From NCBI GenBank assembly GCA_003402705.1, contig QQNF01000008.1, positions 2,837 to 66,836 on the forward strand: DNA of 64,000 nucleotides, written 5' to 3'. The stretch comes from Verrucomicrobiota bacterium. Lineage in GTDB: Bacteria; Verrucomicrobiota; Verrucomicrobiia; Verrucomicrobiales; V1-33. The stretch's first letter is position 1, and each line of letters starts with the position of its first letter. The notes beneath the pieces are model-generated. The model searched no databases and was not told the DNA's origin. It worked only from the letters and a program-made list of their open reading frames with translations. Below are positions 1 through 64,000 of the stretch, in pieces. The position numbers were made by a program, and so were the translations under genes.

Positions 1-1
1 T

Positions 2-2113
2 CAGTTCAACGGGCAGCGTCCTGACATTATCAACGATCAGATTGATGTGGTGACCAAGGGTTTTCTGGGGCTGACGGTGAGTTGTGCACGTTGTCACGAT
101 CACTTTTTCGATCCTGTGACTCAGCGGGATTATTATGCGCTGGCCGGTGTATTTGCGTCGTGTTTCGAGCCGGAGACGAAGCCTGTGGCGGCGAGTCCGG
201 CGGATGCGGCGGCTGTTGTGGAGTATCAACAGAAGCGGCGGGAGACTGAGAAGGCCGGGCGCAACAAACTGATAGGGGAGATGGATCGCATGGCGTCGGT
301 CTTCAACCGGAATGCCGGGTTGTTTCTGGGGCTGGCGGGGACTGACCGTCGATCGCCTGAGTTTCTGAATGCGGTTCGTGCTGCGAAGATTGATGGGCGA
401 CTGGTGGCGGAGCTTTCGCAGGGTCTGCAACGCCGCACGCAGTTGCGGAAGAACCGGCGGGTCAGCCTTGATTTGAATCCGACGCTCGACCTCTGGGCCG
501 AGCTGACGGGGTTGCCGGCTGGTGCGTGGCCGGAGCGAGCGGCGGCGGTGGTGGCGCGGACGGTTGAGGATGCGACTGGGGTTGTTTCCAACCGTGCGGT
601 CCGCGAGGCGTTTCGCGGCAAGCGACCGGCTTCACTGGAAGAGGCGCGGGCGATTTATGAAGGGATTTTCCGGCAGGCGGATGCGTTGTATCAGACGGAA
701 TCGGCGGCATTCCGGAAGGACTATCCGGGGCGGGCGTTTCCCGGGGTGTCGGATGCTGCGCTGGAGGAAGTGCGCACGGCGGTGCTGGATCCGGGGATGT
801 TCCTTGAGCGGCCGCTGGATGCGGTGCCGCGGGGAGTGCCGCGGGAGGTGCAGGATCTGGCGGCGAGGATCACCGGGGACCTAGCCAAGTTTGATGTGAG
901 TCATCCCGGGGCGCCGGGGCGTGCGAATGTGCTTTATGATGACAGCCGCCCGGCGAATGCCCGCGTGTTGCTTCGTGGGCAGGTGCAGAGTCCCGGGCCG
1001 GAAGTGCCGCGGTCGTTTCTTGAGGTGCTCAGCCATGGAGCGGTCAAGCCGTTCACGAAGGGGAGTGGCCGGCTGGAGCTTGCCGAGGCGGTGGCGAGCG
1101 GGGACAATCCGCTGACGCCGAGGGTGATTGTGAACCGGGTCTGGCAGCATCATTTCGGGAGCGGGTTTGTAGCATCGCCTGACGACCTTGGGGTGCAGAG
1201 CGAGCCGCCATCGCATCCGGAGCTGCTGGATGCGCTAGCGGGTCAGTTCATCCGGGACGGATGGAGTCTGAAGAAGCTGCACCGCGAGATCCTGCTTTCG
1301 AAGACGTGGCAGCAGGCGAGTGAGCCGGATCCGGCGATGGCGCAGATGGATCCGTTCAACCGGCAACTCTGGCGGCAGAATGTGAGGAAGCTGGATTTTG
1401 AGGCACTGCGGGACAGCGTGCTGTCGATGGGTGGTCAGCTTGACCTGACGATGGGCGGGCATCCGGTGAACATCGAGAGCGAGCCCTACAGTCAGCGGCG
1501 GAGTGTGTATGGATTCATTGACCGCAATGAGATGGCGGAGTTTCTGCGGCATTTTGATGTGGCCAATCCATCGCTGCCGACGGGTCGGCGTCACGAAACG
1601 ATCGTGCCGCAGCAGGCGCTGTTCCGGATGAACAGCCTGCTAGTGATTGAGCAGGCGCGGAACATTGTGGATCGGGAGGAATTCCGTGCGGCGGACAGTG
1701 ACGAGGCGCGGGTGCGGGCGCTTTATGAGATCATCTATCAGCGCTGGCCGAAGCCTGCGGAACTCAGGATGGCGCTGGCTTTCATCACGGCGCTGCCTGC
1801 GGATGAGCGCATGAATGCGGCGGGCGGTGGCGATGCTGCGCCAGCGGTGGCGGGGAAGGAGGCTGCTCCGGCAACGCGAGCGGACGGCGTTCCGCTGACG
1901 AGGCAGCAGGTAGCGCAGCGGGTGAAGCAGCGGTTGCGGGAGGAGATCCGGGCGAAGGCGATGGCTGCGGCGCAGAACCGTCGGGGGACGGCAGGGATCA
2001 AGGAAGCGGTCCGTGATCCGTCTGCGGAGAAGGTTGACCGCAGCCCGCTCGACGCGTGGGAGAAGTTTGCACACGCGCTGCTGATGACGAACGAGATGGC
2101 GTACGTGAACTGA
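2..2113 (+). CDS. PSD1/planctomycete cytochrome c-type protein (DUF1549 C-part + DUF1553), 5'-truncated by window edge
   Basis: Frame is open from base 2. Motifs [28 protein letters not shown]...[40 protein letters not shown] and PQQALF are typical of DUF1549/DUF1553 proteins. Confidence 0.9.
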
Positions 2114-2207
2114 GAGAGGGAGTGAGTGTCCGGGAAGCGGCGGGTGGTGGGTGCGGTCCGTGCTGTTGCGCGGTGGCATGGGAGCGTGCTTGGGTTTGGT
2201 AGAGGGT

Positions 2208-3452
2208 ATGCTGAGGCACTTCCGATCCAAGCGCCGCTTCCTTGACGAGAGTCCTGAGGAAGTGGCGGCTTCGTTGCGGCATCTTCCCGGGTTTGTGTGG
2301 CTGGATACAGCGGGGCGCTGTCCTGAGCCTGACCGAGAAGGCGCGGTGAGCATCATGGCGGCGTGTCCAACACTGGTGCTGCGGGGACACATCCGGGATG
2401 TGTCGATGCTGGAGGAGCAGATGGCGGATGGGGAGAGCGCTGCGGCTGCGGGGGAGAGGGCTGGGGTGCCGTGTGGGTGGTTCGGGTGGGTAGATTACGA
2501 GGGAGGGTGGGAATTCGGGTGGTACGAGCAGGTGCTGGTTTACCGGCATGCGACTGGGGAGTGGCTGGAGTGCGGGGATCTGCTTTCGCTGCGGCGTGAC
2601 GGGGTGCGTGGCGAGGTTCCGCGACTGGTATGGGAGCCGGGGATAGGCGAAGCGGATTACTGCCGCATGGTGAGCCGGGCGCAGGAGTACATCGGGGCCG
2701 GGGATATTTATCAGGTCAATCTGGCACACCGATTGAGCGCGGCGTGGCCGGCGAGTGCGGATCCGTTTGCGCTGTATCTGAAGCTCAGGGAAGTGAGTCC
2801 GGCGCCCTGCGCTGCGTACATGGCGGGCGGGGGGCGAACGGTGCTTTCGTCATCGCCTGAGTCCTTTCTGCGCATGAGTGGCCGCGGTATCAGGACGCGT
2901 CCGATCAAGGGAACCCGGCCGCGTTTTGCGGATCCTGTGAGGGATGAGCGTTCCCGTGGCGAGCTGCTGACCAGTCCGAAGGAACGGGCGGAGCTGGTGA
3001 TGATCACCGATCTGCTGCGCAACGATCTTGGGATGGTCTGCGAGTATGGGAGTGTCAGGGTGACAGGGTTGCTGCAGCCGGAGGCGTACGAGCAGGTGCA
3101 CCACCTTGTATCGACGGTGGAGGGCACGCTCAGGGGGGATGTGTCGCATGCGGCGGCGTTGAAGGCGTGTTTTCCCGGTGGGTCGATCACCGGAGCGCCG
3201 AAGAAGAGGGCTGTGGAGATCATCCGCGAGCTGGAGCCTGTTCCACGGGGATTATACACTGGAGCGATCGGCTATCTTGGGGCGAATGGCGAGAGCCATT
3301 TCAGCATCGCGATCCGGACGATGGTGCTGGAACGGAGTGTTATCAGTTGCCATGCAGGGGCTGGGATTGTGGCGGATTCATTGCCGGCAGCGGAGTGGGA
3401 GGAAACGCTGCAGAAGGCGTCGGGCATGCTGGCGGCGGGGCGATCGCGGTGA
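2208..3452 (+). CDS. pabB: Aminodeoxychorismate synthase component I / anthranilate synthase component I family (chorismate-binding)
   Basis: GDIYQVNL, SSPESFL, TRPIKGTRPR, KERAELVMITDLLRNDLG, FPGGSITGAPK and IAIRT motifs. Start placed at ATG 2208 after GAGGG; the ORF track start at 2151 is probably too long. Confidence 0.75.
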   Translation: MLRHFRSKRRFLDESPEEVAASLRHLPGFVWLDTAGRCPEPDREGAVSIMAACPTLVLRGHIRDVSMLEEQMADGESAAAAGERAGVPCGWFGWVDYEGGWEFGWYEQVLVYRHATGEWLECGDLLSLRRDGVRGEVPRLVWEPGIGEADYCRMVSRAQEYIGAGDIYQVNLAHRLSAAWPASADPFALYLKLREVSPAPCAAYMAGGGRTVLSSSPESFLRMSGRGIRTRPIKGTRPRFADPVRDERSRGELLTSPKERAELVMITDLLRNDLGMVCEYGSVRVTGLLQPEAYEQVHHLVSTVEGTLRGDVSHAAALKACFPGGSITGAPKKRAVEIIRELEPVPRGLYTGAIGYLGANGESHFSIAIRTMVLERSVISCHAGAGIVADSLPAAEWEETLQKASGMLAAGRSR

Positions 3453-3506
3453 GTGCCGGGGCGAGCGGGGGCGGATCGGAAGAATCCGCCCCGCGGCCGG
3501 GTGGGA

Positions 3507-6500
3507 TCACTGGAGCGAGGCGCGGACCCTGACGTAGAGTCTGGATCCGGCGGTCACTGGAGCCGGGGCACGCCATGTGGTGGTGACGCGACCGCCTGCT
3601 TCGGGGGATTCGCCGACGGGGATCATTCCGCCGTTCCATGCGGCGAGGTCGGTGCTTTGGACTGGCTCGAGGAGCACGTCTTCGGCGGCGGCGTGTGTCA
3701 GGCTGACTCTGAGGAATCCATCGGGGGCGATTTCGGCGGACAGTGAGACGCTTCCTGGGACGCGGGGGTCGTTGCCGGTGGCGTATTCGAGGAGTGCGCT
3801 GATGCCGTCGCCGTCGATGTCGTCATCTGGATCGCTGACTCCAGAGGAGGCGGCCCAGACGAGCCATGCGGTGGTTCCGGGATTGCCGCCGGGGAGGCTG
3901 CCGGACCGCCAGTTGGATGGGATGGCGTGATTGGGATTGGTCATCGGGGAGGCGAGTACGAGGGAGGGGCCGGTACCGTCGGCGGCATCCGGCCATGGTG
4001 GATTGTCGTCGTAGACGAAGTCCCTGATCACGGTGCCGCCGCCGGCATTGAGGATGAGTTGCTCGCCTTGGTTCGAGAGTGCGCCGCTGTAGGTTCCGAG
4101 GATCCGTGTGGCGGGGAAGGACGAACCGTAACGGGCGGCGAATGCGGCGGGATGGCGCACGAAGACCGCGCGTTCGCCGGGTTGGAGGATGAGATTGCCG
4201 AGGGGCGAAGTGGTGATGCCGCCGGTGAAGCGGACGCCTGTGAGATCCACGGCGGTGGATGGAAGGATGTTCGTGACTTCGATGAATTCGAAGTCGTCGG
4301 GATCCGCGGATGCTGCGATTTCGCCGGGAGAGACGGGGGCGAGCGGGTTGTAGTGCATTTCGCTGATGACGAGATTGGCGGAGGAGGCTGCTTCTGTGGC
4401 GACGCTGAAGAAGGCCTCGGTAGCGGCGCTCCATGAGCCGTTGGAGTAGACCCTGGCGCGGATGGTGCCTGGCTGCTGGAGTGTGAGCGGGCCGGTGTAG
4501 AGCATTGCGGTGTCGCCGGTGAAGGATGCGGCGTCGGCTCCGACGAGTTCTGCGTCGCAGAGCAGGTCATTGTCGGCGGCGGTGGCGTTGAGGGCGTGGA
4601 TGGCGAGAACGTTGGTTCCGGTGCGCAGGCTGGAGCGTAAGTTACTGGCATCGATCCTTTCCTGAACGATGGCGAGAGCATCCGAGCGGACGGCGGTCGC
4701 GGTTGAAGCGCCGTTCGGGATGGCTGGGGCGTTGCGCTCGGCGATTCTGGTGCCGTTCAGGTAGGCGACGAAGCCGTCGTCGTAGCGGACGTTGAGCTGC
4801 AGCAGTGCAGTCCGGGCGCGGTCGGCTTCCGACAGAGTGAAGGTCCGGCGGGTCAGGAGGGAAGGGGAGACGGAGCGCATGGATTCGGTGCTGGTGCCGA
4901 TGAACGGAGTGAAGGACACGGCTGGGTCTGTATCGTAGCCGAGGCCGCCTGGTCCTGACAGCCATGTGGCGGCTGCGGGGAATTCGGGTTCTTTCCAGTC
5001 GGCGATGGTGACGCTGGGTTGCGTGCCGTTGTAGAGGGCGCGGACTTCAGTGGGAGTGAGGCCGCGGTTGTAGAGATAGACCTCGTCGATCTGGCCTGAG
5101 AAGGCGCGTTCGGTGGAGCCACCGCGCGAGCCGATGGACCATGCGTTATTGGCTTCGAGAACACCGGCGACTGGGAGGGCTCCTTTTGGGGTGACGAGGC
5201 TAGCGACTTCCTCGCCATTGCGGTAGAGCCTCCATGCGGTGCCGTCGTAGACGCCGCAGACGTGCTGCCATGTGCTGAGGGTTGCGGAGGCGGGTGCGGA
5301 GACGAAGTAGCTGCTGCTGTCGGCGGTGCCGGCTTCGATGGCACCGGCGTTGATGCGGAGGGAGACTTCACCGGCTGGGCTGGTGCTGTAGCCTTTGCTG
5401 ATGATGCTCCGTATGTTAGTGTTGGCGGTCGGGCGGATCCATGCGGACATGGTGATCTGGCCGGTAATTTTGAGGGCGTCTGGATTGCCGAGGCCGATGT
5501 ACTGGGAGCTGCCGTTGAGGAAGAGCGACTGACCGTTGATGCCTGTGGAGTAGACAGGTGCGCCGACGGGAGTGCCGTTGGTGGTTCCGGCGCTGTCGTC
5601 GGGGGTGCCTTCGAAGCGCCAGCGGCCGACGAGACCGTTGGATGTTGGGGCTGGGGCGGGACCGATGGTGAAGCCGTCATTGGCACTGGTGGCGATGCGC
5701 CATGAGACCGGAGCGGTGCGGGTCTGGAAGGTGAAGGGGGTGGGCCGGGTTTCGAGGATGCGTCGGGGATCGGAGCCGTCGGTGGTGTAGAACACCTGGG
5801 CGCCTGGTGGGAAGGTCATACTGAGCTGGAAACCGCCGGGGACCTGACCTCCGTGTCTGGAGAAATCCGGGGCGGCGGTGGCTGGCCAGAGTCCGTCGGC
5901 GGTGAACTGGGTGAGCACGACGGGCGGGCGGGAGTCGAAGAAGTTATCGCGGATGAAGTTGATGCGGGTATTCCATGCGGATTCTCCTGCGGAGGTGGTG
6001 CTATAGCGAGCGGCGTAGACGCGGATGGCGCGGTTGATGTTGGCGGCCTTGTCGAGCCAGCGCTGTTTGGCGACGGCGGCGGTCAGGGCGCCATTGTTGA
6101 AGAAGTGTCTGCGCACGCGGTCGGCGAAGCGCAGGCGGTATTCCGGATTGAGAGCGAGGCTGTCGTGCACCCACTGGGGGTTGCCCCAGTCTGGCAGAGT
6201 GCTGTTGGACTGGGTGAGGAATGGTCCGGTGCGGTCGACGCCCCAGCTTGGTGCGAGGAGAGTGTGTTCACCGTCCTGGAGGTAGAAGGTGAAGCCGCGA
6301 TCGCCATTGCGGTCGCGCATCGAGTGCCAGTTGTTGGGTTTGTTATTGGAGAGGAAGCTTGAGAGGACGGCGTCGCCATCGCCGGTGTAGAAGATGACCA
6401 TCATGTAGTCGATGAGGTCGTTGATGTCGACGAGGACGGGGAAGGCGGGGTTGCGGGAGCCGTCGGGATTCCGGCCTAGCATACGGAAGTAGCTGGCGTT

Positions 6501-9500
6501 GGTCGGGGCGGTGCGGTGAGCGACGGAGCGGTCCCAGAGGTCGCGCCATGCGGCTTTGGTGCCGTCCGGATTGGTATTGAGATAGCCATCGGTGGCTTCG
6601 GTTTTGAAGTCGAGAGTATAGCGGTCGCCGCATTTGATGACGTCGAAGTTGTCCTTGTTGCCGCCGAGGTAGGATTCGCCGAAGGAGTTCTCGGCGCGTT
6701 CGTGGATGTCGTAGATGCCCCAGTAGAGACCGTTGAGGAAGAGGTGGCAGTAGCGGGTGCGGGTGCTGGGTTGGCCCATGGCGGCGAGGGTCATGCGGCA
6801 GAACGGGTCGCGCACCATGGTTTCATTGACGTCGGAGGGGTTCTGACTCCACGAGTAGTTCTGGCTGCCGCGGAGGTCGAAGGTGTCGAACTCGGCGGCT
6901 CCGTCGGGGCCGTAGAGGCGGTAGTTGAGCTTGCCGTCGCCGTATTCGTTCCGGAAGAAGACGCGGAAGCTGTGTTTGGTGCTGGAGTCTCCGCGGCTGG
7001 CGCCGCCGCGGATGCGGAGACCGCAGCCGCTTCTGAACTGGCCGTGACCGTCGGCGGGGGTTGCGCCGGGTTTTGCGAGGTCGAGCATTTCGATGCTGCC
7101 TGGCCGTTCCCATGCCTGGCCGCGCTCGACTCCGTTGACGTAGATTCCGGTGAGCGGGTCGGTTAGGTTGTTCTGCTGGGTGACGACGGAGATGATGGGG
7201 ATCTGTGCGAGCGCTTCGCGTATCTGTGCGGCGGTGTAGGTTGCTTTGACGCCGTTGTCGAAGCCCCAGATGAAGGCCTGGCCGCCGTTGGTGGCGGCAT
7301 TGGTGGGCCAGCCGGGGGGGATATTGGAGGCGAGGCCGGAGACGGTTCCCGCGGTTGAGAGGGAAACGCGCGGCGGTCCTGTCACATTAGCGGTGAAGAT
7401 GTAAGTGTGGGTGTCGATGTTGGTTGGTTTCCAGTTGGCGAGGTAGGCGCGGGCTCTGATGACGCGGGCACCGCTGGTGGAGGTGTTTGTGGCGCTGCTG
7501 ATGGTGATTGGTCCCGTGTAGAGCGTGCCGGTCTGGGGAGTTGGATCGCTAGTGTTGGTGGTGTAGTAGATCTGGGCTCCGGGTGTTGCAGAGCTGATGG
7601 CGAGCTGGAAGGGAGTGTCGTAGAAGCCGCGTTTATGACTGAAGGTGGTGTCAGCGACCTCGCCGATGTACCATGGGCTTTCGTTGGGTGCGCCCGGGGT
7701 GGCGTTACTGAGGAAGACGTTGGGTGTGGTGTTGACGTAGGTGGCGGTCAGTTCCGGCTGGAGAAGGAAATTGTCATCGGCGGCGGACGAGTTGAGGCCG
7801 TGGATGGCGAGCACGTTAGGTGCGGCGGTGTTGAGGAGGGGCAGGGCGGCGGCGAAGTCGATGGTTTCGGCGAGGTAGCCTTCGTTGAATGGCCGGTTGG
7901 TGGTGGCGGTGCTGGAGGGGCCGGGATTGGCTGGGGTGTTGCGCTCGGCGATTTTAGTACCATTGAGCCATGCGGTGAAGCCGTCGTCGTAGCGGAGCCG
8001 GAGTTTCAGGGAGTTGAAGACGGCAGCATTGGATGTGGAGAAGGGAATCCGCCAGTAAGCGGTGGAGGATTTGCCGAGCATGGCGCTCTGCAGGTCGGTG
8101 CGGATGTACGGGCGGTAGCCGTTCAGTTCTGTGCCGCGGACCTGGACTTCTGCCATGGAGAGGACCCGAGCGTCGTCAGTGGCTGCGGCGTCGGGGGTGC
8201 GGCGGATCCTGACAAATTGGCCGAAGATCGGATTGCCGCTGTTGGCGGCTGCGGTGTCGTATGTGAGTTCGGCGGGGCCGCTGAGTGCGTTGTCGGGATT
8301 CAGAACCGGGGAGGTGTGCAGGATGGTGGTGCCATTGGTGTCGAGGATCTGGACGGTGATGTTGCGCAAGCGTTCCGGGCAGCAGCCCTCCCGGTTGCGG
8401 ATATTCACTGACGAAATGGCGGCCCGGCGGTTGAGATTGAGGGTCCACGCCGGAGCGTTGTCTGTGGTGACGGTGTGAGTGAAATCTGCGTTGTTGCCGT
8501 TGATGCCAAGCGAGGCGGCATAGGTGCTCAGGGTGGTAGTCTGGGTGGCGACCGGGGCCGGGCTGCCGGTCCGGGCGAGGTTCACGAGGGCGCCGGGGGC
8601 TGTTCCGATGACTTCCACTTCGCCCATGGCGAGGGCATTCTGTTCGTTGGTGTCTCCCTGGCCTCCTGTTCCGGAGAGATCCGGGTCCGTTTTCCGTGAT
8701 ATGCGCACATGGCGGCCTGAAACAGCCCCGCCGGTGAGGGCAACGAGGTCTACGGAGAGAGAGGCTGGGCCTGCCGGGTAGACAAACCCTGTGTTTTCGG
8801 GATTGAGGAGTGCCGAGGTGAAGACTGGGTTGAGGGCGTCGTCGAGTACCTCGATGGTGATGTCGCGCAGGCGGCTGCCGCAGCAGTTGTCGCCGCGGTT
8901 CCGGACGGTGATGGAGCTGACGACAGCGCCGCTGCCGAGGTCGACGTTCCAGAATGGGGCGGCGTCGGCGGTGGCGGTGTGGGAGAAGTTATTGAGGAGC
9001 CCATCGTTGGCGAGGTTTGCATTCGAGGTTGCCTGTGTGGTGCTCTGGACGGCGATGCCTGAACGAGCGAGATTGGCTGGTGGCGGGGCCGGGGCGGTGG
9101 TGTCGAAGCCGATGCCTGGCGGGAAAGAGGTAGGATTCCATGCTGCGTCCGGGCTGAATCCCGGATCGGTCCAGCCTAGCGCCGGTCCCTGTCCGGAGAC
9201 CGGGACATAGACGCGTCCGGCGCTGGTGTTGAGGAGCGGCTGACTAACGACGTCCTGAGCCGCTCCGAAGCTGATGTCTTCGGGCTGTGGCGGGTAGGGG
9301 TTCCATTCGCTCGGGCGAACACTCCCGTCCGGCCGCACGATGGCAAGGTATCCACCGTTGGATTCGAGCGCGAAATTGGTATGGAGCTGCTTGGATGGGT
9401 CGCGGCGGTTCTTGCCGGAGGCAAACACCACGAGCCGTCCGCCGCCTGGCAGGAAGATTGCAGGGAAGCGCCACTTGCCGGGAACCAGAGGGTCGTCGGT

Positions 9501-9707
9501 GAGGCTCCAATTTTCGAGATTCAGGGGCAGGGCGCCGGGGTTCTCGACCTCGATCCAGTCGGCGAACTGTGCGTCGACGTCGGACAGTTCGGTGACGTTG
9601 TCTGCCATGAATTCGCTGATGACGGCGTCCTGGGCGGACAGCGGTCCGGCAGTCAGGCTGAGGGCCGCTGCAAAGCGCAGCAGCAGGGGCATCGGGGTAG
9701 TGCGCAT
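3507..9707 (-). CDS. Large secreted multidomain protein: lamin-tail domain, 2 F-type lectin (fucolectin) domains, Fn3-associated, CotH-type kinase, LamG, lamin-tail domain
   Basis: Signal peptide then VISEFMADN..DWIEVEN (LTD); HT..W.VDLG..RNRGDNCCGSRL and RNREGCCPERL (F-lectin); IYYTTNTSDP and FYTTDGSDP (Fn3-assoc); GLRIRGGASR..KHSFRVFFR, LNGLYWGIY, NNW (CotH); TMSAWIRP..WQHVCGVYDG..FSGQIDEV (LamG); LVISEMHYNP..EFIEV (LTD). Start at 9707 or 9692. Confidence 0.85.
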   Translation of the reverse strand: MRTTPMPLLLRFAAALSLTAGPLSAQDAVISEFMADNVTELSDVDAQFADWIEVENPGALPLNLENWSLTDDPLVPGKWRFPAIFLPGGGRLVVFASGKNRRDPSKQLHTNFALESNGGYLAIVRPDGSVRPSEWNPYPPQPEDISFGAAQDVVSQPLLNTSAGRVYVPVSGQGPALGWTDPGFSPDAAWNPTSFPPGIGFDTTAPAPPPANLARSGIAVQSTTQATSNANLANDGLLNNFSHTATADAAPFWNVDLGSGAVVSSITVRNRGDNCCGSRLRDITIEVLDDALNPVFTSALLNPENTGFVYPAGPASLSVDLVALTGGAVSGRHVRISRKTDPDLSGTGGQGDTNEQNALAMGEVEVIGTAPGALVNLARTGSPAPVATQTTTLSTYAASLGINGNNADFTHTVTTDNAPAWTLNLNRRAAISSVNIRNREGCCPERLRNITVQILDTNGTTILHTSPVLNPDNALSGPAELTYDTAAANSGNPIFGQFVRIRRTPDAAATDDARVLSMAEVQVRGTELNGYRPYIRTDLQSAMLGKSSTAYWRIPFSTSNAAVFNSLKLRLRYDDGFTAWLNGTKIAERNTPANPGPSSTATTNRPFNEGYLAETIDFAAALPLLNTAAPNVLAIHGLNSSAADDNFLLQPELTATYVNTTPNVFLSNATPGAPNESPWYIGEVADTTFSHKRGFYDTPFQLAISSATPGAQIYYTTNTSDPTPQTGTLYTGPITISSATNTSTSGARVIRARAYLANWKPTNIDTHTYIFTANVTGPPRVSLSTAGTVSGLASNIPPGWPTNAATNGGQAFIWGFDNGVKATYTAAQIREALAQIPIISVVTQQNNLTDPLTGIYVNGVERGQAWERPGSIEMLDLAKPGATPADGHGQFRSGCGLRIRGGASRGDSSTKHSFRVFFRNEYGDGKLNYRLYGPDGAAEFDTFDLRGSQNYSWSQNPSDVNETMVRDPFCRMTLAAMGQPSTRTRYCHLFLNGLYWGIYDIHERAENSFGESYLGGNKDNFDVIKCGDRYTLDFKTEATDGYLNTNPDGTKAAWRDLWDRSVAHRTAPTNASYFRMLGRNPDGSRNPAFPVLVDINDLIDYMMVIFYTGDGDAVLSSFLSNNKPNNWHSMRDRNGDRGFTFYLQDGEHTLLAPSWGVDRTGPFLTQSNSTLPDWGNPQWVHDSLALNPEYRLRFADRVRRHFFNNGALTAAVAKQRWLDKAANINRAIRVYAARYSTTSAGESAWNTRINFIRDNFFDSRPPVVLTQFTADGLWPATAAPDFSRHGGQVPGGFQLSMTFPPGAQVFYTTDGSDPRRILETRPTPFTFQTRTAPVSWRIATSANDGFTIGPAPAPTSNGLVGRWRFEGTPDDSAGTTNGTPVGAPVYSTGINGQSLFLNGSSQYIGLGNPDALKITGQITMSAWIRPTANTNIRSIISKGYSTSPAGEVSLRINAGAIEAGTADSSSYFVSAPASATLSTWQHVCGVYDGTAWRLYRNGEEVASLVTPKGALPVAGVLEANNAWSIGSRGGSTERAFSGQIDEVYLYNRGLTPTEVRALYNGTQPSVTIADWKEPEFPAAATWLSGPGGLGYDTDPAVSFTPFIGTSTESMRSVSPSLLTRRTFTLSEADRARTALLQLNVRYDDGFVAYLNGTRIAERNAPAIPNGASTATAVRSDALAIVQERIDASNLRSSLRTGTNVLAIHALNATAADNDLLCDAELVGADAASFTGDTAMLYTGPLTLQQPGTIRARVYSNGSWSAATEAFFSVATEAASSANLVISEMHYNPLAPVSPGEIAASADPDDFEFIEVTNILPSTAVDLTGVRFTGGITTSPLGNLILQPGERAVFVRHPAAFAARYGSSFPATRILGTYSGALSNQGEQLILNAGGGTVIRDFVYDDNPPWPDAADGTGPSLVLASPMTNPNHAIPSNWRSGSLPGGNPGTTAWLVWAASSGVSDPDDDIDGDGISALLEYATGNDPRVPGSVSLSAEIAPDGFLRVSLTHAAAEDVLLEPVQSTDLAAWNGGMIPVGESPEAGGRVTTTWRAPAPVTAGSRLYVRVRASLQ

Positions 9708-9882
9708 GGCGTGAGAGGTCGTGTTGGAAAAGGGGGCGTTCCGATGGTGGACATCTGGTCCCCGAAACGCAATGAAAATGGGGACCCGGAGGGGTGCTTT
9801 CCTTGTTTGCATCAGCGCCCTTGCCGCATCATGGATTGATGGCGCGTCCCCTGGACTCGTTCACACCCCAATTTCACCTTCC

Positions 9883-11409
9883 ATGTTCGGCACGCTCACT
9901 GACAAACTCGACGACGTCTTCCGGAAACTGCGCGGTCTTGGCGCTATCAGCGAAAGCAATGTCTCCGACGCCCTCCGCGAGGTCCGTATGGCGCTGCTTG
10001 AAGCGGACGTCGATTTTTCGGTTGCCCGCGATTTCATTGCGACGGTCAAGGAGCGCGCTCTTGGGCAGGATGTTCTCAAGGGGATCAAGCCCGGCGAGCA
10101 GATTGTCAAAATCTTCCATGACGAACTGACCGCGCTGCTGGGTGGGGATGCGGCGCCGTTGGTGCTCGATCCGCCGGCGCGGATACTGATGGTTGGGCTC
10201 AATGGGGCGGGGAAGACGACGACGTCAGCGAAGCTCGCGCTCCGCCTCAAGAAGGACGGGCGTCGGCCGGCACTTGTTGCATGCGACCTGTACCGGCCCG
10301 CTGCGGTGGAACAACTAGCGACGCTGGCCCGGGAGATCGGGGTGCCGGTTTACCAGCCCGCGCCCGGCAGCACCAACGTGCTCCAGTGCGTGAAGGACAG
10401 CCTCAAATGGCTTGAGGGTCAGAATGTCAACGCCGTGATCTTCGACACTGCGGGCCGGCAGGAGGTGGATGACGCACTGATTGCCGAATTGAAAAGCGTC
10501 CGAGATTATCTCAATCCGGGCGAAGTGCTGCTGGTTGCCGATGCCGCCACGGGCCAGCAGGCGGTCAGTGTTGCGCGGACGTTTGATGAGGCGGTCGGTA
10601 TCACGGGGATCGTGCTGACCAAGCTTGACGGGGACGCCCGCGGCGGAGCGGCCCTCTCGATGCGGGCGGTGACGCGCAAGCCGGTCAAATTCTCGGGCAC
10701 CGGCGAAAAACTCGATCATCTAGATGCCTTCGTGCCGGATCGGATGGCACAGCGAATTCTGGGCATGGGGGACATTGTTGGTCTGGTGGAGCGGGCAGCC
10801 GAGGTCATCGACGAGGAGCAGGCGATGAAGACGATGGAGCGGATGATGTCTTCCGAGTTCAATTTCAACGACTTCCTTGATCAATTGAAGATGATGAAGA
10901 AGCTGACGGAGAGCAGTGGAGGCCTCATGGGGCTCCTCGGCCTGCTGCCCGGGGTTGGAAAGCAGCTCAAACAGGTGAAGGAGCAGATGAAGGCCGCCTC
11001 TGGGGATGACAAGATCCGCCGCATCGAGGCGATGATCCTTTCGATGACTCCGAAAGAGAGGACCAGACCTGAAATCATCAACGGTCGCCGCCGGACGCGC
11101 ATTGCCGCCGGGAGCGGCAACACGCTCAGTGAGTTGAATCAATTTCTGAAGCAGTTCAGCGAAATGCGGAAGATGATGAAGGATAAGGGGAAAATGGGGT
11201 CGTTGATGGCAGGCATGGGTGGAATGGGTGGTGGCGGTGGTGGAGGCGGGCTTGGAGGACTGCTCGGTGGTGGCGGCGGCTTGCCACCGGGGATGGGTGG
11301 GGGGCTCCCGCCCGGCATGGGTCGGGGAGGGTTTCCGGGGATGGGCGGAGGGATGTCCGGCGGGTTCCGGTTTCCGGGCGGCGGCGGGAAGAAGAAGGGC
11401 CGCCGCTGA
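9883..11409 (+). CDS. ffh: Signal recognition particle protein Ffh
   Basis: MFGTLTDKL..ALLEADV, GLNGAGKTT, DTAGR, TKLDGDARGGAALS, RILGMGD, SMTPKER; Gly-rich tail. Start at ATG 9883. Confidence 0.97.
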   Translation: MFGTLTDKLDDVFRKLRGLGAISESNVSDALREVRMALLEADVDFSVARDFIATVKERALGQDVLKGIKPGEQIVKIFHDELTALLGGDAAPLVLDPPARILMVGLNGAGKTTTSAKLALRLKKDGRRPALVACDLYRPAAVEQLATLAREIGVPVYQPAPGSTNVLQCVKDSLKWLEGQNVNAVIFDTAGRQEVDDALIAELKSVRDYLNPGEVLLVADAATGQQAVSVARTFDEAVGITGIVLTKLDGDARGGAALSMRAVTRKPVKFSGTGEKLDHLDAFVPDRMAQRILGMGDIVGLVERAAEVIDEEQAMKTMERMMSSEFNFNDFLDQLKMMKKLTESSGGLMGLLGLLPGVGKQLKQVKEQMKAASGDDKIRRIEAMILSMTPKERTRPEIINGRRRTRIAAGSGNTLSELNQFLKQFSEMRKMMKDKGKMGSLMAGMGGMGGGGGGGGLGGLLGGGGGLPPGMGGGLPPGMGRGGFPGMGGGMSGGFRFPGGGGKKKGRR

Positions 11410-11485
11410 ATGCTGCATCCGTTTTCCGGGCGATGGGTTGGCCTGATTCCGAGGAAATGGATCTTCGAAAATGGAAAAATGGCCA

Positions 11486-11513
11486 TTGACACTCTGGGGG
11501 CGCTCTTTAACAT
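11486..11513 (+). promoter_or_regulatory. Putative sigma70 promoter for tRNA-Thr-tuf
   Basis: TTGACA (11486-91), 16-nt spacer, TAACAT (11508-13). Confidence 0.55.
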
Positions 11514-11726
11514 CCCGCACGCTCTGCGGAAAGCGGCCTTTCAATCTGCTTCAGACGGCATGTTTCGGAACTTTCTTGTGAAAGTCTGGAGGATGCAGCT
11601 GAATCAGGTTGAAGCTGTTTCTCCAGGGGTGTTGTGTGACGGAATTTCACCGTTTCATGTAGTCCGCTCCATTGGGGCGCCCACGCGTGAAACGGTTTTT
11701 TGTCCCCTCATTCCGGCAGACTGCGT

Positions 11727-11801
<75 letters not shown>

Positions 11802-11874
11802 TCAGTTTTCGCCTGCGCGAATGCCTCTCTGCACCTTCCCAACCTGACATCAAACCAACCAACCACATCCTACC

Positions 11875-13059
11875 ATGGCCAAGGACACCTTTCAGCGGAA
11901 TAAACCCCACGTCAACGTCGGGACCATCGGTCACGTCGACCACGGCAAGACGACTCTGACTGCCGCCATCACCACGACTCTCGCCGAAAAGGGCTTCGCC
12001 CAAGCGAAGGGCTACGCGGACATTGACGCTGCTCCGGAAGAGAAAGCCCGCGGGATCACGATCAACACGGCGCACGTTGAGTACGAGACCGAAAATCGGC
12101 ACTACGCGCACGTTGATTGTCCCGGACACGCTGACTACGTCAAAAACATGATCACCGGTGCCGCCCAGATGGATGGGGGGATCCTTGTGGTTTCTGCCGC
12201 GGACGGTCCGATGCCCCAGACCCGCGAGCACATCCTGCTCGCCCGTCAGGTCGGTGTTCCTGCGCTCGTCGTGTTCATGAACAAAGTGGACATGGTGGAC
12301 GACCAAGAGCTTCTTGATCTCGTCGAGATGGAAATCCGCGACCTGCTCAACCAGTACGACTTCCCGGGTGATGAAATCCCGATCACGAAGGGTTCCGCGC
12401 TGAAGGCACTCGAGGGCGATGCCACTCACAAGGCGAACATCCTCAAGCTGATGGAGAGCGTTGACACCTACATTCCGCTTCCGGAGCGCCCGATTGACCA
12501 GCCGTTCCTGATGCCGGTGGAAGACGTGTTCGCGATCGAAGGTCGCGGAACCGTGGTGACTGGCCGTATCGAGCGTGGGATCATTAAGAAGATGGAAGAG
12601 GTCGAAATCATCGGCTTCAAGGACACCGTCAAGACGACTGTGACCGACATCGAAATGTTCCGCAAGCTTCTCGACGAAGGGCGCGCCGGGGACAACTGCG
12701 GTCTGCTCCTCCGCGGAGTGAAGAAGGACGACATCGAGCGTGGGCAGGTGCTGGCGAAGCCGGGTTCGGTGAAGCCACACAGGCACTTCAAGGCTGAGGT
12801 CTATGTCCTTTCCAAGGAAGAAGGCGGCCGCCACACTCCGTTCTTCAACAACTACCGCCCGCAGTTCTACGTTCGGACCACGGACGTGACCGGCAGCATC
12901 AAACTCCCGGAAGGTGTTGAAATGGTGATGCCTGGCGACAACATCCAGATGGAAGTCGAACTGATCACCCCGATCGCTCTCGAAAAGACGATGCGCTTCG
13001 CTATCCGCGAGGGTGGCCGTACGGTCGGCGCTGGTCGGGTTGGCGAAATCATCGCCTGA
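11875..13059 (+). CDS. tuf: Elongation factor Tu
   Basis: [40 protein letters not shown]; 394 aa. Confidence 0.99.
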
Positions 13060-13213
13060 TTCATCAAATCCGGGCAACCGGTCAGGGAAGCAGGGGGGCG
13101 GCACACGCCTCCCTGCTTTCCCCGTCTCACCCCGACTCCTTTTGGCGGACATCCGCCGTACGCCGAAAGGGTGACGGGATCAAAATAAAGACAATTATCC
13201 TGCAGCAGTGCGC

Positions 13214-13242
13214 TTGACAGGAGACAAGGCGGCGTCCACGCT
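13214..13242 (+). promoter_or_regulatory. Putative sigma70 promoter for tRNA-Trp-secE-nusG
   Basis: TTGACA (13214-19), 17-nt spacer, CACGCT, followed by a GC-rich discriminator-like stretch. Confidence 0.45.
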
Positions 13243-13269
13243 GCCACCCCGCGAAAAGCGGAAAAATTT

Positions 13270-13345
13270 ACGCGAGTAGCTCAATTGGTAGAGTAGCGGT
13301 CTCCAAAACCGTTGGTTGTGGGTTCGAGTCCCCCCTCGCGTGCCA
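13270..13345 (+). tRNA. tRNA-Trp(CCA)
   Basis: ACGCGAG/CTCGCGT acceptor, anticodon arm GCGGT-CTCCAAA-ACCGT, TTCGAGT T-loop, CCA end; canonical position before secE. Confidence 0.96.
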
Positions 13346-13387
13346 TTTTCGTTCTCCTTGATCTTTCCCCGGTCCCCTTTCTGAACC

Positions 13388-13606
13388 ATGTTCGGCTCCA
13401 TCCGCAAATTCTTTTCCGACGTCGGCCTTGAGCTGAAGAAAACCTCGTGGCCTTGGGACGCGCGGGAGAAGGGATTCAAGAAGTTCAAGGAACTCACTGA
13501 TTCCACTGTGGTTGTGATCGTGGCGGTCGTCCTCCTCGGCGCATGGGTAGCCTTCTGGGATTTCATCATGGCATACGTCATGGGATTCTTCACCAAGGTC
13601 CTCTGA
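13388..13606 (+). CDS. secE: Preprotein translocase subunit SecE
   Basis: ELKKTSWP..EL..ST.VV motif plus one TM helix; lies between tRNA-Trp and nusG. Confidence 0.93.
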   Translation: MFGSIRKFFSDVGLELKKTSWPWDAREKGFKKFKELTDSTVVVIVAVVLLGAWVAFWDFIMAYVMGFFTKVL

Positions 13607-13681
13607 AGTGCCGAACGGCCGAGCGTTTTACGGCGCGGGTCACTCACACTAGTCTTCCAATCCGACTTTCTTCAATTCCTC

Positions 13682-14278
13682 ATGGGTGCCATTCCTGACG
13701 CAAAAGACCAGTGGTTCGTCGTGCACGTGCTGTCTGGTCAGGAACAGAAGGTCAAGGACAACCTGACCCGTCGGATGACCACGGAGGAGATGACTGATCT
13801 GGTTTACGAGGTGCTGCTTCCGATGGAGCGGGTATCCGAGGTCAAGAAGGACACGAAGGGGAAGGGTCGCCGCAGTGAGAGCCGCCGGAAGTTTTTCCCG
13901 GGTTACCTGTTGATCAACATGCACATGCTCAATGAGCAGGGTGGGATTGTGGACCGCAGCTGGTACTTCATCAAGGATACCCCAGGGGTGATCAATTTTG
14001 CCGGGACCCGCGATAAGCCGACTCCCATGCGGCCCAAGGAGGTCGAGCAGATGCTCAACCAGATCCGCGAAGCCACCGATCACGTGAAGCCGAAGATATC
14101 CTTCGAGGTAGGGGATTCGGTCCGGGTCAATGACGGTCCCTTCGAAGCTCAGATCGGGCTTGTCGAGGAGATCGACCCTGAACGCGGCAAGTTGCGGGTA
14201 TCGGTCAGTATTTTCGGCAGAGCGACACCTGTAGATCTTGAGTTCTGGCAGGTCGAGAAGGCCGAGGAATCCTCTTGA
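13682..14278 (+). CDS. nusG: Transcription termination/antitermination factor NusG
   Basis: WFVVHVLSGQE.KV, FFPGYLL, TPGV, KOW GDSVRVNDGPF, VSIFGRATPVDL. Confidence 0.98.
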   Translation: MGAIPDAKDQWFVVHVLSGQEQKVKDNLTRRMTTEEMTDLVYEVLLPMERVSEVKKDTKGKGRRSESRRKFFPGYLLINMHMLNEQGGIVDRSWYFIKDTPGVINFAGTRDKPTPMRPKEVEQMLNQIREATDHVKPKISFEVGDSVRVNDGPFEAQIGLVEEIDPERGKLRVSVSIFGRATPVDLEFWQVEKAEESS

Positions 14279-14358
14279 CCATGTGAACCATTTTCGCGGC
14301 CGCCGCCCGCCGACCGCGAGGGAACTTCCTAAGGGCAAACTTCCAGTCTGATCCATCA

Positions 14359-14784
14359 ATGGCCAAAGAAATCGTCAAAGTCATCAAGCTCCAGATTCCC
14401 GCCGGGGCGGCGAATCCGGCGCCCCCTGTCGGTCCGGCACTCGGCCAGGCGGGTGTCAACATCATGCAGTTCTGCAAGGAGTTCAATGCGAACACCCAGA
14501 AGCAGGCTGGCGATGTGCTCCCGGTGGTCATCACCGTCTACAAGGACAAATCGTTCACCTTCATCACCAAGCAGCCGCCTGCCGGCAACCTGCTGAAGAA
14601 GGCTGCGAACATTGCCTCTGGATCCAAGGTGCCGCACAAGGAAAAGGTTGCCAAGCTGACCAAGGCGCAAGTCATGGCGGTCGCGAAGCAGAAGATGCCT
14701 GACCTCAACGCCAACAGTGATGAGGCGGCTTTCCGAATCATCGCCGGTACTGCCCGCCAGATGGGCATCGATATTGTCGAATAA
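14359..14784 (+). CDS. rplK: 50S ribosomal protein L11
   Basis: [36 protein letters not shown]. Confidence 0.99.
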
Positions 14785-14851
14785 TCTCCCTTCCGGAGGC
14801 GGTGGTGGATGAATTGTCCGACACTGTTCCGGGAACTGAACAACACCAACC

Positions 14852-14908
14852 GCAGGAGGAGACAGCAGAAAAATTTCCAGACTGGACAGCGCCTTTACAG
14901 ACGCCTGC
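14852..14908 (+). promoter_or_regulatory. Possible L1 autoregulatory RNA site in the rplK-rplA spacer
   Basis: GCAGG/CCTGC stem opening into GGAG, ~50 nt before the rplA start. The position matches L1-binding leaders in several phyla; the fit is judged only by eye. Confidence 0.3.
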
Positions 14909-14956
14909 ACCGGACTATTGATTGACCCGCTTCTCCGTCAACACTGCCACAAACCA

Positions 14957-15661
14957 ATGCCCGCAACTAAACGCAGCAAACGCTACAAGGCCGCCGTCAA
15001 ACTCGTGACGGAAGGCAAGACTCACCTCTTCGAGGAGGCCATGGAGGCGCTCAAGAAGTTCCCCGCCCCCAAGTTCGACCAATCGGTCACTATCTCGATG
15101 CACATGGGAGTCGATCCCCGGAAGGGCGATCAGATGATCCGATCCACTTGCCCGCTGCCGCACGGTACGGGTAAGAAGGTGACGGTGCTGGTGTTTGCCA
15201 AGGGCAATGCCGCGGAGGCCGCCAAGGCGGCTGGTGCGGAGTTTGTGGGCTACGAAGACCTCATCAAGAAGGTCACGGAAGGCTTCCTCGACTTTGATGT
15301 CGCGATTGCCACGACGGAAGCGATGTCGGAAGTCCGGAAGCTCGGTCGCCAGCTCGGGCCTCGCGGTTTGATGCCGAACCCGAAGACGGGTACGGTTACT
15401 GACGATACCGCCGCTGCCGTGAAGGCGGTGAAGGCTGGTCGAGTTGACTTCAAGCTGGACAAGAACGGCAACATTTCCGTCCCTGTCGGGAAGGCGTCCT
15501 TCACCACCCAGCAGCTGGCCGAGAATGCCGAGGCTGTGATTGAGGCGGTGTACCGTGCCAAGCCGGCGACTGCGCGCGGCAAGTATATTGAAACCATCCA
15601 CGTCACCGCGACGATGACGCCGTCGGTCAAGATCGACGCGGCGAAATACGCCCGCAACTGA
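14957..15661 (+). CDS. rplA: 50S ribosomal protein L1
   Basis: KRSKRY, KFDQSV, LPHGTGK, LGPRGLMPNPKTGTVT; ATG at 14957. Confidence 0.98.
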   Translation: MPATKRSKRYKAAVKLVTEGKTHLFEEAMEALKKFPAPKFDQSVTISMHMGVDPRKGDQMIRSTCPLPHGTGKKVTVLVFAKGNAAEAAKAAGAEFVGYEDLIKKVTEGFLDFDVAIATTEAMSEVRKLGRQLGPRGLMPNPKTGTVTDDTAAAVKAVKAGRVDFKLDKNGNISVPVGKASFTTQQLAENAEAVIEAVYRAKPATARGKYIETIHVTATMTPSVKIDAAKYARN

Positions 15662-15697
15662 TCTCAGCCGCCAACTTCACCCTATTTTCAACGGATC

Positions 15698-16225
15698 ATG
15701 AATCCTGACAAGAAACCCATCGTCGCCCAGCTGCTCCAGCGGCTTGAAACTGCGCCATTCCTCTTCCTCGTGGACTACACGGGGCTGACGATGAAGCAGT
15801 TCAACAACATCCGCAAGAACCTGCGCGAAGTGGATGCCACCTTCCACGTCTCCAAGAACAGCTACATCAGGGCTGCTGGTGACGCCAAGAATTACCCTGT
15901 CGAACTCCAGAAGGATCTCGTCGGCCAGACCGCCATTGTCTTCGGGCAGAAGGATGTCTGCGCTGCAGCGAAGGTGATTGCTGGTGCGCACAAGGAGTTC
16001 CAGCGCCCCGTGATCAAGAGTGGTGTCCTTGACGGCACGTTCCTCACTGCGGACGAGGTCAAGGGGCTTGCCGAAGTCGGCAGCCGTGAAAACCTCCTCG
16101 CCAAGCTCCTCGGTGTCCTCAACGCTCCCGCGGCTTCCATTGCCCGTGCGATCGCCGCGAAGATCGAGAAGGACGGTGGTGGCCCGCCGGCCGCCGAAGA
16201 AGCTCCTGCGGAAACCGCCGCGTAA
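15698..16225 (+). CDS. rplJ: 50S ribosomal protein L10
   Basis: VDYTGLT..F..IRK.LRE, V.KN, LAKLLGVLNAP; position in the operon. Confidence 0.95.
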   Translation: MNPDKKPIVAQLLQRLETAPFLFLVDYTGLTMKQFNNIRKNLREVDATFHVSKNSYIRAAGDAKNYPVELQKDLVGQTAIVFGQKDVCAAAKVIAGAHKEFQRPVIKSGVLDGTFLTADEVKGLAEVGSRENLLAKLLGVLNAPAASIARAIAAKIEKDGGGPPAAEEAPAETAA

Positions 16226-16365
16226 ACCATTTCCGGACGTTTTCGCCCGGACTTCCAAACCCAGAACTAACAGACAGAAGAACCAACCCAGTTCCTCACC
16301 GGTGCAGCGGCCGCCGCACTCAATCACTCCGGGGCTCCGGAGAACGGTGATACTGACCCAAACCT

Positions 16366-16734
16366 ATGGCAGACATTACTAAACTCGTCGACGACCTCTC
16401 CGCCCTCACCATCCTTGAGGCTTCCGAACTCGTGAAGACCCTTGAAGAAAAGTGGGGCGTCAGCGCCGCAGCGACGGCCGCTCCGGCCGGTGGCGGTCCT
16501 GCAGCTCCCGTTGAAGAGAAGACGGAATTCGACGTGATTCTCGTTGACAGCGGCGGCAACAAGATTGCCGTCATTAAGGAAGTCCGTGGTGCGGTGGCCG
16601 GTCTCGGTCTCGCTGAAGCCAAGGCTCTTGTTGAAGGCGCGCCGAAGGCCATCAAGTCGGGCATTCCGAAGGCCGAAGCTGAGGAAATCAAGAAGAAGCT
16701 TGAAGCCGCCGGTGCCAAGGTCGAGATCAAGTAA
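16366..16734 (+). CDS. rplL: 50S ribosomal protein L7/L12
   Basis: [52 protein letters not shown]. Confidence 0.98.
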
Positions 16735-16774
16735 TGATTTGACCCGATTCACACACCAGTTATCCAACCCGTTT

Positions 16775-16829
16775 CCGCGCTTCCCGGGTTTCCGGGAAGC
16801 GCGGGCCGGGCGTTTTCCGTTTTTTGTTT
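16775..16829 (+). terminator. Terminator/attenuator-like hairpin between rplL and rpoB
   Basis: CCGCGCTTCCCGG-GTTT-CCGGGAAGCGCGG perfect stem, followed shortly by T-rich runs. Confidence 0.55.
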
Positions 16830-17017
16830 CCTGACGCCTCTTGAGGAGTTGGGGAGCCAGAGACGGGGATCAGCCACCTCCATAGGTCCGGAAGTTCCGG
16901 CCGCCCGATTGACCATACCCTTCGTGATTGAAGAAGGGGCCCTGTTCCCGCCGTGAGTTGTCCTGATTCAGGCCAGCCTTTCCGATCCCATCCCACACTT
17001 TCCACCGCACCCCGCCC

Positions 17018-20000
17018 ATGTCAGACCGCCTCCATTTCGGCAAGCTTACGGAAGTCATTGATCCTCCCAACCTCATTGAGGTCCAACTCAACAGCTACAA
17101 AGAGTTTCTGCAGAAGGAGCTGGCGGCGTCTCGACGCATCGTCGTTGGTCTGCAGAGTGTCTTCAAGGAAGTCTTCCCGATTGAGAGTTACGACAACAAG
17201 ACTGTCCTCGACTTTGCGCACTATGAAGTGGGCGAACCGAAGCTGACTGCCCACCAGGCGCAGCGGGACGGTGAGACGTTTTCTGCGCCGCTCTACGTGA
17301 CCTTCACCCTGAAGGACGAGACGGGGACCAAGGAGGAACGGGTTTATATGGGTGAATTGCCCCTGATGACGGAGCGCGGCACGTTCGTGATCAATGGAGC
17401 GGAGCGGGTGGTGGTTTCGCAGTTGCACCGTTCGCCGGGCGTCTGTTTTGAGAAGAACCTTCACCTGAATGGGAAGGAGTTGTTCGGATTCCGGATCATC
17501 CCGGACCGTGGTTCATGGCTGGAGGTGCAGTTCGACACGAACGACCTTCTGTACGTGTATCTTGACCGGCGCCGCCGCCGCCGCAAGTTCCTCGCGACCA
17601 CATTCCTTCGTGCGATCGGCTACGGGACGGATGAGCAGATCATCCGCGAGTTCTATCAGATTGAAGACCTCAAGCTGAAGATGTCTCTGGATGAGGCTGA
17701 ACTGAGCAATCGTGTGCTCATCGCGGACGTCGTTGACGGCGAGACCATCATCGCGAAATCGTTTGAGCCGCTGACTCCTGGGATGGTTCGTCAGTTGCTG
17801 GATCTCGGGCACAAGACGGTCAAGGTTATTTCGGTTTCCGCGGATGACCTTCTGCTGAAGTCCCTCAAGAAGGATCCGGCGCGCGATGAAGATGAAGCGC
17901 TCAAGGACATCTACCGCCGCCTCCGCCCTGGGGATCCTCCCACGGTGCCGAACGCCCGCGCCCTGCTGAAGCGTCTCTTCTTCGATCCGAAGAAGTATGA
18001 CCTCACCCGTGTCGGCCGATACAAGATCAACCAGAAACTCGGTCTGAAGCAGTCTGACGACACGAGGATTCTTGTGGCACAGGACTTCATTGCCGCGATC
18101 CGTTACCTGCTCAAGCTGCGCAGCGGTGAGGGGATTCTGGATGACATTGACCACTTGGGCAGCCGCCGTGTTCGGGCTGTCGGCGAATTGCTCGCCAACC
18201 AGTGCCGGGTGGGCCTTTCCCGCACGGAACGTCTCGTGAAGGAGCGGATGACGCTCTTCGATGTCAACATGGAGGGCATGACGCCGGCCAAGCTGATCAA
18301 TCCGAAGGCACTTTCCGCGGTGGTGCGGGACTTCTTCGGCCGCAGCCAGCTCAGTCAGTTCATGGACCAGACGAATCCGCTGGCGGAACTGACCCACAAG
18401 CGTCGTCTTTCCGCGCTTGGGCCTGGTGGTCTGAATCGTGACCGCGCCGGCTTTGAAGTCCGGGACGTTCACCAGTCCCACTACGGCCGGATCTGTCCGA
18501 TTGAGACGCCGGAAGGTCCGAACATTGGTCTGATCAACTCGATGTCGACGTTTGCCCGGATCAACGAGTTCGGATTCATCGAGACGCCCTATCGCAAGAT
18601 CGTGAATGGTGTGGTGCACGACAAGATCGAGTACCTCACGGCGGACCAGGAAGAGGCCCACATGATTGCGCAGGCCAACAATCCGACGCTGGATGACGGC
18701 CACTTTGTGAACAAGCGGATCACGGTTCGTTTCCGCGGCGACTTCCTCGAAGTCGATCCGACCGAGGCGACGTACATGGACGTTAGTCCGAAGCAGCTCG
18801 TGTCGATTGCGGCCGGTCTGATTCCGTTCCTTGAGCATGACGATGCCAACCGGGCGCTGATGGGTTCTAACATGCAGCGCCAGGGCGTGCCTTTGCTGGT
18901 TCCGGAGGCTCCGATTGTGGGCACCGGGATGGAAGGCAAGGCGGCGCGGGATTCCAAAGCGGTCCTCGTGGCTGACAAGGACTGCAAGGGAGTCGTCGCC
19001 GCAGCCAGTGCCGAGGTCATCATTGTGACCAAGGATGGCAAGCTGCCCTGCACGGAGGCGGAGTTCCTCGCGGATCCGTTTTGTGTGAAGCACAACCCTG
19101 ACAAAGGAATCTGGGTGATGCCGCTGCGGAAGTTCATGCGTTCCAACGCCGGGACCTGCATCAATCAGCGGCCGATCATCCGGAAGGGTGAGAAGGTGAA
19201 GCCTGGAGACGTGCTCGCTGACGGTCCCTGCACGCAGGGCGGAGAACTCGCCCTGGGCCGGAACGTGCTGGTGGCGTTCATGCCGTGGAACGGTTATAAC
19301 TTCGAGGACGCTATCACCATTTCCCAGAGGGTGGTGAAGGAGGACATCTACACGTCGATCCACATTGAGGAGTTCGAAGTCAGCGCCCGCGACACCAAGC
19401 TCGGCCCCGAGGAAATCACCCGGGATATTCCGAACGTCGGTGAAGAGGCGCTCAAGAACCTTGGTCAGGACGGGGTGGTGCGTATCGGTGCTGAAGTGAA
19501 GCCTGGCGACATTCTCGTCGGCAAGATCACGCCGAAGTCGGAAACCGAACTGGCGCCTGAAGAACGCCTGCTCCGCGCCATCTTCGGTGAGAAGGCTGCT
19601 GATGTTAAGGATACGTCGCTGCGTGTTCCTTCGGGTTGCACGGGTATCGTCATGGATGTACGCGTTTCCTCACGGAATCAAAATGCTCGCGAGAAGCTCT
19701 CTGCTGCCGACAGCAAGAAGCAGCTCAAGCAGATTGAAGAGGAGTTCAAAGCCAAGCACCTTGAACTGGTCAACCAGCTCACGGACCGCCTTGCGGACAT
19801 TCTCCTCAACGAGAAGAGCCCGCTGGACGTCGTCAACGCTCAGACTGGAGAAATCCTGATCCCGGCGAACAAGAAGATCACCAAGGCGCTCCTCGCCAAG
19901 GTGGCTGAGGCTCACGACCACATCGACATGGACGCGAGCCCGATCCGGAACAAGATCTTCGACATCATCGCCGGGCTTGAACAGAAGTTCGCGGAACTTG

Positions 20001-20854
20001 AAGAAGAGCGGGAAGCGGCCCTCGACAAGGTCGAAACCGGTGACGAGCCGGACAGCGGCATCGTGAAGCAGGTGAAGGTCTACATTGCGTCGAAGCGGAA
20101 ACTCTCCGTGGGTGACAAGATGGCTGGCCGCCACGGAAACAAGGGGGTCGTCGCCAAGATCGTTCCGGAAGAGGACATGCCGTTCCTCGAAGACGGACGT
20201 CCGGTGGACATCGTGCTGAATCCGCTTGGGGTGCCTTCCCGGATGAACGTCGGTCAGGTTCTTGAGACGCACCTTGGGGTTGCGGCGCGGGCGCTTGGGA
20301 TGACGATCGCGACACCGGTTTTCGACGGGATTCCCGAGGAAAAGATCATGGGGTATCTCAAGGAAGCCCGCGACACCACCGAGCACACGTGGATCGGCCT
20401 GAACGGCAAGTCCCGTCTCTTCGACGGGCGTACCGGTGATCCATTCCACCAGGAAGTCGTCGTTGGCGTCATCTACATGATGAAGCTGGGTCACCTTGTT
20501 GCCGACAAGATCCACGCCCGGGCGGTTGGTCCGTACAGCCTCGTCACCCAGCAGCCGCTGGGGGGTAAGGCGCAGTATGGTGGTCAGCGCTTCGGTGAAA
20601 TGGAAGTCTGGGCCCTTGAGGCTTACGGTGCCGCCTACACGCTGCAGGAACTCCTCACGGTCAAATCGGACGACGTCCAGGGCCGTACGAGGATCTACGA
20701 AGCGATCGTCAAGGGGGACAACACGCTCGAGGCCGGCACGCCGGAATCGTTCAACGTCCTCATCAAGGAAATGCAGTCGCTGGGTCTCGACGTCAAAGTC
20801 GGGAACTCCAAGGCCGGTCCGGACGGGCAGGGCCTTGGCATGCTGAGCGCCTGA
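17018..20854 (+). CDS. rpoB: DNA-directed RNA polymerase subunit beta
   Basis: [60 protein letters not shown]. Confidence 0.99.
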
Positions 20855-20864
20855 CGGTTATTTC

Positions 20865-20893
20865 GCGGGCCGGTGTGCGTTGCACCGGCCCGC
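20865..20893 (+). other. Stable intergenic hairpin between rpoB and rpoC
   Basis: GCGGGCCGGTG-N7-CACCGGCCCGC with no adjacent U-tract. Confidence 0.5.
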
Positions 20894-20937
20894 AACTCCT
20901 CACCTTTTCACTTCACTAACTTTACTTTTTCCCATTC

Positions 20938-23900
20938 ATGAGCGTCGAAACCCAGCTTCGAGAACTCTTTGGCGGAGACACCCGCCCACAGGGATTTGAC
21001 CACGTTGCGATCACGGTTGCCGCTCCGGACACGATCCGGAGCTGGAGCCGCGGCGAGGTCAAGAACCCGGAAACCATCAACTACCGCACATTCAAGCCCG
21101 AGAAGGGCGGCCTGTTCTGCGAGCGGATCTTCGGACCGACGCGCGACTGGGAATGTTCCTGCGGCAAGTACAAGCGCATCAAGCACAAGGGCGTGGTCTG
21201 CGACCGCTGCGGTGTTGAAGTGACGCTGAGCCGCGTGCGCCGCGAGCGCATGGGCCACATTGAACTGGCGGTTCCGGTCAGTCACATCTGGTTCTACAAG
21301 TGCATGCCGAGCCGCCTCGGTCTGATGCTGGACATGACGGCGCGCCAGCTGGAACGGGTGATCTATTATGAGGATTACATCGTCATCGACCCGCTGAACA
21401 CGCCGTTCACGCGCGGGCAGCTGCTGACTGAGGTTGAGTTCCGGGAAGCCGAGGAACAGTATGGGGAAGACAGCTTCCGCTACGGGATGGGTGCTGCTGC
21501 GGTCCAGGACCTGCTAGCTGGTGTCAATCTTCCGGAGCTGGTGATCGAACTTCAGGACGCGATGACGAAGACGCGTTCGAAGCAGACGCGCAAGAAGCTG
21601 GCGAAGCGGCTGAAGCTCGCACAGGGTTTCCATTCATCGCGGTCCCGTCCGGAATGGATGGTGCTGGATGTGCTCCCGGTGATTCCTCCGGACCTTCGTC
21701 CGCTGGTGCCGCTTGAAGGCGGGCGTTTCGCCACGTCTGACCTCAACGACCTCTATCGCCGCGTCATCAACCGGAACAACCGGCTCAAGAACCTGCTCCA
21801 ACTCAAGACGCCGGACGTCATCATCCGGAATGAGAAGCGGATGCTTCAGGAAGCGGTGGATGCGCTCTTCGACAACGGCCGTCACGGTCGTGCCGTCACC
21901 GGAGCCGGCAACCGTCCGCTGAAGTCGCTGTCCGACATGCTCAAGGGCAAGGGCGGTCGTTTCCGTCAGAACCTTCTCGGCAAGCGGGTCGACTACTCAG
22001 GCCGTTCCGTTATCGTCATCGGGCCTGAACTGAAGCTCAATCAGTGCGGTCTTCCGAAGAAGATGGCGCTCGTGTTGTTCGAGCCATTCATCATCCGCCG
22101 ACTGAAGGAACTTGGTTATGTGCACACGGTGCGCAGCGCCAAGAAGATGATTGAGCGCCGGACTCCGGAAGTGTGGGACATTCTTGAAGAAGTCACGAAG
22201 GGTCACCCGGTGCTCCTCAACCGTGCGCCGACGCTGCACCGCCTATCGATTCAGGCCTTTGAGCCGGTTCTCATTGAAGGGGAAGCGATCCGGATCCATC
22301 CGCTCGTCTGTACCGCTTACAACGCGGACTTCGACGGTGACCAGATGGCGGTGCACGTCCCGCTGTCGGTTGAAGCCCAGATGGAGGCCCGCCTCCTGAT
22401 GCTGGCGACTAACAACATCTTCTCGCCATCCAGTGGGAAGCCGGTGACGACGCCTTCGCAGGACATTACCCTCGGGTCGTACTTCCTCACACACACCCGG
22501 ACCAGTCAGGTCAAGATCAAGGACGAGAATCGCCGTCCGCTCTTCTCCGATCAGGCGGAAGTTGAAATGGCGCTCGCCGAAAACGGGATCGAACTTCATC
22601 AGCCGATTCTGTTCCGCAATCCTGACAAGGGACTCAAGACGGTGTTCGGCGACGAAACCAAGGGCCTCATCGAAACGACTGCGGGCCGCGTCCGCTTCAA
22701 CGAGATCTGGCCTGTCGCGCTCGGCTTCATTAACAAGAACGTCGGCAAGAAGCAGCTCTCGGACATCATCTGGCGCTGCTGGCAGACGTCCGGGCACGAG
22801 GAAACCGTGCGCGCGCTCGACCGGCTCAAGGAACTCGGGTTCAAGGCAGCCACGCAGTCCGGATGTTCGATTGGTATCACTGACATGGTGATTCCGGCCG
22901 AGAAGAAGGAAGAGCTGGAGAAGGCCTACGTGCGCCTCGAGGAAATCGACAAGCAGCACCGCCGCGGGATCATCACCGACCGCGAACGCTACAACATGAT
23001 CATCGACTTGTGGACGCAGGCCGGTGACCACATTCAGCAGACGCTCTTCCGCCAGCTCGAGCACAACGAAGGCAAGAAGTTCGCGAATCCGCTGTTCATG
23101 ATGGTCGATTCCGGTGCGCGGGGTAACAAGCAGCAGATCAAGCAGCTTGGCGGGATGCGCGGTCTGATGGCCAAGCCTTCCGGCGAGATCATTGAGCGCC
23201 CGATCACCTCGAACTTCCGCGAAGGCCTGACGGTGCTGGAGTACTTCATTTCCACGCACGGTGCGCGGAAGGGACTCTCCGACACGGCGCTCAAGACGGC
23301 GGACTCCGGCTATATGACGCGGAAACTCGTTGATGTGGCGCAGGACGTGATCGTCTTCGAAGAAACCTGCGGAACCACTAACGGCATTCTGGTTCGTTCT
23401 CTCTATGAAGGGGATGAAGAAGTCGTGGACCTCAAGCAGCGGATCTACGGCCGCGCCTCGTGCGAGACCGTGAAGGATCCGGTGACTGGCGAGACCATCG
23501 TCCGGACAAACGACGTCATCACCGAGAAGCAGGCGGAGTCGCTGACGCGCATCGGGGTGGAGCAACTGAAGATCCGTTCGGTGCTCACTTGCGAAAGCAA
23601 GCGTGGTTGCTGCGCCCTCTGCTATGGTCTGCACCTCGGCACGGGTCACCCTGTCAAGGTCGGTGAAGCGGTCGGGATTGTGGCTGCTCAGTCGATCGGT
23701 GAGCCGGGAACGCAGCTGACGATGCGTACGTTCCACATCGGTGGTGTTGCCGGTGGTTCGTTCAAGCAGCCGATCATCAAGGTCAAGCACTCCGGGATTA
23801 TCCGTTACAACGATATCCGGGCCGTCAAGGCGCCGGACGGCAACTTCATCGTGCTCACCAAGAACGGCACGGTTTCGGTCGTCGACAGCGAGGGCCTCGA

Positions 23901-25077
23901 ACTGGAAAGCCACAAACTGGTAATCGGTTCGGTCATCTACAAGGGTGAGAACGAGTCGATCAAGAAGGGCGAAACGCTCGTCACATGGGAACAGCACGCC
24001 GTTCCGGTCATCACGGAGCGCGAGGGAATCATTGACTTCCGCGACATGATCCCCGGGATCACGCTAGGCAAGTCTGGCGAGAAGGGCTCCGATCAGATGA
24101 TCGTCCTTGAGCACAAGGAAGACCTGCACCCGCAGATCGTTGTTCTCGCGCCGAAGTCCAAGGAAGTGCTGGCGAGTTACTCGATTCCTGCCGGCGCGTT
24201 CCTTTCGGTCAAGAAGGGCGAGCACGTTGATGCTGGGGTTACCCTGGCCAAGACGCCCCGCAAGGTCAGCAAGGCGAAGGACATTACCGGTGGTCTTCCC
24301 CGCGTTGCGGAACTGTTCGAAGCCCGCAAACCGAAGGACCATGCCGAGATCGCCAAGATCGACGGTGCGGTTTCCATCGGTGGAATGGTCCGCGGCAAGC
24401 GCAAGGTCATCGTCCGGGACGACGAGTCCGGTGAGGAAGAAGAGCACCTCGTCCCGCGCGGTAAGCACATCATCGTATTCGATGGCGACCGCGTGAAGAA
24501 GGGGGATCAGATCACCGAAGGGCCGGTGGTGCCGCATGAAATCCTCGAGATTCTCGGGCCTCATGAACTCCAGGAGCACCTCGTCAACGAGGTTCAGGAG
24601 GTCTATCGCCTCCAAGGGGTGGAGATCAACGACAAGCACATTGAGATCATCATCCGCCAGATGCTCCGCAAGGTGAAGATCACCGATCCGGGCGATACCG
24701 AGTTCCTCTGGGGCGACCAGATCGAGCGCATCGAGTTCGAGGAAGCCAACCGCGTCATTGTGGAGCAGGGCGGCAAGCCGGCGGAAGCCGAACCGGTTCT
24801 GCTCGGGATTACCAAGGCGAGCCTTGAAACTGATTCGTTCATCTCGGCCGCGTCCTTCCAGGACACGACCCGCGTCCTCACCGACGCCGCCACGCTCGGC
24901 AAGTTCGACTGGCTGCGCGGGTTCAAGGAAAACGTCATCATGGGCCACCTCATCCCGGCTGGTACCGGCTTCCTCCGGAACCGCGAGATGAAGGTCCACG
25001 AGGAAATCGACCTCCGGAAATCGGACGGCCTCGACTCGATCGAGGATGAAGCGGATTCCCTGCTCGACGCGATCTGA
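20938..25077 (+). CDS. rpoC: DNA-directed RNA polymerase subunit beta'
   Basis: Zn-finger CSCGKYK..CDRCGVE, catalytic [36 protein letters not shown]. Confidence 0.99.
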
Positions 25078-25104
25078 GCGGACGGTCGGAATTGATTCCA
25101 GCAT

Positions 25105-25137
25105 GGGCCGCGCTCCGGAAACGGGGCGCGGCCTTCT
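25105..25137 (+). terminator. Intrinsic terminator after rpoC
   Basis: GGCCGCGCTCCG-GAAA-CGGGGCGCGGCC followed by TTCT. Confidence 0.65.
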
Positions 25138-25152
25138 GCGTGGCGGGGGTGC

Positions 25153-25225
25153 CGTTAAAAATGTAACGAATCGAACTTGCGGGCGGCGGTTTGTCCGTTA
25201 AATAAGCAACGCTAAATCTTTAACC
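25153..25225. promoter_or_regulatory. Three palindromic operator sites (consensus CGTTA-N6-TAACG) upstream of the BlaI-family gene
   Basis: 25153-68 CGTTA-AAAATG-TAACG (perfect arms); 25196-211 CGTTA-AATAAG-CAACG; 25210-25 CGCTA-AATCTT-TAACC. Confidence 0.7.
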
Positions 25226-25237
25226 GACACGAATGCC

Positions 25238-25621
25238 ATGACTGACAGTGCCCAACTAACGCGCCGGGAACGACAGATGATGGATGCGCTGTATGCGCGG
25301 GGGGAGGCGACGGTGAATCAGGTGGTGGAGGCGTTGCCGGATCCACCGACGCCGATGGCGGTGCGGCGGATGCTGCACATTCTGGAGGAGAAGGGGCATT
25401 TGCGGCGGCGGGAGCAGGGGAGGGAGGTGGTGTATGCGCCGAAGGAGTCGCGGTCGCGGGCAGGGAGGACGGCGTTTGAGAAGGTGCTGGAAACGTTTTT
25501 TGGCGGGTCGCTGGAGGAAGCGCTTTCGTCGCATCTGCTGTCGCGGAAGGATGGAGTGACGGAGGAGGAGCGGGACCGGCTGGTGGCGCTGATTGAACAA
25601 GCCAAGAAGGAGGGCCGCTGA
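25238..25621 (+). CDS. BlaI/MecI/CopY family transcriptional repressor
   Basis: LTRRERQMMDALY..GEATV..V, LEEKGHL.R...GR..VY.P, FFGGS..AL; directly upstream of an M56 peptidase gene. Confidence 0.93.
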   Translation: MTDSAQLTRRERQMMDALYARGEATVNQVVEALPDPPTPMAVRRMLHILEEKGHLRRREQGREVVYAPKESRSRAGRTAFEKVLETFFGGSLEEALSSHLLSRKDGVTEEERDRLVALIEQAKKEGR

Positions 25622-25622
25622 G

Positions 25623-28600
25623 ATGAACCGGATCCTGATCTTTGCGGCGGCTGCGGTTCCGCTGCTGGCGGATGCCTCGCTCAAGGGTGCGGCGCTGCTG
25701 GTGCTGGCTGGCGTGGGTGTGTTAGTGATGCGGCGGGCGTCTGCGTCTGCGCGGCACATGGTCTGGCTGGCGGCGATGGTGGCGTTGCTGATTGTTCCGG
25801 TGCTGAGCGTGGTGCTGCCGGGGTGGCGCGTGCTGCCGCGGTGGTCGGCGCGGCAAGCGGTGGTGGCTGATGTTGCGATGCCCCGAGCGGCCGAGAAGCC
25901 TGCCCTAACGGCACCGCCGACGGAACGACCGGTCGTGTTTCCTGCGGCGGCCCCGTTGCCGGTGCCCGAGATGGCTGCCGTGTTGCGGCCGAGTGTCCCG
26001 GTGTTGGTGGCGAGCGAATCCGTTATGCCGTTCCCGCGACACGGGTGGTTGCTGCCAATCTGGGCAGCCGGATGTGGGGTGCTGGTGCTTAGGCTTACGG
26101 CCGCGCATGTGCTTCTGCGCCGCAGCACCCGGCGCTGTGAACCCGCTGACGGTGCGCTCGTGGCCACGCTGGAGGCGGCGCGGGTCGAGTGTGGCGTTCG
26201 TCAGCCGGTGCGGCTGCTGATGGACAAGGGACGGACCATTCCGGTGGTCTGGGGGATGTTCCGGCCACAGCTCCTGCTGCCTGCGGAAGCGGAATACTGG
26301 AACGCGACGCAGCTTCGTTCGGTCCTGCTGCACGAACTAGCGCACCTGCGCCGACGGGATCCCCTGACGCAATTTCTCACCCAACTGGCCTGTGCGCTGC
26401 ATTGGTTCAATCCCCTTGTCTGGCTGGCGGCGTGGCGACTGCACGTCGAACGCGAGCGAGCCTGCGACGACCTTGTGCTGGCCCGGGGTGTCAAGCCATC
26501 GGCTTACGCCGAGCACCTGCTGCAGATTGCGACGCAGCTTTCCCCAGCGAGATGGACGCAGGCCTGTGGACTCGCGATGGCTCGCAAGTCATCGATTGAG
26601 GGGCGCCTGCATGCCGTCCTCAGCGACAAACTCAACAGGCGCAGTGTGACCCGCGCGCTCACGGCGGCGGCGCTGATGCTAGGTGCGATCATCGCCGTTC
26701 CGCTCGCGATGCTCCGCGCGGCGGATGAGAAATGGGATTCGCCGCTGCAGACGGCGGCGGAGAAGATGACTGCTGCGACGATCCGTCAGGGTGGGGCGCT
26801 GCCGGAGCGCTTCGGCGGCGTGGCTTGGGGCGAAACGCAGCCAACTGGCTTGCGGGCGGCGTGGTTGCTGGAGCCGGGGGCTGCGGAGCATCGCATGGGA
26901 ACGGCGTTGAAGGCGCGATTGCTGGTGCAGAATGCGGGGACCATTCCCGTGATGGCGCGAGTTCCGACATGGCATCAGGGAGGGGTTTCTGCGCGGGATG
27001 AGGCGGGCGGGGAAGTCGAGGTTTCCGGGATCGATTGGACGACCATCGCGAGGCTTGTTCCGGTTTGTCTTGCGCCTGGCGAGTATATTGAGATCAACGC
27101 GCCAGGTGTTGGGCTTGGTAAAGATGCGGGCCGCGGGCCATGGGCGGGGCCGCGTGTTGGTTCCAATGTGCTCGCGAAGGACGGCGCTGAACTCATCCTG
27201 ACGCATGGACCGATTCCGTTGGATGGCAGCGGTGTCGGCATGAGGGAAGATGCGCCGCACATTGTCGGTCCGGGTTGGTGGCAGGCGCATATCAAGGAAC
27301 GGTTGAGCCGCGAACTGCCGCTGCCTTCCAGTGGTGCCAAGCGCACTCACCTCCTCGACCGGGCTGTGCGCGATCTGTTCGCGACAACGCCTACGGCTGA
27401 CGAGATTGCCTCCTTTGCCACGGACCAGAGCGATGGTGCGCTCGATGCTCTTGTGCAGCGCCTAGCCGCAAGAGTGGATCGGGTCGAATTTTCAGGCTCG
27501 CTGCCCACTGCGCCGGTGAAGTTCCGCGTGCTTCCGGCTGATCCGGGCATTGCTGACAAAGCTCCGCGGGTCGTGCTCGGACCTGGCGAGTATCCATTGA
27601 GTGGAGGGACGGCGGCGCGCGGGGCGGTGATGCTGAAGATTGTTGGGCGGCCGGTTGGTGATCGCCGCACGAATGATGCGCAGATCCTGTTCGAGGCCAC
27701 CGAGGCGACGGGAAAGCTTCCGCCGAACCCTCACAAACTTGAGATCCCCGATGGCTGGGGTACATGGGCCATCGTCTGCCGCCCCGGCGAAGGATTCTTC
27801 TACGTCCTGCACAAAGGCGGCGCGCGGAAGATTGACTACAGCGATCCTGCCAAAGTCACCGACTTGCCCGCAACCGTTGTGCCCGTCGAGTTCCGTGACA
27901 AAGTGAAGCGCCAGTTGGACCTTGCTGGGGTCGCTGCCGAGTCGCTGGCCGAGGTGTTTGAAAGGGCTGCGGCTCCTGCTTCAGAGACGGGCGAGGCGAG
28001 GGCTCCGGAACAGACGCACTTGTGGAACGACAAGTATGCCGCAGTCGCCTACCAGACAGGGGAGGATGTGAACTTTGTCCTTGTCCATGAGGGCTTCATT
28101 TCGACGGGGATCGAGGAGAGCTTTTCGCCGATGAGCGGGTGGTGGCGCATCGCGGGGAACATTCACCTCGTGGACTCGAAGCTGACGGAGGCGGCGGGCA
28201 AGAATGTGGATAAGCGCGTCATCGCGGTGAAGCACACATCTGACGAGCCGGGGACGCTGTATATCGACGGCAAGGCGTACGCGCTGGGTGCCGGGCGCGT
28301 CTTCGTCCTCGGTGATGCTGGCGAGCCGTTCCAGGCGGCGAGGTCGATGGCGCTGCGGACCAAGGAGGACTTGGTGAAGATTGGAGACATTGTGATAGAG
28401 GACGTGAAGCGGGCGCGGCAAGGGAAGACGCCTGAGCCGAAGCAGACGGGGTCAGTCCAGCCTGTGACGGACGGCAAGTCCTCGGCCCAGGTGCTGCGGG
28501 CGGATGGTCAGGAGCCGATTGTCATCCTAACTGGGCGGGCGCTCACGGCCTCGCCGGAATCGACCGGCCGTGAGGGAGGTCTGACGATGGATGTGGCGAC

Positions 28601-31600
28601 TTCGGACAAGACGATCACGGTCCGGTACGTCTGGCCGGAGGACGCGCCTGGTTTTCTGGATCTCAAGGCCGGGGGCTATCCTGTTTCGCGCTTCGATCTG
28701 AGTCGGGGGCGAGTGTTTTATGTGCATTTCGAGAAGCTGGAGTTTGCGGCCGAGATATTCCAGGTGCCTGCGGGGACCAAGGTGCCGGCGATTGATTCGC
28801 CTGCGGCGCTGACGGAGGCGGCCGCAGCTGTGACAGCGTGGTATGCGTCGTGTGACGACCGGGCGCGTTGGGAATCCAGTCGCGTGGTGGTGCCTGAAAG
28901 CGAGTATAAAGGCGGAAAGCCGCTGGATGCCGGTGCTGACAAGATTGTGTGGGGCGAAGCGAATGACGCAGGGTTGCGGCTGGGGATTGGAGGATTGGAG
29001 CCGGGAGTAGCGTATGCGGTGGGCCAGCAACTGCCGGTGAAGCAATACATCCGCAATGATAGCGGCAGTGTGGTCGCGTTCAGTCCGACGCAGATTTTCA
29101 ATGAGGGCGTGGGCGGCGAGCTTGTTCGCAAGGCCGATGGGAAAAAGTTCCCTCACCAGAAGGGCTACCCGGGGCAGGGATTTTTTGACCGTGTGAGACT
29201 CGCGGCTGGGCACTACATTGAGATAGGGTCCGGCCCGATGCGCACGATCATGGCGGAGAAGAATGGATCCAGTCCTGGGGGGATGGACATGATGGCGCAC
29301 GGGTTTACCGTGTGGCCGGGTGAGTATACGCTGCGGCTTACGCACGACATCGGGCAGTTTCTGGGACGCCCGGCGAACTCTCATTTCGGGGATCCCCGCA
29401 ACGCCCCGGGGCTGGGCGAATGGACGGGTGTCCTGACGTCCGAGGCAGTGCCGCTGCGGCTGGCGGATGAGCAGGTGAAAACGGCGAAGGCGGGGGACAG
29501 CGAGGCATTTGGAAGCCAGTACATGATTGCCTTCGAGAAGGGCGTCATCAGGCTGCGGCATTACAAAGGGTATCCCAACATGGCGCAGACAGGTGGCCCG
29601 TGGGAAGACGGGATCCGCGACTGGAAGATTCCTGCGGCCGATGGCGAGTACGTGGCGGCGTGGGCGGTGGGAGGGAATGGGATTTGGGTCAAGGATGCGT
29701 CAGGAATCACTCATCTGATCGTGAAGGAGAACCTGACGGAGATTGGGAAGTGGACGCTGGAGCAGGCGGCGGGAGGAAGGGGCGACATGCCTGCGGGGGT
29801 GCGTGCGGTGCTGCAGTTGCCGCCGGGACGGGTGGAGGAGAAGCCATCTGCTGAAGCACCGGCGGCGGGCGGGCCGGTTAAGCCGCGGCACGAGTCGGCG
29901 CAGTCGCTTTTCCGCAGGTGGCAGGCGGGCGCGCGGACGGATGGGATGATTCCTGCGGCGGTCGCGGAGCAACTGGCGGGGGAGGTGGAACCTGTTGATG
30001 ACACGGCCCGCGCGTTGTTCAAAAGATGGAAGGTGTATTCGCGAACGAATGGGATGATTCCAGGCGGGCTCGTCGGGCGGCTCGTGGAGAGCATTAACGT
30101 TTACCTCAAGCGGCCGCCCAGAGAAGATGCCGTACCGAAGCTCGCGGCGGTCCGGGCGAAGCTGGATAAATCCAGAGACTGGACGCCGAGGGATGCGGCG
30201 GCGATGCTGGACGAAGTCTCTGCGATTGAGGACCTTCCAGTATTCTGGGCTCGGGGGTCGCTGGATTACCTTGAGGGTGGGTATCTGAGTCGCGGCAAGC
30301 CACTTCCGGATGAGCTGAGAGATGTGGGCTGGGGAAAGCCCGGGAGTAAGGGATTGCGGGCTGCGTGGCGACTGGAACCCAGGGCAGCGGTTTACGCGCC
30401 GGAGTCGGTGCTGAGGGCGCGTGTCTTGTTTCACAATACCGGCCGGGTCCCCGTCGTGTTCACGACGAACGAGGAGCACCGACTTGATGAGCATCATGCT
30501 CATGATGCTGGAGGTAAAGCGATTGCCGTGGAGCCCTCTCGGGATGAGGGCATGGAAATCCATAGGATGTGCAGGCTGGGGCCGGGGGAATTCTGTGAGG
30601 TGACTGCACCGAGGGTCGCCATAGGATGGCGTGACCGGCGGGATATTGACGTTTTCATCAATATCGGCGCGAAAGAGGGCGACGAAGTGATTCTCAGTCA
30701 CAAGGTGGAAGCCGGGTGGATTCCTCCCGACGTGGACGGTGAATGGACGAATCCAGTTGTCGAAGAACTGGCGGCACGAATGAGCGAGGCGATCACCGAA
30801 CGCATCGAGCTGGAGTCCCCCCTGCCGCATGCTGCTGCGGACCGCGAGTCGATCGTCCGGCGGCTGATGATTGATTTCACGGGTGAGCCACCAACGGACG
30901 AGCGGGTGAGGGCATTCGTTACTGACGATTCATCCGATGCTATGGTGAAGCTCAGAGACCACTTGCTTGCGAATCTGGTCAGCGTCACGTGGAGCGGTCC
31001 GTTGGAGACGGGTGAGACGAGATTCCGTGTGGTTCCGACTGACCCGGCAGCTGCGAAGGCTGCACGATCGGCTAATTCCACCGGGCGCTACGTGCTTGGG
31101 GACGCGGTGGATCTGCGGATCTCACAGACGGCCTCCGCACTCGGCCGACGGAACCGAGCGACCATAGTCTTCCGTTCGCCCGACCCGGAGCAGGTATCGG
31201 GTTGCAAACCCTATGAGATTGCGCTGCCTGACGGGACTGACACTTACGGGATGGTGTGGGTGCGGGGTGCGGGGGAATTGTGGGTGATGGAGAACGGTCT
31301 GGTGAGGCGTTATGATTTCAGGGAACCGGGAGCGGTGAAGGAAGTGAGGATTGAGTCTGGGAGTATTGGTGATATTCCGGAGCCATTGCGGGAGGCGATG
31401 AAGCAGGCGTTCGGTGAGCTTGCGGCGACCGGGCAGCAGCAGCGGCAGAGAGCATCTGGGGCAGGAGCGCGGCGAGCGGTCGATTGGGGCAAGTTCCCGG
31501 CGTATGATGAGCTTGAAGATCCGTTTGTGACCGAGAAGGCTCTGGAGCTGGCGGCGAAGGCCGAGTTGGCGAGTGATGAGGTGCGTCGCCTGATGTTCAT

Positions 31601-33314
31601 GATTCTGCAGGCGACTGTGGAGAAGGCTGGCGAGTTGCAGCCGCTGCTGAAGGATGATCAGTTGAAGCGGAAGGATGACGAGCATCACAGCCTTGCGCTG
31701 GCGCTAGCGGCGTACGATTATTCGCTGAACGGGAATCGGGAGGCGCTGCGGTTTATGCTCGACGAACTGGCGAACGGACCGGCGGGGGATGTGCAGGCGG
31801 CGGTGCCGTTTGGGTTCATTGATGAATGGGAGCTGACGATGGCGGCGCACGAGAAGCATTTTGCGAGGGGAGCGGACGGGGCGGCAGGGGAATCGTACGG
31901 ATTGTTCTGGGAGCAGCGGAGTGTGCTCTACCCGGAGCAGTTGGCGCGGTATCAGGAGAAGGCCCTGAAGGGGGCAGGACTGGATGCGGAGTCGCGGCGT
32001 GGTGTGTGGACCGGGAGCAAGGATGGGGTCAGTGTGGCGTTGCGTTTTGGTGATGACGTGAGCTGGGTGATCAGGAATGGTGAGGGTTTCGCCACGGCGA
32101 CGCTGAAGGTTTCGCCCGGGGTTCCGGCGACGCATCTGGATGTGATGGTGCTGCACGGGAAGGAAGAATGGGTGCAATGCGGGAGAGTGTCGCGCGGGGC
32201 TGGGGGCGGTTTGCAGTTGGAGATCTGGCCGCACACGAGTGCGGCACCCTTTCTGCCGAGGATCAGCGGGTTGGAGCTGACGAAGCGGCCGTCGGAGGTG
32301 CCGGGGATGTCGCGTGAGGCGGTGCTGCTTGATAGTGATGTTGAGGGTCGACTTGCGTGGGGTGAGCCGGTGAATGGGGTGCGCGCGGCATTGGTGAGGG
32401 TTTCGCCGGGAGGTGACGCGAAGCCGGGGACGGTGATTGATTTGAACGTGGTGGTACAGAACGTGAGTGAGCAGCCGGTGACGTTCCGCGGCGAAAGTCC
32501 GGGGGCGGGAGCGGCGCCGAAGATTGTCCTGGCGGACGGCACGGTGAAGGATGTGGGACAGAATATTGTGGACATCCTGAGTGCCGTTAACGACCTCGTG
32601 CTGCCGCCGCGGCATGTTATTGTGATGACGCTGATGTCGATGGCCATCGGTGAGTTTGGGGCGGACACCCGGAGCGCAGACCCGAATCGGTCAGTGGGTT
32701 ATTCGACCGGGAAGCTGGCGGATGGGGCGGTGGTGGCCGGATTGACGGCGTCGCTGTCGTTCGGGCATGGTCCGGCGAATGCGTGGAAGGGGACGCTGAT
32801 GTCAGGAACGCTGAGTTTGGAGGCCGATCGGTCGGAGCAGAAGGCATCGGTGCTGGATCCATCTACGGAGGCACAGCTGGATTGGGGCGAGGCGGTGAAT
32901 GGATTGAGGGGGGCGCTCATCATTCGTTCGCCGGGTCCGGGGAAGCCGGAGGGAATCTACCTGGCGGTGCAGAATGTTTCGGATGCGCCGCTGCGTTTTG
33001 TCGACGAGGTCAGGGATGAGCGTCTGCGGGCGCTTTACCTTGGCGATGCGAAAGGTGTCAAGGCGGTGCTGTCGAATGCCGAGCCGACGATGACGGACGT
33101 GACGATTGAGCCGCGCGGGGTGGTGTATCTTAACATGATGCTGCGCGATGCGAGCGCGGAGGTCGCTGAGGTGCTGATTGAAGGCATCCGGAAGGATTCG
33201 CGGGAGCGATGGCGTGCGGGGCTTGAGCTGCGGGATGTTCCGGATGGCGCGTGGAAGGGGAAGCTGACGACGGGGGAGACGCGCGGAGCGGTGCAGGAGG
33301 GCGGCCGTCGTTGA
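25623..33314 (+). CDS. Giant BlaR1-like M56 metallopeptidase signal transducer with a repeated-module extracytoplasmic region (~2563 aa)
   Basis: TM helices, ASARHMVW, P.VWG..RP.LLLP, LLHELAHLRRRD (HExxH at 26331), WFNPLVW, ERE.ACDD.V, then a TM helix and ~2180 aa of repeated modules. ATG 25623 lies 1 nt after the blaI stop. Confidence 0.88.
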   Translation: MNRILIFAAAAVPLLADASLKGAALLVLAGVGVLVMRRASASARHMVWLAAMVALLIVPVLSVVLPGWRVLPRWSARQAVVADVAMPRAAEKPALTAPPTERPVVFPAAAPLPVPEMAAVLRPSVPVLVASESVMPFPRHGWLLPIWAAGCGVLVLRLTAAHVLLRRSTRRCEPADGALVATLEAARVECGVRQPVRLLMDKGRTIPVVWGMFRPQLLLPAEAEYWNATQLRSVLLHELAHLRRRDPLTQFLTQLACALHWFNPLVWLAAWRLHVERERACDDLVLARGVKPSAYAEHLLQIATQLSPARWTQACGLAMARKSSIEGRLHAVLSDKLNRRSVTRALTAAALMLGAIIAVPLAMLRAADEKWDSPLQTAAEKMTAATIRQGGALPERFGGVAWGETQPTGLRAAWLLEPGAAEHRMGTALKARLLVQNAGTIPVMARVPTWHQGGVSARDEAGGEVEVSGIDWTTIARLVPVCLAPGEYIEINAPGVGLGKDAGRGPWAGPRVGSNVLAKDGAELILTHGPIPLDGSGVGMREDAPHIVGPGWWQAHIKERLSRELPLPSSGAKRTHLLDRAVRDLFATTPTADEIASFATDQSDGALDALVQRLAARVDRVEFSGSLPTAPVKFRVLPADPGIADKAPRVVLGPGEYPLSGGTAARGAVMLKIVGRPVGDRRTNDAQILFEATEATGKLPPNPHKLEIPDGWGTWAIVCRPGEGFFYVLHKGGARKIDYSDPAKVTDLPATVVPVEFRDKVKRQLDLAGVAAESLAEVFERAAAPASETGEARAPEQTHLWNDKYAAVAYQTGEDVNFVLVHEGFISTGIEESFSPMSGWWRIAGNIHLVDSKLTEAAGKNVDKRVIAVKHTSDEPGTLYIDGKAYALGAGRVFVLGDAGEPFQAARSMALRTKEDLVKIGDIVIEDVKRARQGKTPEPKQTGSVQPVTDGKSSAQVLRADGQEPIVILTGRALTASPESTGREGGLTMDVATSDKTITVRYVWPEDAPGFLDLKAGGYPVSRFDLSRGRVFYVHFEKLEFAAEIFQVPAGTKVPAIDSPAALTEAAAAVTAWYASCDDRARWESSRVVVPESEYKGGKPLDAGADKIVWGEANDAGLRLGIGGLEPGVAYAVGQQLPVKQYIRNDSGSVVAFSPTQIFNEGVGGELVRKADGKKFPHQKGYPGQGFFDRVRLAAGHYIEIGSGPMRTIMAEKNGSSPGGMDMMAHGFTVWPGEYTLRLTHDIGQFLGRPANSHFGDPRNAPGLGEWTGVLTSEAVPLRLADEQVKTAKAGDSEAFGSQYMIAFEKGVIRLRHYKGYPNMAQTGGPWEDGIRDWKIPAADGEYVAAWAVGGNGIWVKDASGITHLIVKENLTEIGKWTLEQAAGGRGDMPAGVRAVLQLPPGRVEEKPSAEAPAAGGPVKPRHESAQSLFRRWQAGARTDGMIPAAVAEQLAGEVEPVDDTARALFKRWKVYSRTNGMIPGGLVGRLVESINVYLKRPPREDAVPKLAAVRAKLDKSRDWTPRDAAAMLDEVSAIEDLPVFWARGSLDYLEGGYLSRGKPLPDELRDVGWGKPGSKGLRAAWRLEPRAAVYAPESVLRARVLFHNTGRVPVVFTTNEEHRLDEHHAHDAGGKAIAVEPSRDEGMEIHRMCRLGPGEFCEVTAPRVAIGWRDRRDIDVFINIGAKEGDEVILSHKVEAGWIPPDVDGEWTNPVVEELAARMSEAITERIELESPLPHAAADRESIVRRLMIDFTGEPPTDERVRAFVTDDSSDAMVKLRDHLLANLVSVTWSGPLETGETRFRVVPTDPAAAKAARSANSTGRYVLGDAVDLRISQTASALGRRNRATIVFRSPDPEQVSGCKPYEIALPDGTDTYGMVWVRGAGELWVMENGLVRRYDFREPGAVKEVRIESGSIGDIPEPLREAMKQAFGELAATGQQQRQRASGAGARRAVDWGKFPAYDELEDPFVTEKALELAAKAELASDEVRRLMFMILQATVEKAGELQPLLKDDQLKRKDDEHHSLALALAAYDYSLNGNREALRFMLDELANGPAGDVQAAVPFGFIDEWELTMAAHEKHFARGADGAAGESYGLFWEQRSVLYPEQLARYQEKALKGAGLDAESRRGVWTGSKDGVSVALRFGDDVSWVIRNGEGFATATLKVSPGVPATHLDVMVLHGKEEWVQCGRVSRGAGGGLQLEIWPHTSAAPFLPRISGLELTKRPSEVPGMSREAVLLDSDVEGRLAWGEPVNGVRAALVRVSPGGDAKPGTVIDLNVVVQNVSEQPVTFRGESPGAGAAPKIVLADGTVKDVGQNIVDILSAVNDLVLPPRHVIVMTLMSMAIGEFGADTRSADPNRSVGYSTGKLADGAVVAGLTASLSFGHGPANAWKGTLMSGTLSLEADRSEQKASVLDPSTEAQLDWGEAVNGLRGALIIRSPGPGKPEGIYLAVQNVSDAPLRFVDEVRDERLRALYLGDAKGVKAVLSNAEPTMTDVTIEPRGVVYLNMMLRDASAEVAEVLIEGIRKDSRERWRAGLELRDVPDGAWKGKLTTGETRGAVQEGGRR

Positions 33315-33443
33315 GGAACAAGACGGTGCGGGCGCTTTTCGAAAGCAGCTTGCGGCGGAACGGTGGAGACGTGGTATTGGGGAGTGGGAGGCGGTGCTGG
33401 CGAAGGTTCCGGATGGGGTGGAGGGAAAAAGGGAGCGAGGGGA

Positions 33444-33472
33444 TTGACAGGCATCGGGGAAATCCCTAAACT
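33444..33472 (+). promoter_or_regulatory. Near-consensus sigma70 promoter
   Basis: TTGACA (33444-49), 17-nt spacer, TAAACT (33467-72), 18 nt before ATG 33491. Confidence 0.75.
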
Positions 33473-33490
33473 CAGGGCCGATTTTGCATC

Positions 33491-34765
33491 ATGAGACCTG
33501 AGTCCAGCACAACAGCCACGAGCGGCAGCCGCGTGTTGCGGAACGTGTGGGTATGCCTTGGATTGCTGGCGGTGGGTCAGGTGGCTGCGCTGGCGGTGTC
33601 GTACCGGATGCCGGTTGCGGTGGTGGGCGGAGGGGAGCCGGTTGCGGCGGTTGATGAGGTGAAGGATGTGGAGGTTCCAGCGATTCCTGTGGCGGAGCCG
33701 GTGTTGGCGGTGGCGGTGCCGGTGAAGGATGATCCGTTTGCGGATCCGAGGCCGCAGGTGGTGGTGGATCCGGATGCGCCGGAGCCCGAGGATCCGGGGA
33801 TGGCGCTGCTGATGGAGGCGAAGGAGAAGGAGATGCTAGAGGAGGGCGGGGTGTCGCTGCCCGGGGTTTCGACGGGACCGCGGGCACCGGCGGCGAAGGT
33901 GCAGGCACCACTGGATGTGGCGATCACGGACGAGGTGGTCCTGGCGCATCTGGATGAGGGTTTGAATTTGCGGACATCGGGGGACACGAATGGAGCGCTG
34001 GCGCATCTGCGGGCGGCGGCGGTGGTGCTGCCGGATCATCCGAAGGTGCTCTATCATCTGGCGCTGACGCTGGACACGATGGGATTGGTGCGGAAGGCGC
34101 AGCCGGTCTGGGAGAGCCTGCGGGCGCTTGGAGACGGGGCGGGCGATTTCTTTGTGCTGGCGCGCGACCGCCTGCGTGACGGCGTTGAGGCGTCGGCGGA
34201 GCCGGAGGAAGACAGGGAGGGGAAATTTACGATAGGATCGCTGGATGAAGAACGCGTGGTGGACTCGGGCGGCGAGCGGGTGCGGTTCACGACGGTGATT
34301 CGCAAGAAGTCGGATCAGCCGGTGGACATGGAGAAGATGACGCTGGCGATTCACTTCTTTGATTCGGTGAACGGGCGGAGCATTGCGCGTTCGCATGCGA
34401 TGGAGCCGGTGTTGAGTTGTGAGAGTGAGCCGGCGGACTGGGCAGCTGGCGGGGAGACGTTTGTGTTTGATTACTGGCAGCCGGCGATGTCGCCGGACGA
34501 GCTGCAGCGGCTAGGGAGGTGCCGGTATTACGGGTGTGCGCTGGAAGTGATTTACGAGGACAAGCTGCAGGATGCGACGGCGACGACCGGGGAGTTGCTG
34601 CAGATGGCGAGGGAGCTTCCGCTGCCGGACCGGACTGCGCCGGATGCGCTGCTGGACAGCGGGCCGCAGCCATCGCCGCTGGTGCCGACGATCCCGGGCA
34701 GCCCGGAGAACCTGCTGTTCCCGCCGGCTGCGGCACCGCGGGCTGCGCCGACAGCACCCCGCTGA
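33491..34765 (+). CDS. Membrane-anchored TPR-containing hypothetical protein
   Basis: N-terminal TM helix, Pro/acidic linker, TPR-like segment GDTNGALAHLRAA..LPDHPKVLYHLALTLDTMG, C-terminal beta-rich domain. Confidence 0.7.
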   Translation: MRPESSTTATSGSRVLRNVWVCLGLLAVGQVAALAVSYRMPVAVVGGGEPVAAVDEVKDVEVPAIPVAEPVLAVAVPVKDDPFADPRPQVVVDPDAPEPEDPGMALLMEAKEKEMLEEGGVSLPGVSTGPRAPAAKVQAPLDVAITDEVVLAHLDEGLNLRTSGDTNGALAHLRAAAVVLPDHPKVLYHLALTLDTMGLVRKAQPVWESLRALGDGAGDFFVLARDRLRDGVEASAEPEEDREGKFTIGSLDEERVVDSGGERVRFTTVIRKKSDQPVDMEKMTLAIHFFDSVNGRSIARSHAMEPVLSCESEPADWAAGGETFVFDYWQPAMSPDELQRLGRCRYYGCALEVIYEDKLQDATATTGELLQMARELPLPDRTAPDALLDSGPQPSPLVPTIPGSPENLLFPPAAAPRAAPTAPR

Positions 34766-34769
34766 AGTC

Positions 34770-36635
34770 ATGATCGTGCTGATTGCCACGGACGATGCGG
34801 CAAGCCGTGAGGCGCTCGTGGGGGAGCTCGCGGCGGCGCCTGACTATCGAGTGCTGACGGCTAGCGAGCCTGCGGAGCTGCAGAGCCTTGCGGCGGGATT
34901 GAGCGGGCTGGATGTGTTTTTGTTTTCGGGGCGGTTTGCGACGGTGGAGGGCAAGGCGATGCGGGAGCAGTTGCGGCGGGAGTTTCCGGGATTGGAGGCG
35001 GTGCAGATGGATGGTGCGGCACCGTCGAAGGTGGCGGCGTGGCTGGGTGAGTTGGCTGCGGCGCGGGCGGCGACGGTGCCGGTGGGCGTCCCGGTGGTGC
35101 TAGGGGATTATGAACTGCGGGAGAAGCGGCGGAGCCTGCCGAAGACGGATACGTTTCGAGCGGTGCAGCGGTCGGTGAACCGTGAAGTGGTGCTGGAGCG
35201 GCTGAAGCCGGAGATTGCGGCGGATGCGGATGCGGTGCGGGATTTCCGGGCGCTGGTGCGGGCGCGTGCGGCGGTGGATTGTCCGGTGATTGCGGCGGTG
35301 TACGAGGTGCAGGAGAGGGATGGGGCGGTTTTTTACACGCGGGAACTGGTGAGCGGGCGGAGCCTTGAGGAGATCCGGGCGGCGGGGCAGCGGATTCCGG
35401 CGGTGAATGCGCTGCAGGTGCTGCATGGGGCGGCGGATGCGCTAGGGTGGCTGGGGTCGCGGCGGATTCCGCGGGAATCGTTCGGCCCGGCGCATGTGTT
35501 TCATGGTGAGGATGGGACGGTGCGGGTGGCGAATCTGGCGGCGTCCGGGCCGGTGGCGGCGGTGAATGAAGCGGGGGAGATTCGGGCGTTGGCGACGGCA
35601 TTGATGGCGACGGCGGATTTCCGGTCGGCGGGAGCGCGGGAGCTGTCGCATCTGCTGGCGCTGATGAAGGCGGCGGGGGCGCAGGGGTTGGGGACGTGGC
35701 GTGCGGTGGCGGCGGAATCGGGGGCGGCGCTGCGGCGGATTGCGGACGGGGGCCGGGGCGGGGAATCGCCGGGGAGGAAGCGGGTGTGGCCTGCGGCGGT
35801 GGTGCTGCTGGCGCTGGTGGGTGGGACGGTGGCGGCGGTGATGCATTTTCAGAAGCGGAAGCAGCAGCAGCAGTTTGCGTCGCGGGATGTGTCCGGGATG
35901 GTGAAAGTTCCGGCTGGGGAATTTCTGTTCGGGGATGGGCGGCGGCTGAGTCTTGCGGAGTTCTGGATTGACCGGCATGAGGTGACGATCGGGACGTATG
36001 GGGCGTTTCTGGAGGCGGTGGCGGCTGGTGATCCGAAGCGGTTTGATCATAAGGACCAACCGGCGGCGAAGGGTGGGCATGAGCCGAAGGATTGGCAGGG
36101 GATACTGGAGGCGGCGCGAGCGGGGCAGCCGTGGCACGGGGCGGTGCTGACCCTGCAGTCGCCGGTATTTCATGTGGATTGGTGGGATGCGTGGGCCTGT
36201 GCGCGGTGGCTGGGGAGGAGACTGCCGACCGAGCAGGAATGGGAGCGTGCGGCGCGGGGGATGGATGGGCGGCTTTATCCGTGGGGTGAGAAACCGGATC
36301 CGGCATTGGCGAACACGGGTGTGGATTATCCTGGCACGAGTGGAGCGATGCCTGGAGGAAGCGATGGGCATGCGTTGTGGTGCGATGTGGATGCGGTGGA
36401 AGGTGACTTGAGCCCGGATGGGGTGCATGGGATGGCGGGGAATGTGGCGGAGTGGACGGATTCGTGGGCCCCGCACCCGGAACTTCCCGACGAGACCGTG
36501 CCGGTGTTCCGTGGCGGTGATTTTCGGCAGCCGAAGGCGGTGCCGATGAACACGCCGTGGCTGGCGGACGATGCATCATACGCCCAGGCATTTCTCGGTT
36601 TCCGAACGGCGACATCTGTCCCACCATCACCTTGA
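34770..36635 (+). CDS. Pseudo-receiver + Ser/Thr pseudokinase + TM + FGE-sulfatase (SUMF1) fold protein
   Basis: N-term MIVLIATDD (receiver-like). LGDYEL..FRAVQRSVNREVVL..AAVYEV..FYTRELVSGRSL resembles a kinase N-lobe but HRD and DFG are absent. After the TM: FWIDRHEVT, RLPTEQEWERAARG, YPWG, GMAGNVAEW, LGFR. ATG at 34770. Confidence 0.8.
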   Translation: MIVLIATDDAASREALVGELAAAPDYRVLTASEPAELQSLAAGLSGLDVFLFSGRFATVEGKAMREQLRREFPGLEAVQMDGAAPSKVAAWLGELAAARAATVPVGVPVVLGDYELREKRRSLPKTDTFRAVQRSVNREVVLERLKPEIAADADAVRDFRALVRARAAVDCPVIAAVYEVQERDGAVFYTRELVSGRSLEEIRAAGQRIPAVNALQVLHGAADALGWLGSRRIPRESFGPAHVFHGEDGTVRVANLAASGPVAAVNEAGEIRALATALMATADFRSAGARELSHLLALMKAAGAQGLGTWRAVAAESGAALRRIADGGRGGESPGRKRVWPAAVVLLALVGGTVAAVMHFQKRKQQQQFASRDVSGMVKVPAGEFLFGDGRRLSLAEFWIDRHEVTIGTYGAFLEAVAAGDPKRFDHKDQPAAKGGHEPKDWQGILEAARAGQPWHGAVLTLQSPVFHVDWWDAWACARWLGRRLPTEQEWERAARGMDGRLYPWGEKPDPALANTGVDYPGTSGAMPGGSDGHALWCDVDAVEGDLSPDGVHGMAGNVAEWTDSWAPHPELPDETVPVFRGGDFRQPKAVPMNTPWLADDASYAQAFLGFRTATSVPPSP

Positions 36636-36651
36636 CCGTCCCTTTTGACCC

Positions 36652-37542
36652 ATGACTGCCAGCGCCCGATCCCTCGTCCGATTCATCATTCTGGCGGCCG
36701 CCGCCTTTTGTGCGGTGCCTGTATCGGCGCAGCTTGCGGTGACGATCACCGCGGAACGCACGAACTACATTTCGTATGAGCCGCTGTATGTAACGGTGAC
36801 GGTGACGAACACGGGAGGACAGGATCTGGTGCTAGGGGCACCGGGCGGGGCGTCGTGGGTCAATTTTTCGGTGATGAGCGAGCGGGGCGAGCCGGTCACG
36901 GCGATTTCGAGTCCGGTGGCTGAGCCGATGATGTTCCGTGCGGGGCAGGCGCTGCAGCGGAAGTTCAACATTCCGCGGTATTTTCACATCACGGGGTCCG
37001 GCGGGTATGTGATCAAGGCGAGTGCGTATCATTCGGATCTGCAGCGCTGGATCAATTCCCGGCCGATTCGGTTTACGATTCAGCAGGCGCAGAAGCCGCG
37101 GTGGGAGAAGTCGCTGGCTTTGCCGAAGGATCACCGGATGGCTGGCAAGTACCGGCGCTATCAGTTGTTCAATTTCCATGACACTGACAAGTCGTATCTG
37201 TATGTCCGGATCATTGATGAATCGACGGGGGCGTTTCTGGTGACGCTGCCGCTGAATACGCTGATTCCTGATCGCGAAGTGCAGATTCAGGTGGGAGGCG
37301 ACCGCAGTCTGCATCTGCTGTCGATGGCCAGTCCGACGATCTGGGTGTATCAGGTGGTGAATCTGGACGGGAAGGTGCTGAAGCAGGATTTCTATCAGGT
37401 GAAGCGCGGGACGCCGAGACTGGATCTGAGTGAGTCCGGGGTGGTGTCGATCAGCGGGGCGCGGCCATATGAGCCGGAAGCGCCGAAGCGGGACAAATTC
37501 CGCGGGACGGGCGACCGTCCGGACGGGCTTCCGCTGGAGTGA
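36652..37542 (+). CDS. Secreted hypothetical protein (Ig-like N-terminal beta-sandwich)
   Basis: Signal peptide ending VSA-Q; YEPLYVTVTVTN pattern; tight operon spacing. Confidence 0.7.
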   Translation: MTASARSLVRFIILAAAAFCAVPVSAQLAVTITAERTNYISYEPLYVTVTVTNTGGQDLVLGAPGGASWVNFSVMSERGEPVTAISSPVAEPMMFRAGQALQRKFNIPRYFHITGSGGYVIKASAYHSDLQRWINSRPIRFTIQQAQKPRWEKSLALPKDHRMAGKYRRYQLFNFHDTDKSYLYVRIIDESTGAFLVTLPLNTLIPDREVQIQVGGDRSLHLLSMASPTIWVYQVVNLDGKVLKQDFYQVKRGTPRLDLSESGVVSISGARPYEPEAPKRDKFRGTGDRPDGLPLE

Positions 37543-37569
37543 CGTGCTGCGGTAATCCCTGTTGCTGGC

Positions 37570-38184
37570 ATGATCCGACTGATCCGGTCCCGATGGCTGT
37601 TGTGGTGCCTGCTGCTGGCGTCATGGGTGGTGGTGCCTGCGGCGATGGCAGGGAAGTTCACGCGCGTGGTGATTGACCCTGGGCATGGCGGGTATGACAA
37701 CGGCGGGATGATCGGGGTGCTGTATGAGAAGCACCTAGCGCTGGATGTTTCCTTCCGGCTGAAGGAGTATCTGGCGAAGAAGGGAGTGAAGTCTGTGATG
37801 ACGCGCTCGCGGGATAACTTTCTGCCGCTGGAGGATCGGTCGGCGATCGCGAACAAGATCAAGGGGAGTATCTTTGTCAGTATCCATTTCAATTGGGTGA
37901 GTTATGGCGGGCCGAGCGGGACGGAGACGTTTTATTTCAGTCCTACGAGTGCGCCGCTGGCGACGGCGGTGCAGACGAGTATTGCGACGGCGCTGGGGAC
38001 GCCGAATCGCGGGGTGAAATTTGCGCGGTACAAGGTGATCCGGAGTGCGACGGTGCCTGCGGCGCTGGTGGAGGGCGGGTTTATATCGACGGCGAAGGAG
38101 CGGTCGAAAATCCTTGATCCGCGGTACCGGCAGCGGTTGGCGGAGGCGATCGGGAATGGGATTCTGCAGTACCGGAGACAGTAG
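37570..38184 (+). CDS. N-acetylmuramoyl-L-alanine amidase (Amidase_3)
   Basis: Signal peptide; VVIDPGHGG, EK..AL, MTR..D, FVSIHFN, PAALVEGGFIS. Confidence 0.93.
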   Translation: MIRLIRSRWLLWCLLLASWVVVPAAMAGKFTRVVIDPGHGGYDNGGMIGVLYEKHLALDVSFRLKEYLAKKGVKSVMTRSRDNFLPLEDRSAIANKIKGSIFVSIHFNWVSYGGPSGTETFYFSPTSAPLATAVQTSIATALGTPNRGVKFARYKVIRSATVPAALVEGGFISTAKERSKILDPRYRQRLAEAIGNGILQYRRQ

Positions 38185-38265
38185 GGAGCGGAGAAAGTTT
38201 CCAGGGAAGTTCAGGCGGTGGCGTGATGCTTGGTGCAACTGCTGAACTGAACCCCTGCCGCTCCT

Positions 38266-38778
38266 GTGTCTGCCGCCGAATTCCAAACTGTCCTTGAACG
38301 CTACGAGCGCCCGTTGCTGGCGTATGCACGGCATCAGGGGGCGGATCAGGAGACGGCGCGCGACGCGGTACAGGAGACCTTTCTGCGCTTCATACGTGAC
38401 GCGCCGGAAGGGAAGGGGGAATCGCTGGCCCCGTGGCTGTTCACGGTTTGCCGCCGGTGTCTGATCGACATCCGGCGCAAGAACTCGCGCCTGATACCCA
38501 TGGATACAACACTGACACTAGCGGCTGCCCCCGATGAATCGGCGGGGCCGGATACTGCGCTAGTCCGCAAGGACGACGCAGGCAGACTGCGCGGCCTGAT
38601 TGGCAGCCTGCCGGAACGCGAACGCGAGCTGGTCCGCCTGAAGTTTGAAGGCGGGCTGAGCTACAAGGACATTGCGGCGGCCACCGGGCTGTCGGTGAGC
38701 AATGTCGGTTACCTGCTGCACCATGCGGTGCAGACCCTCCGCGGGCAGTTTCATGCGCCTGCACAACCTCTTTCCTGA
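38266..38778 (+). CDS. ECF RNA polymerase sigma-70 factor
   Basis: Region 2 ARDAVQETFLRF..WLFTVCRR..ID..RK; region 4 LPERERELVRLKF.GGLSYKDIA; GTG start. Confidence 0.92.
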   Translation: MSAAEFQTVLERYERPLLAYARHQGADQETARDAVQETFLRFIRDAPEGKGESLAPWLFTVCRRCLIDIRRKNSRLIPMDTTLTLAAAPDESAGPDTALVRKDDAGRLRGLIGSLPERERELVRLKFEGGLSYKDIAAATGLSVSNVGYLLHHAVQTLRGQFHAPAQPLS

Positions 38779-38785
38779 CACATTG

Positions 38786-41230
38786 ATGAACTCTACAGAA
38801 TTTTCCGAGACAATTGAGAGCCGGATGACGGCATGGGCGCTGGGCGAGCTGCCGGCGGAGGAAGCCGCGGCCTTTGAGGCGGCGATGGCGGCGGATCCGG
38901 TGCTGGCGGCGGAGGCGGAGCGGACGAAGGCGTTCTGCGCGGTGCTGGATGGCAATCTGGCGCAGGCGCCGGTGGTGCTGGCGCGTGCGGAGCGCGAGCG
39001 ATTGCTATCGGCGGCGAGTGCGCCGGTGGTGGTGCCGTTTTCGTGGCGTCGTGGACTGACGGCGCTAGCGGCGTGTGTGGCGGCGGGGACGGCGGGGACG
39101 ATGTGGTATCAGTGGACGCGACCGGATTCCGAGATCGCGCTAGTAGCGCCGACGGAGATGCCGGTGGGGAGGATGCTGCCCGGGGGCGGTGGGGGAGTTG
39201 GGAACGCGTCGGATGAGTTCGGTGATATGGTGGCGCGGGCGCGGGCGCCGAGGATCGAGAGCAAGCGGCTACCTGCTCCGGTGGTGACGACGGGGCCTGC
39301 AGAAGGAGGAGCTGGGGCGGAGATGAGCGGACTGGCTTCGGCGGTCGCGGCGGATCCGACGCCTGGAGCGGCGCCTGCGCCGGCACGGGTTCTGGAGACT
39401 GATATGGATGCGCCGACCGCGGGGCTGGCGGTTCATGACTTGAAGAAGAGCAAGAATCAGGAGGGGCTGGCGGTTCCTGCTGCTGAAGCGCCGGTGGACG
39501 GGTTGAGGAGTGCTGAGCAGGAGCAGAGCAGGCCGATGGAGATTGCGGCGAGTGCTGCGACGCCGATGCCGAGTGCGGCTCCGAATGGCGAGAGTCGTTG
39601 GAAGCAATCAGGCCATGAGTCGATGAGGGGAGCGCTGGCGATGAAGCCGCAGAGTGCGGCGGCGGGAGCGAGCGCGGATGGACGCGGGGGGCAGCGTCGG
39701 TGGGAGTCGGATGAGTACAGCGATGGAGAGGGCCAGGGGGTGGGGCGCCGACTGGTGATGCCGGTGGGCTCTGCTGATTCGGCCAAGGGATCCGAGTCCT
39801 ATCAAGCGCTGCCGGAGAATCCGTGGGTGGCGGTGGGTCAGGCACCGCTGTCGACGTTCAGCATTGATGTGGATACGGCGAGCTATGCGAATGTGCGGCG
39901 GTTTCTGAATCGCGGGGGAGCGCCGCCGCCGGAAGCGGTGCGACTGGAGGAACTGGTGAATTACTTCCCTTACAACTATGCGCCGCCGGTGGATGGGAAG
40001 CCGTTTGCGGTGCATGTCGAGATGACGTCGGCGCCGTGGAATGCGCGGCACCGGATTGCGCGGATTGCGCTGAAGGGGAAGGAGATTCATGCGGGCGAGC
40101 GCCCGGCGGCGAATCTGGTGTTTCTGGTGGATGTGAGTGGGTCGATGCAGGACGAGAACAAGCTGCCGCTGGTGAAGCAGAGCCTGCGGTTTGTGGTCGA
40201 TCGGTTAACGGAGAGGGACACGGTTTCGCTGGTGACGTATGCGGGCGAGAGCGGCGTGGTGTTGCCGGCGACGAGCGGTGGGGACAAGGCGCGGATTACG
40301 GCGGCGATCGAGAACCTCGGGGCGGGTGGCAGCACAAATGGGGCGGGCGGGATCACGTCGGCCTATGCGGAAGCGGCGAGAAACTTCCGTGCGGAAGGGA
40401 TCAACCGGGTGATTCTTGCGAGCGACGGGGATTTCAACGTCGGGGTGACGAGTCACGAGCAACTGCAGCAACTGATCACGGACAAGGCGAAGACAGGGGT
40501 GTTTCTGTCGGTGCTTGGTTACGGGATGGGGAACACGAAGGACGACACGATGGAGTTGCTGGCGGACAAGGGGAATGGGAACTATGCCTACATCGACAGC
40601 CTGAGTGAGGCGAGGAAGGCGCTAGGCGAGCAGTTCAGCGGCACGCTGGTGACGATTGCCAAGGATGTGAAGATTCAGATTGAGTTCAATCCGGCGAAGG
40701 TGGGTCGTTACCGGTTGCTGGGGTATGAGAACCGGATGCTGGCGAAGGAGGATTTCAACGACGACCGCAAGGACGCCGGGGAGATCGGGGCGGGGCATAC
40801 GGTGACGGCGCTGTACGAGATTATTCCGGCAGGGGTTGCTGATGAACCGGTGGTGACTGACAAGCTGAAGTATCAACCGGCGGCGGAGGCTGCTCCGGTG
40901 CCGGCTCCAGCGCCTGCGGCGACTGGCCCGGCGAGTGACGAGACGATGACGGTGAAGCTGCGTTGGAAGGCCCCTGACAAGGATGTGAGCGAGCTGATGG
41001 AAGTTCCGGTGAAGGATGCGGGGACGGCGGTTGGCGAGGCTAGTCTGGAGACGAGGTGGGCGTTGTCGGTGGCTGGGTTTGCATCGCTGCTGCGGCACTC
41101 GCAGTTTGCGGGGATGACGTGGAACGACATCCGGTCGCTGGCGGCGTCGGCGAAGGGTGAGGACCCGCATGGATACCGGGGAGAGTTCCTGCAGCTGATT
41201 GACCGGGCGGCGTCGACTTCGCGCCGCTGA
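38786..41230 (+). CDS. YfbK-like vWA domain protein with N-terminal anti-sigma-like region and TM helix
   Basis: MTAWALGEL..EEAAAFE (anti-sigma-like, no Zn ligands), TM, STFSIDVDTASY, MIDAS DVSGS, SDGDFNVG, IAKDVKIQIEFNP..YRLLGYENR, GYRGEF (DUF3520). Confidence 0.88.
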   Translation: MNSTEFSETIESRMTAWALGELPAEEAAAFEAAMAADPVLAAEAERTKAFCAVLDGNLAQAPVVLARAERERLLSAASAPVVVPFSWRRGLTALAACVAAGTAGTMWYQWTRPDSEIALVAPTEMPVGRMLPGGGGGVGNASDEFGDMVARARAPRIESKRLPAPVVTTGPAEGGAGAEMSGLASAVAADPTPGAAPAPARVLETDMDAPTAGLAVHDLKKSKNQEGLAVPAAEAPVDGLRSAEQEQSRPMEIAASAATPMPSAAPNGESRWKQSGHESMRGALAMKPQSAAAGASADGRGGQRRWESDEYSDGEGQGVGRRLVMPVGSADSAKGSESYQALPENPWVAVGQAPLSTFSIDVDTASYANVRRFLNRGGAPPPEAVRLEELVNYFPYNYAPPVDGKPFAVHVEMTSAPWNARHRIARIALKGKEIHAGERPAANLVFLVDVSGSMQDENKLPLVKQSLRFVVDRLTERDTVSLVTYAGESGVVLPATSGGDKARITAAIENLGAGGSTNGAGGITSAYAEAARNFRAEGINRVILASDGDFNVGVTSHEQLQQLITDKAKTGVFLSVLGYGMGNTKDDTMELLADKGNGNYAYIDSLSEARKALGEQFSGTLVTIAKDVKIQIEFNPAKVGRYRLLGYENRMLAKEDFNDDRKDAGEIGAGHTVTALYEIIPAGVADEPVVTDKLKYQPAAEAAPVPAPAPAATGPASDETMTVKLRWKAPDKDVSELMEVPVKDAGTAVGEASLETRWALSVAGFASLLRHSQFAGMTWNDIRSLAASAKGEDPHGYRGEFLQLIDRAASTSRR

Positions 41231-41250
41231 ACGGGGAAGGGATGATTCGG

Positions 41251-41289
41251 GGGGCGCAGTGCGGTGGCACTGCGCCCCTGCGCGTTTTC
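41251..41289 (+). terminator. Hairpin (terminator or REP-like) after the vWA gene
   Basis: GGGGCGCAGTGC-GGTG-GCACTGCGCCCC perfect 12-bp stem, with TTTT shortly after. Confidence 0.5.
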
Positions 41290-41351
41290 GGGGACCGTGA
41301 AAAAGGCCTTCCCGGGAGCGGAACTGTGCGGAAGGCTGAGGGCATCCATCC

Positions 41352-43847
41352 ATGACCCGTCCGACCACCTTGATTCTGATGCTGACTGCTGGCAGTGCGC
41401 TGCTGGCGACTGAGCCGTTCATTCCGCCGGTGCCTGACAAGCAACCGGAGCCGCCGTTTCCGGTGACGCCGCCGGGGGCGGGGATTACGATGCTGGTGCC
41501 GGGCTTCACGGTGCGGGAGTTGCCGGTGGGGCTGACGAATCTGAACAACGTGGAGTATGCGGCGGATGGCAGATTGTATGCTGCGGGGTACGACGGGCGG
41601 TTTCATCTGCTGCGCGACGGGGATCGCGACGGACTGGAGGAACGGGTGGATACTTTTGTGGCGGAGACGAGTGAGAATTATCCGCTAGGGATGGCGATCA
41701 GGGATGGCGAGCCGTATGCGGTGCTGACGGATGAGGTGGTGAGGTTCCGCGACATGGATGGGGACGGGATTCCCGAGCGTCGCGAGACCGTGGTGAAGGG
41801 ATTTGATGATCCTGAGCTGGTGAATGCGTCCTATCTGGTGCACCGGCGGGTGGACAGCTCGATGGCGATTGCGCATGGACCGGAGGGATCGCTGTACATC
41901 ACGATGGGGAATTCGGCGCCGGGCAATGCGTACTGGACGGACGCGGCGGGGGCGCATTACGGGACGGCGAAGCGGAGGGGATGCCTGCTGAAGATTCATG
42001 CGGACGGCCGGGTGGAGCAACTGGCGACCGGGTTGCGTTATATCATGTCGCTCCAGTGGAATGCGCAGGGCGATCTGTTCGGGACGGATCAGGAGGGTGC
42101 GACGTGGGTGCCTAACGGGAATCCGTTTGATGAGCTGCTGCACATCGAGACGGGACGGCATTATGGATTTCCGCCGCATCATCCCAAATGGCTGCCGGAG
42201 GTGGTGGATGAGCCGAGCGTGTGGAATTACGCGCCGCAGCATCAGAGCACGTGTGGATTCCGTTTCAACGGGCCTGCGGCGGGCCGGGGGAGGTTCGGGC
42301 CGGAGTTCTGGGCGGGGGATGCGATATTGACTGGTGAGGCGCGCGGGAGGTTGTGGCGCACGGCGTTAGTGAAGACGGCGGCCGGGTATGTGGCGCGGTC
42401 GGAGCTGATTGCGCGATTGGGGATGATGCCGGTGGATATGGCGGTTTCGCCGGAGGGTGATCTGGTGGTCTGCTGTCACAGTGGCGCGCCGGACTGGGGC
42501 AATGGGCCGAAGGGAGAGGGGCGGGTTTTCAAGATCAGCTATACGGGGCGCGACGTGCCGCAGCCGGTGTTGGCGTGGCCGACGAGTCCGACGGAGACGA
42601 CGGTTGTGTTTGACCGGAAGATTGGTGAGGGAGCGTGGCCGCTGGTGGGGCAGGTGACGGCTGAGGCGGGTCGGCATGCGGATGCTGCGGATCGATTGGA
42701 GCAATTCCGGCCGGGGTATGAAGTGGTGAAGCGACAGCAGGATGAGCCGAACGTGGTGTTGCCGGTGAAGGGGGCGAAGCCGGGCGGGGACGGTAGCAGT
42801 GTGGTGGTGACGACGGATCCGCGGCAGGCGGCAGTGCGGTATGCGCTGAGTTTTCGCGAGGGTGAGCGTGCGGTGGATCTGGCGCATGATTTGAGCGGGG
42901 TGGAAACGTCGTGGCGCGGGGCGGATGGTGGGGAATGGCGGGGCTGGCTGCCGCATCCGGATCTGACGGTGGCGCGGGCGTTGACGACGGGGTCTGCTAG
43001 TCATGCGGAGCTGTGGAAGCGTGCGGGCCAGGCGGGCGCGCTGACGATGCGGACGCAGCTGGATCTTTGGCAGATGCTGATTCCGGTGACGCAGGTGATT
43101 TCGACGTTGGATTACACACCAGCGCCGGAAACGGTGACGGTGACGTTTGCGGCGGATGCGGCGCTGGAGTTGTCGGTGGCGGGCGGGAAGGTGGAACGTG
43201 TCAGTGAGAGGGAATCGCGGCTGACGGTGGCGGCGACGCTGCAGGACCGGTGGCTACCGGCGACGCTGACGCTGGCGACGCCGGTGAAGAGGCTGGACGT
43301 GGCGTTCACGACGACGCGTGATGGGCACCGCCGCGTGCTGGGTACCCAGCGGTTTCTGATGCCCTTTGCGACGCCGCCGCCGCCGCCGGGCGGTCCGCGC
43401 GAGGTGCCGGAGCTGGCGGGCGGGAACTGGCGGGCCGGGCATGAGCTTTTTGTCGGCAAGGCGGCGTGCGCCACATGTCATCAGTTGCGGGGCGAGGGGC
43501 AGCAGGTGGGGCCGGATCTTGGCAATGTCATGCACCGGGATTATGCCAGTGTGCTGAAGGACATCATGGAGCCGAGTGCGGCGATCAATCCGGATGCGAT
43601 CGGTTATACGGTGACGAGCAAGGACGGCACTGCGGTGACGGGGACTCGGGTGGGGGAGACGGAGAAGGTGCTGAAGATTGCGCAGCCGGGCGGTGTGGTT
43701 GTGGAGATAGCGAAGGAGGCGCTGGCGAAGTCGGAGCCGCTGACGGCTTCGCTGATGCCGGCCGGGCTGGACAAGGTGCTGACGCCTGAGGAGCTGCGGG
43801 ACCTGATGACCTATCTGCTGAGGCCTGCGTCGTTGCCGGTGAAGTGA
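41352..43847 (+). CDS. PVC-type heme-binding (CxxCH) protein with glucose/sorbosone-dehydrogenase-like beta-propeller
   Basis: Signal peptide; VPGFTVREL, D.DGDG repeats, G.HYGFP; C-terminal G.ELF..KAACATCH..GPDL..I.EPS..I...SLMPAGL..ELRDL..YL. Confidence 0.85.
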   Translation: MTRPTTLILMLTAGSALLATEPFIPPVPDKQPEPPFPVTPPGAGITMLVPGFTVRELPVGLTNLNNVEYAADGRLYAAGYDGRFHLLRDGDRDGLEERVDTFVAETSENYPLGMAIRDGEPYAVLTDEVVRFRDMDGDGIPERRETVVKGFDDPELVNASYLVHRRVDSSMAIAHGPEGSLYITMGNSAPGNAYWTDAAGAHYGTAKRRGCLLKIHADGRVEQLATGLRYIMSLQWNAQGDLFGTDQEGATWVPNGNPFDELLHIETGRHYGFPPHHPKWLPEVVDEPSVWNYAPQHQSTCGFRFNGPAAGRGRFGPEFWAGDAILTGEARGRLWRTALVKTAAGYVARSELIARLGMMPVDMAVSPEGDLVVCCHSGAPDWGNGPKGEGRVFKISYTGRDVPQPVLAWPTSPTETTVVFDRKIGEGAWPLVGQVTAEAGRHADAADRLEQFRPGYEVVKRQQDEPNVVLPVKGAKPGGDGSSVVVTTDPRQAAVRYALSFREGERAVDLAHDLSGVETSWRGADGGEWRGWLPHPDLTVARALTTGSASHAELWKRAGQAGALTMRTQLDLWQMLIPVTQVISTLDYTPAPETVTVTFAADAALELSVAGGKVERVSERESRLTVAATLQDRWLPATLTLATPVKRLDVAFTTTRDGHRRVLGTQRFLMPFATPPPPPGGPREVPELAGGNWRAGHELFVGKAACATCHQLRGEGQQVGPDLGNVMHRDYASVLKDIMEPSAAINPDAIGYTVTSKDGTAVTGTRVGETEKVLKIAQPGGVVVEIAKEALAKSEPLTASLMPAGLDKVLTPEELRDLMTYLLRPASLPVK

Positions 43848-43980
43848 GGGGGGGAGGGGCGAGGGGGGAGGTGCAGAGGGCGTCACGATGGCGGGGTAAA
43901 CGCGATACCGCTGCTGGGGGTCATCAACCCGGGGACGCTCAGGCGTGGCTGAGCTGTCTCTGGATGATTCTGGCGCACGT

Positions 43981-44472
43981 TCACTTGCGGGTGGCGTCTG
44001 GAGTTGGGCTTTGTTGGGCGATTTGACGCTTTTGGTCGATACGCTGGACTAGTTCAGCGACGACGGGATGCTCGCTGAATCTAAAAAACCTTTTGGGAGG
44101 GGAAAACTTTACGATCCGCCCGAATTCGCACGGTGCCCGTAGGGTGAGTGAAACCCTTGGCGGGTTCGTAAAAATGCTGTGATTGATGTTGATAATGTTA
44201 AGCAGATCGACTCGCGCCTCGCGTCCATTGTTCCTGACGACCAGGGAGTCGCCGTCATCCCAGACCTCATCGACGAGGTCCCAGACAAAAATCTTCATGA
44301 TGATAAAGCCGAACGCGGCCATGCCGAGAGGAAAAAGGGAAGAACCAAATCCGCTGCCGTCCTTGAGTGCCCCGACCAATGAGCCGAAAAAGATGAGACC
44401 GATGAATCCGAACCATATGGCGGGGAATACCCGTTTGTAAAAGACGGTGGCGGAAGACGATATCTGACGCAT
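43981..44472 (-). CDS. Small membrane protein, integron-cassette-like orphan
   Basis: 163-aa ORF with two TM helices, visibly more AT-rich than its neighbours; GTTAGGC lies 10 nt before the ATG and GCCCAAC near the 3' end. Confidence 0.75.
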   Translation of the reverse strand: MRQISSSATVFYKRVFPAIWFGFIGLIFFGSLVGALKDGSGFGSSLFPLGMAAFGFIIMKIFVWDLVDEVWDDGDSLVVRNNGREARVDLLNIININHSIFTNPPRVSLTLRAPCEFGRIVKFSPPKRFFRFSEHPVVAELVQRIDQKRQIAQQSPTPDATRK

Positions 44473-44678
44473 GGAATTTGAAGCCTAACGGTGGATTTGT
44501 GACAGTGGATGCCGGGTGATGCCTGCAGAGCCGGAGGTTGGAGACTTGGGGGGCTTCGGGAGGGTATCACCGTGAAGGATTGCCGTCAAACCGGAGGTGG
44601 GGCTGGTGTGTTGGTGATACGGGGTGGGATCGGGTGGAGGGGAACTGGGAAGTGGGAAGTGATTGGGGCTTGAGCGGA

Positions 44679-44954
44679 GGAGAGCTGGTAGGCGTGCTCC
44701 GCACGCAGAGAGAGCTGTGATTCTCCCAGCAGTCCAGAGCCTTCGGCTGGCTTGTACGGAGAGGGGCGCGTTGGGAGAGCTGGTAGGCGTGCTCCGCACG
44801 CAGAGAGAGCTGTGATGCTCACAGCAGTCCAGAGCCTTCGGCTGGCTTGTACGGAGAGGGGCGCGTTGGGAGAGCGGGTAGGCGTGCTCCGCACGCGGAG
44901 AGAGCTGTAATGCTCACAGCAGTCCAGAGCCTTCGGCTGCTTGAACGGAGAGGG
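44679..44954. repeat. Tandem array of ~2.9 copies of a 95-bp REP-like three-hairpin unit
   Basis: AGAGC(T/G)GGTAGG recurs at 44681, 44776 and 44871 (period 95). Each unit has GTAG + GCGTGC-TCC-GCACGC, GCTGTGA-TGC-TCACAGC and AGCC-TTC-GGCT. Confidence 0.93.
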
Positions 44955-45075
44955 TGGTTGGGGGAATGATGGTTGGTGCGCGATTGCGGGGGAGGGTCCG
45001 GCGTCGCGTAGGGGGATGGGGGCTGAAGGAAGGGGGATGCTGTGCGTTATGGGAGAAAAGCACTCTGATTGATCC

Positions 45076-46314
45076 ATGTCGAAGCCTATGAATTCACGCG
45101 CGCTCATGATTGGCGGACTCTGGGCCGCGTCGCTGGCTGGGGCTTATTATGCTGGGGTGTCGCTGCGGGGTGAGCCTCGGGTTTCGGTGGTGGCGGGGGT
45201 GCGACCTGCGGCGGTTGAGACCATTGGGGGGCGGCCGGTGGGGAAGCGGGTGATGACTGCGGAGCAGGCGCTGACGGATGAGCGGCGGCGTGCGAGCGAG
45301 GATGGTGCGCCGGATGACGAGGGGGACGTGGATGGATTGACGACGGAGGAATGCCGCAAGCGGTTTGAGCGGATTGCGTCGCTGCCGCCGAGTCGGGAGC
45401 GGAATCTGGAGTATTACAAACTGATATCGCAGTGGGCGCGGATTGATGGTGAGGGGGCGCTGGCGGCGGCGGCGACGATTGACGAGCCGAAGTTGCGTTA
45501 TGAGTTGAGGGAATCGGCGTTGCGGAACTGGGCGCGAGGGAATCCTGAGGCGGCGTATGCGTTTGCGATGGCCAATCCTAACAAGGATCTGCCGGAGAGC
45601 CGGATGCAGTTGGTGTTCGATGGGCTGGGCCGGTCGGATCCTGACAAGGCCCTGGCGTTTTTCGATGCGCACCGGGGGGAACTGGAGAAGCAGGGGGATC
45701 GGGCGTCGATGGTTTTTGATGAGCTTTATGAGCGCGGTGGGCACGACCAACTGGTGTCGTGGGCGGAGCGGCAGCCTTCGGGCAAGATGCGGGACATGGC
45801 GCTCAATCGGATCATTGACCGTTGGGCGCGTTATGATCCGGCGGGGGCGAAGGACTGGATGGAGCGCAGTGTGACGAACAAGGAGAACATTGGACCGGCG
45901 CGGGTGGAGCTGGCGGAATCGTGGGCGCGGGTGAATCCGCAGGAGGCGCTGAATTGGGTTGGCTCGCTGCCGGTGAAGGAGCGGGATGGGGATTACTACG
46001 ATCGGATTTTCGGGCGGTGGATTCAATATGATAGGAATGCGGCGGCGCAGCAGCTGGCGAGTCAGCCGCCGGGGCCGCATCTGGACCGGCCGATTGAGAA
46101 GTACACGTATGAAGTGATGCGACAGAATCCGGCGGACACGATGCCGTGGGCGCAGTCGATCAATGACGAGGGGCGACGCTGGCGTGCGGTGGAGCGGGTG
46201 GCGGATGCGTGGCGCAGCAAGGATAAGGCGGGGTTGCAGCAGTATGTGCTTTCGGGTGGGTTCACGGAGGAGCAGCAGCGCAAGCTGCTGCGGATTGAGG
46301 AGAAGAAGAAGTGA
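45076..46314 (+). CDS. Membrane-anchored alpha-helical repeat protein (W...DP..A..W repeats)
   Basis: N-terminal TM; repeats WARIDGEGAL, WARGNPEAAY, WARYDPAGAKDW, WARVNPQEALNW, WIQYDRNAAAQ. Confidence 0.8.
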   Translation: MSKPMNSRALMIGGLWAASLAGAYYAGVSLRGEPRVSVVAGVRPAAVETIGGRPVGKRVMTAEQALTDERRRASEDGAPDDEGDVDGLTTEECRKRFERIASLPPSRERNLEYYKLISQWARIDGEGALAAAATIDEPKLRYELRESALRNWARGNPEAAYAFAMANPNKDLPESRMQLVFDGLGRSDPDKALAFFDAHRGELEKQGDRASMVFDELYERGGHDQLVSWAERQPSGKMRDMALNRIIDRWARYDPAGAKDWMERSVTNKENIGPARVELAESWARVNPQEALNWVGSLPVKERDGDYYDRIFGRWIQYDRNAAAQQLASQPPGPHLDRPIEKYTYEVMRQNPADTMPWAQSINDEGRRWRAVERVADAWRSKDKAGLQQYVLSGGFTEEQQRKLLRIEEKKK

Positions 46315-46366
46315 GGGAGTGGGGGCGGGCGACGGTGCAAAAAAGTCCGGGGCGGGTGAGGGAGGT

Positions 46367-46415
46367 GAGAAGTTAGAGATGAGAAGTTAGGATTGAGAAT
46401 TGAGAATTGAGATTT
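46367..46415. repeat. Short heptamer-type tandem repeats (GAGAAGTTAG x2, GAATTGA-like x3)
   Basis: gagaagttagagatgagaagttaggattgagaattgagaattgagattt in the intergenic DNA between convergent genes. Confidence 0.6.
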
Positions 46416-46506
46416 ACGGGTGGCGGGAGGGGTAAGCCCGTAAGGGGGGTGGTGATGCGGGAATGGTGAGGCCGGTGGCTACGGCTGCTGGTTCGGAGAG
46501 GTGGGC

Positions 46507-46548
46507 AAGAAAAACCCCTTCCGGGCGTGGGGGCCGCGGAAGGGGTTT
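46507..46548 (-). terminator. Intrinsic terminator of the PQQ-propeller gene
   Basis: AAACCCCTTCCG...CGGAAGGGGTTT stem with a T-tract on the minus strand. Confidence 0.75.
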
Positions 46549-46582
46549 GGAGTGTTAAAGGGGGGGGGCTCTGGGCGATCGG

Positions 46583-48154
46583 TTATTTGGGGCCGAAGGC
46601 GTAGAGTTGGGACATGGTCATGATGTAGAGTGTGCCGCTGGAGAAGACTGGGGTGGCGAAGATGGAGCCGGGGAAGTCGATGACGGCGACTTTTTCGAGT
46701 TGTTTGCCGGCCTTGATGATGTGGAGTTCGCCTTCTTCGTTACCGACGTAGATTTTGCCGTCGATGAAGAGGGTGCTGCCCCAGATGTGGCCCTTGGTGT
46801 CGTAGACGCTGAGTTTGGCTCCGGTGTTGGCGTCGACGGCGTGGACGAGGCCTGAGAAGTCGGCGACGTAGACGATGTCGTCGACGATGGCTGGGGTGGA
46901 GACGGAGCGGTTGATGTCCTTGTAGGTCCAGAGGGCTTTGCCGGAGATGTCGCCGGTGCCGGTGGGGTCGATGCAGCTGAGACAGCCCTTGCCTTCGCCG
47001 TGTTCGGGGTCCTGACCGATCTGGGTGAAGATGCGGTTTTTGTAGACGACTGGGGTGGCGATGATTTCGGAGGGGCCTTCGTAGGTATTGTAGGCGCGTT
47101 TGGCGCCTTTTTCGTCGAGGCGGTATTCCTTGGGATTGGCGTCGTAGCGCCAGAGTTCGTTGATGATGTCGAAGCCCTCGTCATCCTTTTTGAAGGACAT
47201 GTCGAAGCCGTAGCAGAAGCCGTCGCCGGCGCCGAAGACGACCATGGGTTTGGAGCCGACGGTGGCGAAGGCTGGGCTGGACCATGAGCAGTGGAGACAG
47301 CGTTTGCTGATGCCGGAGCGTTCTTCGCCGAGGAGCTTGCCGGTTTTCCTGTCGAGGCAGATGAGGCTAGGGGCTTCGGGGGCGGGGATATTGGTGTGCG
47401 TCCAGTCGACCCCGTTGGAGGTGGTGATGTAGATGCGGTCTTCGAGGACGAGGACGTTGCTGGAGGTGACATTGTGAGGGAAGACCCCGCATTCCTCGCG
47501 CATGTCGAAGCGCCAGATGATGTCGGCGTCGGTGTCGCCGGTTTTCTCGATCTTGTTTTCCGGGGAGGTGAGGTATTTGGCTTCGTCCTGAAGGCCGTCG
47601 TTGCCGTTTTTGAGACCTTCGAGGTCGAGACAGAGGACCTCGCAGCGGTTGGTGGCGATGTAGACGCGGCCGGAGTCGACGGCGCCGCCGGAGCACATGC
47701 CGAGGTATTCCCAGTCGGAGACCTTGCCGGTGCCGAGTTTGGGGGCGGCGAGCTGCCATGTCATCTGGCCGGATTTTTCGTCGAGGCAGAGGAGGATGGA
47801 GCGGTCTTCGGCGGTGACTTTACCGGAGTCCTTGTTTTTGACGTTATACTTGGAGTCCCACGGGTTTTCGTTATTGGTGCCGAGGAGGATTTTGCCATTG
47901 GCGACGGAGAGCGTGCCGTAGGCTTGTGAGCCGAGCCGTGCGGCCCATTTGAGGCCTTTGGTGGTGGAGAGGTCGACCTCGTCCTTGCCTTTGATTTTCT
48001 TGCCTGGGTCGAATTCGAGCGGAGGATTTTTTTCCGTCGAGACCATGTTGCGGGAGTTGGTGCCGCCCCATGTTGGCCAGTCGGCGGAAGCGGAGGCGAG
48101 GGAAGCGGCGGTGAAGCCGGCGGCGAGGAGGGAAGCGGATCGGAGGCTTTTCAT
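46583..48154 (-). CDS. Secreted PQQ-binding-like (BamB-like) beta-propeller protein
   Basis: Signal peptide then ADWPTWGG..RNM; repeated LCLD...G...W, ATPVV, STPAI, G.IWGST blade motifs. Start at ATG 48154. Confidence 0.88.
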   Translation of the reverse strand: MKSLRSASLLAAGFTAASLASASADWPTWGGTNSRNMVSTEKNPPLEFDPGKKIKGKDEVDLSTTKGLKWAARLGSQAYGTLSVANGKILLGTNNENPWDSKYNVKNKDSGKVTAEDRSILLCLDEKSGQMTWQLAAPKLGTGKVSDWEYLGMCSGGAVDSGRVYIATNRCEVLCLDLEGLKNGNDGLQDEAKYLTSPENKIEKTGDTDADIIWRFDMREECGVFPHNVTSSNVLVLEDRIYITTSNGVDWTHTNIPAPEAPSLICLDRKTGKLLGEERSGISKRCLHCSWSSPAFATVGSKPMVVFGAGDGFCYGFDMSFKKDDEGFDIINELWRYDANPKEYRLDEKGAKRAYNTYEGPSEIIATPVVYKNRIFTQIGQDPEHGEGKGCLSCIDPTGTGDISGKALWTYKDINRSVSTPAIVDDIVYVADFSGLVHAVDANTGAKLSVYDTKGHIWGSTLFIDGKIYVGNEEGELHIIKAGKQLEKVAVIDFPGSIFATPVFSSGTLYIMTMSQLYAFGPK

Positions 48155-48171
48155 GGGCACAAAGAAGAGGA

Positions 48172-48275
48172 GGAGGAAATTGGAAATTTAAAATAGTAAA
48201 TAGTAAATGGAAAGGCCGAAAGGCCTAGAGGGGAAGGGGAGGAAATTGAAAATAGTGAATAGTAAATGGAAAGGC
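48172..48275. repeat. AT-rich direct repeat containing AAATAGT heptamers
   Basis: GGAGGAAATTG...AAATAGT(A/G)AATAGTAAATGGAAAGGC occurs twice (48172-48226 and 48238-48275). Confidence 0.7.
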
Positions 48276-48324
48276 AGCGAAGGCAGAGAGGCAGCGAAGG
48301 ATGAAGGGTGGAGGTGGAAAGGAG

Positions 48325-49689
48325 TCAGCGGCGTTTGGCGGGTTTGGGGGCGCCGGGGAGTTTTTTGAAGGGGCGGTTGGAGGGATTTTTCTGGCGGAAG
48401 GGTTCGGAGGCGAAGCGCTGCTGGAGGTCTGGGGGGAGATTGGAGGCGGCCCATTGGGAGGCGGCGGGGGCGTCGACGGAGTTCCAGAGTTGGGCGGTGC
48501 GGAGGAGGGATTCGGAGCGGGCGGCGGGGTCGGCGATGGTATTGGCCCATGCGATGGCTGCGGTGGGGTCGTTGCGGGCGATGGTGCGGGAGAGGGAGGA
48601 GACGGCGGCGTCGCGGGAGGGGCCAGGGGGCATGGATTTGAGGTGCTGGCTGCTGGCTTCGGGGTCGTTGCGGGTCCATGAGCGCATGGCGTCTTCCCAT
48701 GCTTCCTGGCGGGCGGGGCCTTCTGGGAGGGATGAGATCCATGCGACGGCTTTTTCGGGGTCGCGGGCGGTCCATTCGCGGGCGACGGCTCCGACGGCCA
48801 GTTGGCCACCGGGTTTGGAGGCGGTGGAGGCGGCCCATGCGGCGGCGGATTCCGGGGATTCGGAGGCGAAGCGATGGGCGACGGAGGCGAGGGCGGCGGC
48901 GCGGAGGGAGGGGTCGGAGATGGAGTCGGCCCATTGTGAGGCGGTGTCGAAGCCGCGGTCCATCTGGCGGCTGGCGAGGGAGGCGAGGAGTGGGCCGCGT
49001 TCTTTTTCGTCGAGGGATGCGATCCAGCGGGTGGCGGCGTCTGGGTTGGAGCGGGCCATGCCGTCGGCGATGCCTGCTTTGAGGAGGGCGAGCTGGCGGC
49101 GGTTCTGGTTAGAGCCGTCGGGGTCGTTGGCGGTGGCTTTGGCGGCGGCGTTGAGGTGGGCGAGGGCGGTGTCGGGGTCGCGGGAGGCCCAGCCGCTCAT
49201 GACGTGGTAGCGTGCGGAGTAGGCGTCGCGGTTTTTGGAGGAGGCGAGGGTTTTGAGGGCACCGGGGCCGTCGATGGTGCCCCATTGGTGGGCGAAGAGA
49301 GTGGTGAAGCGTGCGGCGTCGGTGCCTTGATGGGAGGAGAGGGCCTGCCATGCGGCGGCGGCGTTTTCTGGGGTGAGCTGGCGGAGGAGGGCGGAGAAGG
49401 CCTCGGATTGTTCGAGTGGGTCGGAGGTGGCGAGGATCTGATTGATGAGGTCGGGGATGGCGGCGGCGTCTGGCGGGGCGGAGGGTCGGGAGGACGACGA
49501 GGTGGAGGAGGAAGCGGCAGCGGAAGGGCGTGCGGAGGGGCTGGGGTTGTGCGGGGAGGAGGCGGAGAGGGAGGCGGGGGTTGTGCGGGTGGTGGTGGAT
49601 GGAGAGGAGGCGGCTGGGCGGGTGGTGAGCCATGTGAGGGCCGAGGCGGAGACGGCGGAGAGGAGGCAGAGGAGAGAGGGGCGGAGCAT
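48325..49689 (-). CDS. Membrane-anchored alpha-helical repeat protein (W...DP..A..W repeats)
   Basis: N-terminal TM, Ser/Pro linker; WGTIDGPGAL, WASRDPDTAL, WTARDPEKAVAWI, WTRNDPEASSQ, WNSVDAPAASQW. Confidence 0.8.
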   Translation of the reverse strand: MLRPSLLCLLSAVSASALTWLTTRPAASSPSTTTRTTPASLSASSPHNPSPSARPSAAASSSTSSSSRPSAPPDAAAIPDLINQILATSDPLEQSEAFSALLRQLTPENAAAAWQALSSHQGTDAARFTTLFAHQWGTIDGPGALKTLASSKNRDAYSARYHVMSGWASRDPDTALAHLNAAAKATANDPDGSNQNRRQLALLKAGIADGMARSNPDAATRWIASLDEKERGPLLASLASRQMDRGFDTASQWADSISDPSLRAAALASVAHRFASESPESAAAWAASTASKPGGQLAVGAVAREWTARDPEKAVAWISSLPEGPARQEAWEDAMRSWTRNDPEASSQHLKSMPPGPSRDAAVSSLSRTIARNDPTAAIAWANTIADPAARSESLLRTAQLWNSVDAPAASQWAASNLPPDLQQRFASEPFRQKNPSNRPFKKLPGAPKPAKRR

Positions 49690-49885
49690 GTGGGCGGGCT
49701 TACGGAATTTGATGTGGCGGGGGAGGGAGAGGTGACAGAGAAAGGGTGGCGCGGGTACGGAATTGCAGGTAGGGAAGAAAACCGCTTGCGTTCCGGGGGT
49801 GGCGGGTAATATGCCCGCCCTTCCGCGACTGGAAATCTTCCGTGGCGCGGCGTTATTTTTCAGAACACCAACGCAAGCATTAATT

Positions 49886-50140
49886 ATGGCAGTCGCAATC
49901 AGGCTGAGGCGCGAAGGCGCGAAGAACCGTCCGTTCTACCGCATCGTGGTGGCGGATTCCCGCACGCGCCGCGATGGGCGCTTTATCGACATGGTCGGCA
50001 CGTACGATCCGATGAAGGACGGGACGAACTACGAGGTGGACCTTGCGAAGGTTGACTCGTGGATTGGCAAGGGCGCGAAGGCCAGCGAGACGGTGGCGTC
50101 GCTGATCCGCAAAGTGCGCAAGGCGCAGCCGAAGCCCTGA
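49886..50140 (+). CDS. rpsP: 30S ribosomal protein S16
   Basis: [38 protein letters not shown]; ATG at 49886. Confidence 0.98.
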
Positions 50141-50161
50141 GGTTTTGGGAATGAATCAACT

Positions 50162-50196
50162 GCCCGGTCCTGTGAGCAGGGCCGGGCTTTTTGTTT
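50162..50196 (+). terminator. Intrinsic terminator between rpsP and khpA
   Basis: GCCCGGTCCTG-TGAG-CAGGGCCGGGC-TTTTTGTTT. Confidence 0.8.
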
Positions 50197-50222
50197 AGGA
50201 TGGAACCCAACCCGAACGAGAT

Positions 50223-50471
50223 ATGGAAGCCCCGGTGAACATTCAGGAATTTCTGGAGTATGTGGTGGAGCAGCTGACTGGCGCGGTTGGGGATGGCGTG
50301 GTGAGGAGCCGGGAGGAAGGAGGGCGGGAGATTTTCGAGGTGGTGGTGCCGGAGCGGCAGATGTCGCGATTGATTGGGCACGAGGGGAGTACGATCAAGG
50401 CGGTGCGGACGCTGGTGGCGGCGGCGGCGTGGCGTGAGGGGCGTCGGGTGGGTGTGGAGGTGAAGGATTGA
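50223..50471 (+). CDS. khpA: KH-domain RNA-binding protein (KhpA/YlqC family)
   Basis: EFLEYVV..L, MSRLIGHEGSTIKAVRTLV (GxxG KH loop); follows rpsP. Confidence 0.85.
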   Translation: MEAPVNIQEFLEYVVEQLTGAVGDGVVRSREEGGREIFEVVVPERQMSRLIGHEGSTIKAVRTLVAAAAWREGRRVGVEVKD

Positions 50472-50481
50472 GGGTACTGGC

Positions 50482-51267
50482 ATGGTGACGGGGGCATATG
50501 CGGATCGGTTTGGGGGGATGGGGCGATTGTTCGGGGTGGCGGCGATGGAGCGATTGGCGGGGGCGAGAGTGACGGTGGTGGGGGTTGGCGGGGTGGGGTC
50601 GTGGACGGTGGAGGCCTTGGTGCGATCGGGGGTGGGGAGAGTGCGGATGATTGACGGGGATGATGTGTGTGTGACGAATGTGAACCGGCAGTTGCCGGCG
50701 ATGAGTGACACGGTGGGTCGGGCGAAGGTGGCGGTGCTGGCGGAGCGGATGCGGTTGATCAATCCGGAGGTGGAGGTGGAAGCGGTGGAGGAATTTGTGG
50801 GTGCGGGGAATTGCGGGAGATTGCTGCCGGAGGGTTGCGGGGTGGTGGTGGATGCGGTGGATGTGACGACGGTGAAGGCGCTGATGATTTCGCATTGTGT
50901 GCGCGGGGGGATGCCTGTGGTGACGGTGGGTGGGGCGGGCGGTCGGGTGGATGCGTGTGGGGTGCGGTGTACGGATCTGGCGCGGGCGCAGGGGGACAAT
51001 CTGTTGAGGATGGTGAGGCGGGAGTTGCGGCGGGCGCATGGGTTTCCGGGAGGGGAGAGCGGGGCATTGTTCGGGGTGGCGGCGGTTCATTCCGCGGAGG
51101 AGCAACGGTATCCGCAGAAGGACGGGAGTTGCGGGAGCGGGGCTGAGCGGGGGGAGAGCCTGCGGATGGATTGCGCGTCCGGGTGGGGAGCGGCGACCTT
51201 TGTGACGGGAGTGTTTGGGTTTGCGGCGGCTGGGGAGGTGGTGCGGCGGATTGCGGAGGGGGGATGA
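50482..51267 (+). CDS. tcdA: tRNA threonylcarbamoyladenosine dehydratase (ThiF family)
   Basis: RFGGMGRLFG, VGVGGVGSWTVEALVRSG, D.DDVCVTNVNRQL, DLA....D.L...VR..LR, DC..G.GAATFVT. Confidence 0.9.
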   Translation: MVTGAYADRFGGMGRLFGVAAMERLAGARVTVVGVGGVGSWTVEALVRSGVGRVRMIDGDDVCVTNVNRQLPAMSDTVGRAKVAVLAERMRLINPEVEVEAVEEFVGAGNCGRLLPEGCGVVVDAVDVTTVKALMISHCVRGGMPVVTVGGAGGRVDACGVRCTDLARAQGDNLLRMVRRELRRAHGFPGGESGALFGVAAVHSAEEQRYPQKDGSCGSGAERGESLRMDCASGWGAATFVTGVFGFAAAGEVVRRIAEGG

Positions 51268-51307
51268 GAGGTTGCGTGGGGTGCGTGGGCATGCTTTGCG
51301 TGGGCGC

Positions 51308-52000
51308 ATGACTGAAGCTCCTGAAGCCGTATCGAAGCCGCGCCGCCGCATTTCGCCTGGGTGCCTGATGCTGGTGATGGGAGGGTTGTGGATGGCGATC
51401 TGGGGGTCGTGGATGGTGATTTCGATGGTGAGGCAGGTTCAGGAGTTGCGGACGATCACGGACAAGGAGGCGCGACTGGTGACGCCGAGGGCGGCGAGTG
51501 CGGTGGAGATTGAGGGATTGCGGGGGAGGATGCGGGAGTTCGGGGCTGGGGTGGCGGCGAAGCGTGCGGCGGTGCTGGAGCTGACGGTGGATGATTTGAA
51601 CACGTTGCTGGCGGCGGAGCCGCAGGGGATGGGGATGCGGGAGTTTGCGGGGGTGGAGGCGATCACGGCGGCGGCGATCCGGTTTCGGGTATCGCTGGCG
51701 ATGAACGGGATGCCGATGAGTGGGGAGCGGTTGTATCTGAACGGTTTCAGCGAAGTGAAGCCGATGCGGCACCCTGAGAAGGGAGTGATCCTTGAGACGG
51801 TTGCGGTGGAGGTGCCGGGGCGTGAGCTGTCGCCGGGATTCCGGGCGCACTATGTGCAGGCGAACCATCTGGACACCTTGCTGATGAGCGGGTTACGGGA
51901 GACGACGGACAAGAGCGTGCTGGAAGTGCTGAAGCAGGTGACGGTGGTGCGGCTGGAGGCGGGGAAGGTGGTGCTGGACTATGCGCCTGCGGTTCGTTGA
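51308..52000 (+). CDS. Hypothetical single-pass membrane protein
   Basis: K/R-rich N-terminus, GC-led TM helix, LELTVDDLN.LL motif; codon usage like neighbouring genes. Confidence 0.7.
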   Translation: MTEAPEAVSKPRRRISPGCLMLVMGGLWMAIWGSWMVISMVRQVQELRTITDKEARLVTPRAASAVEIEGLRGRMREFGAGVAAKRAAVLELTVDDLNTLLAAEPQGMGMREFAGVEAITAAAIRFRVSLAMNGMPMSGERLYLNGFSEVKPMRHPEKGVILETVAVEVPGRELSPGFRAHYVQANHLDTLLMSGLRETTDKSVLEVLKQVTVVRLEAGKVVLDYAPAVR

Positions 52001-52141
52001 GGGGTGCGAGTTGGGGGGGATCGGGGGAAAATCGGGGGTGAGGGAATCGATTCCTGGTGTTCCGCGGGTTGACAATTCCCGCGTCACCCTGTTTCCTGCG
52101 CGTTCCCGGGTTTCCGGGGAGCATTTTCCTAATCTTTGACC

Positions 52142-53311
52142 ATGGACTTCGTCACACCACACATCTCGACCCTCGCCCCATCGATCACCCTCGCGGTCAC
52201 CAGCCAGGCTGCGAAAATGAAGAAGGAGGGCATTGACGTGTGCAGTTTCGGGGCGGGCGAGCCGGACATGGATACCCCGGCGCACATCAAGGAAGCGTGT
52301 GTGAGGGCGCTGGCGGAGGGGAAGACGAAGTACACGGCGTCGGCCGGGCTGCTGGAGTTGCGGGAGGCGATCTGTGTGAAGCTGGCGGCGGACAACCAGC
52401 TGGAGTACACGCCGGATCTGCTGAGTGTGAACTGCGGGGCGAAGCATTCGTGTTTCAACGCGATTCTGGCGACGTGCGGGCCGGGGGATGAGGTGGTGAT
52501 TCCGTCGCCGTACTGGACGAGCTATCCTGACATGGTGCGGATTGCTGGGGCGATCCCTGTGATGGTGCAGACGAAGCAGGAGAACGGGTGGAAGATGACG
52601 CCTGAGGAGTTTGAGGCGGCGATGACGCCTTCGACGAAGATGGTGATTCTGAACAGCCCGTCGAATCCGACGGGAGCGGTTTATACCCGTGAGGAGCTGG
52701 AGCAGATCGGTGAGATTGCGGCGTCGGAGGACATTCTGATTCTGTCGGATGAGATTTACGAGAAGCTGGTGTATGAGGACACCGAGCACGTGTCGATTGC
52801 GAGCCTGAGCCGTGAGTTGAAGGAACTGACGATTGTGGTGAACGGCTTTTCGAAGGCGTACAGCATGACTGGCTGGCGGATTGGTTATACGGCGACGGCG
52901 AACAAGAAGATTGCGGAGGCGATTGATACGATTCAGAGCCACACGACCTCGGCACCGGCGACGTTTGCGCAGTACGGGGCGCTGGCGGCATTGCAGGGTG
53001 ATCAGAACATCATTGAGGACATGCGGCAGGAGTTTGATCTGCGCCGCGGGTACATGATGCGGCGGTTTCAGACCCAGACGAATCTGTCGGTGGTGGAGCC
53101 GAAGGGGGCGTTTTACTTCCTTGTGAACATCGGGCGGATGGGGATCAAGAGCGTCAATTTTGCGGAGAAGCTGCTGAGCCGCAGTCATGTGGCGGTGGTG
53201 CCGGGGATTGCGTTCGGGGCGGATGACACGATCCGGTTCAGCTATGCGTGCAGCCTTGATGTGATCAAGAAGGGCCTGGACCGGTTTGAGGAGTTTGTGC
53301 GGTCGCACTGA
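52142..53311 (+). CDS. Class I/II PLP-dependent (aspartate-type) aminotransferase
   Basis: GAGEPD.DTP, YT..AG..ELR, NSPSNPTG, SDEIYEKL, NGFSKAYSMTGWRIGY, IRFSYA. Confidence 0.95.
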   Translation: MDFVTPHISTLAPSITLAVTSQAAKMKKEGIDVCSFGAGEPDMDTPAHIKEACVRALAEGKTKYTASAGLLELREAICVKLAADNQLEYTPDLLSVNCGAKHSCFNAILATCGPGDEVVIPSPYWTSYPDMVRIAGAIPVMVQTKQENGWKMTPEEFEAAMTPSTKMVILNSPSNPTGAVYTREELEQIGEIAASEDILILSDEIYEKLVYEDTEHVSIASLSRELKELTIVVNGFSKAYSMTGWRIGYTATANKKIAEAIDTIQSHTTSAPATFAQYGALAALQGDQNIIEDMRQEFDLRRGYMMRRFQTQTNLSVVEPKGAFYFLVNIGRMGIKSVNFAEKLLSRSHVAVVPGIAFGADDTIRFSYACSLDVIKKGLDRFEEFVRSH

Positions 53312-53332
53312 GAACTCTTTGGAGAATCAAAG

Positions 53333-53373
53333 AAACCGCCGCTCGCTGCTGATGCAGAGGGTGGCGGTTTTTT
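53333..53373 (+). terminator. Intrinsic terminator after the aminotransferase gene
   Basis: AAACCGCCGCTC...GGGTGGCGGTTTTTT. Confidence 0.75.
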
Positions 53374-53393
53374 GTGAGGGAAGAGGAGGAGTC

Positions 53394-54099
53394 ATGAGTT
53401 TGTGGACGAAGAAGGTTTTCACGACATGGGTTCTGTGAGGTGGTTGCGGGTGAGCAGGGAGATGGCGGTGCGGAGTTCTGCGGCGAGCTGCTGGCGGCGC
53501 CTTTGGGTGTTGGGACTGAGGCTGCGGAGGTGGGGCGGCTGCAGTCAGAGTTCATCAGTACGGCGCAAGGGGTGGAGACGTTTGAGGCGCTGCAGCAGCT
53601 GGTGCTGGAGGTGAATGCGGGAGTGGAGCAGGTGCGGAATTTTGCGAGGATGCTGGTGCCTGTGGAGCTGGCGTCCGGGGGGTTGGCGGCTGGGCTGGCG
53701 CCATTGGGACGGGAGATGGAGACGGTGTTCAACATCGTGTGCCGGGTGGAGGTGGCTGAGGACGTGCCTGTGCCGACGCTGGAGTTGAGTCTTGCGATGT
53801 ACCGGATTGCGCAGGAAGCGGCGCGGAATGCGGTGCAGCACGGGAGGGCGAAGGAGGTGGAGATTGTGCTGACGAGTGATGCGTACAATCTGAGGCTGCG
53901 GGTGGCGAACGAGGGGCGGAGCTGGGATCCGGATCGGGCGACGGGAGCTGGGCTGGGGTTGCGGATCATGCGGCACCGTGCGGCTAGTGTGTGGGGGACG
54001 TTTGTGATCCATGCGACGGCGGATGGGCGTACGGAGGCCGTGTGCCGGATTCCGCATGGGCCGAGGGAGAAGGGGCAGAGGAGAACGGTTTCTCAATGA
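53394..54099 (+). pseudogene. Truncated NarX/HisKA_3-type histidine kinase (HATPase intact, sensor and H-box missing)
   Basis: ORF 53440-54099 has VRNFARML.PVEL..GL, YRIAQEAARNAVQHG, GLGLRIMRHRA..V.G. There is no LHD H-box and the G1 D is replaced (VANEGRSW). The SD-preceded ATG at 53394 is out of frame. Confidence 0.6.
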
Positions 54100-54411
54100 A
54101 TACGAAGACATCTGAGTCCGAAGGTGAAGGCCAAGGTGCTGCAGAATCTGTTTCCGGACACGGCGTCGCGGAAGATGGATCTGAGCAGGTGTTCGGACCG
54201 TGAGCTGCAGGTGTTTGAGCTGCTGGGGGCTGGACGGAGCACGCGGGAGATCGGGGAGCATTTGAAGCTCAGTCCGAAGACGGTGGAGACGTACCGTGAG
54301 AATCTGAAGAAGAAGCTGCGGTTGCAGGATGGGGCGGCGCTGCTGCGAGCGGCGACGCTGTGGGCGGAGTCCGGGAGTCTGGGGAAGGAGACGGGTGCGG
54401 CCGGGGACTGA
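54096..54411 (+). pseudogene. NarL/LuxR-type response regulator lacking its receiver domain
   Basis: LuxR HTH SDRELQVFELLG.G.STREI...LKLSPKTVETYRENLKKKL in frame 54124, preceded by the linker remnant HLSPKVKAKVL. The ATG overlapping the kinase stop (ATGA at 54096) is in another frame. Confidence 0.6.
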
Positions 54412-54447
54412 GGGGTGGCGTGGAGGATTGTCAGGGGCTGAGATATG

Positions 54448-54527
54448 CGGCGTTCCTACAGAACGCCGGGCTCGGGCGGGGTGGTACCCAGAGCGATGCT
54501 CTGGTATACGGTGTCCCGTTGGGACAC
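54448..54527. repeat. Three-hairpin REP-like element
   Basis: CGGCGTTC-CTACA-GAACGCCG; CCAGAGC-GAT-GCTCTGG; GTGTCCC-GTT-GGGACAC. Confidence 0.65.
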
Positions 54528-54557
54528 AGGACGGAGGTGAATGGCGCAAAGATGAGA

Positions 54558-54637
54558 GAGGTCACAGGCGGGACGCCCGTGCCATTTTGCTTCGCGGGTC
54601 TGAGGTCACAGGCGGGATGCCCGTGCCACTTTGCTTC
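54558..54637. repeat. Two direct copies of a GTGG-type REP
   Basis: GAGGTCACAGGCGGGA(C/T)GCCCGTGCCA(T/C)TTTGCTTC at 54558 and 54602; the minus strand of the second copy reads GTGG + CACGGGC-N5-GCCTGTG hairpin. Confidence 0.8.
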
Positions 54638-54656
54638 TTATGTTAGCGCCATGGGG

Positions 54657-55742
54657 TCAGGGGCACTGGGCGCGGTGGCGGAGGAGGTGGTCTGTGAGGA
54701 CGAGGAGGGACATGGCTTCGACCATGGGGACGGCGCGTGGGAGGACGCAGGGGTCGTGGCGGCCGCGGCCTTTGAGGGTGGTGTCCTCGTGAGGGAGGGC
54801 GGTGACGGTGTCCTGTTCGGACATGATCGTGGCGACGGGTTTGAAGGCGACCTTGAAGGTGATGGGTTCTCCGTTGGAGATGCCGCCCTGGACACCGCCG
54901 GAGCGGTTGGAGGTGGTGCGGACCCTGCCGTCGTGCATGCGGAAGGCGTCGTTGTGTTCGCGGCCTGTTAGGAGAGTGCCTGCGAAGCCGCTGCCGATTT
55001 CGAAGCCTTTGGTGGCGGGGAGGCTGAGCATGGCTTTGGCGAGATCGGCTTCGAGCCTGTCGAAGACGGGTTCGCCGAGGCCTGGTGGGCAGTTGCGGAT
55101 GACGCAGGCGACGGTGCCGCCGACGCTGTTGCCGTCGGAGCGGATCTGGCGGATGAGGTCGGTCATGGGGCCGACGGCGTTGGGGTCGGCGGTGCGGACG
55201 ATATTGGATTCGACGTCGGCTGAGGTGACGGTGTCGGGGTTGACGGAGGCTTGGAGGTGCTGGACGGAGTCGACCCATGCGATGACTTCGAGGCCTGGAG
55301 CGAGGGCGGCGAGGACCTTGCGGGCGACGGCGGCGGCGGCGACGCGGCCGATGGTTTCGCGGGCGGAGGATCTGCCGCCGCCTTGCCAGTTGCGGATGCC
55401 GTATTTGGCGTCGTAGGTGTAGTCGGCGTGGCTGGGGCGGTATTTGCCGGCCATTTCGGAGTAGGCTTCGGGGCGGGCGTCCTCGTTACGGACCATGATG
55501 GAGATGGGGGAGCCGAGGGTGAGCCCGTTGAAGACGCCGGAGAGGATTTCGCAGCGGTCGAGTTCCTTGCGAGGGGTGACGATGTCGCTCTGGCCGGGGC
55601 GGCGGCGGTCGAGGTCGAGCTGGATGTCTTCTGCGGTGAGGGGGAGTCTGGGTGGGCAGCCGTCGATGACGACGCCGACGCCACCGCCGTGGCTTTCACC
55701 CCATGTGGAAATTCTGAAGAGCTGGCCCCATTGACTGGACAT
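54657..55742 (-). CDS. aroC: Chorismate synthase
   Basis: [60 protein letters not shown]. Confidence 0.98.
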
Positions 55743-55793
55743 AGTGGGGTCGGGATAGACTGATGGGGAGAGGGGGGCAAGCCGGGATATGGG

Positions 55794-57101
55794 TCAGCCG
55801 TTTTTCCATGAGGGAGGGAGGTCTGATTTGGTGGCGCGGAGGATGGCGAGGATGTCGGCGCGTTCTGAGGTGGAGAGGTGGGAGTAGCCGGGGATTGGGG
55901 TGGGTGAGGAGAGGATCTGGAAGAGGCGCGCGTAGAGCATGGTGCGGAAGCGGTTGGGGAGGGCGTCCCATTGCTGGGAGTAGATGAGGTAGCTGCAGCG
56001 GTATTTGAAGAGACGGGTGAGGAGGTTGAAGTCCTTGAGGGATTTGCCGTCCGGGGAGGGTTTGCGATTGGCGCGGAAGGAGGATTGGAAGTCGTGGTGG
56101 CCGTCGATGCCGCCGTCGGGGAGGGGAGCTTCCTCGCAGAAGAGGAGGCAGCGCATGATTTTTTCGGTGTGGCTTTCGGCGACGATTTTTGTGGAGCCGA
56201 CGAAGTCGTCGGTTTCTGGTTCTGCTAGTTCGCGGCGGAGTGCTTTCTGGCGGGTGATGGCGCTGCGGAGGTCGTAGGCGGCCTCGGTGAGGCGGCTTTG
56301 CATGGCGACCTGGTGTTCGAGCGTCATGAGGGCGACGATGTCGCTGTCTGGTCGGAGGTGTGAGGAGGTCTTGAAGAAGTGGTCGAGGGAGGAGAGGTTA
56401 GCGCCGGGTTCCCTGTCGAGGGAGACATTGCCATTGAGCTGGGTGGCGGTGGCGTTGCCCATGTGGCGGGCGTTGCCGTGGTTGCCGGTGACGTACCAGC
56501 CGCCCCAGCGGGATTCGATGGGGCTGGAGTGGTCGATGAGGGAAGTGCCGGCCTGGAGGAGCGGGGTGCCGTCTTTGTCAGGGAAGACCGAGCGGATCAT
56601 GACGCCGGGGACGTTGTTGGTCATGCTGCCGCCGTGGCAGTTCATGCAGATTTCGGAGCGGTCGAGGCGCGGGGTGGCGCGGTCTGGGCGGTCGGTGTTG
56701 AGGGAGTAGAAGATTGGGCCGAGGTGGGGGTCGAGGCCTGCGAATTCGATGAGACCGCCGGGGACCCAGCCGACGTAGGTATCGTCGCTGAAGTAGACGG
56801 CGCGGGGGTTGGAGGGAGTGATGCGGTCTCTCTGGACGCTGGTTTTGGAGAAGACGAGGACCTGGGAGGCTTCGGGGACGGCGAGTTCGGCGAGGATGCG
56901 GCGGAGGAGGGCTTTGGGGTTGGAGGGGTCGATGGGGAAGCGGCCGGATTGGAGGGCGGCGTCGAGGGCGGTGCAGCGGTCGTGGAGTGGGGCGGAGAAG
57001 TAGTGGTGGGGGGCTTCTTCGTATTCGATGCGCTGGGCGGAGGCTGGGGAGAGCGCGGCGGCGAGGGTAGCGGCGGCGGCAAGGGCGGGAGAGAGGCGCA
57101 T
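55794..57101 (-). CDS. Secreted single-CxxCH (putative c-type heme) hypothetical protein
   Basis: Signal peptide; SQVLVFSKTS.Q..I.P.NPRAVYF.DD.YVG, CMNCH, RWGGWYVTG.HG..H.GN, SDIVALM.LEHQ, CSYLIYS. Confidence 0.8.
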   Translation of the reverse strand: MRLSPALAAAATLAAALSPASAQRIEYEEAPHHYFSAPLHDRCTALDAALQSGRFPIDPSNPKALLRRILAELAVPEASQVLVFSKTSVQRDRITPSNPRAVYFSDDTYVGWVPGGLIEFAGLDPHLGPIFYSLNTDRPDRATPRLDRSEICMNCHGGSMTNNVPGVMIRSVFPDKDGTPLLQAGTSLIDHSSPIESRWGGWYVTGNHGNARHMGNATATQLNGNVSLDREPGANLSSLDHFFKTSSHLRPDSDIVALMTLEHQVAMQSRLTEAAYDLRSAITRQKALRRELAEPETDDFVGSTKIVAESHTEKIMRCLLFCEEAPLPDGGIDGHHDFQSSFRANRKPSPDGKSLKDFNLLTRLFKYRCSYLIYSQQWDALPNRFRTMLYARLFQILSSPTPIPGYSHLSTSERADILAILRATKSDLPPSWKNG

Positions 57102-57184
57102 GGGAGGACGATGCGAGGGCGGGCGCGGTTCTGCCGCGTGGATATTGGCGAAAGCTGTGCGGATCTTGGTTTCCGCTTGGAAAG

Positions 57185-58366
57185 TTACATGCCAGGGTCG
57201 TCGGTGGAGACTGGTTCTGGTCTGGCGGCTTCGAGGGCGTAGGCGAGGTGAGGGGTGTAGAGGAGCGGTTCGAGGAGGAAGGAGTCGTGGCCCTTGTGGC
57301 TATGGGCGGTGATGTGCATGACGCTGACGCCGGCGTCTTCGAGGTGGCGGACGAGGGCGGCTTGTTCTTCTGGGTAGAAGCAGAAGTCGCTATCGATGCT
57401 GAAGACGAGGAAGTGGTGGTGGTGGGCGCGGCAGCGTTCGAGGAGGTCGGGCCATGAGTTGGCGTCGGCTTCGCGGACGGGGTCGAAGGAGGACCACATT
57501 TCGCAGATGCGGAGGTAGGTATTGGCGTCGAAGCGTTTCACGAATTTCTTGCCCTGGTGGAGGATGTAGGATTCGACGTTGTCGCGGAGCCGGTACCATG
57601 AGAGGCCCTCGTCGGGTTGGCGGACATCGCCGCGGGCGCGTTTTTCGATTTCGTCGAGGTGGACGAAGGTTTTGTGGGAGATCATGCGGGCGAGGGCGAG
57701 CCCGTAGAGAGGGGGATCGGAGTCGTAGTAGTCGCCGCCGCGGAAGTTGCGGTCATTTTCGATGGCGAGCATCTGTTCGAAGATGATGAGGCGGTTGAGG
57801 ACGGTGGTGCGGCAGCCTGAGGCGAGGGGGACGACGAGTCGGACGCGGTCTGGGGCTGTGGTGGCGAGGTTGAGGGCGCAGAGACCGCCGACGCTGGCTC
57901 CGATGACGGCGTGGAGCGTGTGGATGCCGAGGTAGTCGAGGAGGAGGAGATTGGCGCGGACGTTGTCGTTGACGGAGACGTGGGGGAATTGAGCGCCCCA
58001 TGGTTTACCGGAGGCAGGGTTGGTGGAGGCTGGGCCGGTGGAGCCGTAGCAACCGCCGAGGGTATTGGCGCAGATGACGAACCACTTGCGGGTGTCGAGG
58101 GCCTTGCCTGGGCCGATGAAGTCGGACCACCAGCCGTGGTGGCATTCTTCGGTCCAGCGGCCGTCGGTGCCGGGGACGTCTGGGTTGAAGCCTGCGGCGT
58201 GGTGGCTGCCGGAGAGGGCGTGGAAGAGGAGGATGGCGTTGCTGCGGTCGGCGTTGAGTTCGCCCCATGATTCGTAGGCGAGGGTGAATTCCGGGAGGGC
58301 TTCACCCGAGTGGAGGGGGAAGGGGGATGGGTGGTGGAAGAACCGGGTGGAGACGGTTGCGGGCAT
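57185..58366 (-). CDS. metX: Homoserine O-acetyltransferase (MetX family alpha/beta hydrolase)
   Basis: LAYESWGELN...NAILLFHALSG, WW..FIGPG..LDT, N.LGGC.GSTGP, GASVGG nucleophile, FDANTYL, GHDSFLL. Start at ATG 58366. Confidence 0.9.
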   Translation of the reverse strand: MPATVSTRFFHHPSPFPLHSGEALPEFTLAYESWGELNADRSNAILLFHALSGSHHAAGFNPDVPGTDGRWTEECHHGWWSDFIGPGKALDTRKWFVICANTLGGCYGSTGPASTNPASGKPWGAQFPHVSVNDNVRANLLLLDYLGIHTLHAVIGASVGGLCALNLATTAPDRVRLVVPLASGCRTTVLNRLIIFEQMLAIENDRNFRGGDYYDSDPPLYGLALARMISHKTFVHLDEIEKRARGDVRQPDEGLSWYRLRDNVESYILHQGKKFVKRFDANTYLRICEMWSSFDPVREADANSWPDLLERCRAHHHHFLVFSIDSDFCFYPEEQAALVRHLEDAGVSVMHITAHSHKGHDSFLLEPLLYTPHLAYALEAARPEPVSTDDPGM

Positions 58367-58532
58367 GGGGAAGGAGGGCCGGGGAGTTGGGAAGGGAAGA
58401 GAGCGCCGGGCGGGAGGGAGTGCAAGCTGCTTCCATGATGCTGGAAGCTGAGGAGGAGAGGGGAGAGGAGTGTCCGGGGTTGTGGGAGGGGAAAAGCGGC
58501 GGATGGTCGGCGAGAATTTTCCGAACTGCATT

Positions 58533-60056
58533 ATGACTGAAAGACCCTCGGCCGGAATGGTGGTGCTGCGCACGTTGTTGTTGGGGATTTTCTGTGTGGT
58601 GATCGGGTGGCTGGCGGCGGTGCAGGCGAAGCTGGGGATGGTGCCGGGGGTGGTGACGGGGGCGGCGATTTTCGGGATTGGGTCGTTTGCGCTGCTGAGG
58701 TTGGCGGGGGCACCGGGGAGTTTGTGGGTGACGTTCGGGATCAAGTTTTTCAGTGTGACGGCGTACAAGATTGTGACGGTGGTGCTGGTGAGTTATCTGG
58801 TGAAGGACTGCGGGTTGAAGGACACGTCGGCGCAGTGGTTGTTCGGGGTGTGGGGGATGTTCATGTCGGTGGCGACGCTGTTGTCGGGGTCGCTGACGGA
58901 CGTGCTGGGGTTGCGGAAGACCTTGTTAGCGGGAGTGCTGCTGTGTCTGGTGTCGCGGGTGCTGATGCTGGTGAGTGTGAATCCGTATGTGGTGCTGGTG
59001 CTGGGGATGGTGCCGCTGGCGGTGGGTGAGGCGTTGTGCACGCCGGTGCTGGTGGCGGCGACGCGGCGGTTTACGGACACGTCGCAGCGGTCGGTGGCGT
59101 TTTCGGTGTTTTACGCGATTTTGAATCTGGGGTTCATGGTGGGGTATTTTGTGAGGGACGGCGTGCAGCAGGGAGGGCCGGTGGCGGTGTGGGGGATGGA
59201 GTTTTCGGTGCAGCGGGTGCTGTTTGCGGTGAGTTTCGGGATTGAGTTGCTAGTGCTGCCCCTTGTGCTGCTGATGCGGGACCGGAGTGTGGAGGGACTG
59301 GCGATGGTGCCGGTGGCGGGTTTCCGTGCGGCGGTGGGGCAGACGGCGGGGATGTTCCGGACGATGGTGGAGCATCCTGGGTTCCGGAGACTGCTGGTGT
59401 TTCTGCTGATGATCGGGATCCTGAAGATTGTGTTCAACATTATGGACGCGGTGCTGCCGACGTTTGCGGAGCGTGAGATTGGCGGGGAGGGAGCGGCGCG
59501 GGTGGGGCGGTTGAATGCGGTGAACAGCATTCTGATTCTGGTGCTGGCACCGGCGGTGGGGATGATGACGCGGCGGTATTCGGCGTATGCGATGGTGATC
59601 TTTGGTGGGTTTATTACGGCGCTGTCGTTTGTGTTTCTGGCGTTGCCGCCGGGGTGGTTTGCGGGGGTGACGGCGGGGCCGGTGGGGGAGTGGATCGGGC
59701 GTGGGTATCTGGAGTTGAAGGGGACGGTGCATCCTTATCTGGTGATGATTCTGTTCTGGCAGGTGGTGTTTTCGGTGGGGGAGGCGTTCTATTCGCCGCG
59801 TGTGTATGAGTATGCGGTGGCGATTGCGCCGAAGGGACAGGAGGCGTCGTATGCGTCGTTGTCGGCGGTGCCGCTGCTGATGGGGAAGATGATCAACAGT
59901 GCGTTGTTCGGGACGATGCTGTCGCGGTTCTGTCCTGCGGAGGGGCCGAGGAATTCGAGTCTGATGTGGCTGATTGGCGGGTTGCTGGTGCTGGCTGCGC
60001 CGCTGGGGTTGCTGGTGCTGCAGCCTTATATCCGGGTGAAGGAAGAGGGGCGGTGA
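58533..60056 (+). CDS. MFS transporter (POT/peptide-transporter-like)
   Basis: About 14 hydrophobic segments; motif A GSLTDVLGLRK, AFSVFYAILNLG, SVGEAF.SPR, APKGQE.SY. Confidence 0.88.
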   Translation: MTERPSAGMVVLRTLLLGIFCVVIGWLAAVQAKLGMVPGVVTGAAIFGIGSFALLRLAGAPGSLWVTFGIKFFSVTAYKIVTVVLVSYLVKDCGLKDTSAQWLFGVWGMFMSVATLLSGSLTDVLGLRKTLLAGVLLCLVSRVLMLVSVNPYVVLVLGMVPLAVGEALCTPVLVAATRRFTDTSQRSVAFSVFYAILNLGFMVGYFVRDGVQQGGPVAVWGMEFSVQRVLFAVSFGIELLVLPLVLLMRDRSVEGLAMVPVAGFRAAVGQTAGMFRTMVEHPGFRRLLVFLLMIGILKIVFNIMDAVLPTFAEREIGGEGAARVGRLNAVNSILILVLAPAVGMMTRRYSAYAMVIFGGFITALSFVFLALPPGWFAGVTAGPVGEWIGRGYLELKGTVHPYLVMILFWQVVFSVGEAFYSPRVYEYAVAIAPKGQEASYASLSAVPLLMGKMINSALFGTMLSRFCPAEGPRNSSLMWLIGGLLVLAAPLGLLVLQPYIRVKEEGR

Positions 60057-60058
60057 GC

Positions 60059-60099
60059 AAAGAAAAGGCGGCACCGTCCTTGAGAAGGACGATGCCGCC
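60059..60099 (-). terminator. Terminator between the convergent MFS and PATR-repeat genes
   Basis: GGCGGCACCGTCCTT-GAG-AAGGACGATGCCGCC with a T-tract on the minus strand. Confidence 0.75.
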
Positions 60100-60145
60100 G
60101 TGGGGTTTGTGAGGGGTTGTCAGGATCGGTCAGGAACCGAGGCGA

Positions 60146-62839
60146 TTACTGGCGGAGCCGGTAGAATTTGCGTTGGGCGGAGGCAGGTTCGGAGAGCGGG
60201 CTGACGGCGTCGGGGAGGTCGGTCCATGTGGTGAGGTCAGAGGACTGCTGGAGCGTGCCGGAGTTGCTCCATGAGACGACGACGTTAGGGCCGGAGCGTT
60301 CGATGGTGACCGGGGAGGAATAGATGCTGCCTGGGCCTGAGATGAGGGATGGATGGGTGGCGGCGCTGTAGACGATGCCGTCGGGCTGGCGGGTGCCGTC
60401 GATGTAGAAGGCTGGGATGTCGCGGGTGCCTGAGTAGGAGAGTTTCAGGGCGGCGGTGGAGGAGAGGTAGATGGCGCTGCGGGGGCTGGGGGCTCCGGTG
60501 GCGGTGAACTCGAGCGTACCGGCTTGGATGCGGGTGGGGCCGGAGTAGTCGGATTGTGCGGTGGGGAGGCCGATGGTGCCGGTGCCGATTTTGGTGAGGC
60601 CGACCCTGCCGGTGCCGCCGTTGGTGTTGTCGGTGATTTTGCCATTCTGGCCGGAGCCGCCGGTGGGCCAGACGGAGTTGGAGATATTGGCGTTGCCGAC
60701 GGTGAGGATGGAGAGGGTGGCGTCGGCGTTGTTGGCGAAGACGCCGCCATTGCCGCTGAGGCCGCCGGTGGTCTGGCTGGTGCCGTTGAAGTCGACGCGG
60801 AGGTCGGTGGTGGAGCCGTTGCAGATGATGGAGCCGTTAGGGGAGCTGGTGACTGGGTCGCCGGTGGAGACCTGCTGGCCCCAGCGGCCGCGGGAGGTGA
60901 AGGTGAGGGTGCCTGAGCCGATTCTGGTGAATCCGGTGAAGGTGTTGGCGTTGTCGAGGATGAAGACGGCACCGGAGTCGAAGTTAGCCATGTCGATGTC
61001 GGTGCGGAAGCCCTGTTTCTGGGCGGTGGCGGAGTTCGGGACGACGGAGACCGTCATGTTGCCGCCGTTGCCGTTCTGGATGATGCCTGAGAACGTGGTG
61101 ATGGAGCCTGCGGGGGCGCCCATTTTGAGGACGGCGCGGGCGAGCGGGGAGTTATTGGTGATGGTGCCGAAGCCTGAGGGTGCGGGCATCTGGTTCTGGT
61201 TGTCGTCGCCGTTGAGGTCGAAGGTGCCGCCGGACATGACGAGACGGCCGTAGCGGTAGAGTTGGCCGTTGGCGGAGCGGAGATTGCTGTTCGTGGTGTA
61301 GGGGAGGGCCGGGTCGAGGGCGTTGAAGTATTTGAGGGTGGCGCCGGGTTCGAGGGCGTCGATGGAGTCGAGAGCGGAGGGAGAGAGACTGTTGCTGGAG
61401 ACGGCGGCCTTCATGATGACCGTGCCGCTGAGGAGACGCGTGCCGCCGGAGAGAGAGTTGCGGCCTTCGAGGGTGAGGGAGGAAGTGCCTTTGATGGCGA
61501 GGCCGTCGACGCCGGAGAGTTCGGCGGAGATGGTGGTGGGGCCGTGGACGGTGATGACCGGGTCTTTGGCGGGGTCGGATTCGGCCAGCGTCAGGGTACT
61601 GGCGTTAGGGGAAGAGATGGTGTAGGGGGCACCGAAGAAGAGGTCGTGGACGTTGACTGGGGAGTCGAGGATGACGTTACCGGCGCCTTGGGAGGTGAAG
61701 AGCGCGTCCTGGCTGTCGGACCAGAAGGAAGGCGAGTCCCAGTTCTGGCTGGTGGAGTTCCAGAGGAAGTCGCCGGCGGGGCTGTTGGTCCAGCGGTTGG
61801 GGCCGACCGGGGGTTGGGTGACGGCGTAGGTGACGGCGTTGAGGAACATCTGCTGGCCGGCTGTGGAGAGATCGAGGGCACCGGCCTGGGGATTGGGGGC
61901 GCTGGTGGAGGTGCCGGTGGCGTCGCGGGTGCCGCAGGAGAAGAGGAGACGGTAGCCTGCGAGGGTGTCGGAGGCCTGGGTGGTGCGGACGACGGTGCCG
62001 GCGGGCCATTCAGCGATGCCGTAGCCTTTGACGTCGTAGATGTCGGTGGGGTGGATGGCGGGGGTCTGACCGGCGGGGATGTTGACGCCGGGGTCGAGCG
62101 GGTTGAAGTCGAGCGTGGCGAGGAGACGGCCACCTGGTTCGATGGTATTGGAGATGGGTTGGTCTGCGCCGTTGAGGCGGACGGCGAAGAACTGGATGGA
62201 AGTGCCGCGGTTATTGGTAGGGGAGGGGACGCGGATGCCGGCGAAGTCGTTCATGACGGTGTCCGCGCCGAGGAGGGTGGCGGGGATGCCGGAGAAGACC
62301 GGGTGGGTGGGGACGTTGAAGGTGAGTTTACCGGAGGAAGTGCGGAGCGGGTCGTTGGCGGCGGAGTCGTATTCGGTGCTGGCGTTGGGTGCGTTGAGGT
62401 AGCCCATGCGGTTGGCGCGGATGAGCGTTGCTTTGGTGACGATCATGGGGGAACGGACATCGACGTTCCATTTATTGCCTTGAGCGTTGAGGTTGAAGGG
62501 ACCGCTGTTGAGGGCGGAGCCGAGGATTACGAGGTCGAAGGCGTTGAGGAGCGGGACGTCGTCGGTGGAGAGACGGCCGGATTGGGGGTTGAAGCGGGAG
62601 ACCGAGTGGCCGGCGGAGGTGAGGAGGTCGATGAAGCCCTGGTCGACGAAAGGAGTGCCGGTGGAGACGGCGGGGTGCCATGAGCCGCGGACGACTCCAT
62701 CGGAACCGGTGCCGGTGGTGGCGGCGGAGCCTTCTGGGCCGTTGTCGCTGACCCAGACGATGCGTGCGGCGTGAGCGACGGGGGCGGTGGCGAGGGCGAT
62801 GAGAAGCGGGGAGAGGAGGCGGAGGGATGGGGAGTTCAT
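60146..62839 (-). CDS. Secreted protein with autotransporter-associated beta-strand (PATR) repeats and no beta-barrel
   Basis: Signal peptide ending AHA-A; GTSSLTLEGRNSLSGGT, LDNANTFTGFT.I.SGTL, LTKIGTGT....SDYSGPT.IQAGTL; C-terminus SSDLTTW..RKFYRLRQ. Start at ATG 62839. Confidence 0.82.
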   Translation of the reverse strand: MNSPSLRLLSPLLIALATAPVAHAARIVWVSDNGPEGSAATTGTGSDGVVRGSWHPAVSTGTPFVDQGFIDLLTSAGHSVSRFNPQSGRLSTDDVPLLNAFDLVILGSALNSGPFNLNAQGNKWNVDVRSPMIVTKATLIRANRMGYLNAPNASTEYDSAANDPLRTSSGKLTFNVPTHPVFSGIPATLLGADTVMNDFAGIRVPSPTNNRGTSIQFFAVRLNGADQPISNTIEPGGRLLATLDFNPLDPGVNIPAGQTPAIHPTDIYDVKGYGIAEWPAGTVVRTTQASDTLAGYRLLFSCGTRDATGTSTSAPNPQAGALDLSTAGQQMFLNAVTYAVTQPPVGPNRWTNSPAGDFLWNSTSQNWDSPSFWSDSQDALFTSQGAGNVILDSPVNVHDLFFGAPYTISSPNASTLTLAESDPAKDPVITVHGPTTISAELSGVDGLAIKGTSSLTLEGRNSLSGGTRLLSGTVIMKAAVSSNSLSPSALDSIDALEPGATLKYFNALDPALPYTTNSNLRSANGQLYRYGRLVMSGGTFDLNGDDNQNQMPAPSGFGTITNNSPLARAVLKMGAPAGSITTFSGIIQNGNGGNMTVSVVPNSATAQKQGFRTDIDMANFDSGAVFILDNANTFTGFTRIGSGTLTFTSRGRWGQQVSTGDPVTSSPNGSIICNGSTTDLRVDFNGTSQTTGGLSGNGGVFANNADATLSILTVGNANISNSVWPTGGSGQNGKITDNTNGGTGRVGLTKIGTGTIGLPTAQSDYSGPTRIQAGTLEFTATGAPSPRSAIYLSSTAALKLSYSGTRDIPAFYIDGTRQPDGIVYSAATHPSLISGPGSIYSSPVTIERSGPNVVVSWSNSGTLQQSSDLTTWTDLPDAVSPLSEPASAQRKFYRLRQ

Positions 62840-62992
62840 AGAGTCCCCTGATTTTCGGGGGACTGGATGAGCGGTGACGAGATGGAAATGAGTTGTATGG
62901 CGAAAATACAACTAAGCGTCGGCGGAGCCTTGTTCCGGTTGGGCTGGCGGGGAACAGGGCGACAATAGAGCAGAACGCGTACCGTGAACGTG

Positions 62993-63049
62993 GAAAAAAG
63001 AGAGAGGCCACCGGGCCGGGACTGGGAGTCGCCGGGCCTGGTGGCCTCT
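62993..63049 (-). terminator. Intrinsic terminator after vccA
   Basis: AGAGGCCACC...GGTGGCCTCT long stem with a T-tract on the minus strand. Confidence 0.7.
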
Positions 63050-63070
63050 GGAGGGATGGGAGGGCGGGGA

Positions 63071-64000
63071 TTATTCGCCGACCTGATGGACTTCGGTGAC
63101 GCGGTAGGTGTAGAAGTCGTCGAGTTTCGCCGCGGTCACGAGGTTGGTGACGGTGACGTAGTCCGGGAGGCGGAGGATGGCAGGGTCGCGCGGGTTGATG
63201 TTGCGTTCAATCATGGCGGAGCCGCGCCATTCAGCCATGATGACATCCTTGCCTGGGGTGGAGTCGAAGATGACTGGATCGGAGTTGAGGGCTTTTTTGA
63301 CGGCCTGGGCGACGACGTGGACCTTGTAGGTGTCCGAGCGGGTGCAGAGGCGTGGGTAGAGTTCCGAGTAGGGCCGTTCGCGGACGTTGTCGCCGGTGAG
63401 GCGGTTGTTGGACCAGAATTCGCGGATGACCTGGTTGAGGGTGAGGCTGCTGGAGGCGTTGTTCATGTCTGGAACGAGCCAGAGTTCGCAGATTTCGGAC
63501 GGGGTCCTGAATGAGCTGAACGGGACAGGGAAGCCTTCGGCGTCGAGGCCGCGGAAGCGGAACTCGGTGATTTGGCGAACGGTTTCGCGAGCATTGATCC
63601 AGTAACGGTAGGACTGGTTGTCATTGAGACGGTTGCCGTCCTTGTAGCGCTGCGAGGCGGTATTGGGGATGGCCATCATGCGGGTGCCGCGGAAGAGGGC
63701 GTGAAGGGCGGTGGTGCGTTCGATGTAGGTGAACGGGAAGATCTGCTGATTGAGGTTGATGGCACCCTTGGTGGCGAAGCCTTCGCTGATGGACCACGGT
63801 TCGACGATCGGCATCCAGAACATGTCGAGGATGAGGTGATCTTTAGGACCGCAGTAGTTGGCGAAGGGGAAGAGGTGGGAGAAGCCCTGAGGTTTCTTGG
63901 GGACGTCGTTGACGGCACGGATGCGGAGTTGGGGGTCGTTCATGCCGGGGTCCGGGCGGAAGCGGAGCGTCTGCCATGGCACGCGGGCATTGATGCCTGA
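63071..64000 (-). CDS. vccA: Verru_Chthon cassette protein A, C-terminal part (5'-truncated by window edge)
   Basis: PWQTL.FRP, P.DHLILD.FWMP.VEP..ISE.FAT.G.INLN.QI.PF.YI.R.TAL, LTGDN.RERPY..LYPRL.TRS.TY.VH, E.RGS..IER, recognised as the TIGR02600-like family. Confidence 0.85.
   Translation of the reverse strand, partial: SGINARVPWQTLRFRPDPGMNDPQLRIRAVNDVPKKPQGFSHLFPFANYCGPKDHLILDMFWMPIVEPWSISEGFATKGAINLNQQIFPFTYIERTTALHALFRGTRMMAIPNTASQRYKDGNRLNDNQSYRYWINARETVRQITEFRFRGLDAEGFPVPFSSFRTPSEICELWLVPDMNNASSSLTLNQVIREFWSNNRLTGDNVRERPYSELYPRLCTRSDTYKVHVVAQAVKKALNSDPVIFDSTPGKDVIMAEWRGSAMIERNINPRDPAILRLPDYVTVTNLVTAAKLDDFYTYRVTEVHQVGE

Follow-up and report, generated by a model that had tools for sequence, protein, structure and literature searches.

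What does a BlaR1-like protein of 2563 aa respond to when it carries no penicillin-binding domain? The question is raised by a two-gene locus in a window of 64,000 nucleotides (the whole stretch of DNA that was analysed), in which a BlaI-type repressor gene is followed by the gene of a giant M56 protease. The original prediction announced both genes and described the larger product as an undescribed sensing system made of repeated modules. Both genes are present, with Pfam matches to the repressor and to M56, and the second one encodes 2563 aa from ATG 25623. Taking our best explanation as a whole, we judge it probable that the locus is a two-gene, self-regulated BlaI/BlaR1-type (BlaIR) unit on a Verrucomicrobiaceae chromosome, and that its input side consists of roughly 14 domains in an extracytoplasmic chain of about 2190 aa, with no penicillin-binding domain among them.

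Repressor, protease, and upstream region

25106..25133, + strand: G+C-rich hairpin 3' of rpoC, 8-bp stem followed by TTCTG, read from the sequence
25153..25168, no strand assigned: operator-like palindrome 1, CGTTA-N6-TAACG, 85 nt before the blaI ATG; the sole match with 0 mismatches in the 64-kb window
25196-25211, no strand assigned: operator-like palindrome 2, 1 mismatch, 43 bp from palindrome 1
25210-25225, no strand assigned: third palindrome copy, 1 mismatch, overlapping palindrome 2
25238..25621, + strand: blaI, 127-aa BlaI/MecI/CopY-family winged-helix repressor; PF03965 (Penicillinase_R), E 1.7e-23, positions 1-115 of 115
25623 (ATG) to 33314, + strand: giant protease ORF, 2563 aa, beginning 1 base after the blaI stop
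25623..26744, + strand: M56 zinc-protease membrane domain of the giant protein; PF05569 (Peptidase_M56), E 3.9e-36, aa 34-341

The BlaI product weakly matched the penicillinase repressor of B. licheniformis (1p6r, E 0.0034), and its score of 23 bits was far under the cut-off of the NCBIfam BlaI model (180). For the giant gene the ORF list starts at TTG 25593, but ATG 25623 is the likely start, because AAGGAGG lies in front of it (25607-25613) and the relatives also begin with MNR. With a 1-base gap and a Shine-Dalgarno sequence, the two genes have the layout of a single operon and the repressor adjacency of a BlaIR pair in the broad sense, and they are predicted to be translationally coupled. 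The blaI gene was found directly 5' of the giant gene at 15 of 15 loci, counting the loci that include the 5' end, and the BlaI copies at these loci are 67-100% identical.

The motif CGYTA-N6-TARCG occurs 5' of blaI in 14/14 sequences and forms a pair spaced by 43-44 bp in 12 of the 14 upstream regions; it was matched 30 times in 2380 nt upstream of blaI versus 9 times in 247140 nt elsewhere. This pair, which is newly added here and was absent from the original prediction, is probably the operator of the blaI operon, and no additional copies were found across the rest of the 64-kb window. A promoter scan upstream of blaI gave no sigma-70 consensus; a candidate read between the palindromes (TTGCGG, 16 nt, TAAATA) matches 3 of 6 positions in each hexamer. 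The hairpin 3' of rpoC, which was not called by the terminator scan because it has no T-run, is a possible rpoC terminator that would set blaI apart as its own transcription unit.

The M56 protease had been described as intact, with an HELAH motif. The HELAH codons lie at 26331-26345 and the codon of the downstream Glu, the third ligand, at 26454-26456, and the HELAH and Glu residues are invariant in the 14 aligned M56 domains. A profile of these 14 domains matched S. aureus BlaR1 (8exs) with an E value of 6.4e-13, aligning HELAH to H201-E202-x-x-H205 and the invariant Glu to E242, the third zinc ligand of BlaR1. As judged by these alignments, the zinc-site and catalytic residues are intact. 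Also conserved among the M56 domains are a stretch that follows the catalytic core and, immediately ahead of the last membrane segment, an LNRR motif. Hydropathy gave four hydrophobic segments (aa 28-46, 57-75, 153-171, and 356-374, in the numbering from TTG), of which the fourth directly precedes the long C-terminal part; we infer that this chain lies outside the membrane, oriented as in BlaR1. The generic BlaR1 model of NCBIfam (blaR1_generic) scored 82.2 bits against a cut-off of 400 and matched only in profile positions 106-336 of 585, which is the protease part. Besides M56, Pfam returned an overlapping weak match to Peptidase_M48 (E 0.033) and partial PSCyt2/DUF1549 matches. The part after the membrane, put earlier at ~2180 aa, measures about 2190 aa, and neither a penicillin-binding nor a TonB domain was detected in it by Pfam at E <= 1. 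A fusion of M56 to TonB_C (PF03544) was considered and set aside on the same search.

Modules of the predicted extracytoplasmic chain

26781..27221, + strand: WG module 1 (aa 397-543), first part of super-repeat A1; HMM iE 2e-52
27258..27932, + strand: A1 helical piece (aa 556-629, PSCyt2/DUF1549-like) and second beta domain (aa 631-780); HMMs 1.6e-36 and 1.8e-68
28005..28391, + strand: module E (aa 805-933), a beta-rich domain then a long helix; 52 copies in 43 related sequences
28440..29825, + strand: module D, with an N-terminal beta domain (aa 950-1104), WG module 2 (aa 1105-1235), and a C-terminal piece (aa 1343-1411)
29835..30251, + strand: two helical "pre-WG" elements (aa 1415-1468 and 1463-1553); iterated HMM 3.5e-11 and 2.2e-30
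30285..31427, + strand: super-repeat A3, with WG module 3 (aa 1565-1707), a helical PSCyt2-like piece (aa 1729-1794), and a second beta domain (aa 1798-1945)
31470..32288, + strand: module F, a helical domain (aa 1960-2085) and a beta domain (aa 2123-2232), from family HMMs
32325..33170, + strand: WG modules 4 (aa 2245-2373) and 5 (aa 2418-2526), a stand-alone tandem at the C-terminus; HMM iE 2.6e-23 and 1.9e-18

The pattern W-G-[EK]-x(3,4)-G-[LV]-R has exactly five matches in all six frames of the window (26826, 28950, 30330, 32358, and 32883), against a mean of 0.0015 in 2000 shuffles of the protein. An HMM built from the A-type modules only recovered module 2 (iE 8.7e-8) and module 4 (iE 2e-5), and after iteration all five modules were significant (2e-18 to 2e-52); modules 4 and 5 are 45% identical to each other (E 2e-10). 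These profile searches show the five WG modules to be homologous, at the positions where they had been proposed. The Asn of the predicted hydrophobic-x-N strand is invariant in all 44 aligned WG domains, and at least 90% of them retain the W, the G-L, and the L of LxPG. The closing motif [WF]xGxLx[ST] indeed occurs exactly five times, once per module, but the earlier placing of it at the module end does not stand for modules 1 and 3, in which it follows a helical insert of ~75 aa and not the end of the beta-sandwich.

Structure models support a WG module that is a beta-sandwich of roughly 130-150 aa. Arrays of Ig-like sandwiches are no less characteristic of adhesins and of structural proteins in the envelope than they are of sensors. 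None of the 44 WG domains was significant against Pfam (best single E 0.0097); the WG profile matched FAP65 in the PDB (E 1.9e-6), yet no stretch passed by itself, and BsuPI (3isy) reached an E value of 0.046. Foldseek returned generic beta-sandwich matches only, with TM-scores (query) of at most 0.19. Membership in known Ig-like families (BsuPI, fn3_5, MOV-10 Ig-like, and ASH/FAP65-type) was rejected, as there was no significant match in sequence or structure. In Pfam, PDB profile, and Foldseek searches no module resembled a known ligand-binding sensor domain.

Three super-repeats, each of a WG module and a second beta domain, had been proposed. Two of them are solid: A1 (aa 397-758) and A3 (aa 1565-1918) are 31-36% identical (E 1e-19), and their helical pieces match the first third of the model of the planctomycete domain PSCyt2 (DUF1549, PF07583; positions 5-66 of 209, in two copies), with a whole-protein score of 59.8 bits against a cut-off of 29.8 and the best stretch at aa 1733-1794. 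PSD1/DUF1553, the usual partner of PSCyt2, is absent from the giant protein. The third unit, around module 2, is divergent and lacks the helical piece. When whole modules were compared by hhalign, the WG part of module D aligned with 96.4% probability (E 1.2e-9) and the rest with only 2.9%; with a broader family of 203 rows, the last 59 columns (IPAADGEYVAAW part) aligned to the second beta domain (94.6%, E 7.3e-8), and the middle part had no detectable similarity to that domain. The closing motif of module D is at aa 1277, and the C-terminal piece of the module is akin to the final portion of the second beta domain. By these comparisons module D is a divergent third super-repeat without a helical piece.

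The modelling of single modules proposed earlier succeeded in part. The AF2 model of A1 (aa 382-800) has a pLDDT of 81.5 and a pTM of 0.73; its strands fall at segment residues 39-157 and 261-379, and its helices lie between them at 181-244. Module E was modelled at a pLDDT of about 90; module D stayed below 50, and the Foldseek matches were generic or noise. Module E gave no lead in Pfam, PDB families, Foldseek, or the Atlas. Module F, with 21 helical and 63 beta copies in related sequences by family HMMs, gave none in Pfam, PDB families, or the Atlas, and is not detectably WG. The pre-WG element has 193 copies in 94 related sequences and precedes most A-type super-repeats in the relatives.

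Distribution and turnover of the modules

The profile search that had been recommended for the WG module, which is absent from Pfam, found it in 2647 protein clusters. The best 150 of the 2647 cluster representatives include 76 M56 proteins and 20 ECF-sigma fusions; in 19 of these 20 the WG array, of 2-4 tandem copies, follows a single membrane segment. Since both kinds of protein carry it, WG is repeatedly used as the predicted outer portion of two membrane signalling frameworks that are unrelated to each other, and its presence on the sigma fusions argues that it is an input module.

Module order was compared in a set of 74 giant proteins, made up of the one in the window plus 73 relatives, that come from Verrucomicrobiota and Planctomycetota. 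We found 66 distinct orders, with 2 to 11 WG domains per protein, which bears out the view of a modular and shuffled array. Whole modules are inserted or replaced even in a close relative with 95-96% identical rpoBC DNA (RpoB 99.9% and RpoC 99.3% identical as proteins). Collinear blocks shared with two relatives (L001 and L002) are 87-93% identical with an unbroken frame. Extra domains in the relatives include WD40 propellers, LRR, CarboxypepD_reg, and ExbD (PF02472), the last in 13 of the 73 relatives and absent from the window protein. One highly conserved orthologue of A1 is found in every relative with this gene, across relatives labelled as two phyla, and it is 65-93% identical, versus 47-65% for the M56 domain over the same loci. 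A1, with this single conserved orthologue per relative, is the best candidate for the core part that receives or relays the signal, and the other modules may be its exchangeable periphery.

A probable proteolytic switch and its possible cue

The closest known systems are BlaR1/BlaI and MecR1/MecI of S. aureus and B. licheniformis, to which the pair here corresponds in its PF03965 repressor, its M56 protease with four hydrophobic segments, and its predicted extracytoplasmic C-terminal input; as described above, the zinc-site residues of BlaR1 align with those of the giant protein. The staphylococcal bla and mec operators are paired dyads, and two operator-like dyads lie upstream of the operon here too. 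In contrast to canonical BlaR1/MecR1, the place of the transpeptidase-type sensor is taken by beta-sandwich and helical modules totalling about 2190 aa, and the gene order is blaI then blaR without a divergent beta-lactamase gene.

Signals other than beta-lactams have a precedent in such pairs, since PetR/PetP of Synechocystis sp. PCC 6803 is a BlaI/BlaR1-like pair that responds to copper (PMC7896320). In the account given there, copper sensing is proposed in the protease part and no giant ectodomain is described, which sets PetP apart (PMC7896320). According to a recent preprint, the majority of M56 proteins are BlaR homologues without a transpeptidase or penicillin-binding domain, about 96% are near a blaI-like gene, and a non-transpeptidase tail is the commonest architecture, followed by TonB_C fusions, with a true transpeptidase in about 6% (bioRxiv 10.64898/2026.04.08.717257). 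CenR/CenI of Clostridioides difficile also consists of an M56 protein with a blaI partner and a non-transpeptidase C-terminal region, but CenR ends in a short tail of about 130 aa with predicted disorder, unlike the folded repeated domains here. ECF sigma factors of the PVC group that continue through a membrane segment into a long C-terminal extension share the same WG beta-sandwich; their output is the fused sigma factor, whereas the output here would be a protease paired with a repressor. Planctomycete ECF groups extended in this way have been described in the literature. The word "undescribed" in the original prediction is only partly right: no description of the WG domain or the giant PVC form was found in the literature or Pfam, but BlaR homologues without a penicillin-binding domain are already reported to be common.

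We consider it most likely that the locus works as a BlaIR-type proteolytic switch whose envelope cue is not a beta-lactam and is probably macromolecular. BlaI dimers would sit on the two palindromes, which would flank and overlap the blaI promoter, and would silence the operon and perhaps targets farther away. The outside chain would bind the cue or be deformed by it, the likeliest candidates being a macromolecule or a condition of the cell envelope; the change would be relayed via the fourth membrane helix to the M56 zinc protease at the cytoplasmic face, and the protease, by analogy with its family, would cut BlaI and de-repress transcription. Signalling by proteolysis of the repressor, as proposed originally, is strengthened as an inference by the intact zinc-site residues, the upstream blaI at every scored locus, and the conserved pair of operator-like palindromes.

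Several other readings must be weighed. The chain could have a chiefly structural role, as an adhesin or as a scaffold at the surface or across the envelope; M56/BlaI would then monitor its integrity or mechanical load and report envelope stress or attachment, in place of the binding of a defined ligand. The confidently modelled domains are all beta-sandwiches or helical spacers without a pocket-type match, the WD40, LRR, CarboxypepD_reg, and ExbD domains of the relatives are typical of protein-protein contacts in the envelope, and the number of WG domains varies as in length-variable surface proteins. The conservation of A1 in every relative, however, is easier to reconcile with a specific conserved partner than with a spacer, and the same WG array is found on ECF-sigma fusions; we regard this reading as unlikely but not negligible, and it overlaps with the proteolytic switch and does not oppose it outright. 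It is less likely still, and in our judgment improbable, that the substrates of M56 are the giant protein itself or other proteins of the envelope, with BlaI merely a neighbouring autoregulator. The conserved stretch after the core and the LNRR motif would suit such processing, and S. aureus BlaR1 is reported to cut itself; self-cleavage, however, belongs to the BlaR1 mechanism and is no alternative to it, and the constant linkage and predicted translational coupling of blaI, together with the general proximity of M56 and blaI-like genes in the preprint cited above, speak against a mere neighbour.

Repeats such as these are also prone to misassembly, and module content is not the same in the closest relatives, so that the 7.7-kb ORF might be an assembly chimera or a decaying pseudogene. 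We consider this very improbable: the frame is unbroken through 7.7 kb, as it is in the collinear L001 and L002 blocks, a full-length 2563-aa protein with 99% identity is encoded on a separate 16.8-kb contig (P0003), and the internal repeats, at only 30-45% protein identity, are too divergent for assembly collapse. It is scarcely credible that the protein is a canonical beta-lactam sensor with a penicillin-binding domain changed past recognition, as the sole support for this reading is the source family name "beta-lactamase regulating signal transducer." Pfam detected no PF00905 or class-D-like domain at E <= 1, the NCBIfam BlaR1 model covers the protease part only, the AF2 models are beta-sandwiches and helices and not a transpeptidase fold, and no beta-lactamase gene was found among the scanned neighbours. 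Annotation of the giant protein as a regulator of beta-lactam resistance is unwarranted.

The proteolytic switch may be part of something wider, which we put forward tentatively and as more doubtful than the switch itself. The WG beta-sandwich, above all the super-repeat of pre-WG helix, WG, helical piece, and second beta domain, may be an unnamed, PVC-specific family of extracytoplasmic input domains used on at least two chassis (M56/BlaI and membrane-tethered ECF sigma factors) and also with ExbD-type domains. The giant M56 proteins might then be combinatorial receptor arrays, with an A1 core recognising a conserved envelope or environmental macromolecule and a periphery exchanged roughly from species to species so as to follow targets that vary and may be biotic. 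M56/BlaR-like proteins are mostly reported to sense non-beta-lactams, and almost none of those signals are known; the folded and conserved A1, a domain family of 2647 clusters beyond Pfam, its reuse on ECF sigma factors, and a clear candidate operator motif for reading the regulon from complete genomes are handles on this question. Turnover of modules between relatives as close as those above also makes these proteins a useful system for the diversification of bacterial receptors.

The gene pair and its putative operator

Directly downstream of rpoC lie blaI and the giant M56 gene, a pair that is a putative BlaIR-type switch whose input part is not a beta-lactam sensor. The features of this region are as follows.

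17018-20854: rpoB
20938-25077: rpoC; the region of interest begins directly downstream
25106-25133: G+C-rich hairpin between rpoC and blaI
25153-25168: first palindrome, CGTTAAAAATGTAACG
25196-25211: palindrome copy with one mismatch, 43 bp downstream of the first
25210-25225: third copy, overlapping the second
25238-25621: blaI, 127 aa, full-length match to PF03965 (Penicillinase_R/BlaI-family repressor; Pfam, E 1.7e-23)
25623-33314: giant gene, 2563 aa
33444-33472: promoter-like site, before the next downstream gene
33491-34765 (+): 424-aa ORF without a Pfam match
34572-36635 (+): 687-aa protein with a C-terminal FGE-sulfatase domain

The giant gene was taken to start at the ATG at 25623, one base past the blaI stop and preceded by AAGGAGG at 25607-25613, because the relatives all start with MNR at this position and because P0003, a database protein 99% identical to the giant protein, is 2563 aa long. 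The earliest possible start in the ORF list is the TTG at 25593, and residue numbers here follow this frame (ATG numbering is lower by 10). The promoter-like site ahead of the next gene suggests that the operon terminates at 33314.

The first palindrome, within 160 nt upstream of blaI, is the sole sequence within 64 kb to match CGTTA-N6-TAACG perfectly, and no good match to the operator pattern other than these copies was found within the window. CGYTA-N6-TARCG, with at most one mismatch, was present upstream of blaI in 14 of the 14 sequences holding that DNA, at least twice in 13 of them and as a pair 43-44 bp apart in 12; it was counted 30 times in 2380 nt upstream of blaI vs 9 times in 247140 nt elsewhere. 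Between the two dyads there is a TTGC-type hexamer, and the second dyad has its A/T-rich spacer at the position expected for a -10 element. A consensus promoter scan upstream of blaI called no promoter. Judging from the sequence, the palindrome pair (25153-25225), which falls outside the coordinates of the original prediction, is likely to be the BlaI operator, and its pattern could serve to find the regulon in complete genomes.

The protease part and the WG family

Peptidase_M56 was matched at aa 34-341 (Pfam, PF05569, E 3.9e-36), and the other Pfam matches in the giant protein were confined to a weak Peptidase_M48 match overlapping M56 (E 0.033) and a partial PSCyt2/DUF1549. Neither a transpeptidase nor a TonB_C domain was found in it by Pfam at E <= 1, as the original prediction had stated, and the generic BlaR1 model of NCBIfam scored 82 bits, far short of its cut-off of 400, with the protease part alone matched. 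A single M56 domain found no match in the PDB by phmmer, and a 14-sequence profile was needed to match S. aureus BlaR1 (8exs, E 6.4e-13). The 14 M56 domains of this profile, taken from the window and from related loci, all keep both His and the Glu of HELAH as well as a Glu 37 positions past the second His, and the protease is intact, as predicted; HELAH aligns on H201-E202-x-x-H205 of BlaR1 and the Glu on E242 (numbers counted from the alignment). We take E242 of S. aureus BlaR1 to be the third zinc ligand. A hydropathy scan placed four hydrophobic segments at aa 28-46, 57-75, 153-171, and 356-374, which matches the layout of BlaR1, and the last one abuts the long C-terminal part; the membrane orientation of the giant protein is one that we infer.

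Translated in six frames, the whole window holds exactly five matches to the WG motif, all in the giant ORF and at the very positions predicted (26826, 28950, 30330, 32358, and 32883), against 0.0015 expected from 2000 shuffles. An HMM built only from A-type modules of relatives recovered module 2 (iE 8.7e-8) and module 4 (2e-5), and an iterated WG HMM, which converged on 417 domains in related proteins and locus reading frames, was significant for every window copy:

aa 397-543: WG 1
aa 1105-1235: WG 2
aa 1565-1707: WG 3
aa 2245-2373: WG 4
aa 2418-2526: WG 5

In the hydrophobic-x-N strand, singled out in the original prediction, the Asn is invariant across 44 diverse aligned WG domains; conservation is 90% or more at the W, the G-L, one Gly, and the LxPG Leu. 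The motif [WF]xGxLx[ST], predicted to end each module, does occur once per module (aa 633, 1277, 1800, 2398, and 2554), but in modules 1 and 3 it is located past the helical insert. Module F seemed to contain one more WG of degenerate sequence (iE 1.6e-3 with the A-type HMM), which would have been the sixth, but this candidate was dropped, as it later gave iE 1.2 and 0.8% by hhalign. Module HMMs matched none of the other ORFs of the window.

In an AlphaFold2 model of aa 382-800 (26-row alignment, pLDDT 81.5, pTM 0.73), an N-terminal helix is followed by a beta-sandwich of ~10 strands, which is the WG module, by four helices, which are the PSCyt2-like piece, and then by a second beta domain and two closing helices. 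Foldseek of this model against the PDB returned only generic beta-sandwich matches with TMq <= 0.19 (VPS26C, AsaP1 propeptide, GlgE, GH3 Fn3-like domains, and RbmA); the WG profile matched the Ig-like repeats of FAP65 (1.9e-6) and BsuPI (0.046) among PDB sequences, and 0 of the 44 WG domains matched Pfam significantly. Because the PDB matches are generic and Pfam has no match, the modelled WG is of an ordinary fold class, a beta-sandwich, in a family absent from the catalogues.

The WG profile matched 2647 representative clusters among 1.84 billion at E <= 1e-3, 1356 at <= 1e-10, and 307 at <= 1e-30. M56 was present in 76 of the best 150 WG-bearing representatives by our own HMM, and the remaining 74, many of which may be fragments (56 start with M), were all scanned with Pfam. 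Twenty of the best 150 are sigma-70 proteins of the ECF type, with region 2, region 4, or both, and 19 of them have one or two hydrophobic segments between the sigma part and 2-4 tandem WG domains; 30 of the best 150 matched no Pfam family, and others carry PSCyt2, CarboxypepD_reg, DUF1559, LRR, WD40, ExbD, or merely weak Ig-like matches. One sigma fusion (P0172) has an FGE-sulfatase domain, as does the window gene at 34572-36635, which may be a coincidence. A literature search on extended ECF sigma factors retrieved nothing.

Super-repeats and module turnover

The giant protein contains two full super-repeats and one divergent, with unrelated modules between them. When internal repeats were compared by fragment-against-whole BLAST, aa 397-758 (A1) and 1565-1918 (A3) were 31-36% identical (E 1e-19), and by HMMs each has a WG domain followed by the helical piece and then the second beta domain. 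Three super-repeats had been predicted, and A1 and A3 are indeed full, but the third, module D (946-1411), lacks the helical piece: its WG 2 is clear (hhalign 96.4%, E 1.2e-9), the remainder is collinear with the A-type unit yet non-significant (2.9%, E 0.016), and its last 59 columns, which run from the IPAADGEYVAAW part as far as the P..R helix, match the 203-row family of the second beta domain (94.6%, E 7.3e-8), to which the middle part of D gave no match. A second AlphaFold2 model (aa 801-1415, pLDDT 63.6, with WG 2 and the rest < 50) was too poor to show how the third super-repeat folds, and its Foldseek matches (DDB1 and others, TMq <= 0.14) were set aside as noise. The modules between the super-repeats are listed here.

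aa 805-933: E
aa 950-1104: Dn, the N-terminal beta domain of D
aa 1415-1553: two 'pre-WG' helical elements
aa 1960-2232: F

The original prediction had called the domains between the super-repeats unrelated. By hhalign, the WG domain showed no relation to E, Dn, Fb (the beta domain of F), or the second beta domain; the comparison of E with Dn reached just 58.5% probability. The ESM Atlas gave no usable match for F or for E + Dn. At the window start, 47-2113 (+) encodes a classic planctomycete-type PSCyt2 + PSD1 (DUF1549/DUF1553) protein, so the full-length family coexists with the partial PSCyt2-like piece of the giant protein; DUF1549/DUF1553 have a mention in one transcriptome paper.

A search with aa 380-2573 gave 73 related proteins of 1431-3674 aa, named merely 'M56 family metallopeptidase' or 'beta-lactamase regulating signal transducer' in their sources; a precomputed M56 domain is recorded for 65 of the 73 and ExbD for 13, in some together with M56. 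The array had been described as modular and shuffled, and module HMMs bear this out with 66 distinct module orders in 74 proteins (window protein included). These hold 312 WG domains (2 to 11 per protein, median 4), 126 of them within WG-helix-beta2 units, and a single helix-beta2 unit lacks WG; a short architecture of ~1540-1590 aa (M56, super-repeat, WG, super-repeat) recurs.

A genome scan found 24 loci; the MAGs that hold them bear the labels Verrucomicrobiota and Planctomycetota, apart from a few with odd ones (among them one Hyphomicrobiaceae and one Kuenenia). Synteny of rpoB-rpoC-blaI with the window is seen in loci L001 and L002. L001 is 99.9% (RpoB) and 99.3% (RpoC) identical in protein to the window and 95-96% in rpoBC DNA; in both loci the giant gene has an extra ~232 aa between M56 and A1, the aa 1415-1862 region is replaced, and A3 identity is only 48%, with further additional modules in L001. 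The flanking genes (rpoB-rpoC upstream; the gene without a Pfam match and the FGE-sulfatase gene downstream) are common to the window, L001, and L002 only and are absent from more distant loci, so the context offers no functional clue.

In most loci A1 has a single orthologue, 65-93% identical (exceptions, one at 52% and one match at the paralogue level of 34%), whereas identity among M56 domains is 47-65% once the closest relatives are set aside. For A1 and BlaI, Verrucomicrobiota-labelled and Planctomycetota-labelled MAGs share 65-82% identity. These labels may be wrong, and they are mixed in the A1 orthologue tree, with 3 changes, at least 2 of them forced by supported branches. This mixing could reflect transfer between phyla, extreme conservation, or mis-binned MAGs.

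Adjoining the blaI-giant gene pair in some Planctomycetota loci are further M56 paralogues that are more distant, 26-39% identical (L009:430-5151; L024:95-1831 and 15841-19089, - strand frame, reverse-strand coordinates), which points to clusters of such systems in those genomes.

Possible input and neighbouring observations

Pairs of this type that do not respond to beta-lactams have been studied: PetR/PetP is copper-responsive (PMC7896320), CenIR is another such case, and transpeptidase forms make up ~6% in a survey of M56 architectures (bioRxiv 10.64898/2026.04.08.717257). Our literature search found no relevant study of M56/BlaR1 in Planctomycetes or Verrucomicrobia. The present system stands out by its very large folded modular ectodomain of an uncatalogued beta-sandwich with one strongly conserved super-repeat, and also by module turnover at roughly the species level. 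The propellers, LRR, Ig-like, and ExbD domains of relatives would point to macromolecular or envelope-related cues.

WG/super-repeat arrays lacking M56 and carrying an ExbD/TolR domain (PF02472) occur at L005:4583-18631 and in P0009, P0016, P0037, and P0075; ExbD-bearing arrays hint at a link to Ton/Tol-type energy transduction. Elsewhere in the window, 3507-9812 (-) encodes another giant multidomain envelope or secreted protein, a 2101-aa ORF with CotH kinase, Lamin-tail, F5/8 type C, Laminin_G_3, and chitobiase C-terminal domains. On the + strand the GC skew stays above zero over nearly the whole window; it is very high, 0.2-0.46, from ~26 kb to 64 kb and approaches zero only at 12-24 kb. 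Pfam-supported genes lie on both strands at 46-64 kb.
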